NCBI GenBank assembly: GCA_963733375.1
Contig: CAVTDB010000013.1
Span: 64,001-128,000, forward strand
Origin: Nitrospirota bacterium
Lineage (GTDB): Bacteria; Nitrospirota; JACRHJ01
Length of the DNA stretch: 64,000 nt
Reading direction: 5' to 3'
The notes under the pieces are model-generated. The model saw only the letters and a list, made by a program, of their open reading frames with translations. It was not told the DNA's origin and ran no database searches. Below are positions 1-64,000 of the stretch, piece by piece; positions within the stretch are counted from its first letter, which is position 1, and each line of letters opens with the position of its first letter. The translations under genes and the position numbers were made by a program.

Positions 1-675
1 CTGGCTCGCCGCAAGGCGGCTTAAGGATTACCGCGGGCTGGCAAAGGCCGTCCCCGCCGCGGCGATAGGGCTTATAGCCTTCGAGATATTGCTTGGCGGG
101 TTCGTCGTGATGTTCGGCCTGCCCGTGCAACTCACGACGGTCCATTTCATGGTCGGGCTCGGCATGTTCACCCTGGTCTTCTATATGGCGGTATTCGACG
201 GGCATAAAAGGAAACCGGCCTTCTCGGCGGGCGGCATCGCGGGGCTCCTTCTGGGGCTGGGCGCGCTCGTGTACTTCCAGGCGGCGCTGGGCGCGTATGT
301 GCGGCATTCCGGCTCCGGGCTCGCCTGTCCGGACTTCCCATCCTGCCTGGGAAAGATACTGCCCCCGCTTTCCGACCCTAAGGTGCTCGCGCAATACTCG
401 CACAGGCTGGCGGCATTCCTGATTTTAGCCACAGCCCTGGTATTTTACGCATATGCCCTTGTCGATATCTCGGCTTCAAAGTTTAAAGTCTGGTCTCTTG
501 CGATACTGGGCCTGGTGGGGCCCAGATAATAGCCGGCGCGGTGGTCGTGATGTCCGGGCTGTATTTCGCGGCGACCGCCATCCACTTGGCGATCGCGCTG
601 GGGCTTTTGATGGTGATAGGCCGTCTCTGGGCGGACGAGGCCATAAAAGCTGACGAGAAGGAGTTTCTGCCATGA
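1..675 (+). CDS. ctaA: Heme A synthase COX15/CtaA family (5' truncated by window, frameshift near 520)
   Basis: Motifs LGAYVRHSGSGLACPDFPSC and QYSHRLAA; open from base 2; C-terminus continues in another frame to TGA 673-675. Confidence 0.8.
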
Positions 676-1592
676 ACCGCATGCATAAAGAAAACGGAGA
701 CCGCAAAATTCCCGCCGGAAGGAGTATCTGCCATAGCCTGGAGTGGAACAATCCTGAAACCCGGCATCGCCCCGGCCGCGGCTTTAGCCTCGCTTGCGGG
801 CATGTCGCTTGCCGCCAGGGGCCTGCCGTACACGCAGGCGTCGATAACGACCCTTTTCTGCGTCGTGTCGGCGGTATGCGGCTCAGGGCTTTTAAACGTC
901 CTGCTGGAGGAGAAGACGGACGCCCTGATGCCCAGGTGCGCCGCCCGGGGCCGGGCCCTGGACAGAGATCGGCAGAAAAAACGCGGCGATATTGGCCGCA
1001 GTTCTCATCAGCGCTTCCCTGGCCGTATCGTGGCTGGCCGTAAACAGGACCGTCTCCTTGATAATCGCCGCCGCGGTATTTTTGTATGCGGTCTTCTATA
1101 CCCTCTATTTAAAAAAGAATTCCCCGTTCGGGACAGTGCTTGGGGCCATCCCCGGTGCGCTCCCGGTGCTGGCGGGATACGCGTCGGTGGACGCAAAATC
1201 GGCCCGGCGGGCTGGATATTGTTCCTCGTTATGTTAGTCTGGCAGCCGCCGCACTTCCTTGCGCTCTCACTGAAATACCGGGATGAGTATGAGGCCGCCG
1301 GTTTTCCGGCGATGCCCGTGCGCCTGGGGGAGCGCTACGCCAAGGCGTCGTTATTCATGTACGCCACCGCGCTCCTGCCTTTGACGCTCTCTTTGGCGTG
1401 GTTCGGCTACTGCACGGTCTGGTTCGGCCTGGCGGCATTTGTCGCGGGGATTTTATTCCTTTTCCTCATATGGTCGTCCGTGATGAAAAAGCGGGAATTC
1501 GGAAGGGCTTTTTAATTTCCATCATGTATATCGCGGTGGTCCTGCTGGCCCTGGTCATAGACCAGAAATTCGGCCTTGAACGCCGCATTTGA
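672..1592 (+). CDS. ctaB: Protoheme IX farnesyltransferase (heme O synthase), frameshifted
   Basis: Fragments YTLYLKK..GAIPGALPVLAGY and WQPPHFLALSLKYRDEY spread across several frames. Confidence 0.8.
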
Positions 1593-1618
1593 CAGGGAAA
1601 CGCCTTTTCTGCTAAACT
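1589..1618 (+). promoter_or_regulatory. Putative sigma70 promoter
   Basis: TTGACA-N18-TAAACT with extended -10 TG. Confidence 0.45.
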
Positions 1619-1907
1619 AAAATGAGAAAAATACAATTCTTTACCAAAGAAGACTTTAGAGTAATATCCAATTAAGAACCTTCCACCAGTAGTCCGATGA
1701 AGTCCATAAAGAAATCGGGTCTTAAAAACCTGCTTAAACGCTAATTACAATTGATATGTCTTGCAGCGCGCCCCTGTGGAGCGGCTCCACAAGGGCGTCT
1801 GGGAAGCCGGGGACGGACAAACCATACAGAGACTTGTGCCGACACCCGAAGGTAAAATGCCCTTCCCGGCTTCCATGCCTGTGTCATCCGCGAACGGGGT
1901 CGAAACC

Positions 1908-3059
1908 ATGCGCGTAGTAATGTTCTATCACTCGATCGTCTCGGACTGGAACCACACGAACGCGCATTTCCTCCGGGGAGTGGTGACGGAGATGACGGCG
2001 CGCGGGCACGACGTGACGGTCTTCGAACCGAAGGACGGCTGGAGCAGACAGAGCCTTATGACGGAGCATGGCCGCGAGGCGCTTCGGAAGTTCCGGCGTG
2101 CGTACCCTCATATCAGTTACAGCTATTACAACACGGATAATATCAACCTCGACCTGGCGCTGGACGGCGCGGAACTGGTGATGGTCCACGAGTGGAACGA
2201 AAGGGCGCTGGTGTCGAAAATCGGGGAGCACCGGAAAAAGAGGGGGCGATATAAGCTCCTTTTCCACGACGCGCACCGCCGCGCCCTGGCCTCCACGGAT
2301 TCCATGTCCGGATATGACCTCTCCGGCTACGACGGCGTCCTTGCATATGGCGCGGCAATCCGCGATATCTATCTCTCGCGCGGCTGGGCCAGGGATGCAT
2401 GGGTGTGGCACGAAGCCGCGGACGTGCGGGTTTTCAGGCCGTTAAACGACAAGGAGCCCTGGGGAGACGTGGTCTTTATAGGAAACTGGGGCGAGGAGGG
2501 GCGGCTGGCCGGGATAATGGAGTTCCTGGTCGAGCCGGTGAAGGCGCTGGGCCTTAAGGCGCGGGTCTATGGGGCTGGCTACCCGGAAGAGGCGCAGAGG
2601 GAGTTTAAAAAGGCCGGGATAGAATATGGCGGCTGGCTTCCGAACTTCGAGGTGCCGCAGGTACTCTCACGCTATAAATTAACGGTACACATCCCCGAAA
2701 GGCCATACTCCGAGGCCCTGGCCGGAATACCCGCGATAGAACATTTTGAGGCCCTGGCCTGCGGCATCCCCCTATCTCGGCCCCCTGGAACGATGACGAA
2801 GGGCTTTTTGCCGAGGGGCGGGATTATCTTTGCGCAAAAGACGGCAAGGAGATGGCGGGGCTGATGGCGGAGCTGACAGCCGACGCGCAGTCTCAGGGAG
2901 AGGCTTTCAGAGCATGGGCTGATGACCGTCCTGACGTGGCATACGTGCGGACACAGGGTAAACGAGCTGATGGATGTGCTGATTAAGGTCTCAGGGGCAT
3001 GCAAGGTATCGAGGGGGAAAAAGGTCTCGAGAGAAAAAAAGCTGGCGGGCGCGCGGTAA
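1908..3059 (+). CDS. CgeB-family glycosyltransferase, frameshifted near 3' end
   Basis: MRVVMFYHSIVSDWNH..AHFLRG, WHEAADVRVF, FEALACGIP; C-terminal HTCGHRV in another frame. Confidence 0.75.
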
Positions 3060-3088
3060 GCCGGCCGGGAAATACGACGGGGGGGGAA

Positions 3089-4174
3089 ATGCGCATCGTA
3101 ATACTCGGTCTTTCCATAACTTCTTCCTGGGGCAACGGCCATGCCAACACCTATCGGGGCCTGGTGCGGGAGCTTTCCGCCTTTGGCCATGACGTCCTCT
3201 TCCTTGAGCGGGACATGCCGTGGTTCGCCCAGAACCGCGACCTCCCGGAGCCGCCGTACTGCCGGACCTATCTCTATAACGGCATACCCGAACTGAAGAA
3301 AAAGTTTACTGAGGATATAAGGGACGCGGACTGCGTCATCGTCGGCTCATGCGTGCCGGAAGGCGAGAAGGTGGGCGACCTCGTGACATCCAGGGCGCAG
3401 GGAGTGACGGCATTTTACGATATGGACGCCCCCGTCACACTCTCGTATCTGCAAAAAAATAAATGCAGCTACTTAACCCGCAAACAGGTAAGGAGTTACT
3501 GCCTCTACCTCTCCTCTACCTCCGGCCCGACCCTTGAAAGGATAGAGCGGGAGTTCGGCTCGCCTATGGCGCGCCCCCTTTTACTGTCTTCGGACCCGGA
3601 TAACTACTACCCGGAATGCGGCCAGCCCACATGGGACCTGGGGTATCTGGGGACGTACAGCCATGACCGCCAGACAGACCTTGAAGAACTGATGCTGAAG
3701 GCCGCCGGCACGCTCAAAACGAGGTCTTTCGTGGTGGCGGGGCCACGGTACCCGGAAGAGATAATCTGGCCGTTCAACGTGCAGAGGATAGAGCACCTGC
3801 CGCCGGATATGCACAGGAAGTTCTACAACCAGCAGAGGTTCACCCTTAACGTCACCCGCTCCGACATGAAAAAGGCGGGCTACTCCCCGTCCGCGCGCCT
3901 TTTCGAGGCGGCGGCCTGCGGCACGCCGATTATAAGCGACCTGTGGGAAGGCTTAAGCGATATCTTTGAGCCTGGAAGAGAGGTGCTTGTCTCGCGCTCG
4001 GCGGAGGAGACGATGGACTACCTGCTTTACCTGCCCGAGAGTGAAAGGGTAACGATGGGGATCCGGGCCAGGGAGCGTGTTTTAAGCTCTCATACCGCCG
4101 TACACAGGGCGGCCGAGCTTGAAAAATATATCAAACAGGCGGCATATGCGGGAGAATATCAAAAGGCGGGATAA
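3089..4174 (+). CDS. CgeB-family glycosyltransferase
   Basis: MRIVILGLSITSSWGNGHA, SARLFEAAACGTPIISD. Confidence 0.8.
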   Translation: MRIVILGLSITSSWGNGHANTYRGLVRELSAFGHDVLFLERDMPWFAQNRDLPEPPYCRTYLYNGIPELKKKFTEDIRDADCVIVGSCVPEGEKVGDLVTSRAQGVTAFYDMDAPVTLSYLQKNKCSYLTRKQVRSYCLYLSSTSGPTLERIEREFGSPMARPLLLSSDPDNYYPECGQPTWDLGYLGTYSHDRQTDLEELMLKAAGTLKTRSFVVAGPRYPEEIIWPFNVQRIEHLPPDMHRKFYNQQRFTLNVTRSDMKKAGYSPSARLFEAAACGTPIISDLWEGLSDIFEPGREVLVSRSAEETMDYLLYLPESERVTMGIRARERVLSSHTAVHRAAELEKYIKQAAYAGEYQKAG

Positions 4175-4605
4175 ACCGACCGGACTCCGCCTTCTTTTTA
4201 AGCTCCCTCAGCATCGTTGCGGTAACTTTGCGTATCCTGGCCGCCGGCAGCATCATCAAGAACGGCCTCAGGCCGGCGAACCTCTCCCTGCTTACGACCT
4301 GCACGGCTCCGCCCAGGTCCGTAAACAGAAACTCGTGCTTTGCGGATACCCCGAATTTCCTGGCCGACCAGACCACCTGGTCGTGCGGCACCACGCACTC
4401 GACCAGGGGCTTTATCGAAAACGGCAGCGCGTAAAGTCTTATTTTAAGCGACAGCCTCTGCCCCTCGGAAATGAAATAACAGACCCTCCGGTCTCGCGGC
4501 CTCCTTCATGGAATGGTTCCACTGGTTCCAGCACGCAAGGTCGGTGAAGATGTCCCAGACGCGGTCCATCCCGGAGAATATAGTCACGGATTCGACTATT
4601 TCCAT
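4131..4605 (-). CDS. SRPBCC/polyketide cyclase-like protein, frameshifted
   Basis: Hand translation MEIVESVTIFSGMDRVWDIFTDLACWNQWN joins QVVWSARKFGVSAKHEFLF..RERFAG. Confidence 0.6.
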
Positions 4606-4617
4606 CGGGTAATTATA

Positions 4618-6587
4618 TCACACCCGGACCGGCATCAGCATGATGGGTATGCCCTGGTTGTAGAAGTAGCGCTGGACCGCGAAGATGGTGTAGTTGTGGA
4701 GCATCCCGGTGAATATGTTGGGGTTCGGGAAAACTAACTGTCCGCCGAAGAAGGTGACGTTCGGGAAGCGTTCGAGTATTTTTGGGGAGACCTTCGATAT
4801 CTCGCCTACGACGTCCGTGCCGAACGAGGAGTAGCCCTCCGCGTAAAGGCCATGCGTCCGGGCCAGCTTCACGTATTTGTCCAGGTCTTCGTTTACCTTC
4901 TTCTTGAGGGCCTCCAGCTCTTCCGCGCCCTTGAAAGTGCCCGCGTCCACTATGCCCACTTCGATAAACACGAAGTTCTTGAACGTCCCTCCGAACTGGC
5001 GGATGACGTTTAAGAACGTGTGCAGCCCCAGGCCGTTATATCCGCTGACCAGGATAATCGCCGTCTTCGCCCTGGGGTCGGCGGCTGGCGCGTTGCCCGC
5101 CGTCTTCGCCGGGGCCTCATGGATACTGTACCCCGCCGCCTCGACAAGCGAGTCCAGCCTGGCTAAGGAGCTTGGCGGTATTTAGGTAATGCCTTTTTAT
5201 CAGTAACGCCATGCCTATCAGTACCCCTGTTATGACTATCGTTATCCAGCCGCCTTCCGTGAATTTCAGTATGACGACCGAGACGAGTATGAAGGAGGTC
5301 AGGGAAAGTCCCAGCCCGTTTATGAAAAGCTTTTTCCTCCAGTGCTCAGCAACGCCGCGCTCGATCCACCAGTGCCGCACCATGCCGAGCTGGGACAGTG
5401 AAAACGTTATGAAGACGTTTATGGAGTAGAGCACCACGAGAAAACCCACCGAGCCCCTGGTAATCACCATCATCAGGAAGGCGACCAGCCCCATTATGAA
5501 TATGCCCTTCTGGGTGACGAGCCTGTCGGAAAACGTCGCGAACTTGGTCGGGAACCAGCGGTCGAGCGCCATGTTCGCCAGGACCCTCGGCCCGTCCAGG
5601 AAGCCCGCCTGGGCCGCGACCAGGAGCAGTATCGCCTCCGAGACCAGGGTAACGATCAGCAGGACGTATCCCCCGGTGCCCCAGCCTTTCGTGACCGACT
5701 CGTACAGCACGGCGTTCAGGGTCTTGCCATGTACGGGGTGAACGCCGTAGAGCAGGTAGGCGACCATCAGGCCCACGACCATGAACGAAAGCGAAAAGGC
5801 CATGTACCGCATGGTATGTTTGCCCGTCTTCACCTTCGGCTCGCGTAGGATGGGCAGGCCGTTACTGACGGCCTCGATGCCGGTAAAGGTGCCCGCGCCC
5901 ATGCTGTACGCCCTGAGGATCAAGAAAATCATCCCGAAAGTCCCGAGGGCCGACCGGGTACTATGCACGTCCGCCCTCGTCGCGGCCATCATTGCCGGGA
6001 AATGCCCGGAGTTGGCCGCCACCGCATAGACGATGAAAAAGATGTGGGTCAGGAGGAAGACCATGAACAGGGGCACGAGCGGGAGGACCGATTCCTTGAC
6101 GCCCCGCATGTTCATTACCGTCATGCAAAGCAGCGCAAAAAAGGCGAAATAGAGCTTGTACGGAAGCCATGCCGCCGGCAGGAAACTGAAGATGGAGTCC
6201 GCGCCGGCGGCTATGGAGATGGTGATGGTCAGGACGTAGTCTATCAGCAGCGCGCAGCCGGAAACCATGCCCGCTTTCGGGGAGAGGAGCTTGCTCGCCA
6301 CCAGGTATCCGCCGCCGCCGGTCGGGAAAAGCTCTATTATCTGCGAGTAGCTGGTGCTGATTATGAATACGGTAACGCCGGAGGCGATGGCGACGAAGAG
6401 CGCCAGGTGCGGGTGGCTCTAAGAGGGCGAGGAAGGCCTCCTCGGGGCCGTAAGAGGAGGAGGACAGCCCGTCCGCGCCGAGGCCCACCCAGGCGAAGAA
6501 GGCGATAAGCGAGACGTTGTGGAAGACGTGCGGGTCGTAAATGTCGCGCGCGCCGCCGATGACAACCTTCTTTAGCCAGCCGAACAT
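4618..6587 (-). CDS. kimA: APC-family permease, KimA/YdaO-like K+ transporter (frameshifted into 3 ORFs)
   Basis: GADGLSSSSYGPEE, LLIDYVLT, TFTGIEAVSNG motifs; cytosolic C-terminal domain; upstream c-di-AMP riboswitch. Confidence 0.7.
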
Positions 6588-6607
6588 GTGGATTATTATA
6601 ACTCCTG

Positions 6608-6640
6608 AAAAAGAAAGCCGCCGGCAAGACCGGTGGCTTT
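6608..6640 (-). terminator. Intrinsic terminator, expression platform of riboswitch
   Basis: Minus strand AAAGCCACCGG-TCTTG-CCGGCGGCTTT-CTTTTT. Confidence 0.75.
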
Positions 6641-6667
6641 TGGCTGCTGCCCGGGGTTGCTCTCCAA

Positions 6668-6820
6668 ATGCCTGCGAGGTTAGCTGCCGGGCTCAGGCTT
6701 GATAGTACCTTATCCCTTAGAAAGAGCCCGATAAACCGGGCAGCTTGAAAAAGGGAATTCGCCCCGTAAACTTTGGGTCCCCCGCATCCTTCCGGGTTTG
6801 CCCGGAAGAATTTCGGCCGC
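6668..6820 (-). ncRNA. c-di-AMP (ydaO/yuaA) riboswitch
   Basis: Minus strand GCCGAAATTC..GGATGCGGGGGACCC..GGGGCGAATTCCC..GGGATAAGG..CCTGAGCCCGGCAGCTAACCTCGCAGGCAT matches the family consensus; upstream of a ydaO-like gene. Confidence 0.9.
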
Positions 6821-6913
6821 AATTATTTAAAAACGGGATTAAAATAGTCCTGTTTTTATACGTTGTCAAGAATTTTTATAAAGAGCGACGCCTGATGAAT
6901 TTTTCGGAAAATG

Positions 6914-6942
6914 TTGACTATCGCGGCTATTAAAAATAGAAT
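6914..6942 (+). promoter_or_regulatory. sigma70 promoter of trmFO (probably leaderless)
   Basis: TTGACT-N17-TAGAAT, 8 nt before ATG. Confidence 0.55.
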
Positions 6943-6950
6943 GTCTTAAT

Positions 6951-8263
6951 ATGACTGAGAAAATATTGACTGTAATCGGCGGCGGGCTTGCCGGGTCGGA
7001 GGCGGCCTGGGCCGCGGCCAGACGCGGGATAAAGGTGCGGCTTTTCGAGATGCGGCCCGGGACCATGACCCCGGCGCACAAGACGGGGCATCTGGCGGAG
7101 CTGGTATGCTCAAACTCGCTAAGGTCCCTGGACCTGCATAACGCGGTCGGCCTTCTAAAGGAAGAGATGCGGAGCCTCGGCTCGCTCGTTATGGAGGCGG
7201 CGGACAGGACTGCCGTCCCCGCCGGTAGCGCCCTTGCCGTGGACCGGGAGGCCTTCGGCAGATATATAACCGACGCAATCCTTGGCCATCCCGGTATAGA
7301 GGTAATCAGGCAGGAGATAGCCCAGGTCCCGGAGCCTGTCTCGGTAATCGCCACGGGTCCTCTGACGTCCGACAAGATGGCGGACGCAATAGGCCGCGCT
7401 TACCGGGACGGAGCACCTGCATTTCTATGACGCCATCGCGCCCATAATCGACGCCGATTCCGTTGATATGGATATTGCCTTTCGTGCCTCGCGCTACGGC
7501 AAGGGCGGGGACGACTACGTCAACTGCCCGATGACAAAGGAGCAGTACGACGCCTTTTACGACGCGCTCTCTACAGCCGAGAAGGCCCCGGTGCGCGAGT
7601 TCGAGAACATGCGCTGCTTCGAGGGCTGCATGCCCATAGAGACGATGGCGGAGCGCGGCCGGGAGACGCTGGCGCACGGCCCGATGAAGCCGGTGGGGAT
7701 TACAGACCCTAAAACGGGCGGACGGCCTTACGCGGTCGTCCAGCTGCGGGCCGAGGACGCGGAGCGGACGGCGTATAATATCGTCGGTTTCCAGACCCGG
7801 CTTAAATGGCCAGAACAGGCAAGGGTATTCAGGATGATACCGGGGCTTCAAAACGTGAAATTTATAAGGTACGGGAGCCTGCACCGGAACACGTTCATAA
7901 ACGGCCCATTGTTCCTTGAGCCTACCCTTGAGATGAAGGGGCGGCCGGGTCTTTTCTTCGCCGGGCAGGTATCGGGCGTGGAAGGGTACGTCGAGTCCTC
8001 CGCGATGGGCATACTCGCGGGTATTAACGCGGCGCGTCTTATAAAAGGGCTGGCCCTGGTGACTCCGCCGGAGACGACGGCGCACGGGGCGCTTATCACG
8101 CACCTGACCAAGACGGAGCCCGGCCGCTTCCAGCCGACGAACGTGATTTTTTCCCTTTTCCCGCCGCTCGACGTGAAGGTGAAGAAAAAAGAGGAGCGGC
8201 GTGAGCTGTTGGTGAAAAGGGCGCTTAGCGGATCTGGAAGCGTGGAAGAACAACCTGGACTGA
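6951..8263 (+). CDS. trmFO: Folate-dependent tRNA U54 methyltransferase TrmFO (frameshifts near 7410 and 8228)
   Basis: [41 protein letters not shown]; true stop TGA 8261-8263. Confidence 0.92.
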
Positions 8264-8280
8264 TTCCGGGAGGTTTACAA

Positions 8281-9708
8281 ATGTTTGAAGAACTCGATGA
8301 ACTAAAAAAACACCTGGACAGCCTGCGCCCGATAGACGCGGACAAGATGGCGGCCATGCAGGAAAAGCTTAAAATAGATTGGACATACAACAGCAACGCA
8401 ATAGAAGGAAACAAGCTGTCTTTGCAGGAAAAGGCATTCTTTTTGAGGGAAGGTCTTACCTAGAAGGGAAAACGACTCTCGGAATTTCTGGAAGCAAAGG
8501 ACCATGTCGAGGCCATTTCGTTCCTGGAAGAGGTAGTACAGGAAAAGAAGCCTTTAACAGAAAGGCTGATAAAAGATTTACACGCAATAGTTATGCAGGA
8601 CAACAAGTATGTATGGATAGGCTCGCCCGAAAATAGGATAAAGAAAAGGATTGAATCTGGAAATTACAAGTACGACAACAACGATGTGGTGAAACTCGGC
8701 GGCACCATACATTATTACAAGGACTATTTGCAGGTTCAGGGAGAGATGGAGGCCTTGATAAAATGGTATCAGGAAAACAAAGTTCATAGGGTAGAGCTGG
8801 CGGCCAGGCTCGACGATAAGCTAGTGGCAATACATCCTTTTACGGAAGGTAATGGGCGAGTGTAGAGGCTAGTTATGAACATGATATTGATGCAGGAAGG
8901 CTATGAACGAGCAATAATACGAAACGAAGACAAGATGGAATACTAACAGGCGTTGGACCTCGCGGACAAGGGCGACTACGGTACTTTTATTGCAATAGTC
9001 GAGAGGGAAGATTACAGGACGATGAAGATGGTCATAGACGTAATAGAAGGCAGTGAGGCATTAGGAAAAGAAGATCTGAAACGCATGATAGAAGGTTTTT
9101 AGGAGGAAGTTACAAAACTGGATAAGGATATTGGTGTTATATCTAAGAATGTTGATGATAATATTAGAAAGAAAAACATAGAAAATATTTTATCTTATTT
9201 AGAGGAAACTGCTAAAGGCATAATAGATGAAAACGCAACTAAAGAAAGGATTTTTTTTATAGAATCTCGTAATAATTAGAAATAGTTGGTTGAATCATTT
9301 CTTACACTTTTTTGTTTAAATCAAAATATAAAACAGATATGGTGGGAGAAAGAATCATGGGAAGATAAAGGTCATTTTAAGTGTACAATAGAAGAAGGTT
9401 GCGGTTTTATGATAGTTTTGTAGAGCAGAAGAATGTATATACGCTCCTCGACGCTCCTTTTTGGAGTAATTCCTCGAAAGTATAAATGTATTTTAGTTGC
9501 TTTTTCAAAAGTATCAGGTTTTTTAAGTGACAGTGAGAGTGAGATTATTGGCAAAGATATAAAAGAAAAACACATTGAATTGGGGAATGTTTGGGGTGAT
9601 TATGATAAAAAAGTTCTCGAAGAATTTTTCGTCGATGTGTTTAAAACTTTTATTAAAACTATAAAAAAAGAAATAGAAATAAGAAGGCATATAGCATCAA
9701 ATGACTGA
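8281..9708 (+). pseudogene. Class II Fic-domain protein with C-terminal extension; single frame, 7 in-frame stops
   Basis: [11 protein letters not shown] inhibitory motif and IHPFTEGNGRV*R; stops at 8461, 8863, 8944, 9100, 9277, 9283, 9421. Confidence 0.85.
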
Positions 9709-10603
9709 TTATCTTTCAGAGTTCTTGAACTACCTGCGCTACGAGAGAGGCGCGTCGGAGAACACCGTCGTCAGCTATGAGAACGACCTCCGGCAGTTCG
9801 TCCTTCACCTGAAAGGTTCGGGCGATGCGGAGCCGGACCTCTTAACGGTGGATAACCTGGACGTGCGGGGGTTTCTCGCGTCTTTGGTGAAGCAGGGACT
9901 TAAAAAATCGTCGGCCCAGAGGAAGCTCGCCGGCATAAGGAGTTTCTACCGCTATCTTTTCCGCGAGGGCTTAATCGAGAAGAACCCGGCGAAGGTCGTG
10001 GCGACGCCAAGGAAGGAAAAATCCCAGCCGTCCGTGCTATCGGTGGACGACGCGGTGATGCTTGTCGAAGCCCCGCGCGGGGATACGCTGGACGGCCTTC
10101 GCGACCGGGCTATACTTGAGATATTCTACTCGGCGGGCGTAAGGATATCGGAGCTTCAGGGTCTTAACCGGGAGCAGGTGGACCTGCCTCAGGGTTTGGC
10201 CAGGGTGACTGGAAAGGGAAATAAGGAGCGGTTCGTGCCGCTTGGGGCGAAGGCGGTTGCCGCTATATCCGCGTATATTTCCGCGTTAGACGCGGAGAAC
10301 AAGGTTGACATCTCGGCCCCGGACGTACCCCTGTTCCTGAACAAGTACAGCCTTCGGCTGTCCGTGCGGGGCGTGCGGCGGGTCGTGATGAAATACGTCG
10401 GCGAAAAACTTATACGGGGTAAGGTCTCGCCGCATACGCTCCGGCATACCTTCGCCACGCACCTGCTCGGAGCGGGCGCGGACCTCCGGTCGATCCAGGA
10501 GATGCTGGGCCATGTGTCGCTCTCCACGACGCAGAAGTACACGCACCTGGACCTGGAGAAGCTGATGAACGTTTACGACAAAGCCCATCCGAGGGCGAAA
10601 TAG
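9701..10603 (+). CDS. xerC: Tyrosine recombinase XerC
   Basis: RDRAILE, GKGNKER, HTLRHTFATHLL, LGHVSLSTTQKY; trmFO-xerC-hslVU synteny. Confidence 0.9.
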   Translation: MTDYLSEFLNYLRYERGASENTVVSYENDLRQFVLHLKGSGDAEPDLLTVDNLDVRGFLASLVKQGLKKSSAQRKLAGIRSFYRYLFREGLIEKNPAKVVATPRKEKSQPSVLSVDDAVMLVEAPRGDTLDGLRDRAILEIFYSAGVRISELQGLNREQVDLPQGLARVTGKGNKERFVPLGAKAVAAISAYISALDAENKVDISAPDVPLFLNKYSLRLSVRGVRRVVMKYVGEKLIRGKVSPHTLRHTFATHLLGAGADLRSIQEMLGHVSLSTTQKYTHLDLEKLMNVYDKAHPRAK

Positions 10604-10608
10604 AACGA

Positions 10609-10702
10609 CCGCTACCTTTTTGGAAAAAGGTAGCACCAAAAACTTTTAGACTTTAACCCCCGCTTTCTTTTGCTACTTTTCTTTCCCGTGAAAGAAAAGT
10701 AG
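10609..10702. repeat. Double-hairpin REPIN/MITE-like repeat, copy A
   Basis: GCTACCTTTTT-GG-AAAAAGGTAGC ... CTACTTTTCTTT-cccgtg-AAAGAAAAGTAG. Confidence 0.85.
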
Positions 10703-10718
10703 AGAAAGGGTTTTTTCT

Positions 10719-11246
10719 ATGATGCACGGAACTACGATATTATGCGTGAGGCGCGACGGTAAGGTCTCCATCGGGGGCGACGGGCAGGTCACGATGGGCG
10801 CGACGGTAATGAAGCACAACGCGCGCAAGGTCCGGAAGCTGTATAATAACACGATACTGGCCGGTTTTGCCGGGGCGACCGCGGACGCGTTCACCCTTAT
10901 CGAGAAGTTCGAGGGCAGGATCGAGGAATACCACGGCAACATAGCGCGCGCGGCGGTCGAGCTCGCCAAGGAATGGCGTACGAACAAGATGCTCCGCCAG
11001 CTGGAGGCCCTGCTGATAGTCGCGGACAAGGAGCATACGTTCATCATCTCCGGCACCGGCGACGTGATAGAGCCGGAAGACGGCATCGCGGCCATAGGCT
11101 CCGGCGGGCCGTTCGCCCAGGCGGCGGCGCAGGCGCTTATTAAGCACTCGTCTCTTGACTCGCAGGGCGTGGTGACGGAGGCCATGGAGATCGCGTCGAA
11201 GATTTGCATATACACGAACTCAAACCTTATTATAGAGGAGCTTTAA
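10719..11246 (+). CDS. hslV: ATP-dependent protease subunit HslV
   Basis: [22 protein letters not shown]. Confidence 0.95.
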
Positions 11247-11249
11247 AAG

Positions 11250-12623
11250 ATGCGGGAGCTGACCCCGAGGGAAGTTGTTGCGGAGCTTGATAAATACATC
11301 ATCGGCCAGAATAACGCGAAACGCGCCGTGGCGATTGCGCTACGCACGAGGTGGCGCAGGATGCTTTTGCCTGAGGAGCTTCGTGACGAAGTCGTGCCGA
11401 AAAATATCATAATGATAGGCTCGACCGGCGTGGGCAAGACGGAGATCGCGAGGCGGCTCGCGAAGCTCGTCGACGCGCCGTTTGTCAAGGTGGAGGCGTC
11501 TAAGTTTACCGAGGTCGGCTATGTCGGGCGAGATGTCGAGTCCATCATCCGCGACATTACCGAGCAGTCCGTCGCGATGGTGCGCTAGGAGCATACCGCC
11601 GCCGTGCGCGAGAAGGCGGAGGCCGCCGCCGAGGAGCGGGTACTGGACGCGCTTCTGCCAAGGCGCAGGGGTGATATCGGCCTCGGGTTCCGCGAGTCTG
11701 GCATTGACTCGACCGGCCAGCCCGCCGAGCCGTTCGAAGCCGACAGCGCGACACGGGAGAAGTTCCGGAAAATGCTCCGGGAGGGCAAGCTGGACGACCG
11801 GACGGTGGAGCTGGAGGTCCGGGAGAAGGGCGGCATGCCGCTTGGCGTCATCTCAAATATCGGCATGGAAGAGCTGGAGATAAGCCTCAAGGAGATGATG
11901 GGCAATATGTTCCCGGAGAAGTCCAAGAGACGGAGCCTGAAAGTCCCGGAGGCGATGAAAGTCCTGACGCAGGAGGAGGCCTCGAAGCTTGTCGATATGG
12001 ACAAGGTGTCCAGGGAGGCGATATCGCGCGTGGAGCAGTCCGGCATCGTGTTCATAGACGAGCTGGACAAGGTCGCCGGCAGAGAGTCCGGCGGCGGGCC
12101 GGACGTATCCCGCGAAGGCGTGCAGAGGGACCTTCTTCCGATTATCGAAGGCTCGACAGTCAACAGCAAGCACGGCGCCGTGCATACGGACCACATACTT
12201 TTTATAGCCGCGGGCGCGTTCCATGTGGCGAAGCCGTCCGACCTCATCCCGGAGCTGCAGGGCCGCTTCCCGATTAGGGTGGAGCTGGACAACCTGACGG
12301 AAGACGATTTCGTCCGGATACTGACGGAGCCGAAAAACGCGCTGATACGGCAGTACGTCGAACTACTCGGCACGGAAGGGCTGGAGATGGAGTTTACGGA
12401 CGACGCTATACGGGAGATAGCGAAGATCGCCGCGTCCGTGAACAGCCGGACGGAGAATATCGGGGCCAGGCGGCTTTATACCGTGATGGAGAAGCTACTC
12501 GAAGAAGTCAGCTTCCACGCCCCGGACGCGACAGAAAAGAAGATAACCGTGAATGCGGAATACGTCCGCGGCCAGTTGATGGATATAACGAAAGACGAGG
12601 ATTTAAGCAGGTTTATTTTGTAA
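11250..12623 (+). CDS. hslU: ATP-dependent protease ATPase HslU (one in-frame TAG at 11586)
   Basis: [40 protein letters not shown]. Confidence 0.93.
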
Positions 12624-12730
12624 AACCGTTACCTTTTTGTAAAAAGGTAACACCAAAAACTTTTGGGCTGAACACCCCCGCTTTCTTTTGTGTTACTTTT
12701 CTTTCCCGCGAAAGAAAAGTAACGGTTTTA
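12621..12730. repeat. Double-hairpin repeat, copy B, with perfect 12-bp terminal inverted repeats
   Basis: TAAAACCGTTAC...GTAACGGTTTTA enclosing both hairpins. Confidence 0.88.
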
Positions 12731-12746
12731 ATCTTTCGAGGACTCT

Positions 12747-13628
12747 ATGAAAAAGCTCATCGAGAAGGCCGACATCCTGATGGAGGCTCTGCCGTACATC
12801 AAGAACTTCTACGGCAAGACTATCGTCATAAAGTACGGCGGACACGCCATGTCGGACGAGGCGCTTAAGAAATCGTTCGCGAAGGACGTGGTGCTGATGA
12901 AATATATCGGCATAAACCCGGTGATCGTACACGGCGGCGGCCCGCAGATATCCCAGACGATGGAACGCATGGGGCTTAAGCCGAAATTCGTTTCAGGTTA
13001 TCGAGTAACGGATTCGGATACGATGGACATAGTCGAGATGGTCCTGGGCGGGGCGATAAATAAAGAGATAGTGAACCTGATAAACTCAAACGGCGGACGC
13101 GCGGCTGGTCTTACCGGCAAGGACGGCGGTCTTATCAAGGCAAAGAAGAAATTTCTTAAGGGCACGTCCGCAGAAACAGGCGCGCCTGAGATAATCGACG
13201 CCGGGCACCTGGGCGAGGTCGAGGCGGTGGACTCCGCAATCCTGGAAGCGCTGGACAAGGGCGGGTTTATCCCGGTCATCGCGCCTATCGGCGTGGGCGA
13301 GAAGGGCGAGACTTATAACATAAACGCAGACTTGGTCGCCGGGGCGGTGGCGGCGGCGCTGTCCGCGGCAAAGCTGATGCTCCTGACCGACGTGGAGGGG
13401 ATACTGGACGCGGACGGGAAGCTGATTTCCACCCTGACCAAAACGAAGGTCGCGGAGCTGATAAAGAAAAAGGTTATTTCCGGCGGCATGCTCCCGAAGG
13501 TCGCGGCATGTTTCGACGCCTTGGGCGGCAAGGTGGGCAAGGTGCATGTCGTGGACGGCCGCGTCCCGCACGCGCTTTTACTTGAGATATTCACCGACAA
13601 GGGCATCGGTACGGAAATATCGCTGTAG
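12747..13628 (+). CDS. argB: Acetylglutamate kinase
   Basis: [29 protein letters not shown]. Confidence 0.95.
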
Positions 13629-13663
13629 TAGGGAAGGTCCTGTAGCGCCGTCCTCTAAGGATG

Positions 13664-14392
13664 CTAGCGGTCGGCATTCCTGTAGCGGCGCGATGTCCCC
13701 TGCCAGAAGGTTTGAGACGAAATTTTTAAGTTCCGCCTGTTCGTCCTCGGCAAGGTGCGAAAATTTAATCGCCATGCCCGGAGGTTGTTATATAGATTAC
13801 GCGGCCCTTCAGGGACAGGCTTTTCCCGCCAATTCTCAGGGTGACTGATACTTCCGTCCCGATGCCGGGAGGCGCGGGTGCGACTACGAAAATACCATGC
13901 TCCGAGATAGTCTGGGCAAGGTAAACCCCCTCCGCTTCTCCATGGCGAACCGTTACCCGCTGGTCGCAATCCGTCCGCAGATGCTTTCTTGCCCATCCCT
14001 GGGGCAGGGCGAGACAAGTCTGCATGGCTTTGTTCAGCTCGCTTAAGTTTACAGGCTTCCGCGAGATAATGCGTATAGCCGAGCGATATGCACGACTTCT
14101 TTAATTTTTCGTGCTCGGGGCCGCTTACTATTACGACCGGAATTTCCGCAAGGGACTTCTCCTGCTTCATCGTGGACAGGTTCTGCGTGCCCTCTGCCGC
14201 CAGCATATCCATGTCAAGCACCATGACGTCCGGCCGGAAAAGCCTCGCAAGGCGCAGGGCCTCGTTCCCGTTTTCGGCGGTGATGACTTGAAGACCCATC
14301 CTTACCAAAAGGACGGTCATAAACCTTACAAAGGTTTTACCGTCGCCCACTACGAGTATCTGTCTTTTAACCTGTCCGGAGATTTGAGCCAT
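13664..14392 (-). CDS. Response regulator receiver + PilZ domain protein, frameshifted; 3' end uncertain
   Basis: REC-like ILVVGD..PDVMVLD; PilZ RKHLR..ISEHGIF..GRVIY..MAIKF in other frames. Confidence 0.7.
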   Translation of the reverse strand: MAQISGQVKRQILVVGDGKTFVRFMTVLLVRMGLQVITAENGNEALRLARLFRPDVMVLDMDMLAAEGTQNLSTMKQEKSLAEIPVVIVSGPEHEKLKKSCISLGYTHYLAEACKLKRAEQSHADLSRPAPGMGKKASADGLRPAGNGSPWRSGGGLPCPDYLGAWYFRSRTRASRHRDGSISHPENWREKPVPEGPRNLYNNLRAWRLNFRTLPRTNRRNLKISSQTFWQGTSRRYRNADR

Positions 14393-14515
14393 GTTTTTCG
14401 CCTCTTGTCTAAAAGTTAATTATATATTAAAAATTTCTATTTATAACGAATAGTTATAAGGTTAATGAAAATTAATGATAGCGTTAAAATAAAATATTTA
14501 TTTCGCCCGCCTCCC

Positions 14516-14544
14516 TTGACATATCGCTTGCCCCCGATTATACT
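14516..14544 (+). promoter_or_regulatory. sigma70 promoter for yqeY-mutS2
   Basis: TTGACA-N17-TATACT. Confidence 0.65.
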
Positions 14545-14622
14545 TCATCGTCAAACTCGAAGACTACTCCGGCTCCTGTAAACTATTTTTCCTGAATATT
14601 CAATTAGATAGCGAGGCTAAAA

Positions 14623-15069
14623 GTGACTCTGAAGGAGCGGCTAAACGCGGATATGAAGGAGGCCCTGAAGGCCCATGACGCAGCTCGCCTGTCCACGATA
14701 AGGATGGTTTTCTCAGCCGTCCGGAATAAGGAGATAGATTCCCGCAAGGATATGGACGACGAAGGTGTGCTCTCAGTGCTTGCGACTTCGGCCAAACAGC
14801 GCAGGGAATCCATAGAGCAGTACGAGAAGGCCGGGCGGCAGGACTTAGTTGACAAGGAGAAGGCGGAGCTGGAAGTAATCCAGTCCTATATGCCCCAGCA
14901 GATGGGCCGCGAGGAGATAGAGGCGCTGGTGAAGGACGCGGTCGCCGAGTCCGGGGCCAAAGGGCCTGGCGACATGGGCAAGGTGATGAAGGTGCTGATG
15001 CCTAAAGTAAAAGGGCGCGCGGACGGCAAACTTGTAAACGAGGTCGTCAAAGAGACGTTAGGGGGATGA
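14623..15069 (+). CDS. yqeY: GatB/YqeY domain protein
   Basis: LKERLNADMKEALKA, KQRRESIEQY, DMGKVMK..GRADGK. Confidence 0.9.
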   Translation: MTLKERLNADMKEALKAHDAARLSTIRMVFSAVRNKEIDSRKDMDDEGVLSVLATSAKQRRESIEQYEKAGRQDLVDKEKAELEVIQSYMPQQMGREEIEALVKDAVAESGAKGPGDMGKVMKVLMPKVKGRADGKLVNEVVKETLGG

Positions 15070-15086
15070 AAATCTTAAGAAAAGGC

Positions 15087-15235
15087 AAAACCGCACTTTT
15101 CTTTGCGGAAAGAAAAGCGCCCAAAAGAAACGAGAGTAACTTCCTTATGGCAGGTCTAACCCCAAAAGGGGGTTTTTTTGTCCGGTTTCTCTTTGCGTTA
15201 CTTTCTCTTTCCCCAAAGAGAAAGTAACGGTTTAA
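15087..15235. repeat. Double-hairpin repeat, copy C
   Basis: CTTTTCTTT-gcgg-AAAGAAAAG ... GTTACTTTCTCTTT-cccc-AAAGAGAAAGTAACGGTTTAA. Confidence 0.8.
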
Positions 15236-17617
15236 ATGAACGAACACGCATTAAAAGTACTCGAGTTTTACAAGGTCTCCGAGGCTGTTTCCACCCGCGC
15301 GGTATCCGGGCCGGGAAGGGCCGAGGCCCTGTCATTCGCCCCATCGTCCGATATAAAAGAAGTCACTCTACGCCTTAAAGAGGCGGACGAGCTGAAAAAA
15401 TATCTCACGTCCCGGCACGAGTTCCCCATACGCGGCCTGAAGGATATATCGGTCCAGCTTAAAAAGGCGGCGGTGGAAGGGGCGGCGCTATCTCCCGAAG
15501 AGCTTTTACGGGTGCTCTCCGTGGCGCGGGCCTCCCGGCTGATGAAGTCCGCGCTCGCGAAAGTAAAGCAGGAATATCCTACCCTAATCAAAAGGGCCGC
15601 GGCCCTCTCGGTCTTTGAAAACATAGAGATGGACATCGCCCGCGCGATAGGCGAGGACTCGGAGGTGCTGGATTCGGCCTCCCCGGAGCTTAAAAGGATA
15701 CGGCACGCGCTGACCCAGGTACGCTCCCGGCTGAACCGCGAATTGGAATCCATCATCCAGGGCCCGTCGTACTCGAAGGCCATTCAGGAGCCGGTGATAA
15801 CCATGCGCGGCGACCGCTACTGACTCCCGCTCAAGACTAATTTCCGCACCTACCTCCAGGGCATAGTCCACGACCACTCGCAGACCGGCTCTACTGTATT
15901 CGTGGAGCCTGCGGCAACGGTTGAGCTTAACAACCGGCTGGTGGGCCTGAGAAACGACGAGGTCCGGGAGATAGAGCGCATCCTCTGGCGGCTCACCGCT
16001 ACCGTCCGGGAGAGTTGCGACCCGCTCGAAGCGTCTTATATGGCGCTCGTAAAGCTCGACGCGCTTTATGCCGTCGCGCAGTTCGCCCTGGATATAGACG
16101 GGAACCTGCCTTCGGTAAACGACAGGGGTTATGTCGAGCTGAAGGACGCACGCCACCCCCTGCTTGTGATGTCCAAGGGCAAGGGCGCGACCGTCCCCCT
16201 GGACATTAAGCTCGGGCGCGAATTCGATACGCTTGTAATCACGGGCCCCAATACCGGCGGAAAGACCGTCGTGTTAAAGACGCTCGGCCTTTTGACCTTG
16301 ATGGCGCAGTCGGGTTTTCTTATCCCTGCCGCGCCGGACTCGGTTATCCCCGTATTCGAAGACGTATATTCGGATATCGGCGACGAGCAGAGCGTGGAGC
16401 AGAATTTAAGCACCTTCTCGTCGCACATGAACCAGATCGTCTCAATGCTGGGCGGCGCCAATCGCAATACGCTGGTACTATTAGACGAGCTTGGAGCGGG
16501 TACGGACCCGTCCGAAGGCTCGGCGCTAGGCGTCGCTATCATCGAGGAGCTTCACCGGCGCGGGACAAAGACCGTGGTCACGACGCACCACGGGGCGCTT
16601 AAGGTCTTTGCGGCGAACACGCCGGGCGTTATGAACGCATCGGTGGAGTTCGACCCGGAGACGCTTCTACCCACATACAGCCTGGCCATCGGAAGGCCGG
16701 GGCGGAGCAGCGCGATACTCGTCGCCTCGCGTCTCGGGATGCCGAAAGGTGTCCTGGAGCGGGCGAAAGAAGGCCGGGCGGCGGGCGAGGCGGAGCTTGA
16801 CACGCTCATCGAGAAGCTGGAAAAAGAGGCGCAGGCCGCGCGTGAGGATAGAAGAAAGGCCGCACAGGAGGCACAAGGCGCGCGTGCGGAAAAGGAACGG
16901 CTTCAGGAACTGGTGCGGCGTGCGGAGGACGAGCGGCGCGAGGCGGTGCAGAAGGCAAAGGAAAAGGCGCAGAACGTCATTAATTCATTGAAGTTCAAGC
17001 TCCGGGAGCTGGAAGACCTGGCGAAGAAAGCCGCCGCGATATCGCCTGAGCGCGCGGAGGTAAAGAAGCACTCGGAAGAGGTGCAGGCGCTTGAAGCGCA
17101 GTTAAAGGACGAGTCGGTCCCGGCGGGTCCTATCAGAAGGCTTGAGATGGAGGCGCTTTCCGTCGGTGACACGGTAAAAGTCTATAAATACAACCGGCTC
17201 GGGCAGGTAATAGAAATAAAAAAAGACAAGAAAAAAGTCGTCGTACAGCTTGGCACGATGCGGGTGACGCTATCGCCTAGCGAGCTTGAGCTGTCCACCC
17301 GCTCCGCACCCGACAGGGCCAGGACGACCGCGTTCACGGTATCGCGGGCCGAGGAAGACGAGGACGAAACGTCCCCCGGCATGGAGTTGAATATCATAGG
17401 CCTACGGGTGGAAGAAGCTATGTCGAAGGTGCAGAAATTTTTGGAAAAGTCCATGCTTTCCGGCCTGGGCAGCGTCCGTATAATCCACGGCCGTGGCACG
17501 GGCGCACTCCGTAAAGCCATCCGGGAAGAACTGACGATTACCCCCGGCGTGAAGGATTTCCACGACGAGGTGTTCGAGCTTGGCGGCGACGCGGTGACGG
17601 TGGTGACGTTTAAATAA
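15236..17617 (+). CDS. mutS2: Endonuclease MutS2 (one in-frame TGA at 15821)
   Basis: ITGPNTGGKT, DELGAGTDP, C-terminal Smr IIHGRGTG. Confidence 0.92.
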
Positions 17618-17644
17618 TGCCGTCTCGGTCATTAGAGTAACGCC

Positions 17645-17683
17645 TCCCCCATCCCCCTCTTAGCCTACGAGGGGGATGGGGGA
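17645..17683. repeat. REP-like GC hairpin
   Basis: TCCCCCATCCCCCTC / GAGGGGGATGGGGGA perfect 15-bp stem, no U tract. Confidence 0.65.
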
Positions 17684-17701
17684 CTTCGGAAAGGATTTTG
17701 G

Positions 17702-18644
17702 ATGTCAAGTGCGATGCCCCTGGTAAGCGTTATAATACCGACATACAACGGCGAAGCCTCTATCCGTGAGGCGGTCGAGAGTGCGCTTTCTCAAACTTTT
17801 ACTGACATGGAAATTATGGTCGTTAACGACGGCTCGACCGACGGCACCGGGAAAAAACTTGAAGATTTGATAACAGATGGTCGAATAAAATACATACCTC
17901 AGATGAACGCAGGGCCGGGGGCTGCGCGGAATACCGGCATAAAAAATACATCGGGAGAGCTTATCGCCCTCTTAGACCACGACGATTTATGGATGCCGGA
18001 AAAGATAGAGAAGCAGGTCCGCTTCATGCGGGAGAATCCGTGGGCGGATGTCGTTTTCAGCGACGGCTATTGCATTGATGAAAAAGGGGGAATGAGCGCG
18101 CGCGAGAGAGAGCGCGCGCCAAGAAAATATTCGGCCCGGCCTGATTTTATAGAGATGTTCGGCCAGGGTCTTAATGCCCTGCCGACCTCGGTCATGTTCA
18201 GGCGGCAAGCAGTTGAACTAGTCGGGGATTTTAAAGAGAATAAACCGGGCGCTTGGTTGTCGGACGATTGGGACATGTGGTTCCGGATGGCGGCAAAAGG
18301 CCTGCGTTTTGCCTTTATTAGTGAACTGCTCTATATAAAAGAGGGGGCACTCGGCGAACTTGACCATGCAAGTACTATCCAGCTCATGCACAAAGGCCCA
18401 TAACGCCTGTAAGAAAATCGGAGAAGATTTCGCCGTGAGGGATTTAGCGCCTATCAGGAAAAGGTTCGCCACGGGACGCTTTGACGCCGCCCGTAAGTTC
18501 ATGTACATGGGCCGCTTCAGGGACGGCCTGGCTTCCGGCATTTGTGCCGCCACGTTTCAGGGAAAATATTATTTTAAATTGCCTGGGCTCATTGTGAGAT
18601 ATTTTAGACTTATGCTTAAAAGAAATTTTAAGATTAATCAATAA
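17702..18644 (+). CDS. Glycosyltransferase family 2, frameshifted near 18340
   Basis: VSVIIPTYN, VNDGSTD, LDHDDLW, DDWDMWFR. Confidence 0.85.
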
Positions 18645-20565
18645 TCTTTCTCGCAACGAATTAATTTTGATTGATTTTGTTATACTTATAATATAAAATA
18701 GTTAGTTTCACCGAAGGAAGGCCGTAATTTGGACGGGTTGATCCCCGATGAGGCGCTCGACAGGGTACGTTCCGCGACGGATATCGTGGAGCTTGTATCG
18801 CAGCACGTAACGCTGAAACATACCGGCGCGAACTATCTGGGGCTTTGCCCGTTCCATCAGGAGAAGACGCCGTCATTCACCGTCAGCCCGGCTAAGCAGA
18901 TATTCCACTGCTTCGGATGCGGGGCGGGCGGGGACGCCGTCGGCTTCATGATGCGCCAGGGGAACTACAGCTTCCCGGAGGCGGTGCGCTTCCTTGCGGA
19001 CCGGGCGGGGATAGAACTGCCGGAGCGGGCGGAGCAGACATCCCACGAAGACTGGGAGAAGCTTTTCGCGGCGAACGAAGAGGCGGCGAAATTCTTTCAG
19101 GACAGGCTCTGGAATTCAGCCGACGGGAAAAAGGCGCTGGGCTACCTGAAAGACAGGGGTATGCCTGACGACTCCGCGAAGGCGTTTGAAATAGGATATT
19201 CACCTGCGTCGTGGGACGGGTTGACCGGCCATTTGAAGGGCCTGGGGCTCGATTTTAAAATACTGGAAAAAGCAGGTCTTATAGTAAAAAAAGCGGACGG
19301 CGCCGGTTACTACGACCGTTTCAGGGGCCGCCTGATGTTCCCGATAAGGGACATTAAAGACAGGGTCATAGGCTTCGGCGGCAGGGCGATGATTAAGGAC
19401 GAGATGCCGAAGTACCTGAATTCGCCGGATACGCCGCTTTTCAAGAAGGGCGAGACGCTTTACGGCATCGGGAGTTGCCAAGGAAGCGATAAGAAAGCGG
19501 GATTTCGCCATAGTGGTGGAAGGCTACATGGACGCCATCGCCTGCCACAGGGCGGGCGTTGCAAACGCCGTAGCCACGCTCGGCACCGCGCTCACGCCCG
19601 GACATTTGCGGCTGCTGTCGCGTTTTTCAAAGAACGTGTTGCTGGTTTTCGACGCGGACGATGCCGGTCTAAAAGCGGCGCAGCGCTCTCTGGACGTTTT
19701 TTTAAGCTCCACGCCGAAGATGGTCGGCAAAGGTGGCGCTACTGCCGGAAGGGGACGACCCGGACAGCCTGCTCATCCGGGAAGGGGCCGAGGCCCTGAA
19801 GGAGAGCCTTAAAGGGCGCGAAAAGTTGCTGGAGTTTGTAATCAAACGCGAGGCCGCGGGCGTCTTGGATATAGACGCCAAAATCAAGGCGGTAGGTACC
19901 TTGACCGGAATCCTCGCGCGGGTGGACGACGCGGTCGAGCGCAGCTATTACGTAAAGATGGCGGCGTCCGAGCTTAAAGTCGATGAGTCGGCGGTCAAAG
20001 AAGAGCTTGAGAAAAAGACCGCGCAGGTTCGGCAAGTACGGGCATTTACCGTTCCTCGCAAGGCGCGGGGGCTGCGGGGCTTAAGGGCAAAAATTTCGCC
20101 TCTCTGGACAAGATCGAGGCGGGGCTTATCCAGTCGGCGCTCAGGGACACGGACGCGGCGCTTTATGCGGCGGATAACTTGGGCGCGGAGGATTTTTCGG
20201 ACGAGCGGCTGAAAAAAGCCGCCGATGGTATTATTTAAGATGGCCCTGGCCGGGGAGCCGGTAGAGGTCCCGAAGCTCCTTGACGCGCTCCAGGACGAGG
20301 ATGCCAGGCGTGCGGTACTTGAGCTGTCCGTACGGGATACCGTTTCGGAAGACGCCCTGGCATACGCGGAGGGCGCGGTCCTCATGCTTTTAGAGGCCCG
20401 GTATAAGAAGATAGTTGAGGAAGTGCACGTCCTGCTTCAGAGGGCGGGCGCGCTGGGCGAGCCGGAGGCGGTAAAGGAAATTTCGGATTTCCGCATGAAT
20501 ATGATCAAGGCGCTTTCGAAGAAAGATTTTGAACTTTTAAATACATTGCAGAAGGAGCTGGCCGA

Positions 20566-22391
<1,826 letters not shown>

Positions 22392-22392
<1 letters not shown>

Positions 22393-23726
22393 TGGCCGAC
22401 GTAATACCGTTTCGGGGAGTAAGGTACAACCATTCGTCAAAATTATCGAAGCTTGTCGCGCCGCCCTATGACGTAATCTCGCCGCAGTACAGGCAGGAAC
22501 TCTACGACCGGGACCCTCATAACGTCGTCCGGATAGATTTCGGCATGCCCGAGGAGGGCGACTCCGCGGACAACAACCAGTACACGCGCGCGGCGAAAAG
22601 CCTGAAGCGGTGGATCGGAGACGGGGTCCTGCGGCGCGAAGAGAAGCCCGCGCTGTACCTCTACGAAGTGGAGTACGAGACCCCGGCGGGCGAGAAGAAG
22701 TCCATGCGCGGCTTCATCTGTCTTCTTCGGCTGGAGGAGTGGGACAAGGGCATAGTCCTCCCGCATGAAGGCACTCTGAAGGGGCCCAAGGCGGACCGGT
22801 TCGAGCTATTAAAATCCGCTTCCGCCGCCGCGAGCCAGGTGTTCTCGCTGTACTCGGACCCGGAAAAAAAGATATCGAAGGCGTTCGAGTCCGCCGCGGC
22901 TAAGCCCCCTTCCGGGGAGGCGACCGACGACGACGGCTCCGTGCACAGGATCTGGGTCGTGACAGACCCGGAGATAATCAAGGCGGTGCAAAAGGCCATG
23001 GCGGACAAGAAGGTTTTCATTGCCGACGGCCATCACCGTTACGAGACGGCGCTTGGCTACCGCGACTACAGGAGAAGCGAGGCCGCCGCATGGACGGGCG
23101 GCGAGGGCTTTAATTTCATCCCCATGTTCCTCTCCAACATGGACGAGGACGGCCTTACGGTACTGCCTACCCATCGGCTGATAAGCGACGCGGGCGAGCT
23201 TACGCTGGACTCCGTGCTGGAGCGGTCCTCGCATTATTTCAAAGTAAAGCGGTTCTCGTTCCTCACGGAAAACGAGTATGACGCGCGGTCGGAGTTCCTT
23301 CGTTCACTTTCGGAAGCGGGAAAGAATTCCCACTCCTTCGGCTTCTGCTGGGACAGCGCCCCATGCTATTACCTCCTTACCCTTAAGGACCTGGACGACG
23401 TCGCGAAGGCGCAGTGGTGCCCGCGCTCGGATACCTATTGCAGCCTGGACGTCACGATACTTCATTCGCTTATAGTGGAGCGCGTGCTTGGCATCGACAC
23501 GGAGAAGATTGCCGTGTCCCAGCCGGTGCAGTTCGAGAAAAACGCCGACAGGGCGATAGAGCGGGTCGCGGCCGGCGAGTTCGCCATGTGCTTCCTGCTG
23601 AACCCGACCAAGGTGCAGGAGGTGAAGGAGGTCGCGCTGGCCCATGAGATAATGCCGCAGAAATCGACTTACTTTTATCCGAAGCTCCTGACCGGCCTGG
23701 TGATAGCGGATTTGAACCATATATAA
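22392..23726 (+). CDS. DUF1015 family protein
   Basis: APPYDVI, LPHEGT, IADGHHRYETAL, MPQKSTYFYPK. Confidence 0.88.
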
Positions 23727-23837
23727 ACCGTTACTTTCTTTTCGAGAAAAGAAAGTAACACAAAGAAAAGCTGGGGTTAAAGTCTCGCTTTCTTTTGTGT
23801 TACTTTTCTTTCCCGCGAAAGAAAAGTAACGACTTTA
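23724..23837. repeat. Double-hairpin repeat, copy D
   Basis: TAAACCGTTACTTTCTTTT..AAAAGAAAGTAAC ... GTTACTTTTCTTT-cccgcg-AAAGAAAAGTAACGACTTTA. Confidence 0.88.
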
Positions 23838-23848
23838 AGAATTAAAAA

Positions 23849-24307
23849 ATGCCTAAACTTACCACCATCGCCGGGATAATCAAGGAAGTCCTGAAGGCGC
23901 GGGGCCTGGGAAGCGGGGATACGCTCTCTAAGCTCCGGGGTAAATGGGCAAACGCTGTGGGAGGGAAAATCGCACAGCACGCACAGCCTCAGATGATCAG
24001 AGAGGGGCGGCTCACCTTGACCGTTGACAGCCCCGCCTGGATGTCCCAGCTCTACCATGCTCTCCCCCGAGATTATAGAAAAAATAAACGCGGCGCTTGA
24101 AGAGGGCGCGGTCCGGGAACTGAAGTTCTGCCTGGGTACGCCCGCAAAGAATGAAAAGAGAAAAGAAGGCGGCTCCCATAAAGAAGCGTGAGATTTCGCC
24201 CGAGGAGAAAGACGCCATAGAGGCGCGCCACGGCGAAAATTGGGGACAAGGAGCTTCGGTCCTCCGCAAAGAAAATGCTGTCCAAATCATGCAGGAGGGT
24301 GAAGTAA
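23849..24307 (+). CDS. dciA: DUF721/DciA family protein, frameshifted
   Basis: KWANAVGGKIAQHAQP..LTLTVDSPAWMSQL; ends TAA 24305-24307. Confidence 0.7.
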
Positions 24308-24994
24308 TGGCCTGCGACTGCAAGAACTGCATCGTCAGGGGCCTCACTATTTTTTCCGGCCTCGGCATAAGCGAGCTTGAGAAGGTCGGGACGCTGATAT
24401 ACCTGAAAAGCTTCCGCCGCAAGAAAGTAATCTTCCTCGAAGACACGCCAAGCAATACCGTTTACGTCCTGAAGACCGGCACGGTCAAGTGCTATAAATC
24501 GCTGCCCGACGGCCGCGAGCTGATAATCAGCATCCTCACCCCCGGCGACATGCTGGGCTTCGACTCCCTCTACGAAGACCACTACTCAAATACCGCCGAG
24601 GCCATACAGGACACGGAGCTTTGCTGCATCCGAAAAAAGGACCTGGTGGACCTCCTTCAAGAGCAGCCCCGAGGTCGGCGTCCGGTTCATCAAGAAGATG
24701 AACAAGGAGCTTCAACTCGCGCAGGAGCGCATCCGGGACCTGGGCCTGAAGGACGCGCGTGAGCGTGTGGCGACTCTTCTGATGACGCTCTTCATCTCTC
24801 GCGGAGAGGGCCAGGTGCCCAAGTTCACCCTGTCCCGGCAGGAGATCTCCGAGATGGCGGGCGTCGCCCAGGAAACGGTGATAAGGATAATTTCCGAATT
24901 CAAATCGGACGGGCTGATTAAATCGGAAGGCAAAAACATCGTAGTGCTGAAGCCGGATGAACTGCGGAAGACGGCAGGGATATTTGAGATATAA
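24307..24994 (+). CDS. Crp/Fnr family regulator with N-terminal Cys cluster, frameshifted near 24660
   Basis: MACDCKNC, cNMP-binding fold, HTH LSRQEISEMAGVAQETVIR. Confidence 0.85.
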
Positions 24995-24996
24995 TT

Positions 24997-25097
24997 TCTT
25001 CTTTTCTTTTACGGAAAAGAAAAGAAGCAAAAGAAAACGGGGCTAATTTAAGTCCGGCTTTCTTTTGCTACTTTTCTTTCACCCGAAAGAAAAGTAG
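24997..25097. repeat. Double-hairpin repeat, copy E
   Basis: CTTCTTTTCTTTT-acgg-AAAAGAAAAGAAG ... CTACTTTTCTTT-cacccg-AAAGAAAAGTAG. Confidence 0.82.
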
Positions 25098-25104
25098 GAG
25101 GTTT

Positions 25105-25912
25105 ATGAAAGAACTGACAGTTGCAAAACGCGCCGCAAAAGAGGCGGGAAAAATATTGCTCTCCTACATGGGGAAGCTGGAGCATGTCGAGTATAAGGGC
25201 CGGCGCGACCCGGTAAGCGAGGCGGACAAGGCGTCCGAGAAGCGGGTCGCGGAGATAATCAGGGAGGCGTTTCCGGCGCACGGATTTCTGGCGGAGGAGA
25301 AGACCTCGTGGACAGGCCAGGACAAAAGCGCCCGCTGGATTGTGGACCCGCTGGACGGCACGGTTAATTATGCGCACGGCTATCCGCACTTCTCGGTCTC
25401 CATCGCGTTCGAGAGGGACGGAGAAGTTCAGGCGGGCGTGGTATTCGACCCGGTGAAGAAAGACCTGTTTTCCGCCGTCAAAGGCGGCGGCGCTTTTTTG
25501 AACAACACGCCGATACGGGTATCAAAGACGAGGACGTTGATAAAGTCGCTTATCGTGACCGGCTTCCCTTACGACATCGAGAGCCGCCCGAAGGAAATCC
25601 TCGAACCGTTTAACCGGATGGTCCTGGCGTCGCAAGGGGTACGGCGTGACGGCTCCGCCGCACTGAACCTGTGCTACCTTGCCGTGCGGCCGCTTCGACG
25701 GCTACTGGGAAATGGGGCTTAAGCCCTGGGACACCGCGGCGGGAATGCTCATCCTGCGCGAGGCGGGCGGAGTAGTGACGGACTTCAAAGGCGAGCCGTT
25801 CAAGCCGGAGATGCAGGAGATACTGGCGAGCAACGGAAAGATACAGAAAGAAATGATGGAGGACTCTGGAAAAAAAGGGGCACTAAAAATTACTCCCTCG
25901 GCCAGACCTTGA
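25105..25912 (+). CDS. suhB: Inositol monophosphatase, frameshifted
   Basis: [30 protein letters not shown]. Confidence 0.88.
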
Positions 25913-26799
25913 ACTTCTCCACCATCCGTATCGGATTATAAGACTGCTTGGATTTTTTCAGGTTCGGCTCGCCCAGGTCCTGCTCGCGGTTCACGAATTC
26001 GATATCCGGGAACTCCTGCTTTAAGAACTCGCTCGAAATATATTGATACAGCCCCGAGTATTCCTGGTTCGCTTTCTCCACGTGCACGACGACCATTTCC
26101 TCGTTTAAAAGCTCGCCCAGCGACAGCGCCTCGACAACGCCGTTTATAAGGACTACGCCGCCGATGGTGGAGAGGTCTTTCAGGTGGTCCAGCGCGTGCT
26201 GCGTCGCCTCCGCCTCGCCGAAAGTGGACGGTATGTTTACGGAGCATTTCTCGCGGCACCAGCGATCGACCAGGTCCTTTGCCTGCGGGACAAGCTCCGG
26301 CGTGAGCCTTCTGTATTCCGGGTCATACCTCTTTAGGAATCGGTTCAGCAGGTTCTTCTTGTCGTGGAATTTCCTGCCGGAGAGCGAGATGAGTTCGGCC
26401 GTGCTGTAAACGTAATCGCTGTCGTCCTGGCTCAGTTCGTATTTATATTTAGGGTCCCCCTCGATATATTTTTTGATGAATTCCGCTGATGCCAGGTTGA
26501 CCACGGGCAACTCGTCATCTCTCCCGCATGAAATCCATCTGACTGTTCATCGTTTCCGGGATTTTATTATCGCCGACGGGCGGGAAGAAGTAATATTCCC
26601 CCTGGTAGGACTTTGCGTAGAAGAGGAGGTTGCCGTTAAGAGTGCTGATTTTATAATCGTGGACGTGCTTGAACATGAAGAGGTTCGTGAAGCAAAGCTC
26701 CGAGACCTCCGGCCTGAGGGCGCGGAATATCGCCTCCACCGGCTCCCGGTCGGAAAGCTCAATAGGGCGGAACGCTGGAAATTTCGGGAAGTCGGCCAT
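25890..26799 (-). CDS. DUF2156 (aminoacyl-PG transferase-like GNAT) protein, frameshifted
   Basis: [50 protein letters not shown]. Confidence 0.8.
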
Positions 26800-26825
26800 T
26801 GAAGAAATTATAACACCAAAACCCT

Positions 26826-26956
26826 TCTTACTTTTCTTTCGCGAAAAAGAAAAGAAACAAAAGAAAACGGGGCTGAAAAACAATTTATCGGGTTTAAACA
26901 GTCCGGCTTTTCTTTGTGTTACTTTCTTTTCACCTGAAAAGAAAGTAACGACTTTA
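26826..26956. repeat. Double-hairpin repeat, copy F
   Basis: CTTTTCTTT-cgcgaa-AAAGAAAAG ... GTTACTTTCTTTT-cacctg-AAAAGAAAGTAACGACTTTA. Confidence 0.82.
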
Positions 26957-26960
26957 GACT

Positions 26961-29780
26961 TTATATGTTCAACGCCTTTTTTAAGAACTGCCCCGTATAC
27001 GACCCTTTGGCCTTCGCTATGTCTTCCGGCGTGCCCATCGCGACTATGCGTCCGCCGCCGTCCCCGCCTTCCGGGCCGAGGTCTATTATATGGTCCGCCG
27101 TCTTTATCACGTCCAGGTTATGCTCGATGACCACCACCGTGTTCCCCGTCTCCACCAGCCGGTTCAGCACGTCGAGGAGCTTCTGGATGTCCGCGAAGTG
27201 CAGCCCTGTGGTCGGCTCATCAAGGATATACAAGGTTCGACCGGTGCTGCGCTTCGACAGTTCTTTCGAGAGCTTCACCCTCTGCGCCTCGCCGCCGGAG
27301 AGCGTCGTGGCGGACTGCCCGAGCTTTATGTAGCCTAGCCCCACGTCGTTTATGGTCACCAGCTTGTTGTGTATCACCGGGATGTTCTCGAAGAAGTCCA
27401 GCCCCTCGGATACGGTCATTTCAAGCACGTCCGTAATACTTTGACCCTTGTACTTTATCTCCAGCGTCTCGCGGTTATAGCGCTTGCCCTTGCATACGTC
27501 GCAGGTCACGAACACGTCCGGCAGGAAGTGCATCTCTATCTTTATCACTCCGTCGCCCTGGCATGCCTCGCACCGCCCGCCCTTGACGTTAAAGCTGTAC
27601 CGGCCCGCCTTGTAGCCGCGCATCCTGGAGTCGGGCACCTGCGCGAACATCTCCCGTATGTGCGTGAACAGCCCGGTATAAGTCGCCGGGTTGGAACGCG
27701 GAGTCCTGCCGATGGGCGACTGGTCGATGTCTATGACCTTGTCCACCTCGTGCAGGCCGAGCACGCCGTCGCACAGGCCCGCGCGCTCGGTGGAGCGGTA
27801 GAACTGCTGCGCGAGGGTCTTGTACAACACCTCCAGCACCAGCGAGGATTTCCCGGAGCCGGAGACGCCCGTCACGCAGGTCAGCACGCCCAGCGGTATG
27901 CGGACGTCGATATTTTTCAGGTTATTTTCACGCGCCTTCTTTATGGTGATATACTTCCTGGCGGTCCTGCGCATCAGCGGGACGAGTATCTTTCTTCTGC
28001 CGGAGAGGTATGCGCCGGTTAGCGAATCCTCGTTCTCCATTATCTCTTTAGGCGTCCCCTGCGCCACCACATATCCGCCGTGTTCCCCGGCGCCCGGCCC
28101 CATGTCGATTACGTAATCGGAGCGCAGTATCGTGTCCTCGTCGTGCTCCACGACCAGCACGGTATTGCCGAGGTTCTTAAGCGACAGAAGCGTATCCAGC
28201 AGTTTCTCGTTGTCTCTCTGGTGGAGGCCGATGGACGGCTCGTCGAGTATATAGAGCACGCCCATGAGCGAGGAGCCTATCTGCGTCGCAAGCCTTATCC
28301 GCTCCGCCTCGCCGCCGGAGAGCGTCGCCGCGCGCCTGTCCAGCGTGAGGTAGTCCAGCCCCACGTTTATGAGGAACCCAAGCCGCTCGTTAATCTCCTT
28401 CAGGATCTTCTGCGCGATGAAAGACTCTTTCTCCGTCAGCGGCAGTTCCGTAAAGAACTCACGCGCCCGGCGCACGGAAAGTCTCGTCGCCTGCGTGATA
28501 TTTACGTCTCCCACCTTTATGGAAAGAGATTCCTTCCTCAGCCTGTCGCCTTTGCATGCCGGGCACGGGTGCGCGCCCATGTATTCCTCTATCTCCTGGC
28601 GGATGTAGGCGGACTCGGTCTCATGGTATCGCCTGGCCAGGTTTTTCACCACGCCCTCGAACTCGCGGGTGTAGAACTGCTTCCGGCCGTCGCGCATGAA
28701 CCAGAACTTTACTTCCTCGCCGCCGGAGCCGTATAAAATCGCATCTTGAGCCTTCTTCGGCAGCTTCTTCCAGGGCGCCGTGAGCGAGAACCCGAAATGG
28801 TCGGCTAACGCCTCCAGCATCTGGTAGTAGAATACCGTCGTGCGCTTCGACCACGGCTTGACCGCGCCCTCGCGTATCGATAAATCTTTATTCGGGATGA
28901 CCAGGTCCGGGTCTATGTCCATCTTCGCGCCCAGGCCGTCGCACTCCGGGCACGCGCCGTGCGGGTTATTGAACGAGAACATCCTGGGCGTCATCTCCGG
29001 GTAGGATATGCCGCAGTAGATGCAGGCGAGCTTTTCGGAATAGAGTATGTCTTTCGCGCCGGCCTCGACGGGAGAGATTACGACGATGCCTTCGGAGAGC
29101 TTCAGCGCGACTTCCAGGGAATCGGCCAGCCGCTTTTCGATTCCCTCCTTTATGACGAGCCTGTCGATGACTATCTCGATGGTGTGCTTCTTGTTCTTGT
29201 CCAGGACGATATTCTCGGAGAGGTCCCGCACCGCCTTGTCTATGCGCGCGCGGACGTAGCCCTCCTTCTTCATCTGGGCGAGCTCTTTTCGATATTCCCC
29301 TTTGCGTCCGCGGACGATGGGAGCGAGCACCGAAATCTTGGCGCCGGGGGGCATCGCGGTTATCTTGTCCACCATCTGCGAGACGGTCTGGGAGGTGATT
29401 TCCTTGCCGCAGTTGTAGCAGTACGGGTGGCCTATGCGTGCGTACAGAAGGCGCAGGTAGTCGTAGATTTCCGTCACCGTGCCGACGGTACTGCGCGGGT
29501 TCTTCGAGGTGGTCTTCTGCTCGATGGAGATGGCGGGTGAGAGGCCCTCGATAGAGTCCACGTCCGGCTTGTCCATCTGTTCCAGGAACTGCCGGGCGTA
29601 TGCGGACAGGGACTCGACGTATCGCCTCTGTCCCTCGGCGTATATGGTGTCGAATGCGAGGGAGGATTTCCCCGAGCCGGAAAGCCCCGTGATTACAACG
29701 AGTTTGTCCCTGGGTATCTCCAGGTCTATGTTTTTTAAGTTATGCTCGCGCGCGCCCTTGATGATAAGCTTGTCCTGCAT
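26961..29780 (-). CDS. uvrA: Excinuclease ABC subunit A
   Basis: Intact 939 aa; [12 protein letters not shown], two ABC domains, Zn fingers. Confidence 0.98.
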
Positions 29781-29953
29781 CTGCTTTAGAACCCCTCTAC
29801 TCCCCTAACCCATTATAAAACAAGACAGTGAACTCACAATTTTAACACCGGAAGGGGCGTAGCGCAAGAAGATTCAGGGCGGGCGGCCTGCGGGATGCGG
29901 AAACTGTTTTTGAGCGGTATAATTTAAAGTGTACCGTTTTATGGAGGTGCGAT

Positions 29954-30235
29954 ATGAAGTATTACGTGAGGTGGGAAGTCCAGGAGGGCAATGATGCCAA
30001 GGAAGTGATATTAAAACAGCTCGAACATATCGAGAAGTCCGGCAAGATGAAGCACGGCGGGGTGCTCCTGGGCGTCCGGGGCGGCTATTTCATTTTCGAC
30101 ATTGAGAAGCCCTCGGAGCTGCTATACCTGCTCGGAACGGCCATCTTTGATAACTGCCACGTAGAGAGCTATCCGGTGGTTTCATACAAGGAGCTGGGTG
30201 AATTCCTGAAGGAGGACCTGAAGAAGGCGGCTTGA
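29954..30235 (+). CDS. Small hypothetical protein (DUF3303-like)
   Basis: GGAGG RBS; GVRGGYFIFDI..VESYPVV. Confidence 0.6.
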   Translation: MKYYVRWEVQEGNDAKEVILKQLEHIEKSGKMKHGGVLLGVRGGYFIFDIEKPSELLYLLGTAIFDNCHVESYPVVSYKELGEFLKEDLKKAA

Positions 30236-30259
30236 TCGCAGTTTCCAGAGCCGAAGGGC

Positions 30260-30289
30260 TTTACCTGTCCAGAGCGGTAGCGAAGACAG
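30260..30289. repeat. Mini-repeat CTGTCCAGAGCG..GCGAAGACAG, copy 1
   Basis: Near-identical to 40225-40255 and 43663-43694. Confidence 0.75.
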
Positions 30290-30337
30290 AAGGCGAAGAA
30301 ACAAGGCGGCGTAAAAGTTGCCTGTTTCCCGGGCAAC

Positions 30338-30547
30338 ATGCAAAGTGAGGGGCAAATGATGAACATCGACGATTTACATGAACAGATTATGCTTTTTGAG
30401 GAATTGGAAGATTATTTTTCCCGGGTCCATGCAAAGCCTGCGGATGAGGCGCGCAGAAAACAGTTGCTGCAACAGGTAGTCCAACTGAAAGAGAAAGCAA
30501 GCGTGGAATTTCAGGCGCTTAAAGACAAAGAAGAGATAGCGGCTTAA
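30338..30547 (+). CDS. Small helical hypothetical protein (start may be 30356)
   Basis: ORF with GAGGGG RBS and downstream terminator. Confidence 0.5.
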   Translation: MQSEGQMMNIDDLHEQIMLFEELEDYFSRVHAKPADEARRKQLLQQVVQLKEKASVEFQALKDKEEIAA

Positions 30548-30607
30548 AAGGGAATTTCATTCGGCATGGATATGGAAGCGCCCGCAGACAATGCGGGCGT
30601 TTTTTTT
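30539..30607 (+). repeat. Direct repeat R1a: stop codon + intrinsic terminator
   Basis: GCGGCTTAAAAGGGAATTTCATTCGGCATGGATATGG..GCGCCCGCA..TGCGGGCGT-T tract; recurs at 32228. Confidence 0.85.
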
Positions 30608-30703
30608 AATTTAATGTTTCCGCATCCCCCGCATCGTTAAATTCTTGAAAAAGACACATGTATTCTGTTAAAATGAAGCAATCTCTTTTCCCGTAAGGAC
30701 TCA

Positions 30704-31588
30704 GTGAAATTTAACAGCATCTCCATAATGGCAATCTTTGTCTTGCTGGTCTGCCCGGCGGCCGCGAATGCGGTGTACAGGGCGGTGTTGGAGGAGCACG
30801 TAACTTACGAGGCTGTCAAGGGTGACTATATAGAGAAGATAGCCGGCATTACCGGAGTAGAGGTGAAATGCCTTCTGGAGCAGAATCCTGAATACAAAAG
30901 GAAAAAGTTTCTGCATCCTGGCGACAGATTCAGCGCCGTGCGCCGGACTATAGTACCAGACAAGGTCGCGGACGGTACGCTTATAAACATACCGGACAGG
31001 ACGCTTTACCAATTCAAGGCCGGGAATCTTGTAACGCATTACCCGGTCTGTGTTGGGATGAGAAACCTCATCTGGCAGACGCCCATAGGAGAGTTCGTTG
31101 TGATAGGCAAGGCGAAGAACCCGACCTGGCACGTCCCCAAGCTCATACAAAAGGAGATGGCCCGGAAAGGCGAGCCCGTGAAGGATGTAGTCCCGCCGGG
31201 CAAGGACAATCCGCTGGGCAGGTTCGAAGTCAGGCTTTCGGTCAGGGAGTACCTCATCCACGAAACAATCTGGCCGGAATCAATATACAATTACCGCAGC
31301 CACGGCTGCATCCGCCTGAAGCCGGGCGACGCCGAGAAGTACTTTAACAGCGTGACCAAGGGCGAGAGGGTGAGCGTTATTTATGAACCGGTCAAGGTTG
31401 CCTTGACGGACTCCGGCAGGGTATTCCTGGAGGTGCACGAGGACGCGTACGGCAAGGTCGGAGACCTCTATGGGATTGCGTCCGCCGAAATAACCGGCGC
31501 GAACGCCGATAGTAAGGTGGACTGGGACAAGGTGAAAGACGTTGTCGGCAAGAAATCCGGCATCGCCGAGGACATAACGAAGGAGTAA
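30704..31588 (+). CDS. L,D-transpeptidase with LysM-like domain
   Basis: Signal peptide, INIPDRTLY, NPTWHVP, LIHET..SHGCIRL. Confidence 0.9.
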   Translation: MKFNSISIMAIFVLLVCPAAANAVYRAVLEEHVTYEAVKGDYIEKIAGITGVEVKCLLEQNPEYKRKKFLHPGDRFSAVRRTIVPDKVADGTLINIPDRTLYQFKAGNLVTHYPVCVGMRNLIWQTPIGEFVVIGKAKNPTWHVPKLIQKEMARKGEPVKDVVPPGKDNPLGRFEVRLSVREYLIHETIWPESIYNYRSHGCIRLKPGDAEKYFNSVTKGERVSVIYEPVKVALTDSGRVFLEVHEDAYGKVGDLYGIASAEITGANADSKVDWDKVKDVVGKKSGIAEDITKE

Positions 31589-31594
31589 TGGCGG

Positions 31595-32147
31595 ATGATT
31601 AGCAGGAGAGGTTTTATCAGGGGCTTGCTCGGCGCCGCCCTGTATATCGGGGCGTCAGGGTCTTTTGCGAGTGCCGAGAATGACGCTGGACAAACCATAC
31701 GGATGTACAACACGCACACGCGCGAATCTATCTCCGTGGCCCACAGGGACGCGCGAGGATACATTCCAGAGGCGTTAGATAGGATAAACCACTTCCTGAG
31801 GTGCCACTACAACAACGAGGTGCACCCGATCGACCCCGCCCTTATTGACCTGCTCTGCAAGGTTGACAGAGCAGCACGGCGGCGGGAACGTGCTGCAGGT
31901 GATATCGGGTTACCGCTCCCCGGCGTACAACGCAATCCTTGCGAGCAATTCGTCGGGAGTTGCAAGATCGAGCATGCACATGAAAGGCCAGGCCATCGAC
32001 TTTACAATACCCGGCACACCTAACCGCGACCTCTTCAGGACGGTACGCTCCCTGGAGGCAGGCGGCGCGGGCATATACCCCAAATTCGTGCACATGGACA
32101 CAGGGCGCGTACGCTGCTGGGGCAACGGCGCGCAATCCTATTCGTAA
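31595..32147 (+). CDS. YcbK/MepK (DUF882, peptidase M15) Tat-exported, frameshifted
   Basis: SRRGFI Tat motif; VISGYRSP, SMHMKGQAID, FVHMDTG. Confidence 0.85.
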
Positions 32148-32227
32148 CTCCAAAGTTTCTCTGCGGCCGTGCCCAAAGCTATTCCAGTTTGTGTACGATA
32201 TGTGGGGAGCGGTAGCTTAAAAAGAAG

Positions 32228-32294
32228 GCGGCGTAAAAGGGAATTTCATTCGGCATGGATATGGTAGCGCCCGCAGATATGCGGGCGCTTTTTT
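32228..32294 (+). repeat. Direct repeat R1b
   Basis: Near-identical to 30539-30607. Confidence 0.85.
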
Positions 32295-32549
32295 ATTTAA
32301 TATAAGTAATAGGAAGTGTCAAACAAGTAAAGTGGAATTCAATACTATAAACAAGCGCACACCTCAAAATAATAAATAAACTAAAAAATATAACGAGTTA
32401 ATTAAGAAAGAAGTTGTAATGTCCAGAGTATTGTGGTATTTTTCGGGAGTAACCAAAGCAGCAAATTTCATATATGCCCTGTTAAGCTATTGATTATAAA
32501 GGCGTATCGATCAACAAACAGAATTTTTTTATAAACAGCAAGGAGAAAC

Positions 32550-33643
32550 ATGAAAAAACAAAATGCCTCATCAAAAACTGAACCACGTATAGATTCAAAT
32601 AAAAAACGCGATGTAGTTAGTGAGTCCGATTTTCCACAATTGCCCTTTGAAAAAGCAATGCGTATTGCTCAAGCCATTTGGGATAATCTGGTGGTCATCC
32701 TACGGCCCCTCATGATGTTGCTTTTGCCATAAATATGGTCCCCACAAGTGGACCTTGGAGAGGCCTCTGCGGAACTTCCATCGCCTATGGGTTAACTGTC
32801 GGTGGATATAATGCCTCAAAAATTGAACTAACTCCGCTGGGCAGGAGAATTGTTGCTCCTACTGAAGAGGGCGAAAGTACCGGTGCTATACGTGAAGCTA
32901 TTCTTAAACCGAAAATCATGAATCTTTTTTTTACGAGATATGATCGTGCAAAATTTCCGCCGCAGAATATAGCAGAAAACGTATTGGTAACAACGGGGCT
33001 TCCTAAAGACCGCGTTTCCAAGGCCGTAGATATATTGGTGGCTAACGGGCGATATGCTGGTTTTTTAAGAGATACAAAAACTGGTTTATTCGTGGCATTA
33101 GATTCGCCGGCACCGACAATTACTAGCCACTTTGAAGGAACGCCCGCAGAAACGACTCCAGAAGTTTTAGAAGAAGCCCCGGTCATTCGAAAACAAGAAA
33201 TAAGTCCGCGACAAATGAATAATAAAATATTCATCAGTCATGGGAAAAACAGACAGATTGTTAATCAACTTAAGGAGCTGTTAATTTTTGGTAAATTTGA
33301 GCCGGTTTTATCTATTGAAAAGAAATCTACTGCGATTCCTGTTCCCGAAAAAGTTTTTGAGGATATGAGGGCTTGCGCGGCGGGAATAATACATGTGATG
33401 AGCGAGGGGGAGCTGTCGGACGATAAAGGAAATGCTTATCCGCAAATAAACGATAACGTTTTAATAGAAATTGGGGCGGCAATGGCTTTGTACAAAAAAA
33501 ACATAGTATTGCTCGTTCAAAAAGGCGTGGCTCTACCTTCAAACCTACAAGGTCTATATCGCTGTGACTATGAGGGTGAAAAGCTTGATTATGATGCGAC
33601 GATGAAATTGCTTAAAATTTTTAATCAATTTCAGTTGACTTAG
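32550..33643 (+). CDS. N-terminal helical/wHTH-like domain + TIR-like nucleotide-binding domain (Cap12/Pycsar-type), frameshift near 32690
   Basis: KIFISHGKN, NDNVLIEIGAAMALY, LPSNLQGL; AT-rich. Confidence 0.75.
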
Positions 33644-33901
33644 TAGGAGATATTGTTGATCAAGCACAAATGGGCTTAACAGGTTAGTCCTTGTGGCTTG
33701 ATTGAAAGGAGGGAATTATGCCGCCACCTGATATGTCGCGCCGGGCTTCGGCCGTTCGTGGGCGGCGCGTTACAAATAAAAATTGGGGTGAATGTCCTTA
33801 GCTTCCAGGCCGGCCATTCACCCCATTCCCGCGCTAACTATTTGTTTACGCTGTTTGTATTCTAGCAATAGGGCTGATAAAAGTCAATATCTTAGGAGGC
33901 T

Positions 33902-34033
33902 ATGATGGCAAACAAAAAGGTTACCACTTTTAAAATAGGCCGGGATGCCGGAACGGGTAAATTTTTCCGGTCAAAGAGCGCACAGGCGCATAAAAAAACG
34001 GCCATAGTTCAGACGATAAAGAAGACGAAGTAA
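33902..34033 (+). CDS. 43-aa basic protein with GRDAGTGKF motif (not in ORF track)
   Basis: AGGAGG RBS; MMANKKVTTFKIGRDAGTGKFFRSKSAQAHKKTAIVQTIKKTK; own terminator. Confidence 0.7.
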   Translation: MMANKKVTTFKIGRDAGTGKFFRSKSAQAHKKTAIVQTIKKTK

Positions 34034-34059
34034 GCTAACCTCTTTATCATTCAACTTCC

Positions 34060-34095
34060 AACCGGCCCTGGCATAAGCCTCGGCCGGTTTTTTTT
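34060..34095 (+). terminator. Intrinsic terminator
   Basis: ACCGGCC..GGCCGGT followed by T tract. Confidence 0.65.
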
Positions 34096-34105
34096 GTCTG
34101 CTCAC

Positions 34106-34196
34106 TTCTTAATAGCCACTCTCGATTCCCGCGCCAACACATCGTCGGGTAACGCTTAATCATATATAAATGGCTTTATGGACGAATTTTACCGGG
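34106..34196. repeat. 91-bp direct repeat R2a
   Basis: 84/91 identical to 34554-34644 by hand alignment. Confidence 0.9.
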
Positions 34197-34251
34197 TATC
34201 GAAATCCGGGCGGGTCAATTCCAGCCACACATTATACCCCGGCCCCGGCGC

Positions 34252-34446
34252 TCACCACTTGAAAAGCCAGGACAGGACAAACCAGCCGACCGTGAGCCCC
34301 GCCGCCAGGAAGATCATCGAGCGGTGGCCGTGTATCACGGCTGCAACGCTTAACATTTTACCGGGCTTCGACTCTCCGTTGCAGGAGGGACATGCCTCGT
34401 CGAAGACATCCATCTTTACTCCGCAGTGCGGACATTTGCGTTCCAT
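34252..34446 (-). CDS. Small Zn-ribbon membrane protein
   Basis: CPHC..CPSC plus C-terminal TM; GGGAGA RBS. Confidence 0.6.
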   Translation of the reverse strand: MERKCPHCGVKMDVFDEACPSCNGESKPGKMLSVAAVIHGHRSMIFLAAGLTVGWFVLSWLFKW

Positions 34447-34553
34447 CTCATTCTCCCGGTAATAGTGGTATGCCAATAGACTTAAGAGATAATACTACAG
34501 GCGGCATTTTAGTAAGTCAAGAAAAGCCGACGTGACACTTGCCCGTCCTTCCA

Positions 34554-34644
34554 TTCCTAATAGCTTCTCTCGATTCCCGCGCCAACACATCGCCGGTTAA
34601 CGCTTAATCATATATAAATGGATTTATGGACGATTTTTACCGGG
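34554..34644. repeat. 91-bp direct repeat R2b
   Basis: Matches 34106-34196. Confidence 0.9.
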
Positions 34645-34904
34645 CGTCATTACATGGGGTGTTTAACGGCGTTACGAGGCCATTTTAGGGGGTCAGGGGC
34701 GGGTTTTGGAGCGTCGTTTTTAAAGGCATTTTATGCCTATTTACCTTTTTATTTCAATATGTTAAGGCTTGAAAATAGCGCAACTGAAAATCGCGTTTCG
34801 GTTTCCGCAACCGATTGATAAATAAAGATATTTTTTTCGAAATTCGCCGAATTCCCCCGGCCCGGCTCCTTAAATAAAGAATTTTTTATTTGAACACAGC
34901 TAAC

Positions 34905-35282
34905 TCACTTAATCGAGTGCAGCCCCAGCCTGTTCCCTTCGCTGTCCTGGAAATGCGCTATGAAGCCGTACGCGCCTATCGACGTCTTCGGCATGAGCGT
35001 CTTGCCGCCGCTCCCGTCCACCTTGTCCAGCGTCTCCTCGACATCCTCCACATTCATATAAATCAAAACCCCTCTATGCGACGGGATATGGACCTCGCCC
35101 TTCACCAGCGCCCCCGCCGCCCCGTACGATGCGGAACTCATAGGGAAAAACGCCATCTTCACCAGCCCGAAATCGCTTACGGAAAGCTCGACATTAAACA
35201 CGGATTCATAAAACAACCTGGCCCTGTCCAGGTCATGGACCGGGATCTCGAACCAATCCGCAATGTTAATTTCGCGAGCCAT
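34905..35282 (-). CDS. VOC/glyoxalase family protein
   Basis: WFEIPVHDLDRARLFY, FQDSEGNRLGLHS. Confidence 0.88.
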   Translation of the reverse strand: MAREINIADWFEIPVHDLDRARLFYESVFNVELSVSDFGLVKMAFFPMSSASYGAAGALVKGEVHIPSHRGVLIYMNVEDVEETLDKVDGSGGKTLMPKTSIGAYGFIAHFQDSEGNRLGLHSIK

Positions 35283-35443
35283 ATTTCCATGCCTCCAGTA
35301 TAAAGCGTTGCTATCTATAATTGTAATCTTTAGAAACGATTACGGCAACCCGCCCTGAAAAATCGGGCTTCCAAAAATAGGGGATCGTCAAGGGAGAAAG
35401 AGACCCGGCCGGAGCAGGCAAAAATCAGCCGTTTGCGGTATAA

Positions 35444-35710
35444 TTGATATATGAAAAGATTTACGAAATACTGGGGTGGGATATGAAAAGATTAACTAAA
35501 TACTGGGTCGCGCTGGTCCCGTTGGCGCTTACCGCGCTATATGCCGGGCTTACCATAACCTCCGAGCCGCAGGTGCAGGGCTTGCAAAACGGCATATACG
35601 ATTTCATATACGACCGATGGATATTAATCGGCCTGGTGGTAACGGTAATCGTGCTGATTGCGGATGCAGCCGGCGACATAAGAAATACGTGGCATAGACG
35701 GCACTACTGA
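35444..35710 (+). CDS. Small two-TM hypothetical protein (start may be 35483)
   Basis: Two hydrophobic segments. Confidence 0.5.
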   Translation: MIYEKIYEILGWDMKRLTKYWVALVPLALTALYAGLTITSEPQVQGLQNGIYDFIYDRWILIGLVVTVIVLIADAAGDIRNTWHRRHY

Positions 35711-35743
35711 TCGACCGCAGGTGCGCAGGAAATAAGGGAAATA

Positions 35744-36133
35744 TTACTCCAATATTTTCTCGCCGCTGTCGGTGAACGTGAAGTCCAGGAACCTGTGCGG
35801 GGGCGGGCCGCTCTCTATAACTACGCAGCTGAACGGTCTTTTTAGGTGATGGCCCGCTTTACCGGCAAAGTCCGCTTCGCCGTCGATTTTATAGAACTTG
35901 CAGCCGTAGGTGTTTTTCTCGATGCTGATATTTTTTATCCGCGTCCCGGAAAGCGATTCCGGCTCCGTTCCGGCCCGGCTTTTTAAGTGGTTGATTATCC
36001 TGCCTTCTACGAACCTGACTATCTCGCGGTTGACGTAAATCTCATGTATTGAGACCGCCGCAATCAGAATAGCCGCCGAAACAGCTGATATTATAATGAA
36101 TTTTCGCGCTTTCAATACTCCCCCCTCGCTCAA
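35744..36133 (-). CDS. Membrane-anchored hypothetical protein
   Basis: N-terminal TM segment. Confidence 0.5.
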   Translation of the reverse strand: MSEGGVLKARKFIIISAVSAAILIAAVSIHEIYVNREIVRFVEGRIINHLKSRAGTEPESLSGTRIKNISIEKNTYGCKFYKIDGEADFAGKAGHHLKRPFSCVVIESGPPPHRFLDFTFTDSGEKILE

Positions 36134-36229
36134 GTTCGCCCCCCGCTTTCATACTTTACCACTTTTACCATGACATTTTAAAACATTTGTTTTATTGTTT
36201 AATATGGACGTTGCTTACTACAAAAATAC

Positions 36230-37492
36230 GTGAAGGAGTACCTGATGCGAAACTATGACGTGGCGATAATCGGCGCTGGCATAAGCGGGCTCTCCTTTGC
36301 CCATTACTGTGCAAAAAGCGGCCTGGAGACCGTCGTCCTGGAGAAATCGGAGAGAGTCGGCGGCTGCTTTCATTCGCACCGGTTCGGCGCGGACCCGAAG
36401 CCGGCCGGCCAGCCGGAAGACTTCTGGCTGGAGCTTGGCGCGCACACCTGCTACAACTCATATGCCTCACTCATAAACGTAATAGAAGAGGCCGGGATAA
36501 TAAAAGAGCTCATCCCTCGGGAGAAGGCGCCGTTTAAAATGCTCTCCGGCGGAAAATTGAAGTCCATCCCCTCGATGCTCAATATTATGGAGCTGATACT
36601 CTCCGCGCCCAGGATGCTCTACGCAAAAAAGGCCGGCGAGACGATGGAGTCCTATTACTCAAAGGTTGTCGGGAAAAAGAACTATTCACGGGTTTTCGGC
36701 CCGGTGTTCGACGCGATAATATCCCAGAACGCGAACGATTTCCCGGCGGACGCTCTATTTAAGAAGCGCCCGCGCAGGAAAGACATATTAAAGAGCTTCA
36801 CCCTCTCCCACGGCCTGTCCACGATAACCGACGCTATCGCGGGAGAGCCGGGCATAACCGTCCTGACGGGGCGCGAAGTTATCTCGGTTGCTAAAGACTC
36901 TGGCGGCTATCTGGTTACGGCCGCGGGAGGGGAGGAAATAAGGTCAAAATATTTGACCTTAGCCGTCCCGCCGCCAGCCGCGGCAAGGGCGCTTCACGCG
37001 GGCTTCCCTGATTTATCCGCGATTCTTGCAAAAATAAAAGTAAAGTCGGTGGAGACGGTGGGCGTACTGCTCCCGAAAGAGGCGTGCAAGCTGGAGCCGG
37101 TGGCCGGGATCATTCCGGCTATCTCATCCGGCCCGTCGGGCGCACCTGGCGAGGGCTTCTTCTCCGGCGTCTCCCGCGACGTCGTAAAAGACAGCCGGTA
37201 CCGAGGCTTTGCATTTCATTTCCGGCCTGGGCTCCTGGACTTAAGCCAGAAGATTGATAAGATTGCGCGGACAATAAATATAAAGCCGGAGCAGATATTA
37301 AAGACCGTGGAAAAGAAAGATAACGTGATCCCGTCTCTGACGCTTGGCCATGACGCATGGGTATTGGAAACGGACAGGCTCCTTTCGGGAAGGAGCCTGT
37401 TTATCACCGGCAATTACTTTAACGGAGTTGCAATAGAGGACTGCGTGACGCGCTCCGCCTTGGAGTTCGCGCGTTTACGCCGCTCTGCGTAA
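36230..37492 (+). CDS. FAD-dependent oxidoreductase, HemY/protoporphyrinogen oxidase-like
   Basis: IIGAGISGLS, ELGAHT, GNYFNGVAIEDCV. Confidence 0.75.
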   Translation: MKEYLMRNYDVAIIGAGISGLSFAHYCAKSGLETVVLEKSERVGGCFHSHRFGADPKPAGQPEDFWLELGAHTCYNSYASLINVIEEAGIIKELIPREKAPFKMLSGGKLKSIPSMLNIMELILSAPRMLYAKKAGETMESYYSKVVGKKNYSRVFGPVFDAIISQNANDFPADALFKKRPRRKDILKSFTLSHGLSTITDAIAGEPGITVLTGREVISVAKDSGGYLVTAAGGEEIRSKYLTLAVPPPAAARALHAGFPDLSAILAKIKVKSVETVGVLLPKEACKLEPVAGIIPAISSGPSGAPGEGFFSGVSRDVVKDSRYRGFAFHFRPGLLDLSQKIDKIARTINIKPEQILKTVEKKDNVIPSLTLGHDAWVLETDRLLSGRSLFITGNYFNGVAIEDCVTRSALEFARLRRSA

Positions 37493-37960
37493 CTTCTCCA
37501 CCTCTTCCACTACCTCAGGCTTTGTTGCCGGAGGACTGACCGCGACCCCTTCGACATATACCATCTCGCCGCCCAGCCAGCCGGAAACCAGAAGCGCCGC
37601 GATGCCCGCTATGGACAGGATAAACGGCGTAACCGCGACCGGCGTGCCTATCGTCCGCAGATAGAAGTTGACGACGAACAGGACCGTTATCGACAGGTTC
37701 AGCCCGAGGTGCCAGTATCCTATCGTCCTCGCCCGCGTCCCTTGCGGGATGGCAAACAGGTCAATCAGGCCGAAAACGGCGGCAGTCAGGGCGCCGATTA
37801 TGCCGATGCCCATGGCGTAATATGCCGCCGGAGCCCATGCCGCGCCCCCGCCGGCCCTTAAGACTATGTCGCAAACCAGAGAAAACACCCACATGCCTAT
37901 CGGCAGGGCGACAAGCATCGTGTGGATGGGGTGCTTTGCAATTGTTGCCCTCGCGTACAT
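37475..37960 (-). CDS. DUF2231 membrane protein
   Basis: HPIHTMLVALPIG, WHLGLN, GWLGGEMVY. Confidence 0.82.
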   Translation of the reverse strand: MYARATIAKHPIHTMLVALPIGMWVFSLVCDIVLRAGGGAAWAPAAYYAMGIGIIGALTAAVFGLIDLFAIPQGTRARTIGYWHLGLNLSITVLFVVNFYLRTIGTPVAVTPFILSIAGIAALLVSGWLGGEMVYVEGVAVSPPATKPEVVEEVEKLRRAA

Positions 37961-38137
37961 CTCATGGCTCCTTTTGTAAAGAAAGGGTTTAAAATGCCCC
38001 TTTACAAGGGCTTACCTATAAATTATAGCATTTATTATTAATAAGTGCAGGAGGCGGTGAGTGCATAACTTTCTTGTTTAATTCCGGAAAATAGGTTAAT
38101 ATGGTCGTCTGATCGCCACTTAACATTAACTCAGGGA

Positions 38138-38863
38138 GTGGAAATGAAGCGTATTTTTTTCTTAATCGTGTGCATGACGGCTGTTTTATTTTTTTCAACG
38201 TCTGCCTTCTGCAAGGTGACCTCAAAGAAGGCGCCCGTCAATCCCGTCGCTAAAAAGGGTGTGCCCGTCCTGTCCGGAAAAGTGGTCGAGACCATGGACG
38301 CCGGCGGATACACATATGCGAAGATAGAGTCCGAGGGCAAGAGCCTCTGGCTGGCCATGCCTACGACCAAGTTGAAAGTCGGGCAGGATTATACCTTCAA
38401 TCCCGGGCAAGAGATGCAGAACTTCAAAAGCGAGGCATTGAAGCGGACTTTCGACAAGATAATATTTACCAATGGGCTTTTGGTCCTCCCCGGCACGGAG
38501 GAGTACAGGGCCAAAAATAAAGCAAAAACTTCCGTAAAGGTAAAGGTAGAGAAGGCCAAGGGTTCCGAGGCCCATACGGTAGCCGAGCTCTATCGGGATA
38601 AGGCGTCCCTTGGCGGGAAGAAGGTTTCGGTACGCGGGAAGGTAGTAAAGGTATCGATGCAAATAATGGGGAAGAACTGGGTGCATCTCCAGGATGGTAC
38701 TGGCTCCCCGGAAAAAGGCACGAATGACTTGGTCGTTACGACAGACCAGACCCCCAACATCGGCGATGTCGTTACCGCGACCGGCATGGTCGCCGCGGAC
38801 AAGGACTTCGGGTACGGTTACAAGTATGAAGTGATAATGGAGCAGGCAGAAATAAAGAAGTGA
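38138..38863 (+). CDS. Exported tandem OB-fold protein (NrfJ-like)
   Basis: Signal peptide, GKVVETMDAGGYTY, IMGKNWVHLQDGTG, KDFGYGY. Confidence 0.75.
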   Translation: MEMKRIFFLIVCMTAVLFFSTSAFCKVTSKKAPVNPVAKKGVPVLSGKVVETMDAGGYTYAKIESEGKSLWLAMPTTKLKVGQDYTFNPGQEMQNFKSEALKRTFDKIIFTNGLLVLPGTEEYRAKNKAKTSVKVKVEKAKGSEAHTVAELYRDKASLGGKKVSVRGKVVKVSMQIMGKNWVHLQDGTGSPEKGTNDLVVTTDQTPNIGDVVTATGMVAADKDFGYGYKYEVIMEQAEIKK

Positions 38864-38887
38864 AATCTTTTGTTACTTTCTTCACCT

Positions 38888-39020
38888 GGGAGTAACAAAA
38901 AAATAGCACGGTTTACCTTCGACTGCATCTCGTCTCCGATACCGGGCCCGGTATCGGAGACGGTTATTGCCGCAATCCCCCCGTCCGGCGTTTCCGCTTT
39001 TACCTTCACCTTACCGCCCT
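38888..39020 (-). pseudogene. Histidine kinase HATPase remnant
   Basis: GGKVKVKA..ITVSDTGPGI (G1 box) without the rest of the gene. Confidence 0.55.
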
Positions 39021-39104
39021 GAAGATGGGTTTGACGCATTACCTCAGTCGGCTATACTCTTAAATTGTGACATGTATTATCTTCGTCCGACAAGGGGAAA
39101 ATCC

Positions 39105-40166
39105 ATGCGTATCGCCCAGGTTTCACCGCTTTACGAGAGCGTGCCGCCCAAGCTTTACGGGGGGACCGAGCGTGTCGTATCGTATCTGACCGAAGAACTC
39201 GTAAGGCAGGGGCATGACGTTACCCTCTTTGCCAGCGGGGATTCCGTTACCTCCGCCAGGCTCGTCTCGCCGTGCAAAAAGTCGCTCCGGCTGGATACAT
39301 CCTGCCTGGACTATATCTCTCACCACGTGCTCATGCTTGAGCAGGCGCTAAAGATGCAGGACGAGTTCGATATCATACATTTCCATATCGATTACATCCA
39401 CTACCCGACCGTCCGGAGGACGTCCGTCCCTACTGTCACCACGCTCCACGGAAGGCAGGACCTGCCGGACTTGAAGGCCCTCTACGAGGAGTTCGACGAC
39501 GTGCCGGTAATATCCATCTCCGATTCTCAAAGGCGTCCGATACCGCACGTGAACTGGCAGGGCACGGTCTATCACGGCCTGTCCCCGTCGCTTTATTCAT
39601 TCAGCCGGAGCCCGGGGAAATATCTTGCTTTTTTGGGCAGGATATCGCCGGAGAAGCGGCTCGACAGGGCGATAGAGATCGCGCGGCGCGCAGGCATGGA
39701 GCTTCGGATTGCGGCCAAGGTGGACAAGGCGGACCAGGCTTATTTCGACCGCGAGATAAAGCCTCATCTGAACCACAGAGGCGTCATTTTCCTGGGCGAG
39801 ATAGGGGAGGACCAGAAGGAGGATTTCCTTAGCAACGCCCTGGCGCTTCTTTTCCCCATAGACTGGCCGGAGCCCTTCGGGCTTGTGATGATAGAGTCCT
39901 TCGCTTGCGGGACGCCCGTAATCGCTTACCCGCAGGGTTCAGTCCCGGAGGTTATAGACGACGGCGTTACCGGGTTCATCTGCGAGGATATCGACCAGGC
40001 GGTGGCCGCGGTGCAGCGCGCGGCGGATTTCGACAGGCTCTCCTGCAGGAAGCGCTTCGAGGAGCGGTTCTCATCAGGCAGGATGGCGGAAGATTATTTT
40101 AAAATTTATCAGCGGCTGGCCGCGCCGGCCAGAAAGCAAACCGTTACCTTTTTTGGAAAAAGGTAA
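39105..40166 (+). CDS. Glycosyltransferase family 4
   Basis: VPPKLYGGTERVV, LGRISPEK, EPFGLVMIES. Confidence 0.9.
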   Translation: MRIAQVSPLYESVPPKLYGGTERVVSYLTEELVRQGHDVTLFASGDSVTSARLVSPCKKSLRLDTSCLDYISHHVLMLEQALKMQDEFDIIHFHIDYIHYPTVRRTSVPTVTTLHGRQDLPDLKALYEEFDDVPVISISDSQRRPIPHVNWQGTVYHGLSPSLYSFSRSPGKYLAFLGRISPEKRLDRAIEIARRAGMELRIAAKVDKADQAYFDREIKPHLNHRGVIFLGEIGEDQKEDFLSNALALLFPIDWPEPFGLVMIESFACGTPVIAYPQGSVPEVIDDGVTGFICEDIDQAVAAVQRAADFDRLSCRKRFEERFSSGRMAEDYFKIYQRLAAPARKQTVTFFGKR

Positions 40167-40268
40167 CACCAAAAACTTTTAAATTTTTCCGCTTTCTTTT
40201 GGTTACTTTTCTTTCACGTGAAAAGATTTATCTGTCCAGAGCGAAGCGAAGACAGAAAGAAAAGTAAC
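40138..40268. repeat. Double-hairpin repeat, copy H, with nested mini-repeat
   Basis: Both hairpins present; mini-repeat 40225-40255 inside the second. Confidence 0.85.
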
Positions 40269-40278
40269 AGGGATTTAG

Positions 40279-42447
40279 ATGAAAGACCTGATACAGGTAG
40301 GCGACCAGTTCTACGTGCTGGCGACCTCCGCCATGGCGGACGACCGCACGCGGGTACTGAAGGAAGGCGACACCTTCGCCGTCTTCGACCGCTACGGCGA
40401 TATCTCTCCGCTTGGCCGGGGAGAGCAGGGGCTCTACCACGAGAGCACACGTTTCTTAAGCCGCCTGGAGCTGCGCCTCGGGGCGTCCAGGCCGCTTCTG
40501 CTCGAATCCACCGTCCACGCGGACAACAGCCAGCTCACCGCCGACATGATGAATCCGGACATAAATATAGGCGAGGGGCTCCTCGCGATAAGGCGCGGCA
40601 TGATACACCTCTTCCGCCAGAAGTTCCTCTGGAAGGGGACGTGCTTCGAGCGCTTCCGTTTGTTAAACCACGGCATGGACACGGTGGAGATACCGTTCAT
40701 ACTGTATTTCGGCGCAGACTTCACTGACCTGTTCGAGGTGCGCGGGATGAGGCGGGAGAAAAGGGGCGAGATATACCCGCCGGAAGTGGAAGGCGGGGCG
40801 GTCAAGTTCCGCTACTTAGGCGTGGACGGAGTGACAAGGACGTTGTACCTGGAGCCGTCTTTCAAGCCCGAACAGTTGACCGCCTCTCATCTGGAGGCGG
40901 ACCTGAAGCTTGCCCCGCAGGAGCAGACCGAGATGATGGTGACGTACCGCTGCGAGACGGGAGGCAGGGTTTTCCCCCGCACCACCTTCAGCCATGCGTT
41001 CCGGGAAGCGGAGGAGCGACGGGTTGCGGTAAACTCCAACTTCAGCTCCATCGAGACTTCCAACCAGCAGTTCAACGACCTGCTCGGGCGCTCACTTGCG
41101 GACACTCAGATGCTCATTACCGATACCGAACACGGCCCGTACCCGTACGCCGGCGTCCCGTGGTACAGCACGGTCTTCGGCAGGGACGGGATTATTACCG
41201 CGATGGAATGCCTCTGGCTGAACCCTCACGTCGCGCAGGGCGTGCTGGGCTACCTTGCCGATACCCAAGCAGACAAAGACGACCCGGAGAAAGACGCGGA
41301 GCCGGGCAAGATACTGCACGAGACGAGGATAGGCGAGATGGCCGCCGCCGGAGAGATACCTTTCGGCAGGTATTACGGAAGCGTGGACTCGACTCCGCTC
41401 TTCGTGATGCTTGCCGGGGCTTATTACCAGCGGACGGGGGACAGGGATTTCATATCGAGGATATGGCCGAACATAGAGCGGGCGCTGGAATGGATTGACT
41501 CTTACGGCGACGCCGACGGGGACGGCTTTGTCGAGTATCTCCAGCGCTCCAAAATGGGCTTGGGCAACCAGGGCTGGAAGGACTCCCCCGACAGCGTAAT
41601 GCATGCGGACGGGAAAAAGGCCGAAGGGCCTATCGCGCTCTGCGAGGTTCAGGGATACGTTTTTTCCGCGAAACGCGCGGCGGCGGAAATGGCCGCGCTG
41701 CTGGGCCTGAATTCGCGCGCGGAGCTTCTGAGACGTCAGGCGAAAGCCCTGAAGCGGAACTTCGAAAAAAGCTTCTGGATACCGGGACTTAATACCTATG
41801 CCCTCGCGCTGGACGGGAAGAAAAACCAGTGCCGGGTGAAGTCCTCGAACGCCGGACACTGCCTGTACTCTAAGATTGCCGACGCACAGCACGCGCGGAA
41901 GGTGGTCGAGGTGATGTTCGCGGAGGACATGTTCACCGGCTGGGGGATAAGGACGCTCTCCTCGTCCGAGACCCGCTACAACCCGATGTCTTATCACAAC
42001 GGCTCCATCTGGCCGCACGACAACGCAATGGTAGGCGCGGGGCTCGCGTATTACGGGTTTAAGGAGCAGGCGGTGGCGGTGCTTACCGGCCTTTTCGAGG
42101 TGAGCCAGTCTATCGAGCTCTCCCGCCTTCCGGAGCTTTTCTGCGGGTTCCACAGGAGGCAGGGCCAGGGGCCTGTGCGGTATCCGGTCGCCTGCTCGCC
42201 CCAGGCATGGGCGGCAGGGGCCATATTCCTGCTCCTTCAGGCCTGCCTCGGCATGACTATTGACGCCCCCAGGGGCCGCGTCCGCTTCGACAACCCCCTG
42301 CTCCCGGACTGGATTGAGCTGATGAACGTGCGGGGCCTGAAGGTCGGCTCCTCTTCGCTGGATTTGATGTTCCAGAGGCGGGACAAGGACGTCTCGGTGA
42401 ACGTCGTGTCCCGCAAAGGCCCGGTCGAGGTTATCGTCGTGAAATAA
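40279..42447 (+). CDS. Amylo-alpha-1,6-glucosidase / glycogen debranching family
   Basis: AGVPWYSTVFGRD, EPGKILHE, NQGWKDS, YHNGSIWPHD. Confidence 0.9.
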   Translation: MKDLIQVGDQFYVLATSAMADDRTRVLKEGDTFAVFDRYGDISPLGRGEQGLYHESTRFLSRLELRLGASRPLLLESTVHADNSQLTADMMNPDINIGEGLLAIRRGMIHLFRQKFLWKGTCFERFRLLNHGMDTVEIPFILYFGADFTDLFEVRGMRREKRGEIYPPEVEGGAVKFRYLGVDGVTRTLYLEPSFKPEQLTASHLEADLKLAPQEQTEMMVTYRCETGGRVFPRTTFSHAFREAEERRVAVNSNFSSIETSNQQFNDLLGRSLADTQMLITDTEHGPYPYAGVPWYSTVFGRDGIITAMECLWLNPHVAQGVLGYLADTQADKDDPEKDAEPGKILHETRIGEMAAAGEIPFGRYYGSVDSTPLFVMLAGAYYQRTGDRDFISRIWPNIERALEWIDSYGDADGDGFVEYLQRSKMGLGNQGWKDSPDSVMHADGKKAEGPIALCEVQGYVFSAKRAAAEMAALLGLNSRAELLRRQAKALKRNFEKSFWIPGLNTYALALDGKKNQCRVKSSNAGHCLYSKIADAQHARKVVEVMFAEDMFTGWGIRTLSSSETRYNPMSYHNGSIWPHDNAMVGAGLAYYGFKEQAVAVLTGLFEVSQSIELSRLPELFCGFHRRQGQGPVRYPVACSPQAWAAGAIFLLLQACLGMTIDAPRGRVRFDNPLLPDWIELMNVRGLKVGSSSLDLMFQRRDKDVSVNVVSRKGPVEVIVVK

Positions 42448-42487
42448 TTAATCCACCCTCCATCCCGATAAATTTGCAAATTCAATC

Positions 42488-42545
42488 TTGACAGATGCGG
42501 TTATTTTAATTATCTTTTATTTCATGACCAAATAGATCGGGATTA
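42488..42545 (+). promoter_or_regulatory. sigma70 promoter plus putative Rrf2 (CymR/IscR-like) operator
   Basis: TTGACA-N17-TATCTT then TTCATGACCAAATAGATCGGGATTA. Confidence 0.45.
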
Positions 42546-42672
42546 CTTCCACTCGCGCGAAATGCGCAAAGTTATGATAACCTTTACACTTGAGGGAAGC
42601 GCTCCTGGAAAGAAAAGGCGGGGGCGGCAAAAGGAGGAAACGATGGAATTATCCGTTGCCGGAGGAAAGACG

Positions 42673-43630
42673 ATGGGAATTTACGCCGATAACTCGCTGA
42701 CGATAGGAAATACGCCGCTTGTAGAGCTGAACAAGATCGTATCCGGCTGCAAGGCGAGGATATTAGCCAAAATCGAGGCCAGGAACCCGTCCTTCTCCGT
42801 CAAGTGCCGCATAGGGGCGGCTATGATATGGGATGCGGAGGAAAGGGGAATATTAAAGCCCGGGCGTCGAGATAATCGAGCCGACATCCGGCAATACCGG
42901 TATCGCGCTGGCGTTCGTCGCCGCCGTCCGGGGCTATAAGCTGAGCCTGATGATGCCGGAGACGATGAGCCTCGAGAGGCGGCGGGTGCTGGCCGCGCTC
43001 GGCGCGAACCTCATCCTTACCCCGGGCGCGGAGGGCATGCCCGGCGCGGTGCGTCACGCCACGGAGATGGCGGAAGGCGACCCGGAGCGGTGGTTCATGC
43101 CCCAGCAGTTCAAGAACCCCGCGAACCCCGCCATCCATGAGAAGACTACCGGCCCGGAGATATGGGAGGATACCGGGGGCCAGGTGGACGTCCTGGTTTC
43201 CGGCGTGGGGACGGGCGGCACAATCACGGGAGCGTCCCGGTATATAAAGGGCATAAAGGGGAAGAAAATTCTGTCCGTGGCCATCGAGCCCGCAACCAGC
43301 CCCGTGATAACCCAGCACCTCTCCGGCCAGGAGATAAAGCCGGGTCCGCACAAAATTCAGGGCATTGGCGCGGGTTTCATCCCGGACACGCTGGACCTGT
43401 CCCTGGTTGACAGGGTGGAACTGGTCGAGGACGCCGAGGCAATCGAGTACGCCAGGCGGCTGATGAAGCAGGAGGGAATACTCTGCGGGATATCCTCCGG
43501 CGCGGCCGCGGCTGTCGCGGTGCGTCTTGGCCGGATGGACGAGTTCGAGGGCAAGATTATCGTCGCCGTGCTCCCGGACGCGGGAGAGAGATACCTCTCG
43601 ACGCTGCTTTTTGAGGGGATAGGAATTTAA
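42673..43630 (+). CDS. cysK: Cysteine synthase A, frameshifted near 42870
   Basis: [33 protein letters not shown]. Confidence 0.92.
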
Positions 43631-43643
43631 GGCAAATTCGTCA

Positions 43644-43718
43644 GTTTTTTCTTTAGGGAAATGATTTATCTGTCCAGAGCGATAGCGAAGACAGAAAGAA
43701 AAGTAATCAAAAGAAACC
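43644..43718. repeat. Degenerate hairpin repeat with nested mini-repeat
   Basis: GATTTATCTGTCCAGAGCGATAGCGAAGACAG-AAAGAAAAGTAATCAAAAGAAAC. Confidence 0.75.
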
Positions 43719-43764
43719 GGGACTGTCCGGCTCTCGCCGCAATAATCCTGACCCCAGCGCAAAC

Positions 43765-43794
43765 AAAAAAGGGGAGGCCAATCGGCCTCCCCTT
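43765..43794 (-). terminator. Intrinsic terminator of cytochrome operon
   Basis: GGGGAGGCC-N4-GGCCTCCCC with T6 on minus strand. Confidence 0.75.
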
Positions 43795-43811
43795 CGAGTA
43801 TATCACAAGGA

Positions 43812-45107
43812 CTATCTGTTCTTGACCGGGTTTACCCTGTCGTAACCTCTCTGCACGTGGCAGCCGACGACGCACGACCCGCCGTTTGGCGTCTTGGTGT
43901 ATCGTATCGGGTAGCTCAGCTTGCCGAACGGCACCCTCTCGCGGATATGGTTCGCCTGCTTGCCCGCGTGCACTTCATGGCAGGCCCTGCATGTGCGGCC
44001 CTTGGGGTTTTTGTTTACGTGCACGAAGTGCAGGTTCTTGTCCCCGTTCCTGAAGCCGGTGAGCGTGGTGGTGAATTCCTCCACCGCGAGGTCCTTGTTA
44101 TGGCAGGTAAAGCATAGTCCGTATTTGTCGGTCGAATACGCGGTATAAAAATCCTGCGGGAAGGTGTTTATCAGTATTCGCCGGTAGTCGGAGCCGTGCG
44201 GGTTGTGGCAGCCGGTGCAGTCGCCGCTGCGTACCGGGCCGTGCTTGTCCGGATTGTCGTCAAGCCACGCCTTCATGTTGATCAGGTTGCCGAGCGGCTT
44301 GTTATGGCAGCTCAGGCAGAGGTCCTTGCCGCCCGCCTTCAAGAGGGGCTCGAAGTTCGAGACGTGAGGCTCGTGGCAGTTCAGGCAGGAGCCTTCCATC
44401 TGTACGGGCTTATGCGGGAACTTCACCTTGCTGATATATTCCTTCTTATCCTGGTGACATTTATAGCAGAGGTCCGGCGGCGCCAGCAACAGCTGGTATT
44501 TGTATGGCGAGCCGTGCGGGCTGTGGCAGTTCGTGCAGCGGTCCGCCACCGGCGGGTGTATCTCTTTTCCCGCCGCGAACTCGTCCTTCTTGTCCACATG
44601 GCAGGTGTAGCACAGGTCGTTCCCCGCAGCGATAAGCTGGTACTGGTTCGGGGAGGTATGCGGGTCATGGCAGGCGATGCAGTCGCCGGCCGCGGCCGGG
44701 CCGTGAACGAACTTCTGCTTTACCTTTTCGTCGTCGTGGCACTTGAAGCAGAGGTCGGAGCCTTCCGCCAACAACTGGAACTTGAAAGGAGAGCTGTGCG
44801 GACTATGGCAGGCCGTGCAGTCCCCGGAAGCGACGGGCCCATGGACGTGGGCCATCGTATTTTTCTTGTCGTGGCACTGATAGCAGAGGTCGGAGCCCTC
44901 CGCCGCCAACTTGAACTTATGCTTGCCCGGCGCCGCTACGTGGCAGTCCTCGCATTCATATGACGCGGTCGGGCCGTGCACGAACTTGTTGTCTATTAAC
45001 TTGGCGTGGCAATTCTTGGCGATACAGCTCTGGTCCGCGAACGCAGGATACGCCATCGCCGCAAAAAGCGCGGCGGACATGGCCAGGACGGCCAGCTTTC
45101 CCCTCAT
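43812..45107 (-). CDS. Periplasmic multiheme cytochrome c (paired CXXCH repeats)
   Basis: Signal peptide; 13 CxxCH plus CIAKNCH and CVVGCH. Confidence 0.92.
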   Translation of the reverse strand: MRGKLAVLAMSAALFAAMAYPAFADQSCIAKNCHAKLIDNKFVHGPTASYECEDCHVAAPGKHKFKLAAEGSDLCYQCHDKKNTMAHVHGPVASGDCTACHSPHSSPFKFQLLAEGSDLCFKCHDDEKVKQKFVHGPAAAGDCIACHDPHTSPNQYQLIAAGNDLCYTCHVDKKDEFAAGKEIHPPVADRCTNCHSPHGSPYKYQLLLAPPDLCYKCHQDKKEYISKVKFPHKPVQMEGSCLNCHEPHVSNFEPLLKAGGKDLCLSCHNKPLGNLINMKAWLDDNPDKHGPVRSGDCTGCHNPHGSDYRRILINTFPQDFYTAYSTDKYGLCFTCHNKDLAVEEFTTTLTGFRNGDKNLHFVHVNKNPKGRTCRACHEVHAGKQANHIRERVPFGKLSYPIRYTKTPNGGSCVVGCHVQRGYDRVNPVKNR

Positions 45108-45165
45108 CTTAATACTCCCTTTCTAAAATAAATCCTGAAGCGACTTCATGAAACGCCTGCAAGCA

Positions 45166-46233
45166 TCAACCGGCGCCGCCATACGAGTGGAGGCCGGAGA
45201 GCAGGAGGTTAACACCCAGATATGTAAATATTACGGCCAGGAAACCAACCATCGAAAGGACTGCCGCGCGCTTGCCCTTCCAGCCGCGGGTAAGCCGGGC
45301 ATGGAGATAGGCCGCATAGACGAGCCATGTAATAAGCGACCAGGTCTCTTTCGGGTCCCAGCCCCAGTAGGTGCCCCATGCCTTGTTCGCCCAGACGGCG
45401 CCCGTGATGATGCCCACGGTCAAAAGCGGGAAGCCCATCATGATAGTCTTGTAGCCGACGTCGTCCAGCGTATCGGCCGTGTTGGCAAGGCCCAGTATCC
45501 TGTTGCGGATACTGGCCCCGAAAAGCCAGCATAGAAGCACTATGACAAAAGTTCCGATATAGCTCAGGACCCTTACTACCGGAATACCGCTCCTGAAGGT
45601 GCCTTCCAGCATGTGCTGGCCGCCTGACATCGGAAGGACAACGAAGTCTATCCCCACCGCCACGATGACCGTTATCAGAAGGCCGACGCAGACGGTCCAG
45701 AATACATAGACCGGCTCTTTTTTGTCCGTAGTGATGATCAGGTACATCAGGCTTACGCCGAAGGAGACGGCGAACGCGGCGTAACCAAGGAAGGAGGTGA
45801 TGACGTGGATGGCCAGCCAGTAGCTTTTCAGGGCCGGCACGAGCGGCTCGATGTCTTTGGAGATGTTCGGCGCGACGAATATGTACGTCATGGCCAGGAA
45901 GGCCACCGGCATGACGAACGCCCCGAAGGTCCTGTTCTTGTAGCGCCACTCGACTATGATGTAGATGAGGATGATGGTCCAGGCCCCGAACGACATGGAC
46001 TCGAACAGGTTCGAAACTGGAATATGCCCTATGTCCGCGCCTATCTGGTAGGACTCCCACCACCTGATGCCGATGGAGGCGGTATGGGACAGAAAGCCGA
46101 AGTAGGTTATCCCGGAGGCGATCTTACCCACCGTCTGGCTCTTGAACACCAGGTAGGCCAGGTAGAAGACCATCGCGAACAGATAGGACATGGTCGCAAT
46201 CTTGAAAAAAGTGATGTTTATCTCATATGTCAT
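45166..46233 (-). CDS. ccsA: System II cytochrome c synthase CcsA/ResC
   Basis: WGTYWGWDPKETW WWD domain, WLAIHV, GLHSY. Confidence 0.92.
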   Translation of the reverse strand: MTYEINITFFKIATMSYLFAMVFYLAYLVFKSQTVGKIASGITYFGFLSHTASIGIRWWESYQIGADIGHIPVSNLFESMSFGAWTIILIYIIVEWRYKNRTFGAFVMPVAFLAMTYIFVAPNISKDIEPLVPALKSYWLAIHVITSFLGYAAFAVSFGVSLMYLIITTDKKEPVYVFWTVCVGLLITVIVAVGIDFVVLPMSGGQHMLEGTFRSGIPVVRVLSYIGTFVIVLLCWLFGASIRNRILGLANTADTLDDVGYKTIMMGFPLLTVGIITGAVWANKAWGTYWGWDPKETWSLITWLVYAAYLHARLTRGWKGKRAAVLSMVGFLAVIFTYLGVNLLLSGLHSYGGAG

Positions 46234-46270
46234 GATGAATAACCCTCCGGAAATACTTCAGCCTTTTCGA

Positions 46271-47751
46271 CTACTGCTTCGATTCCAGTTTATCTATCAG
46301 GCGGCCGAACTCGACCTCGAACGCCCCCCGGTTCTTGTTCGTGCTACCCGCCGCCGTTACCGTTACCTGTCCCTTATCGGACCGGATAACCCGGACCCAT
46401 ACCCGCTTATGGAATATGAAGAAGGCGACGAGTATCCCGAGTACCAGCAGCGTGCAGCCCAGCCAGACTACAAGGACGCCAGGGTCGTGAGTCGCCTGGA
46501 GTCCGGTATAGTAGGGCCCGCCATAGCCCGTTATGCCTAAGATATAAGGCACCTTTCTCGGCTGGGAATACGGGTCCTGGTTCAGTATCACGGCCTGCTC
46601 GATCAAGCTTCCGTCCGGGGCCGTAAAGTTGACGATGGCCACGCCTCTGCCGTTGAACTGGTCGCCCTGGGCTATAAGCTGGTGGTTCGGGCCGATCACC
46701 ACGTCCGGCGACATGTCCGCGAGCGTCATGCTTATGTCGCTGCCCTGAAGAGCCGTCCTCTCGCCTCTGTGGAGGGTGTAGTCGTGAACATTTGACCCCT
46801 GTCCCTTTAGCTGCCACGCGAATGGTCATGGCCGCCTGGCTTGGCGATATGCCGTAGGAGGACTGGAAGAACCGGATGCCCTTGTATTCGAGCGGGTCGT
46901 TAACCCGGATGGTCTTGGTCAAAACTTCCTTGCCGCCGTCGATAACCGTCAGGGTGCTTAAGTAGTCGGAAGGCATCCCGCTCGGGTAGAGCTTCAGCGT
47001 AAACTTGTCGCAGCGGACCTGGAAGGGGAGCGGCATCTCGGGGCCGACCTTCAGAAGGAGCGGCGGTTGCGTCAGCCCTATTCTATCTGCGAACCCCGCC
47101 CTCGTTAATCTGGACCCAGCCCTTGTACCCCCAGAAGGTGCCGATGAGCGCGCCGGCGAATATGAGGAGGACGCTCAGGTGCGCGATATATACGCCCAGG
47201 CGCGAGAACTTCCCCTTCTCGGCGAAATACTGTATTTCCTCGCCGGTCCTGTGCTCGCTGGGGGAGTATCCCATAGCCTTGACCGCCCCTTTTGCCATCT
47301 GCGCCGCGGCGTCGATATCGCCCGCCACCATTATTTCTTTCCGGAGCGCCATGTTCTTGATGGTGGCGTCGGTCAAGGGCTCCTGCTTCTTCATGACCAT
47401 CTGGATGACCCTGGGGAGCCTCTCGAGGGTGCAGATAGCAATGTTGGCGGAGAGCGTCAGGAGCAGGAGGACGAACCACCAGGAGTGGTACATGTGGGTG
47501 ATGCCCAGGGCGATCATCAGGTTAAGCGCACCCGGAGCCTTCTGTGGGCCGAACAGTCCAACCATCATGGACATGTTCTTCATGGGGTCGTCCTGAGCGA
47601 CGACCGTGCCGATGATGGATACCAAGGCAAGGATGATGAGAAGTATTACGGTGAGTTTAAGCGAACTGAAAAAATTCCATACCGACTTTAAAGGGCCGCC
47701 CCCGGCCTTTGGGGCTGGGGTTTTGGTCCCGGCGTCCTTTTGCTCTGCCAA
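46271..47751 (-). CDS. resB: Cytochrome c biogenesis protein ResB/Ccs1, frameshifted
   Basis: FSSLKLTV, YHSWWF, YIAHLS, VNDPLEY..FFQSSYG, DPGVLVVW. Confidence 0.88.
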
Positions 47752-47863
47752 TTTTGCCCTACCTCTTTTTCTTGGTTTTTAAATTCCCTGAACCGGATGG
47801 GTTCAAGCCATGAATTTATAACATTTATGCGGAGTTTGTGTCAAGATAATAATCCTTCGGGCC

Positions 47864-48502
47864 TCAGGGTTTAATGCCCGGAAAAACCCGTTTTATTAAA
47901 TCCTTGGAGAGGGCGCCCTCCCTGATAAGGTAGGGCGGAGAGACGGTCATGTCCAGGATGGTGGAAACCGGCGCGCCGTGAGTTGTGCCGCCGTCTAAAA
48001 CCAGGTCGACCGAGTGGGGAAACGCGGCCGCCACCTCTGTCGCCTCAGTCAGCCCGGGACTGCCGGAAATATTCGCGGAGGTGGCGGTCACGGGGCCGCC
48101 GAAGGTAAGGGCCAGTCTCGACGCGACCTCGTGTTTCGGCACGCGGATCCCGATTTTGCGGGTCTTCGCCGTAAGCACTTCCGGCAGGTCTTCGGACGCA
48201 TAAAAAATCAAGGTAACCGGGCCGGGCATCAGCTCTAGGACCGCCTTTTTCGCCTCCTCGGAAAGAAAGGCGGTAAGCTCTTCAATCAGGCCTACGTCTC
48301 CCGCGATAACCGGCAGGGGCTTCCCCGGCCAGCGTTTTTTGGCCGTAAAGACCTCCCTTACCGCCCGCATGTTCATCGCGTCCGCGCCGATAGCATAGTA
48401 CGATTCCGTCGGGTATGCCACCAGCCGCCCGGAACGCAGGACCTCCGCGGCTTCCCTATACGCCTCGTCTAAATTCTCCTTTGTCAGGTCTATAATCCGC
48501 AT
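47864..48502 (-). CDS. tsaC: L-threonylcarbamoyladenylate synthase
   Basis: VAYPTESYY, PGPVT, ATSANISG. Confidence 0.9.
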   Translation of the reverse strand: MRIIDLTKENLDEAYREAAEVLRSGRLVAYPTESYYAIGADAMNMRAVREVFTAKKRWPGKPLPVIAGDVGLIEELTAFLSEEAKKAVLELMPGPVTLIFYASEDLPEVLTAKTRKIGIRVPKHEVASRLALTFGGPVTATSANISGSPGLTEATEVAAAFPHSVDLVLDGGTTHGAPVSTILDMTVSPPYLIREGALSKDLIKRVFPGIKP

Positions 48503-48509
48503 GATACCC

Positions 48510-48605
48510 CTATCTCTTCCGCGCGTTTCCCAGCACTCTGCCGCCGAAGAGGAAAACCACGACGAGGAAAAGTATCAGCAAAATTTCCGACGGGGTCACG
48601 TCCAT
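48510..48605 (-). CDS. 31-aa TatA-like membrane peptide (not in ORF track)
   Basis: MDVTPSEILLILFLVVVFLFGGRVLGNARKR; GGGAGA RBS. Confidence 0.5.
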   Translation of the reverse strand: MDVTPSEILLILFLVVVFLFGGRVLGNARKR

Positions 48606-48729
48606 AAATTTCTCCCAAGTCTCGCGATTAAACGGTTACTCTTATCTGTTGCAAGAAAAAACGGCTGATGCTAGACTACGACAATTATACTAAAACAAGG
48701 CCTGAAAGGCCAGGCGGATTTATTCTACA

Positions 48730-49632
48730 ATGAGCAGAAGAGAAAACGCGCTGAAACATATCAGCAAAAAAGGGCCCGGCCTGGAAATCGGCCCCAGCAT
48801 GAACCCCATGGCCCCCAAGAAAGACGGCTATAACGTCCACATCCTCGACCACGCAAGCCGCGAGCAGTTGCTCGATAAGTACAAGAACCACAACGTTAAA
48901 CTCGAAAAGATAGAAGAGGTTGATTTCGTCTGGCGCGGGGAAGGCTATGCCGAACTGACGGGCAGAAAAAATTATTACGAATGGATCATAGCCTCACACT
49001 TAATCGAGCACGTGCCGGATTTAATCGGCTTTTTGCAGGACTGCGACGGCGTCCTGAAGGAGGACGGGGTAATATCGCTCGTCATTCCCGACAAACGTTA
49101 CTGCTTCGACCGTTTCCGGCCTGTTACCGGGATCTCGAAGATCATCGACAGCCACTTAGGTAAAAACAAGTCCCATACTCCGGGCACCATTGTGGAACAA
49201 ATTTTAAACGCGGTATCCAAAGACGGAAAGATCGCCTGGGACCGCAAGAATTACGGGTCGTATAATCTCAGTAATAAATTAAGTGTCGCGCAAGAGGCGT
49301 TACGGTCCAAGGCTGCCGGGTACAGGGACCGTCATGCCTGGGTCTTCGTCCCCCACTCCTTCAGGCTTATAATCCACGACCTCTTTTGTCTCGGGCTTAT
49401 TCCGTTTCAGGAAGTGGGCTTCTCGCCTACCGAAGGCTGTGAATTCTATATGACATTGGGCCGGAGGGGCAAGGGGATTGACAAATCGCGGCTGGAAATG
49501 CTGCGGATTATAGAATCAGAATGCAGCGTGAGCGAGTATCCGGCGGCGGTTTATAAGGCACTGAAAATGATCGACCGCCTGGCAAAACCAATCTATAAAG
49601 CAAAACGCTATATTAAAAAGCACTACGCCTGA
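48730..49632 (+). CDS. Class I SAM-dependent methyltransferase-like protein
   Basis: GLEIGP, IASHLIEHVPD, VIPDKRYCFD. Confidence 0.75.
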   Translation: MSRRENALKHISKKGPGLEIGPSMNPMAPKKDGYNVHILDHASREQLLDKYKNHNVKLEKIEEVDFVWRGEGYAELTGRKNYYEWIIASHLIEHVPDLIGFLQDCDGVLKEDGVISLVIPDKRYCFDRFRPVTGISKIIDSHLGKNKSHTPGTIVEQILNAVSKDGKIAWDRKNYGSYNLSNKLSVAQEALRSKAAGYRDRHAWVFVPHSFRLIIHDLFCLGLIPFQEVGFSPTEGCEFYMTLGRRGKGIDKSRLEMLRIIESECSVSEYPAAVYKALKMIDRLAKPIYKAKRYIKKHYA

Positions 49633-49636
49633 CCTG

Positions 49637-50308
49637 CTATTCGCCCGCCTCCTTAAACCCTTTTTCTCTTAGCAGACAGCTATCGCACTTCCCGCAGGGA
49701 GCGCCGTCGGGCGCGGGGTCGTAGCAGGAATGGGTCATCTCAAAATCCACCCCGAGTTTGCGCCCCAGCTTCACTATCTCCGCCTTCGTCATTTTAATGA
49801 GCGGGGCGTGGATCTTGAATTTTTCTCCCTCCACCCCGGCCTTCGTGCCCAGGTTTGCAGTCCTTTCGAATGCGCGTATGAACTCAGGGCGGCAGTCCGG
49901 ATATCCGGAGTAGTCAAGCGCGTTCACGCCTATGAAGATGTCGCGTGCGCCCGCAGCTTCAGCCAGCGCAAGCGCGAGCGAGAGGAACACGGTGTTCCTC
50001 GCCGGGACGTATGTGGCGGGTATGCCTTCTCCGATTTTTTTTGCGGAGCGTCCCTTTGGAACGGGCATGTCGGACGTTAGCGCGGAACCGCCGAACTTCC
50101 GGAGGTCGATTTTTATCACCAGGTGCCGGATAGCGCCCAGCGCTTTAGCGACTTTCTTCGCGGCCTTTATCTCAACCTTGTGCCGCTGCCCGTAGTCGAA
50201 CGTGATGGCTTGGCACTCATAGCCTTTTGATACGGCGTACGCGAGCGTCGTCGCGGAGTCCAGGCCGCCGGAGAGAAGAACGATGGCTTTTTTTATTTCA
50301 GAAAGCAT
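49637..50308 (-). CDS. queC: 7-cyano-7-deazaguanine synthase
   Basis: LSGGLDS, YVPARN, GYPDCR, SCY..CGKCDSC. Confidence 0.95.
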
Positions 50309-50708
50309 ATTTAAATTTAAAAATTGTAGAAAAGTACCAATACAAAAAGTGAACCTGCCATACAAATAAACCGACTAATGGAATTAAAAATAGCCTCTTT
50401 TTTCTTTTTATGGCAAACCATATGAAAAAACCAATTAATCCATAAAGTAAACAATTTATCATTATTAGTAAAATTACTATTGCTATATAAAGTGGATCAA
50501 ACTTTGAAAGTGAAACAAGTAAACCTGTTGGCCAGAAAATAATTTGAATAGAAATCACCAAGAAGCCAATGGCTACATTGATTGTTCTGTGATTATATGT
50601 AAATGGAAGAGTAACAGGGGGGAATAAATTTATAGTATATGTAACGAACAGAAAAAATATGGGTATTAAAAATCCCGCTAGCATAAATTTCAGAACAAAT
50701 TTCTTCAT
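50298..50708 (-). CDS. AT-rich hydrophobic membrane protein
   Basis: About four TM segments, atypical composition. Confidence 0.55.
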
Positions 50709-50730
50709 GTTATTTGTCCCGGCATAAAAC

Positions 50731-50753
50731 AGCCCGATAAATCGGGCAGCTAC
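50731..50753 (-). repeat. GTAG-type REP-like hairpin
   Basis: Minus strand GTAGCTGCCCGATTTATCGGGCT; similar to 6725-6745. Confidence 0.6.
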
Positions 50754-50755
50754 AG

Positions 50756-50986
50756 CTAAATCTCCTTTAACAACTCAAAATATTCATCCCGCGAAATTCC
50801 CGCCGTCCGCAGGTTGTTCTTTATGATGAATACCGGCACTTCAGGCCAATCCGGGATTACAACCGGCCTGTGGGTTCCCGGCTTTGTGAAAACGAAATGG
50901 TCGCCCTCAGTTCTGACGCAGGTGAACCCCGCCTTCTCAAAAATCTTCTTCAGCTTACCTGCGGGAAGAGGGTAGATTTTGGGCAT
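50756..50986 (-). CDS. hicA: HicA family toxin
   Basis: FEKAGFTCVRTEGDHFVF, IIKNNLRTAGISRDEY. Confidence 0.8.
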   Translation of the reverse strand: MPKIYPLPAGKLKKIFEKAGFTCVRTEGDHFVFTKPGTHRPVVIPDWPEVPVFIIKNNLRTAGISRDEYFELLKEI

Positions 50987-51250
50987 TCATTTTGTGGACG
51001 CGAGTTCTGTAGCGACAAGCCTGGGAGCAGTCCAATTGCCGTCTTTTTTGTGGTATCCGCATTCTTCGAGGATGTCTTCGAGGGTACCTATCTTTTCCGA
51101 TTCCTCAAGGAAAAGTCGCACGGCTGTCCTCAGCATCCCCCTTGCCTGCTCAATACTGCTCCCGCAGCTTGAGAGGTCGAGTTCGGGGCAGTAGGAGATG
51201 AAATTATCGCCTTCTTTGAAGATCAGTATGTCGTAATCTATTGCAAGCAT
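50987..51250 (-). CDS. hicB: Short HicB family antitoxin
   Basis: FISYCPELDLSSCGSSIEQA..LRTAVRLFLE. Confidence 0.8.
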   Translation of the reverse strand: MLAIDYDILIFKEGDNFISYCPELDLSSCGSSIEQARGMLRTAVRLFLEESEKIGTLEDILEECGYHKKDGNWTAPRLVATELASTK

Positions 51251-51290
51251 AGTTAAATTATATGGAAAGAAGAGACAAATTGCAATTGGA

Positions 51291-52802
51291 TTATTCCGCC
51301 TTCCCCGCTTCTGGCGGCTTCGGATGCCTTCTGCGCCTACCGGGCTTCTTTGCCGCATCGCCGGGCTGGTCCTGAGCCGTGCCTGGATTGCCGGGGGTTT
51401 GCGTAAGCGGCTTTGCCGCAACCTTTGGCGGTTCACCCGCTGGTCTATCGGACGGCCCTCGGGATGGCCTGGCGCCTGATCTCTCTGGCGGTCTGCCGCC
51501 GGATCTCTCAGGAGGTCTGCCGCCGGGGCCGCCGCTTCTCGCGCCACCCCTGCCCCCTCTGCCGCCGCGTCTCGCCTCCAGCTCCGCGCGCTCTTCGCGC
51601 CTGACCCGGTCGCGCTCCTCCGAGGCCTTTTTCTCCTCCGGCGTGCGTCTCTTCTCCTTCGCGAACATATCTTCGTCCGGCCATGCGACCGGTATCTTCA
51701 TCCCGATATATTTCTCTATCGGCTCAAGTCCGAATACGTACTGCTCGTCCGCGAAAGAGTATGCCTTGCCCGTCGCGCCAGCACGGGCGGTGCGGCCTAT
51801 CCTGTGGACGTAGTCTTCCGGGTCCTGCGGGAGGTCGTAGTTGAATACGTGCGTGACGCCCTCGACGTGCAGGCCGCGCGATGCAACGTCCGTGCCGATG
51901 AGTATCGGGAGGTCGCCGGCCTTGAACTCGTTCAATATCCTGAGCCTCTTATTCTGCGGGATGTCGCCGGAGATCATGTTCGCGGGATAGCCGTTACGGT
52001 TCAGGCGCTCGACCAGCTTCTCCGCCTCGCGCTTCGTGTTCACGAACATCATGCTCCGCTCCGGGTTTTCCTTCTTCAGGAGTCCCAGGAGCAGGCTGAA
52101 TTTTTCCTGCCGCCCGACATGGAAAAGAGACTGTTCCACCTTCTCTACCGTGACCTGCTCCGGGCTTATCTCTATCTTCACCGGGTTATTCATGTGCTCG
52201 TAAGCGAGTTCCATGACCCGGAAGCTGAGCGTCGCGGAGAAGAGCATCGCCTGACGTTTGTCGAACGGGGGCATCCGCCGCAGCATATAGCGAATATCGG
52301 CGATGAAGCCCATGTCGAACATCCGGTCGGCTTCGTCGACCACAGCGATTTCGATATATTTAAGCGAGAGCGCCTTCTGTTTGAAGTAATCTATCAGCCT
52401 GCCCGGCGTACCCACCAGAAAATCTACCCCTTTGTCCAGGTCGTCTTTCTGCTTCTGGTAGTCCACACCGCCATAGACGGCGAGCATCTTGAGCCCGGTA
52501 TGCGCGCCAAGCGTCTTCGCGTCCTCCAGGATCTGGACCGCGAGCTCGCGAGTCGGCGCGATTACCAGCGCTCTTGGAGCGCGGCCTTCGGCTATCTCTC
52601 CGGTAATGGGTTTCAGGCGGTTGAATATGGTGATAAGAAATGCGGCGGTCTTGCCGGTGCCGGTCTGTGCCTGCACGGCGGCGTCCTTTCCGGCAAGCGT
52701 TACCGGGAGGGCGGCTTCCTGCACCGGGGTCAGGTATTTAAACCCTGCTTCCCGGATGCCTTCAAGCAGGTTATTGTCGAGGTTCAGTTGGTCGAATTCC
52801 AT
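51291..52802 (-). CDS. DEAD-box RNA helicase (RhlB-like)
   Basis: AQTGTGKT, DEAD, SAT, HRIGRTAR; RGG-rich tail. Confidence 0.92.
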   Translation of the reverse strand: MEFDQLNLDNNLLEGIREAGFKYLTPVQEAALPVTLAGKDAAVQAQTGTGKTAAFLITIFNRLKPITGEIAEGRAPRALVIAPTRELAVQILEDAKTLGAHTGLKMLAVYGGVDYQKQKDDLDKGVDFLVGTPGRLIDYFKQKALSLKYIEIAVVDEADRMFDMGFIADIRYMLRRMPPFDKRQAMLFSATLSFRVMELAYEHMNNPVKIEISPEQVTVEKVEQSLFHVGRQEKFSLLLGLLKKENPERSMMFVNTKREAEKLVERLNRNGYPANMISGDIPQNKRLRILNEFKAGDLPILIGTDVASRGLHVEGVTHVFNYDLPQDPEDYVHRIGRTARAGATGKAYSFADEQYVFGLEPIEKYIGMKIPVAWPDEDMFAKEKRRTPEEKKASEERDRVRREERAELEARRGGRGGRGGARSGGPGGRPPERSGGRPPERSGARPSRGPSDRPAGEPPKVAAKPLTQTPGNPGTAQDQPGDAAKKPGRRRRHPKPPEAGKAE

Positions 52803-52982
52803 ATGCGATAGACATTTTACACTAATGGCGGATTATTGCAAGTGCCATATGATATTGAACTTGCTTGTCATTCCGAAGACTTCTACGCAAAGGACAGGTT
52901 CCGGCGTCAATATATCGCCTTATTCCCATTTGAAAAGGTTTTACATTCGTGGTATTTTAAAGTAAACCATCAGGAGGGCCCT

Positions 52983-53315
52983 ATGAGAATAGCGGTTTCC
53001 ACCTTTGACGGCAGGACGGTATGCGGGGAGCTCGGAAAATGCAACCGTTTCATGATCTTCGATGCGGACAACCACGGAATTTTAAGGCGCGGTCTCAGGT
53101 TCTTCCCCGGACCTGCCCGCCAGAACCTCCTGGAGGACTGCCAGGCAGTGATAACCCAGGGCATGGGAAGGGGGATGTACGACGGCCTGATGTCCGCCGG
53201 CATCATCCCAGTGCTGACCCTCGAGGAGGACCCGGAGGCGGCGGTGCTTCAGTTCCTGTCCGGGGGCGTTTTAGAGAGCGTTCAGGAGAACTGGTACTCC
53301 AGGGAAGACAATTAA
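52983..53315 (+). CDS. NifB/NifX-like (FeMo-co binding family) protein
   Basis: MRIAVST..GKCNRFMIFD, DCQAVITQGMGRG. Confidence 0.7.
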   Translation: MRIAVSTFDGRTVCGELGKCNRFMIFDADNHGILRRGLRFFPGPARQNLLEDCQAVITQGMGRGMYDGLMSAGIIPVLTLEEDPEAAVLQFLSGGVLESVQENWYSREDN

Positions 53316-53324
53316 AAGAGTCCC

Positions 53325-53978
53325 ATGAAAGACGACGAGCTTCCAAAGGCAATCTCTCTCATTAAAAAAGCCGTAGCCAAGTGGAAGACCCCGGCGGTTA
53401 CGGAAATAGCAAAAGATAAAAATCCGTACCGGGTGCTGGTATCCTGCATCTTAAGCCTTCGGACGCTGGACAGGACGACGGCGGAGGCGTCGGCAAAATT
53501 ATTCAAGCTCGCCGACTCGCCTGGCGAGATGTCCGGCCTGCCGGAGGAAGAGATTGAGCGCGCGATTTATCCCGTCGGCTTCTACCGTACCAAGGCGAAG
53601 GTAATCAAAGAGATAAGCGCCCGGCTGCAGGGGGAATACGGGGGGCGCGTGCCGGATTCCATCGAGGAACTGCTAAAGCTTCCGGGAGTTGGCCGGAAGA
53701 CGGCGAACTTAGTTGCGACGATGGGCTACGGCCTGCCCGGGATCTGCGTGGACACCCACGTCCACCGCATCACCAACCGCTGGGGATACGTCAAAACAAA
53801 AACGCCAGACGAAACCGAAACGGCCCTCCGGGCCAGGCTGCCTAAAAAATACTGGATAGAGATAAACGACCTCCTGGTGACCTTCGGGCAGAACCAGTGC
53901 AGGCCCATCTCTCCGATATGCTCCACATGTCCGGTGTCGAAATTCTGCGACCGGGTGGGGGTAACGGTATCGCGCTGA
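53325..53978 (+). CDS. nth: Endonuclease III
   Basis: Hh[19 protein letters not shown]-x6-C-x2-C-x5-C. Confidence 0.92.
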
Positions 53979-54299
53979 CTATATTTCCAGGGATATGGAA
54001 TCGTCGGAGCTTTCAGAGTATTTCGGCGTTTCAGGCTTGTGATGCGGGAAAAGGGAAACCCTGGCCATGGACTCCCGGACGGCCATCTCTATTAAAATCC
54101 AGGGAGAGCCAAGCTCTTCGGAGCGGCCAGGGCCGTCCGTCTTGACGAAGTAGTGCGGGGGCAGGGTGTTCAGGGCGAGAGCCGCGACGTCCAGCCTGCA
54201 CTGCTTGCAAGGGCAGAACCTTTCCGTCTCCGACAGGACCTTGTCGATGAAGTAAAGGACCTTGTCGTAGTTTGCGTTCTCAATCCTGGCGCCGCTCAT
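53979..54299 (-). CDS. ComFB family protein
   Basis: CPCKQCRLDVAALALNTLPPHY. Confidence 0.82.
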   Translation of the reverse strand: MSGARIENANYDKVLYFIDKVLSETERFCPCKQCRLDVAALALNTLPPHYFVKTDGPGRSEELGSPWILIEMAVRESMARVSLFPHHKPETPKYSESSDDSISLEI

Positions 54300-54384
54300 G
54301 CGTTCATCTCAGGCTTCCCCGTATAGCGGTTATAAAAACTCGCATCGTGCTTTATAAATCTCTGTAGTTACAATTCAATTAAGT

Positions 54385-54401
54385 AAGCAAAATTCATACC
54401 A
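54385..54401 (-). promoter_or_regulatory. Putative sigma54 promoter
   Basis: Minus strand TGGTATGAATTTTGCTT (GG-N10-GC). Confidence 0.65.
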
Positions 54402-54621
54402 TAATTCAAGCGCGGCTGAAACAGGCGTAACGGCCTGAATTTAAAAGGCTTACGAAAAGTTACGCCGCAACCGGCGAATAACCGATGAGTGAAAATACTC
54501 ACATCAACCATCAAAAAAGAAAGCTTTTCCTCAGGGTATTTATAAATAGCCATGCGGGGGGCGGTATGATAAAATCTATTGCTGACGATAGTTTCCGCCT
54601 TTAGCGCTAAAGTGGAGGGAT

Positions 54622-55365
54622 ATGGATAAGCCAGAGAAAAAGAAGGCGCTGGACGAGCTTGCGGGGTTCATGGAGCGCGCATACGGAGAAAACCTTATTG
54701 CGCTCTATGAGTTCGGCGAAAGCGCGTGCGTGGACTGGGAGGGGAACGGACTGAAAATCCTTGCCGTGCTGGCGACACTGGGGACGAAGGAACTCAGGGT
54801 CATCTCGGAGGACCGGCGCAAATGGGAAAAAAACGGACTGCCCGCGCCGCTCATGCTGACGAAAGAGACCGTCCTCACCTCTGCGGACGTGTTCCCTATG
54901 GAGTTCCTGGAGATGAAGGAGGCAAATCAATTCATCTGCGGGAGCGAGGACGTGCTGTCTGGTCTTGAAGTGCCGCTTTCCAACCTGCGCCGCCAGCTGG
55001 AGGAGCAGGCGAAAGGAAAGCTCATACACCTGCGGCAGTCCTATATCGAGGCCGCCGGGGACAAGAAGAAACTCGGGCACCTTATCGCCGTCTCAATAGA
55101 GCCGTTCACCGAGGTGATGCGGAACGCGCTCCGGCTTTACGGCAAGCCCGCGCCCGTGGCAAAGGAAGAGATTATAGGCCGGTTTTGCGCCGAGTCCGGG
55201 ATAGACCCGGTGCCGTTCAACCAGGCCCTGGAGCTCCGGCGGCAGGGAGTGGGGGGTTTAAAGGGGCCGGTGAAGACAGACCTGGACGGCCTCGAAGCAC
55301 TGTTTTCCAGCTACCTTGAAGAGATAGTCAAAATCGCGGAAAAAATTGACAAGAACTTCAGTTAA
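54622..55365 (+). CDS. Nucleotidyltransferase-like protein, LemA/TPM-associated
   Basis: YGENLIALYEFGES, SADVFPMEFLEM, LRRQLEEQ. Confidence 0.6.
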   Translation: MDKPEKKKALDELAGFMERAYGENLIALYEFGESACVDWEGNGLKILAVLATLGTKELRVISEDRRKWEKNGLPAPLMLTKETVLTSADVFPMEFLEMKEANQFICGSEDVLSGLEVPLSNLRRQLEEQAKGKLIHLRQSYIEAAGDKKKLGHLIAVSIEPFTEVMRNALRLYGKPAPVAKEEIIGRFCAESGIDPVPFNQALELRRQGVGGLKGPVKTDLDGLEALFSSYLEEIVKIAEKIDKNFS

Positions 55366-55375
55366 GTATAGATTG

Positions 55376-55483
55376 TAAAGTCGTTACTTTTCTTTTGGGT
55401 AAAAGAAAAGTAACACAAAAGAAAACCGGACTTAAAAACAAACTTACAAGTTTTTGGCGTTACCTTTTTACCAAAAAGGTAAC
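55376..55483. repeat. Double-hairpin repeat, copy I (inverted orientation)
   Basis: TAAAGTCGTTACTTTTCTTTT..AAAAGAAAAGTAAC ... GTTACCTTTTT-acc-AAAAAGGTAAC. Confidence 0.88.
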
Positions 55484-55499
55484 AGGCTTAAAGGTCTCT

Positions 55500-56258
55500 A
55501 TGCTCAAAGTATTTAAATACCTCCTGTTCCTGCTTCTGATTTTCGCGCCGCTTGCGGCGAACGCGGCCTATGGCGAGCTTCCGAAGCCCAGGGGATTCGT
55601 AAACGATTTCGCGGGGGTGCTCTCCCCGGAGCAGGCAAGCTCTATGGAGGAGTCTCTGCGGGCGCTTAACCAGCGCACTACCGCCGAAATCGCGGTCGTT
55701 ACCGTCCCGGACATGGACGGCTATGCCGGGCCCGAGGAGTACGCAAACGACCTTTTCGCCGCATGGAAGATCGGCAAGAAGGGCCAGGACAACGGCGTCC
55801 TGGTGTTGCTTGCCATGAAGGAGAAGAAGGTCCGGATAGAGGTCGGCTACGGGCTTGAGGGCGCGATAACCGACGGCGCCTCCGGCATGATAATCCGGCA
55901 GGTGATGGCGCCGTACTTCCAGCAGGGCCGCTTCGGAGACGGGCTCTCCGCGGGCGTCCAGGCGCTGGCATCCAGAATACCTCCAGAGGGCGTTAAAAAA
56001 GCTTCTAAGGGCGGTACAAAAAACTATTCCGGCTTCCTGTTCCTTGCGTTTCTCGCGTTCTTAGTCATCCAGTTCGTCCTGCCCGGCGGAGGCTTATGGG
56101 GCCGCAGGCGCGGCGGCATCGGCGGCCCGTTCATCGGCGGCGGCTTTGGAGGCTTTGGGGGCGGGTTCGGAGGCGGCGGGGGTGGCGGCTTCGGAGGAGG
56201 CTTCGGAGGATTCGGCGGTGGCGGCTCCGGCGGCGGCGGGGCGAGCGGGGGCTGGTAA
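55500..56258 (+). CDS. TPM domain membrane protein with Gly/Phe-rich tail
   Basis: VNDFAGVL, IEVGYGLEG, GGGASGGW. Confidence 0.88.
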   Translation: MLKVFKYLLFLLLIFAPLAANAAYGELPKPRGFVNDFAGVLSPEQASSMEESLRALNQRTTAEIAVVTVPDMDGYAGPEEYANDLFAAWKIGKKGQDNGVLVLLAMKEKKVRIEVGYGLEGAITDGASGMIIRQVMAPYFQQGRFGDGLSAGVQALASRIPPEGVKKASKGGTKNYSGFLFLAFLAFLVIQFVLPGGGLWGRRRGGIGGPFIGGGFGGFGGGFGGGGGGGFGGGFGGFGGGGSGGGGASGGW

Positions 56259-56393
56259 CATAGGAAACCCTGGAATCGTGAAAAAAAATAATTCTACCGA
56301 TACTGACGAATAATGTATTCAAAAATAAATAAGCCGTTAATTTGGTTTGAAACAGTAACTGCCAGTCTTTAAACGCAACGAAAGGAAAATGAT

Positions 56394-57272
56394 TTGGAAG
56401 ACCGTAAAATAGAAGAATCACAGAAGAAAAACGAGGAGGGCCGGGAACTCCTTATGAAGCGCGAATACAGAAAGGCCAGGCAGGCATTCGATGAGGCGAT
56501 ACGTCTGGACCCGAAAAACGCCCGCGCCCATTCGGGGAAGGCAAACGCGCTGTTCGGGCTTGAGGAGCTTGAGAAGGCCGTCAAGGAAATGGAGAAGGCG
56601 CTGGAGCTTGCGCCGGACGATAAGGAAATACTGGACAACTACGGCGCGTATCTCTTCAACATGGGCAAGCACAAAGAGGCGCTGGGCGTGGCCGAGCGTT
56701 TGACTGACATGATGCCTGACGATGCGGATGCATGGTTCAAGCTCGCCTCCGTTCGGGAAGAGCTGGGCGAAATGGACGCCGCGCTGGAGGCGTATGACAA
56801 GTCGCTCGCGCTGGAGCCGGATTTCCTGGACGCGCTGAAGGACAAGGCGGCGCTCCTTGAGAAGGCGGGCAGGCTTCCGGAGGCGGCGGAGGTATTTAAA
56901 GTCGCGGCCGAAAAAGCCCCGACCGTAGCTTTTTTCCAGAACTGCATCGGCCAGATAATGGGGCGCTTAAATAAGTTCGACGAGGCGCTCGCGGCGTTCG
57001 AGAAGGCGGAGGTTGCCGACCCCGAAGGCGAGTACGCCAAGAACGGAAAGGCGGCGGCGCTTGCGAAACTGGGCAGGCTCGACGAGGCGCTCGCGGCGTT
57101 CGAGGACAGGATCCGGCTGAATAAGGACGACCCCTTCGCGTGGGACGGAAAGTCCTTCGTCCTGAAAACCATGGGGCGTAAGGAAGAGTCCGACACGGCC
57201 AAGTCGGAGGCGATAAGGCTTTTCCGCATTCTCGACAGCAATGACCATGGGACGTTCAGTTCTAAAGAATAA
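56394..57272 (+). CDS. TPR repeat protein
   Basis: Repeated TPR units (AIRLDPKNARAH, ALELAPDD). Confidence 0.85.
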   Translation: MEDRKIEESQKKNEEGRELLMKREYRKARQAFDEAIRLDPKNARAHSGKANALFGLEELEKAVKEMEKALELAPDDKEILDNYGAYLFNMGKHKEALGVAERLTDMMPDDADAWFKLASVREELGEMDAALEAYDKSLALEPDFLDALKDKAALLEKAGRLPEAAEVFKVAAEKAPTVAFFQNCIGQIMGRLNKFDEALAAFEKAEVADPEGEYAKNGKAAALAKLGRLDEALAAFEDRIRLNKDDPFAWDGKSFVLKTMGRKEESDTAKSEAIRLFRILDSNDHGTFSSKE

Positions 57273-57381
57273 ACCGTTACCTTTTTGGAAAAAGGTAACG
57301 CCAAAAACTTTTGGACAGGTTTAACCAGTCCAGCTTTCTTTTGTGTTACTTTTCTTTCTCGAAAGAAAAGTAACGACTTTA
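57270..57381. repeat. Double-hairpin repeat, copy J
   Basis: TAAACCGTTACCTTTTT-GG-AAAAAGGTAAC ... GTTACTTTTCTTT-ctcg-AAAGAAAAGTAACGACTTTA. Confidence 0.88.
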
Positions 57382-57391
57382 GGAGAATCCT

Positions 57392-57968
57392 ATGAGTAAA
57401 GGTCTGATTGCGGCGTTAGCTGTACTGGGCGCGATTGTTCTGGTCGTGCTTATGGTAGGCGGCAGCGTGATCGCCACCCGGAACCGCCTGGTCACGATGG
57501 ACGAGGCAATAAACGGGCAGTGGAGCCAGGTGGAAAACCAGACTGCAGAGACGAAACGACCTCATCCCGAACCTTGTCAATACCGTTAAAGGTTATGCCT
57601 CGCACGAAAAAGAGATATTCGAGAACATTGCCGCGGCGCGGGCGAAGATGGCGGGGGCCAGGACTAAAGACGACACCATAGACGGCGCAAACCAGATGAG
57701 CGGGGCGCTCTCCAGGCTGCTGATGGTGGTGGAGAGGTATCCGGACTTAAAGGCCAACCAGAACTTCTCCCAGCTCATGGACGAGCTGGCGGGGACTGAG
57801 AACAGGCTTTCCGTCGAGCGCAAGCGCTACAACGACCTCGTCCGCGACTACAACGCATCGCTAAGACGGTTCCCGGACAATATGATCGCCTCAATGTTCA
57901 ACCTGCACCCTGCGACGTATTTCAAGGTGCCCGAGGAAGCGAAGGCGGTGCCGAAGGTGCAATTTTAA
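57392..57968 (+). CDS. lemA: LemA family protein, frameshifted near 57541
   Basis: [25 protein letters not shown]. Confidence 0.88.
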
Positions 57969-58469
57969 ATGGGAAAGGTGGCGATATATCCCGGCACGTT
58001 CGACCCTATAACCAACGGACACGTGGATTTAATCAGACGTTCCCTGACCCTTTTCGATAAGGTCATAGTCGCCGTCGCCCCAAGCCCCAAGAAGAAACCC
58101 CTCTTCTCCGCGAAGGAGCGGGTGAAGATGATACGGGAAGCGACGGCAAACCTGGGCGATCGAGTCGAGGTGGAGCTTTTCGAGGGCTTGCTTGCCGAAC
58201 ATGTCAAGCGAAAAGGTGCAAACGTCGTGGTTCGTGGACTCCGGGCGGTCTCGGATTTCGAGTTCGAACTGCAGATGGCCCTGATGAACAGGCGGCTCTC
58301 CGACCAGGTGGAGACGGTCTTCATGATGCCTTCAGAGGAATATTCCTACACTTCTTCAACGGTCATAAAGGAAGTCGCCGCCCTGGGCGGCGACGTCTCC
58401 GGACTGGTGCCGGACTGCATACTGCCCTACCTTAAGAAGCACCTGGTCCCCAAATGCAGGGTAAAATAA
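57969..58469 (+). CDS. coaD: Phosphopantetheine adenylyltransferase
   Basis: YPGTFDPITNGH, RGLRAVSDFEFE. Confidence 0.96.
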   Translation: MGKVAIYPGTFDPITNGHVDLIRRSLTLFDKVIVAVAPSPKKKPLFSAKERVKMIREATANLGDRVEVELFEGLLAEHVKRKGANVVVRGLRAVSDFEFELQMALMNRRLSDQVETVFMMPSEEYSYTSSTVIKEVAALGGDVSGLVPDCILPYLKKHLVPKCRVK

Positions 58470-58524
58470 CACTTTTCTAATACTCCGGTGGGAGTTTTTC
58501 CCCGCTTTCCATAATAAAAATATT

Positions 58525-59565
58525 CTAGTCGAAAACCACTACCGCCTTTAGCGACTCGCCCGCCTTCGCGGTCAGCCGGAATGCCTCCCCGGCGTCCTTC
58601 AGGGGGAATTTATGCGTGATGATTTTATCCGCCGGGACTGCACCTTCGGAGATTAGTCTTAGCGCTTCGCGAGTGTCGTCGGGGCCGCAGGAGTAGCTCT
58701 GGACGATGGTTATCTCTTGAAAATACAGCCTGTTCGGCTCGATTTGCAAAATATCGCCCGGCGGCGGCGGGGTGAAAAATAAAACAGTCGCACCCGGCGC
58801 GGCGCACGATATACCCTGGGCCATCGCGGGGATGCTCCCCGGCCCCACTACCACCCTGTCCGCCCCGCCCCCCCCGCCGTCTCCGTCGCCAAATAGCTCC
58901 GTCAGCCGCTCTTTCGCATTTTCCCGCCTTACGTCCACAACTTCGTGCGCACCGATTTCAAGCGCCTTCTGAAGGCGGTACGGCACCATGTCCAGGCCGA
59001 TTACCTTCGACGCCCCCATGTGCCTCGCTAACACCACGAAGAGCGCGCCCATGACGCCGAGGCCGATTACCAGCACCTTATCGCCGGGCTTCACGCCAAG
59101 CCGCCGCATCCCTTTCACCACGCAGGCCAGCGGCTCGACAAGCGTTCCGGCCAGATAGTCCACCTCCGGGGGTAGTTTCAAGGTGTCCTGCTTCAGGTTT
59201 ATGGCGGGGATTTTTACATACTCGGCCAGGCCTCCCGGGAAGATGCGCGAGCGCTTCCATGTCTCGCACAAGACGTAATCGCCGCGGTCGCAGTAATGGC
59301 AGCTCATGCACGGCGCGTGGTGGTGGACGAATACCGGGTCGCCTATCTGAAAATCCGTAACTCCTTCACCCAGCGCGACAATCTCCCCGGCCGGCTCGTG
59401 CCCAAGGACCAGTGGCGCCTTCTTCTCGATGTACCACGGCATCACGTCGCCTGAGCATATGCCGCAGGCCTTCATCCTGATAAGCGCCTCACCACGCTCC
59501 ACCTCCGGGACGCGCCAATCCTCTATGCGGATGTCGTTAAAGCTATGTAATACGGCGACTTTCAT
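58525..59565 (-). CDS. Zn-dependent alcohol/polyol dehydrogenase
   Basis: CGICSGD, GHE, structural Zn cysteines, GLGVMG. Confidence 0.88.
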   Translation of the reverse strand: MKVAVLHSFNDIRIEDWRVPEVERGEALIRMKACGICSGDVMPWYIEKKAPLVLGHEPAGEIVALGEGVTDFQIGDPVFVHHHAPCMSCHYCDRGDYVLCETWKRSRIFPGGLAEYVKIPAINLKQDTLKLPPEVDYLAGTLVEPLACVVKGMRRLGVKPGDKVLVIGLGVMGALFVVLARHMGASKVIGLDMVPYRLQKALEIGAHEVVDVRRENAKERLTELFGDGDGGGGGADRVVVGPGSIPAMAQGISCAAPGATVLFFTPPPPGDILQIEPNRLYFQEITIVQSYSCGPDDTREALRLISEGAVPADKIITHKFPLKDAGEAFRLTAKAGESLKAVVVFD

Positions 59566-59566
59566 C

Positions 59567-59725
59567 TCACCTGTATCTACGGTTTATTTCCGCCCCGACA
59601 TACCAGCCGACGCCGCTCCCGACGAGGCTGACTATTATTGCGGTAGTTGTCCCGATGAGATCGCCAAGCCACCAGCCCATCCACCCGCCAAGCGTCGAGG
59701 TCATTAAGGTAAGAAGAGTTTGCAA
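59567..59725 (-). CDS. Small Gly-zipper membrane protein (not in ORF track; alternative start 59704)
   Basis: MTSTLGGWMGWWLGDLIGTTTAIIVSLVGSGVGWYVGAEINRRYR. Confidence 0.6.
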   Translation of the reverse strand: MQTLLTLMTSTLGGWMGWWLGDLIGTTTAIIVSLVGSGVGWYVGAEINRRYR

Positions 59726-59740
59726 AAAAGAGTCCCTTTC

Positions 59741-61376
59741 CTAAGACTTCCTTTTAAAAATCATACAGCTGGGTTCGGAGCCCGGCGAATACCCGCTGGC
59801 GTCATCCCCCCAACGATAGACGGTCCCGTTTTGGAGGATAACGGCGACACCGTCCAGTTCATAATTTTGAGTCAGATAGGTTTTTGCCCAGTTAAAAATC
59901 ATGGTTTGCGAATCCGGCCGAACCAGCCATGAGGTACTTACGTTAACCATCACAATGAATTTAGGTTTATTGGCTTCTATTTCCCTGGCCAATTCCTGCT
60001 GCATGAGGAGGGAATACTTCTGGTTTTCCATCAAGCCATACATGTAAATATGGCCAGTCGCCGAAATCCGGTCGGCATAAAAGAATATTTCCGGCTCCGA
60101 ACCAAGTACCGCAATGTAATCGGCCGCCGAGGTCCGTTCTTTTATATACTTTGCTATTGTATACGCTTCTGGAAACGGGTTGGCTCCATAGAGTATGCGG
60201 CTTGCCTCGGTCGGCCCTACAACAAAGAAAAACTCCCTTTCCGCATAAACACTGTAGCAGATTACCGTAATAAGTATCAATCCCGGAATAACCTTTGAAT
60301 AAACCATTGCGTTCCAGCGCATCAACAGATTCCTTGTCGAACAGACGGCTATGCCGCTCAGCAGAGCGACAGCCGGGAGTAGCAGCACAAAATAATGTTC
60401 ACGAAAATAAAAGCCCGGACAGATTGCCAGAAAGGAAAAAACGGCAAAGCCCCCGGAAAATTGTCTGGCCTTCTTCGGGGTAAGGTTTACAAACAAAAAA
60501 ATTGTCCCGACGCCCGCCAGGGCCCATAACAAAAAAGACTGGCGTGTTATTAAATATGCCTGCGATAAAAAGATCTGGGCCCCCATGTCGGGGGAAACGG
60601 AAGATGCATATTCACTCGCGTATTTAAAAGTCCAGAACCAGTATTTGCCGAATACTCCGCACATTAACATGAAAAGGCTGAAAAATGAGAAAGGGATTAC
60701 CAGAACCTGCCAGAAATAAAACTACACTGCCCGCGGTCCGGCGAAATTCTTTGAATAGCTTTTCCCTCTCTACCCATAGTAGATACATCAGCGCAAATAG
60801 CGCAAAGAATACCCCATGCTGTTTCATGAGAAAAGCCAGGCCGAACAACAAGCCGCTCCAGAGATAGAGGCTCATCCGCCTGGAATTTACGGCTTTAAAC
60901 AAAACCAGGTATCCCGCGAGGGCGAAAAATATGACGAAATTAGTCGCATGGGCAAAAACGCCGAGAACTTCGGGGCCAAGGGAGAGCACCGCAAAAACCG
61001 CCGCCGCGGACAAGCCGGCTACCCGGTCGAACAGGCTTTTGGCCAGCAGATAAACCATTATGATGGTCAGGGCGTTTACGATGAGCAGGCCCAGATGGAT
61101 CGCGGACGCCGACTGGCCGAAGACCAGCATAAACAACGCGTACAAAACTGAGACGCCGGGGAGCTTCATGGTGTATGCGTGGACAAAAGGAGGTATGCCC
61201 CGGAGGATAAGCTGGGCAAAATACGCGAATTCACCCTCGTCCCGTTCAAGCGGGACCGGCAACAGGCGGACCCTGACGATCGAGGTAAATAATAAAATTA
61301 TAAATAGGGCCGCGTAATCCAGGTAATTTTTAACGGGGCTGGCGTTTGGTTGATTGACGGCCATAATATACCTCAA
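59741..61376 (-). CDS. GT-C fold membrane glycosyltransferase (ArnT/PMT-like), frameshifted
   Basis: PLERDEGEFAY, KLPG, LMKQHG, many TMs. Confidence 0.8.
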
Positions 61377-61442
61377 AAAACGTCGCGATTACATGCCTGG
61401 AAGAACCAAACCCCGCTTGTAGAGGTGGGGCGTTAAATATTT

Positions 61443-61917
61443 CTACCCCTGCTCCTTATGCCGGCTGCGGACGGCGCGCTCCACTTCGCGCTTTGCCTCT
61501 TTCTCTTTGAGGCTCTCGCGGACGTCGTAGAGTTTTTTGCCCTTGGCTAGGCCTATCTCGACCTTGGCCTTGTTTCCCTTGAAATATAGCTTGAGCGGGA
61601 TGAGCGTGTATCCCTTCAGGGTGAGCGAACCCTGGAGACTTTTGATCTCTTTTTTGTGCAGGAGCAGTTTTCTCGTGCGCTCGGGGTCTAGGTTCCAGAT
61701 GTTCCCGTGAGAATATGGCGAGATGTGACAGCCGATAAGCCAGGCTTCTTCACCCTTTATCTGGACATATGAGTCCTTCAGCCTGCGCGCGCCCCTCCCG
61801 GAGGGACTTCACCTCCGTCCCGGCAAGGGCAAGACCTGCCTCCAGAGTCTCCTCTATGAAGAAGTCGTGATAGGCCTTCCTGTTTGAAGTTACGAGCTTG
61901 AAATCGTCTTTCGGCAT
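61443..61917 (-). CDS. smpB: SsrA-binding protein SmpB, one extra base near 61785 (absent from ORF track)
   Basis: Hand translation [26 protein letters not shown] / [22 protein letters not shown]. Confidence 0.92.
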
Positions 61918-62047
61918 AAGGGAAATTTAACACAGGGGGAAGATTTTATAAAGAGGTAAATACAGATGGGGGGAATGGTCTCACGTGCAGAGGCCCCGCC
62001 AATAGTGGCGAGGCCCTGTCAAAACCCACCGAGATGTCAGTGCCGGA

Positions 62048-62641
62048 TTACGCCGCCAGAGGCATTCCTCCGGCAAGTTCGCCTTCTTTTTTGTCCTGCG
62101 ACATGACGGAAAGGGCCAGCCAGGTTAGTCCTTCGACCGCGTCCCCGCCGAGCCGGAGCGATTTTCTGAAGCTCACCTGGGCTTCGCCGAACCTGCCCAG
62201 GGCCATCAGGCAACGCGCCTTCTGGTAATGTCCCGCACCGTCCCACGGCGCGCGGGCCAGATAGCCGTCAAGGACTTTTATGGCGTCAGCAGGTTTTCCG
62301 GATTTATAAAGACAGGCGCCTTTAATAAGCATAAAGAAGGGCGTTTCGGGGCAGGTTTTTATTGCTTCCAGGCATTTAAGGTACTCCTCCGAAAGCAGGA
62401 GCGACGCGGCGAACATTTTCTTGTACTTGGTAGACGCCGGCTTCAGGGAGCAGGCCTTCTCAAAATCGGAGGCGGCTTTTTTGTTCATCGAAAGGAGCAT
62501 ATATGCTTTTCCGCGGAGGTAGAAAAATTCAGGCAGGGTCTTTCCACGGTCAATCTCTTTAGTTAAGACGCAGACTGCATTTGAGCATTTAATGGCATTG
62601 AAACGCTTGATCTTAGAGAATTGAGTACTCATGGACAACAC
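62048..62641 (-). CDS. TPR repeat protein
   Basis: TPR-like units (FYLRGKAY, HYQKARCLMALGRF). Confidence 0.7.
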   Translation of the reverse strand: MLSMSTQFSKIKRFNAIKCSNAVCVLTKEIDRGKTLPEFFYLRGKAYMLLSMNKKAASDFEKACSLKPASTKYKKMFAASLLLSEEYLKCLEAIKTCPETPFFMLIKGACLYKSGKPADAIKVLDGYLARAPWDGAGHYQKARCLMALGRFGEAQVSFRKSLRLGGDAVEGLTWLALSVMSQDKKEGELAGGMPLAA

Positions 62642-62747
62642 CTCGTCTTTAGGATGTGGAGAGAACTATGCCCGATTGGATTTTAGGCGCTCCTTTTTAA
62701 TATAGCATTAAAAACCGCCCTGTCAAATTTGAGGGCCTTTTTCTTCG

Positions 62748-64000
62748 TTATTCCCATTCGATAGTGGCGGGCGGCTTACTGGAAATATCGTAGCAGACGC
62801 GGTTTACGCCCTTGATTTCGTTGATTATGCGGTTCGATATGGCCCCCAGGAGTTCGTAGGGGAGGTGCACCCAGTCGGCGGTCATGCCGTCCTTTGAGTG
62901 TACGGCCCGAAGCGCCACGACGCTCTCGTATGTGCGCTCGTCTCCCATCACACCCACCGTTTGTATCGGCAGGAGCACGGCAAACGACTGCCATATCTCC
63001 CTGTAAAGCCCCGCCTTCTTTATCTCGTCCAGGACGATTGCGTCCGCCTCCCGGAGGACCTCCAGCCGTTCCTTCGTCACCTCGCCCAGTATCCTTATGG
63101 CAAGGCCCGGCCCGGGGAAAGGCTGCCGCCAGATGATATCTTCCGGCAGGCCCAGTTCCGCTCCCAGCTCACGTACCTCGTCCTTGAACAGCTCCCGGAG
63201 CGGCTCGACGAGCTTCAGCTTCATCTTCTCCGGCAGGCCGCCGACGTTATGGTGGCTCTTTATTATCGCCGACGGCCCCTTGAACGATACGCTTTCTATA
63301 ACGTCCGGATAGAGCGTCCCCTGCGCCAGGTATTCCGCGCCGTCGATTTTGACCGCCTCGGCGTCGAATATGTCGATGAAAGTGTTCCCGATGATCTTGC
63401 GCTTTTTCTCCGGGTCTTCCACTCCCGCAAGCCGGGACAAAAACGTCTCCGAGACGTCCACGTATATGAGTTGAAGGCCCATCGTGGAAAGAGTCTGCCG
63501 GACTCGCTCCGCCTCGCCCTTCCTCAGCACCCCGTTATTTACGAATATGCAGGTAAGCTGGTTCTCCTATGGCCTTATGGACGAGAGCGGCGACGACGGT
63601 GGAGTCCACGCCGCCTGAGAGGGCGCAGATCACATTTTTGCTTCCGACCTGCTTTTTGATTATGTCCACGGAATATTCGATAAAAGACGCCATCGTCCAG
63701 GACGGCGTGCAGCCGCAAATGGCCAGGAAGTTCTTCAGTATCTGGAAGCCCTGCGGGGTATGGGCGACCTCCGGATGGAACTGCACCCCGAAGAATTTTT
63801 TTGAATGGTCCGCCATGGCGGCGGTGGGCGAATTATCGGTATGGGCAATGACGGAGAACCCGTCCGGCATCTTCTCGATCCTGTCTCCGTGGCTCATCCA
63901 GACAATGGTGGTGTTCTCAGGCGAGTCGCCCGTGCCGCCTGCATATTTCAGGAGGTCGCTTTCGTCGTCAAGCGCCAGTTCCGCCCTGCCGTACTCGCGT
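62748..64000 (-). CDS. guaA: GMP synthase (5' truncated by window, frameshift near 63565)
   Basis: [38 protein letters not shown]. Confidence 0.95.

What the first reader, a model, noticed from the sequence alone, without database searches (positions are those of the whole stretch)
8281..9708. Fic gene with gene-bounded, strand-specific C->A/C->G hypermutation
Seen: the gene stays in one frame for 1428 nt with no net frameshift, unlike much of the window. It carries 7 in-frame stops (TAG 8461, 8863, 9100, 9277, 9283, 9421; TAA 8944), each one C->A or C->G step from a sense codon (TCG or TAC). The coding strand is C-poor (hand counts: 9001-9060 has 6 C vs 22 G; 9121-9180 has 2 C vs 12 G). Compared with Fic consensus as I recall it, departures follow the same rule: EGNKL for EGNTL (AAG 8413), QEKA for QETA (8431), VHRVE for LHPVE (8782-8790), RLDDKL for RLHHKL (8812-8817), RLVMNMI for RLLMNLI (8872, 8881), EY*QAL for EYYQAL. 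The flanking trmFO and xerC look unaffected. Ordinary pseudogene decay should give transitions on both strands plus indels, and DGRs mutate A. Inference: either a targeted mutagenesis/inactivation process (cytosine loss then translesion synthesis, guanine adducts on the template strand, or error-prone retro-copying with new specificity), or a local base modification or low-coverage artefact that biases base-calling.
Basis: partly seen in the sequence, partly recalled or inferred. Interest (0 to 1): 0.88.

Follow-up and report, generated by a model that had tools for sequence, protein, structure and literature searches.

The report
Fic pseudogene with one-strand cytosine mutations
A dead copy of a Fic enzyme gene sits between two housekeeping genes, and its most conserved positions have been hit almost only at cytosines of the coding strand, changed to A or G, which ordinary gene decay does not produce and which could not be checked against raw reads.

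Summary
Window 8281-9708 (+) is a single-frame Fic gene with 6 TAG and 1 TAA stops. It has the lowest C content and highest GC skew of any 600-nt window in the 2.39-Mb genome.

It is an old resident of a trmFO-fic-xerC locus. Intact orthologues sit at the same place in three other contigs. Two same-genus genomes (87-96% identical in the flanks) and contigs of two metagenome runs lack it.

The whole-gene spectrum is not purely C>A/C>G. Of 155 window-specific changes, the commonest are C>T (29) and G>A (26).

At codon positions 1-2 that are invariant in at least 6 DNA homologues, the window has changed 11 of 44 C (5 C>A, 5 C>G, 1 C>T). It has changed 1 of 293 A, G or T (Fisher p = 6e-10). In trmFO and xerC the same test gives 1 of 1066.

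Ordinary decay, stop recoding and a DGR-like retro-copy are rejected.

Best reading (0.5): real cytosine-directed damage on the coding strand, fixed by translesion synthesis. An assembly artefact (0.25) remains open. The assembly carries about 1 single-base indel per kb, and no public run holds this gene.

The parts
6951..8262 (+). trmFO (GIDA family), upstream neighbour. It is broken by two single-base frameshifts, an extra base near 7396 and another near 8227. The second makes the open frame run on into the fic frame as far as TAG 8461.
   Evidence: Pfam GIDA E 1e-33 and 7.5e-57 on the two pieces. Contigs of all 4 runs, and G001 and G002, lack one base at 7394-7397. Tail compared with orthologues. 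Sites invariant in 5 relatives: window differs at 0 of 724.
8227..9700 (.). Segment present in this genome but absent from close relatives. It holds the last 12 codons of trmFO in a diverged form, a 17-nt spacer with a ribosome-binding site, and the fic pseudogene.
   Evidence: G002 (95-96% identical) and G001 (87-94%) match up to 8226 and again from 9701-9722. Contigs of runs X2 (depth 27) and X4 (depth 16) join 8226 to 9701 with 31 nt between (tables 5 and 5c).
8281..9708 (+). fic pseudogene, 475 codons. It has an N-terminal class-II-like Fic domain and a conserved C-terminal domain of about 200 residues with no Pfam family. It carries 7 in-frame stops and no frameshift.
   Evidence: Pfam Fic PF02661, 59.8 bits against a cut-off of 24. 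Full-length homologues are 72, 66, 65 and 58% identical. Alignment A1. Intact orthologues lie between trmFO and xerC in L016, L014 and L003=L078.
8392..8412 (+). SNAIEGN, residues 38-44. It matches the (S/T)xxxE(G/N) inhibitory-helix motif of class II Fic proteins (motif definition recalled). The next residue is the invariant Thr45, changed to Lys (ACN to AAG at 8413-8415).
8833..8868 (+). Fic active-site motif, read here as HPFTEGNGRV*R. The invariant Asp189 is Glu, and TAG 8863 interrupts the motif.
   Evidence: Invariant columns H185, F187, T188, G190, N191, G192, R193, V194 and R196.
8414..9004 (+). The 11 changed cytosines at constrained sites. C>A at 8414, 8432, 8738, 8788 and 9004. C>G at 8683, 8789, 8812, 8815 and 8909. 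C>T at 8656. 8788-8789 is a tandem CC to AG change.
   Evidence: Codon positions 1-2 invariant in at least 6 of 7 DNA homologues.
8461..9423 (+). In-frame stops: TAG at 8461, 8863, 9100, 9277, 9283 and 9421, and TAA at 8944.
   Evidence: Orthologue codons are TCG/TCC/TCT (Ser) at 8461, TCG/ACA/GCC at 8863, TAT/TAC (Tyr) at 8944 and TCC/GCG at 9100. The other three columns are variable.
9701..10603 (+). xerC (tyrosine recombinase), downstream neighbour. Its ATG overlaps the fic stop (ATGACTGA), as in the orthologues.
   Evidence: Pfam Phage_integrase E 1.7e-38. Junctions compared. Sites invariant in 5 relatives: window differs at 1 of 342.

Best explanation
This is a real, recently inactivated copy of a class-II-like Fic (AMP-transferase family) gene. 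The gene is an old resident of a trmFO-fic-xerC locus, and this genus is losing it.

On top of ordinary divergence, the copy carries a cluster of at least 10 substitutions at constrained sites, and probably 20-35 over the gene (the second figure is my inference). These substitutions hit almost only cytosines of the coding (+) strand and are mainly transversions to A and G. They removed conserved Pro, His, Thr and Ser codons and account for at least three of the stops.

Inferred mechanism. Cytosines of the coding strand were damaged while that strand was single-stranded. The most likely route is deamination, then uracil excision to abasic sites that have no partner strand to repair from. The damage was then fixed by translesion synthesis.

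Two settings would expose exactly this strand and stretch; both are inference.
- R-loops. The gene has the strongest purine and GC skew in the genome.
- An unpaired loop formed when a fic-bearing allele recombined into a fic-less chromosome.

Shown: the pseudogene, its ancestry, its absence from relatives, and the base, strand and site specificity. Inferred: the lesion, the polymerase, the single-stranded state, and whether it was one event or many.
For: - Ancestry. Intact orthologues lie between trmFO and xerC in 3 other contigs. trmFO is 74-79% identical, xerC 59-64% and Fic 58-74%.
- Constrained sites. 11 of 44 C changed, against 0 of 84 G, 0 of 89 T and 1 of 120 A (p = 6e-10). Ten of the 11 are transversions.
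- Flank control, same kind of test. trmFO and xerC differ at 1 of 1066 sites, and at 1 of 294 C.
- Lineage controls. Per conserved C, the window shows C>A .143 and C>G .065. The three orthologue lineages show .023-.053 and .010-.047. On the other strand the window shows G>T .052 and G>C .012.
- Amino-acid control. The window has 27 departures, including C>G 6 and C>A 4. L014 has 12 departures with no clear C>G or C>A. L078 has 40, with C>A 2 and C>G 0.
- Sequence context, which speaks against random noise. C>G occurs at 8 of 29 C preceded by C, against 2 of 125 elsewhere. C>A occurs at 10 of 37 CpG, against 12 of 117 elsewhere.
- Proline content is .011, against .024-.034 in homologues.
- The flanks have a balanced window-specific spectrum, 168 changes in 13,349 sites. 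The 52,417 nt aligned to G002 show no other strand-biased cluster.
- The genome has 2 UDG-family and 2 Y-family polymerase genes. These are generic enzymes and show only that the route is possible.
- Abasic sites made at deaminated C give C-to-A in bacteria and C-to-G in human cells (PMC10828429, figure legend passage).
Against: - Only one assembly holds this sequence. The 91-aa open frame 9433-9705 is found only on the window's own contig among 5.8 billion proteins. No public run holds the gene, so reads could not be checked.
- The assembly is visibly noisy, with 11-16 window-specific 1-nt indels in 13.3 kb of flank.
- Third codon positions show little asymmetry. C transversions are 9 of 52 and G transversions 8 of 64. 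Saturation and unequal GC drift among orthologues blur that comparison.
- In the constrained set alone the 5'-C context is not significant: 5 of 11 against 8 of 33, p = .26. Part of the context signal follows from codon structure (Pro CCN, His CAY).
- No deaminase or other cytosine-directed enzyme was looked for or tied to the locus.
- Known bacterial deaminase toxins give C:G>T:A transitions, not transversions (PMC7901873, passages).
- Confinement to the gene is partly trivial, because selection would remove the same changes from trmFO and xerC.
Confidence: 0.5

Rival explanations
1. Sequencing or assembly artefact. The true gene is intact or nearly so, and a local consensus or base-calling failure replaced C by A or G. 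Possible causes are modified bases or coverage from one read orientation.
For: - The assembly is error-prone, with 11-16 window-specific single-base indels in 13.3 kb and both halves of trmFO out of frame.
- Genome completeness is 81% in 26 contigs.
- The segment is strain-specific, so it may have had lower coverage.
- No independent copy exists.
- Context dependence would also fit a systematic caller error.
Against: - The substitution error rate at constrained flank sites is at most 1 in 1066.
- The assembly's visible errors are indels. The gene has none in 1428 nt, the opposite of what a poorly covered patch should show.
- A motif-dependent caller error should also hit the many CC and CpG sites of the GC-rich flanks, where C>A is 11 and C>G 15 among 3287 C.
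- I know of no platform error that turns C into G or A in a consensus (recalled, not searched beyond).
Confidence: 0.25
2. Ordinary pseudogene decay under the usual GC-to-AT mutation bias and replication-strand skew, with no special process.
For: - The whole-gene spectrum is GC-to-AT biased, with many transitions on both strands: C>T 29, G>A 26, 90 GC-to-AT against 29 AT-to-GC.
- The gene is dispensable in this genus.
- The + strand has positive GC skew throughout the region.
- Intact AT-rich homologues are equally C-poor.
Against: - At constrained sites no G, no T and 1 of 120 A changed, against 11 of 44 C. Only 1 of the 11 is a transition.
- C>G, normally the rarest class, makes 5 of 12 constrained changes, and 6 of 27 amino-acid departures against 0 of 52 in the controls.
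- The window-specific flank spectrum is balanced.
Confidence: 0.1
3. Guanine lesions on the template (-) strand, such as oxidation products or adducts, rather than cytosine lesions on the coding strand. These would give G>T and G>C there, which read as C>A and C>G on the + strand.
For: - The sequence alone cannot tell C lesions on one strand from G lesions on the other.
- The C>G changes fall on the 3' C of CC (8 of 29). On the other strand that is the 5' G of GG, which I recall as the classic hot spot of one-electron guanine oxidation.
Against: - The strand exposed during transcription, in R-loops and as lagging-strand template here is the + strand, not the - strand (inference from gene orientation and GC skew).
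- I know of no reason why lesions should be confined to one strand of duplex DNA.
Confidence: 0.1
4. DGR-like or other retro-copying with a new base specificity, or TAG read as a sense codon so that the gene still works.
For: - The changes are bounded by the gene and specific to one strand, as expected of an RNA intermediate.
- Six of the 7 stops are TAG.
Against: - No RVT_1 match in the genome, which is 81% complete.
- No second DNA copy: the best off-target blastn hit is 26 nt. The only other protein match is 26% identical.
- A changed at 1 of 120 constrained sites.
- No suppressor tRNA among 43 tRNAs.
- TAG ends 192 of 1170 long open frames.
- One stop is TAA, and invariant catalytic-region residues are replaced.
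Confidence: 0.03

Closest known systems
Class II Fic proteins: BT_2513 of Bacteroides thetaiotaomicron (PDB 3CUC) and FICD/HYPE
   Same: - The intact homologue P0001 matches 3CUC at E 1e-38 over residues 7-231, and FICD at E 1e-27.
- Pfam Fic domain.
- HPFxxGNGR core and an N-terminal SxxxEG motif.
   Different: - This family carries an extra conserved C-terminal domain of about 200 residues with no Pfam or NCBIfam family.
- The window's copy is dead. No activity was tested.
Kataegis: APOBEC-type strand-coordinated mutation clusters in eukaryotic cells
   Same: - A kilobase-scale cluster.
- All hits fall on cytosines of one strand.
- C>G and C>A arise, as after uracil excision and translesion synthesis.
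   Different: - The 5'-TC context is not met. At TC the window shows C>A 6, C>G 0 and C>T 11 of 26. C>G sits at CC instead.
- The host is a bacterium.
- No deaminase was identified.
- In the 10 listed papers of 32 found with 'kataegis', 'bacterial genomes', 'localized hypermutation' and 'transversions', the term 'bacterial genomes' occurred 0 times (search listing only).
Interbacterial DNA deaminase toxins (DddA, SsdA/BaDTF2)
   Same: They are bacterial enzymes that mutate cytosines in surviving cells. SsdA acts on single-stranded DNA, and BaDTF2 prefers pyrimidine tracts (PMC7901873 passages; PMC12494967 start of abstract).
   Different: - The reported outcome is genome-wide C:G>T:A transitions on both strands, measured in ung-deficient cells. 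The word 'transversion' occurs 0 times in that paper.
- Here the changes are local, on one strand, and mainly transversions.
Glycosylase base editors (deaminase + Ung + nickase)
   Same: An abasic site made at a deaminated C gives C-to-A in bacteria and C-to-G in human cells (PMC10828429 legend). That is the same pair of outcomes seen here.
   Different: That is an engineered, guide-targeted tool with a window of a few bases. Nothing comparable is known to act naturally on 1.4 kb.
Diversity-generating retroelements
   Same: Mutation of one base type, bounded by a gene segment and specific to one strand.
   Different: - DGRs mutate adenines and need a reverse transcriptase and a template repeat.
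- All three features were tested here and not met.

Membership tests
Fic/DOC family (PF02661) | Profile match above the curated cut-off | tested here: met
   59.8 bits against a cut-off of 24, residues 91-203, with the stops read as X.
Fic/DOC family (PF02661) | Intact catalytic motif HxFx(D/E)GNGRxxR (motif recalled) | tested here: not met
   The motif reads HPFTEGNGRV*R. TAG 8863 lies inside it, and the Asp that is invariant in 12 homologues is Glu. This is a dead member of the family.
Class II Fic (inhibitory helix N-terminal to the core) | (S/T)xxxE(G/N) motif upstream of the Fic core (definition recalled) | tested here: met
   SNAIEGN at residues 38-44, invariant in 12 homologues. The closest solved chains are 3CUC and FICD.
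Ordinary bacterial pseudogene decay | Changes on both strands led by transitions, plus indels | tested here: not met
   At constrained sites C changed at 11 of 44 (10 transversions), G at 0 of 84, T at 0 of 89 and A at 1 of 120. There is no frameshift, though that alone is not significant.
Diversity-generating retroelement | Reverse transcriptase in the genome | tested here: not met
   No RVT_1 match. The genome is 81% complete, so absence is not proven.
Diversity-generating retroelement | Template repeat homologous to the variable region | tested here: not met
   Beyond the self-match, blastn of 8227-9745 against the genome gives no hit longer than 38 nt. There is one protein copy only.
Diversity-generating retroelement | Adenine-specific mutation | tested here: not met
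   A changed at 1 of 120 constrained sites, C at 11 of 44.
APOBEC-type kataegis | Strand-coordinated cluster of cytosine mutations within about a kilobase | tested here: met
APOBEC-type kataegis | 5'-TC context | tested here: not met
   C>G is 0 of 26 at TC and 8 of 29 at CC.
APOBEC-type kataegis | A cytosine deaminase active in the cell | not tested
   No deaminase family was searched in the genome.
Stop-codon reassignment (TAG as sense) | Suppressor tRNA present, and TAG not used as a terminator | tested here: not met
   None of the 43 tRNAs has a CTA, TTA or TCA anticodon. TAG ends 192 of 1170 open frames of at least 300 codons.
Deaminase-toxin mutagenesis (DddA/SsdA) | C:G>T:A transitions on both strands, genome-wide | tested here: not met
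   Only 1 of the 11 constrained changes is C>T and no G changed. The flanks and the rest of the window show no excess.

The most novel reading that the evidence does not exclude
This is a bacterial counterpart of kataegis: a natural, strand-coordinated burst of cytosine transversions confined to about 1.4 kb of a chromosome.

It would have arisen when the coding strand of a fic gene was single-stranded without a repair partner. That could be as the unpaired loop of a fic-bearing allele recombining into a fic-less chromosome, or as the displaced strand of R-loops on the most GC-skewed gene of the genome.

If an enzyme such as a deaminase or glycosylase made the lesions, this would amount to mutational silencing of an incoming or unwanted Fic gene. 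That would be a new way for bacteria to disarm genes, and a new source of clustered mutations that genome scans now read as recombination.
Probability: 0.2. Interest if true: 0.85.

Novelty: new variant of a known kind. Interest (0 to 1): 0.6.

Why it matters
Clusters of substitutions in bacterial genomes are routinely read as recombination, and pseudogene decay is modelled as transition-rich and equal on both strands. A kilobase-scale cluster that hits one base on one strand would show that damage to single-stranded DNA, followed by translesion synthesis, leaves lasting marks in natural bacterial populations. It would also offer a sequence signature to search for in the many near-identical genome pairs now available.

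If it proves to be an artefact, it is a useful warning. A noisy long-read MAG would then be able to produce a clean, indel-free, base-specific false pseudogene.

Tried and rejected
Read-level check. The look-up of sequencing runs listed 23 runs, 20 of which hold some of the stretch. The best share of words was 0.13, so none holds the whole stretch. No RNA holder was listed.

Read laying on X1-X4 (Logan contigs) gave no cover of 8297-9693, apart from one 274-nt contig of X2 at 82% identity, which is another organism's homologue. The test of artefact against real sequence was therefore impossible.

Independent copy. The 91-aa open frame 9433-9705 was found only on the window's own contig.

Other C-depleted, stop-rich genes. 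The genome scan gave 7 regions with C or G below 12%.
- C16:17874-18911 (-) is an intact open frame.
- C2:86765-87710 (C .118) has 15 stops of all three kinds in its best frame and about as many in another frame. It has no Pfam match. Its status is unresolved, and it is not clearly the same phenomenon.
- C9:27300-27900 and C1:80200-81450 have no clear frame.
- The two C20 open frames have no family above cut-off.

Recent transfer from an AT-rich donor. Rejected. The closest relatives are the syntenic orthologues in GC-rich hosts.

Recombination tract. The trmFO tail and the first 15 or so codons of xerC are far more diverged from G001 and G002 than 4%. These termini also vary among all orthologues, so no tract can be claimed.

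Third-position comparison. Judged uninformative, because orthologue GC3 ranges from .56 to .69 against .405 in the window.

Other points.
- Context in the constrained set alone is not significant.
- Supplementary files of papers were not consulted. None bears on a claim here.

Literature seen.
- search listings and starts of abstracts only.
- PMC10828429: three passages.
- PMC7901873: twelve passages.
- The remarks on R-loops and GC skew, guanine oxidation at GG, ethenocytosine and 3-methylcytosine, pierisin-type ADP-ribosylation, and platform error profiles are recalled, not read here.
Full report
WHAT IS THERE

Window 8281-9708 (+) translates in one frame into a 475-codon protein. The other two frames have 49 and 35 stops.

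With the stops read as X, the protein matches Pfam Fic at 59.8 bits against a cut-off of 24. It has full-length homologues of 477-489 residues at 72, 66, 65 and 58% identity. So both the Fic domain and a C-terminal domain of about 200 residues, which has no named family, are conserved.

The closest solved structures of the intact homologue P0001 are 3CUC (E 1e-38) and FICD (E 1e-27). The N-terminal SNAIEGN and the HPFxxGNGR core place it with class II Fic proteins. The motif definitions are recalled.

The neighbours are trmFO upstream (GIDA family) and xerC downstream, whose ATG overlaps the fic stop.

ANCESTRY AND POPULATION CONTEXT

The same order, trmFO-fic-xerC, with an intact fic, is found in two metagenome contigs (L016, where fic is a 264-residue form, and L014). 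It is also found in a genome of the same family but another genus: G003, locus L003, identical in its coding sequence to L078, a record titled as a Nitrospirae MAG. There trmFO is 74-79% identical, xerC 59-64% and Fic 58-74%. Fic is therefore an old resident of this locus, not a recent import from an AT-rich donor.

Close relatives lack it. G002 (95-96% nucleotide identity) and G001 (87-94%) match the window up to 8226 and again from 9701-9722. Contigs of two metagenome runs join 8226 to 9701 with 31 nt between, which encode a normal trmFO end overlapping the xerC start (tables 5 and 5c). The gene is thus dispensable and is being lost in this genus.

TAG is an ordinary terminator here, ending 192 of 1170 long open frames. 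No suppressor tRNA is present among 43 tRNAs. The copy is a pseudogene.

COMPOSITION

The gene has C .131, and .088 in its second half, against about .27 in the flanks. It holds the lowest C and the highest GC skew of all 23,800 windows of 600 nt in the genome.

Composition alone proves little. Intact homologues in AT-rich hosts have C .127-.138. In all orthologues the gene is less GC-rich than its flanks.465-.52 against about .61.

THE SUBSTITUTION SPECTRUM

I built a codon alignment with seven homologues whose DNA I could fetch.

Whole gene. I counted sites where the three syntenic orthologues agree and the window differs. There are 155 such changes:
- C>T 29, G>A 26, C>A 22, A>G 15, G>T 13, T>A 12
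- A>T 11, C>G 10, A>C 5, T>G 5, T>C 4, G>C 3

So the gene as a whole is not changed only by C>A/C>G. Much of this is ordinary divergence, together with a lower GC3 than the orthologues (.405 against .56-.69).

An asymmetry is nonetheless clear. Per conserved base, C>A is .143 against G>T .052, and C>G is .065 against G>C .012. The orthologue lineages show C>A .023-.053 and C>G .010-.047.

Constrained sites. The decisive test uses only codon positions 1 and 2 whose nucleotide is invariant in at least 6 of the 7 DNA homologues. A working gene does not change at such sites. The window differs at 12 of 337:
- 11 of 44 C (C>A 5, C>G 5, C>T 1)
- 1 of 120 A
- 0 of 84 G
- 0 of 89 T

Fisher's test of C against the rest gives p = 6e-10.

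Controls.
- Flanking genes. At sites invariant in five relatives, all codon positions included, the window differs at 1 of 1066 sites of trmFO and xerC, and at 1 of 294 C.
- Amino-acid level. The window departs from four agreeing close homologues at 27 columns, including C>G 6 and C>A 4 plus 3-4 ambiguous cases. L014 departs at 12 columns with no clear C>G or C>A. L078 departs at 40, with C>A 2 and C>G 0.

What the changes do. They remove Thr (ACN to AAG, twice), Pro (CCN to CGN or AGG, also to CAG and TCT) and His (CAY to GAY, three times). Proline content falls to .011 from .024-.034. The stops at 8461 and 9100 lie where orthologues have Ser codons, and so in part does 8863. 8944 lies on a Tyr codon that is TAT in the nearest orthologues. 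The other three lie in variable columns.

Context. The changes are not context-free. C>G occurs at 8 of 29 C preceded by C, against 2 of 125 elsewhere. C>A occurs at 10 of 37 CpG, against 12 of 117 elsewhere. Part of this follows from codon structure, and within the constrained set alone the 5'-C effect is not significant.

WHAT IT IS NOT

Ordinary decay. It is excluded by the absence of G, T and A changes at constrained sites and by the excess of transversions.

A DGR-like process. It is excluded:
- no reverse transcriptase in the genome, which is 81% complete
- no second copy
- adenines untouched

An organism-wide mutational habit. It is unlikely:
- window-specific changes in 13,349 flank sites are balanced, 168 in all, with C>T 25, A>G 25, G>A 20, T>C 19, C>G 15, G>T 15, C>A 11 and A>C 11
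- the 52,417 nt of the window that align to G002 show symmetric differences and no other cluster

ARTEFACT OR BIOLOGY

The assembly is noisy. Eleven single-base indels are private to the window at exactly matching positions, and about 16 when small alignment slips are allowed, in 13.3 kb of flank. They include the extra base near 7396 that splits trmFO, which the contigs of all four runs and both same-genus genomes lack.

The same facts also speak against a poorly covered patch. The visible error mode is indels, and the gene has none. The substitution error rate at constrained flank sites is at most 0.1%.

No public run and no other assembly holds the mutated gene. The question therefore stays open. 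I put an artefact at about 0.25.

MECHANISM (INFERRED)

The base, strand and local confinement point to lesions on one strand that were copied without a repair partner.

Cytosine lesions on the + strand fit the geometry. The + strand is the non-template strand. It is also the strand with positive GC skew, and hence, by the usual reading, the one exposed as lagging-strand template.

Deamination followed by uracil excision gives abasic sites. A review legend states that abasic sites at deaminated C lead to C-to-A in bacteria and C-to-G in human cells (PMC10828429). The genome has uracil-DNA glycosylase and Y-family polymerase genes, though these are generic.

Two settings would confine the damage to this stretch:
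- R-loops on what is the most GC-skewed gene of the genome
- the unpaired loop formed if a fic-bearing allele recombined into a fic-less chromosome, the prevalent allele in relatives

Guanine lesions on the other strand remain possible. Known bacterial deaminase toxins give genome-wide transitions (PMC7901873), so this is not their described signature.

VERDICT

- Best reading: a real Fic pseudogene carrying a strand-coordinated cluster of cytosine transversions, confidence 0.5.
- Rivals: artefact 0.25, ordinary decay 0.1, template-strand guanine damage 0.1, retro-copying or recoding 0.03.

The phenomenon resembles kataegis in form. It fails the TC-context test for that family, and I did not find it described for bacterial genomes in the one literature search made for it (listing only).

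Interest is 0.6. The pattern is statistically solid and unexplained, but it rests on one noisy assembly.

Noticed in passing
window 1489-16519 (flanks of the finding): The assembly carries many single-base indels that are private to it, against two same-genus genomes. Eleven sit at identical positions: 2890, 6419, 6589, 12620, 13665, 14062 and 16186 are extra bases, and 2774, 10624, 15231 and 16177 are missing bases. About 16 are counted when small alignment slips are allowed. Most are not in homopolymers. Many genes are therefore out of frame, and the 81% completeness figure may partly reflect this.
   Followed up: partly
window 8227 and 7468-8463: An extra base at about 8227 shifts the last 12 codons of trmFO. 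The open frame then runs from trmFO straight into the fic frame as far as TAG 8461. It may be one more assembly indel.
   Followed up: partly
window 10608-10701 and 12623-12730: Two intergenic elements of about 95-110 nt belong to repeat families with dozens of copies (80-96% identical) scattered over G001 and G002, with a few short matches in G003. They look like small dispersed repeats of the REP or MITE kind.
   Followed up: no
window 17619-18629, 29938-34251, 37511-38049, 39122-40277, 50294-51309, 59725-61443: Further stretches have no counterpart in the 96%-identical G002 and are strain-specific islands. Those checked (29938-34251 and 50294-51309) hold normal open frames and show no C depletion.
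   Followed up: partly
G000:C2:86765-87710 (locus L164:766-1710): This is a second AT-rich, C-poor stretch (C .118, GC skew .37). It opens with a 123-codon open frame and then has 15 stops of all three kinds. It has no Pfam match. It may be another decayed gene, but no frame stands out and no homologue was sought.
   Followed up: partly
L154 (G002:C6, trmFO-xerC junction): G002 has its own unusual junction, with a different trmFO end and xerC start from G001 and from the run contigs. The ends of both genes vary among all relatives.
   Followed up: no
L016:3992-4783: In one syntenic orthologue the fic gene is a 264-residue form that ends after the Fic domain and lacks the C-terminal domain. The two domains can therefore be separated.
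   Followed up: no
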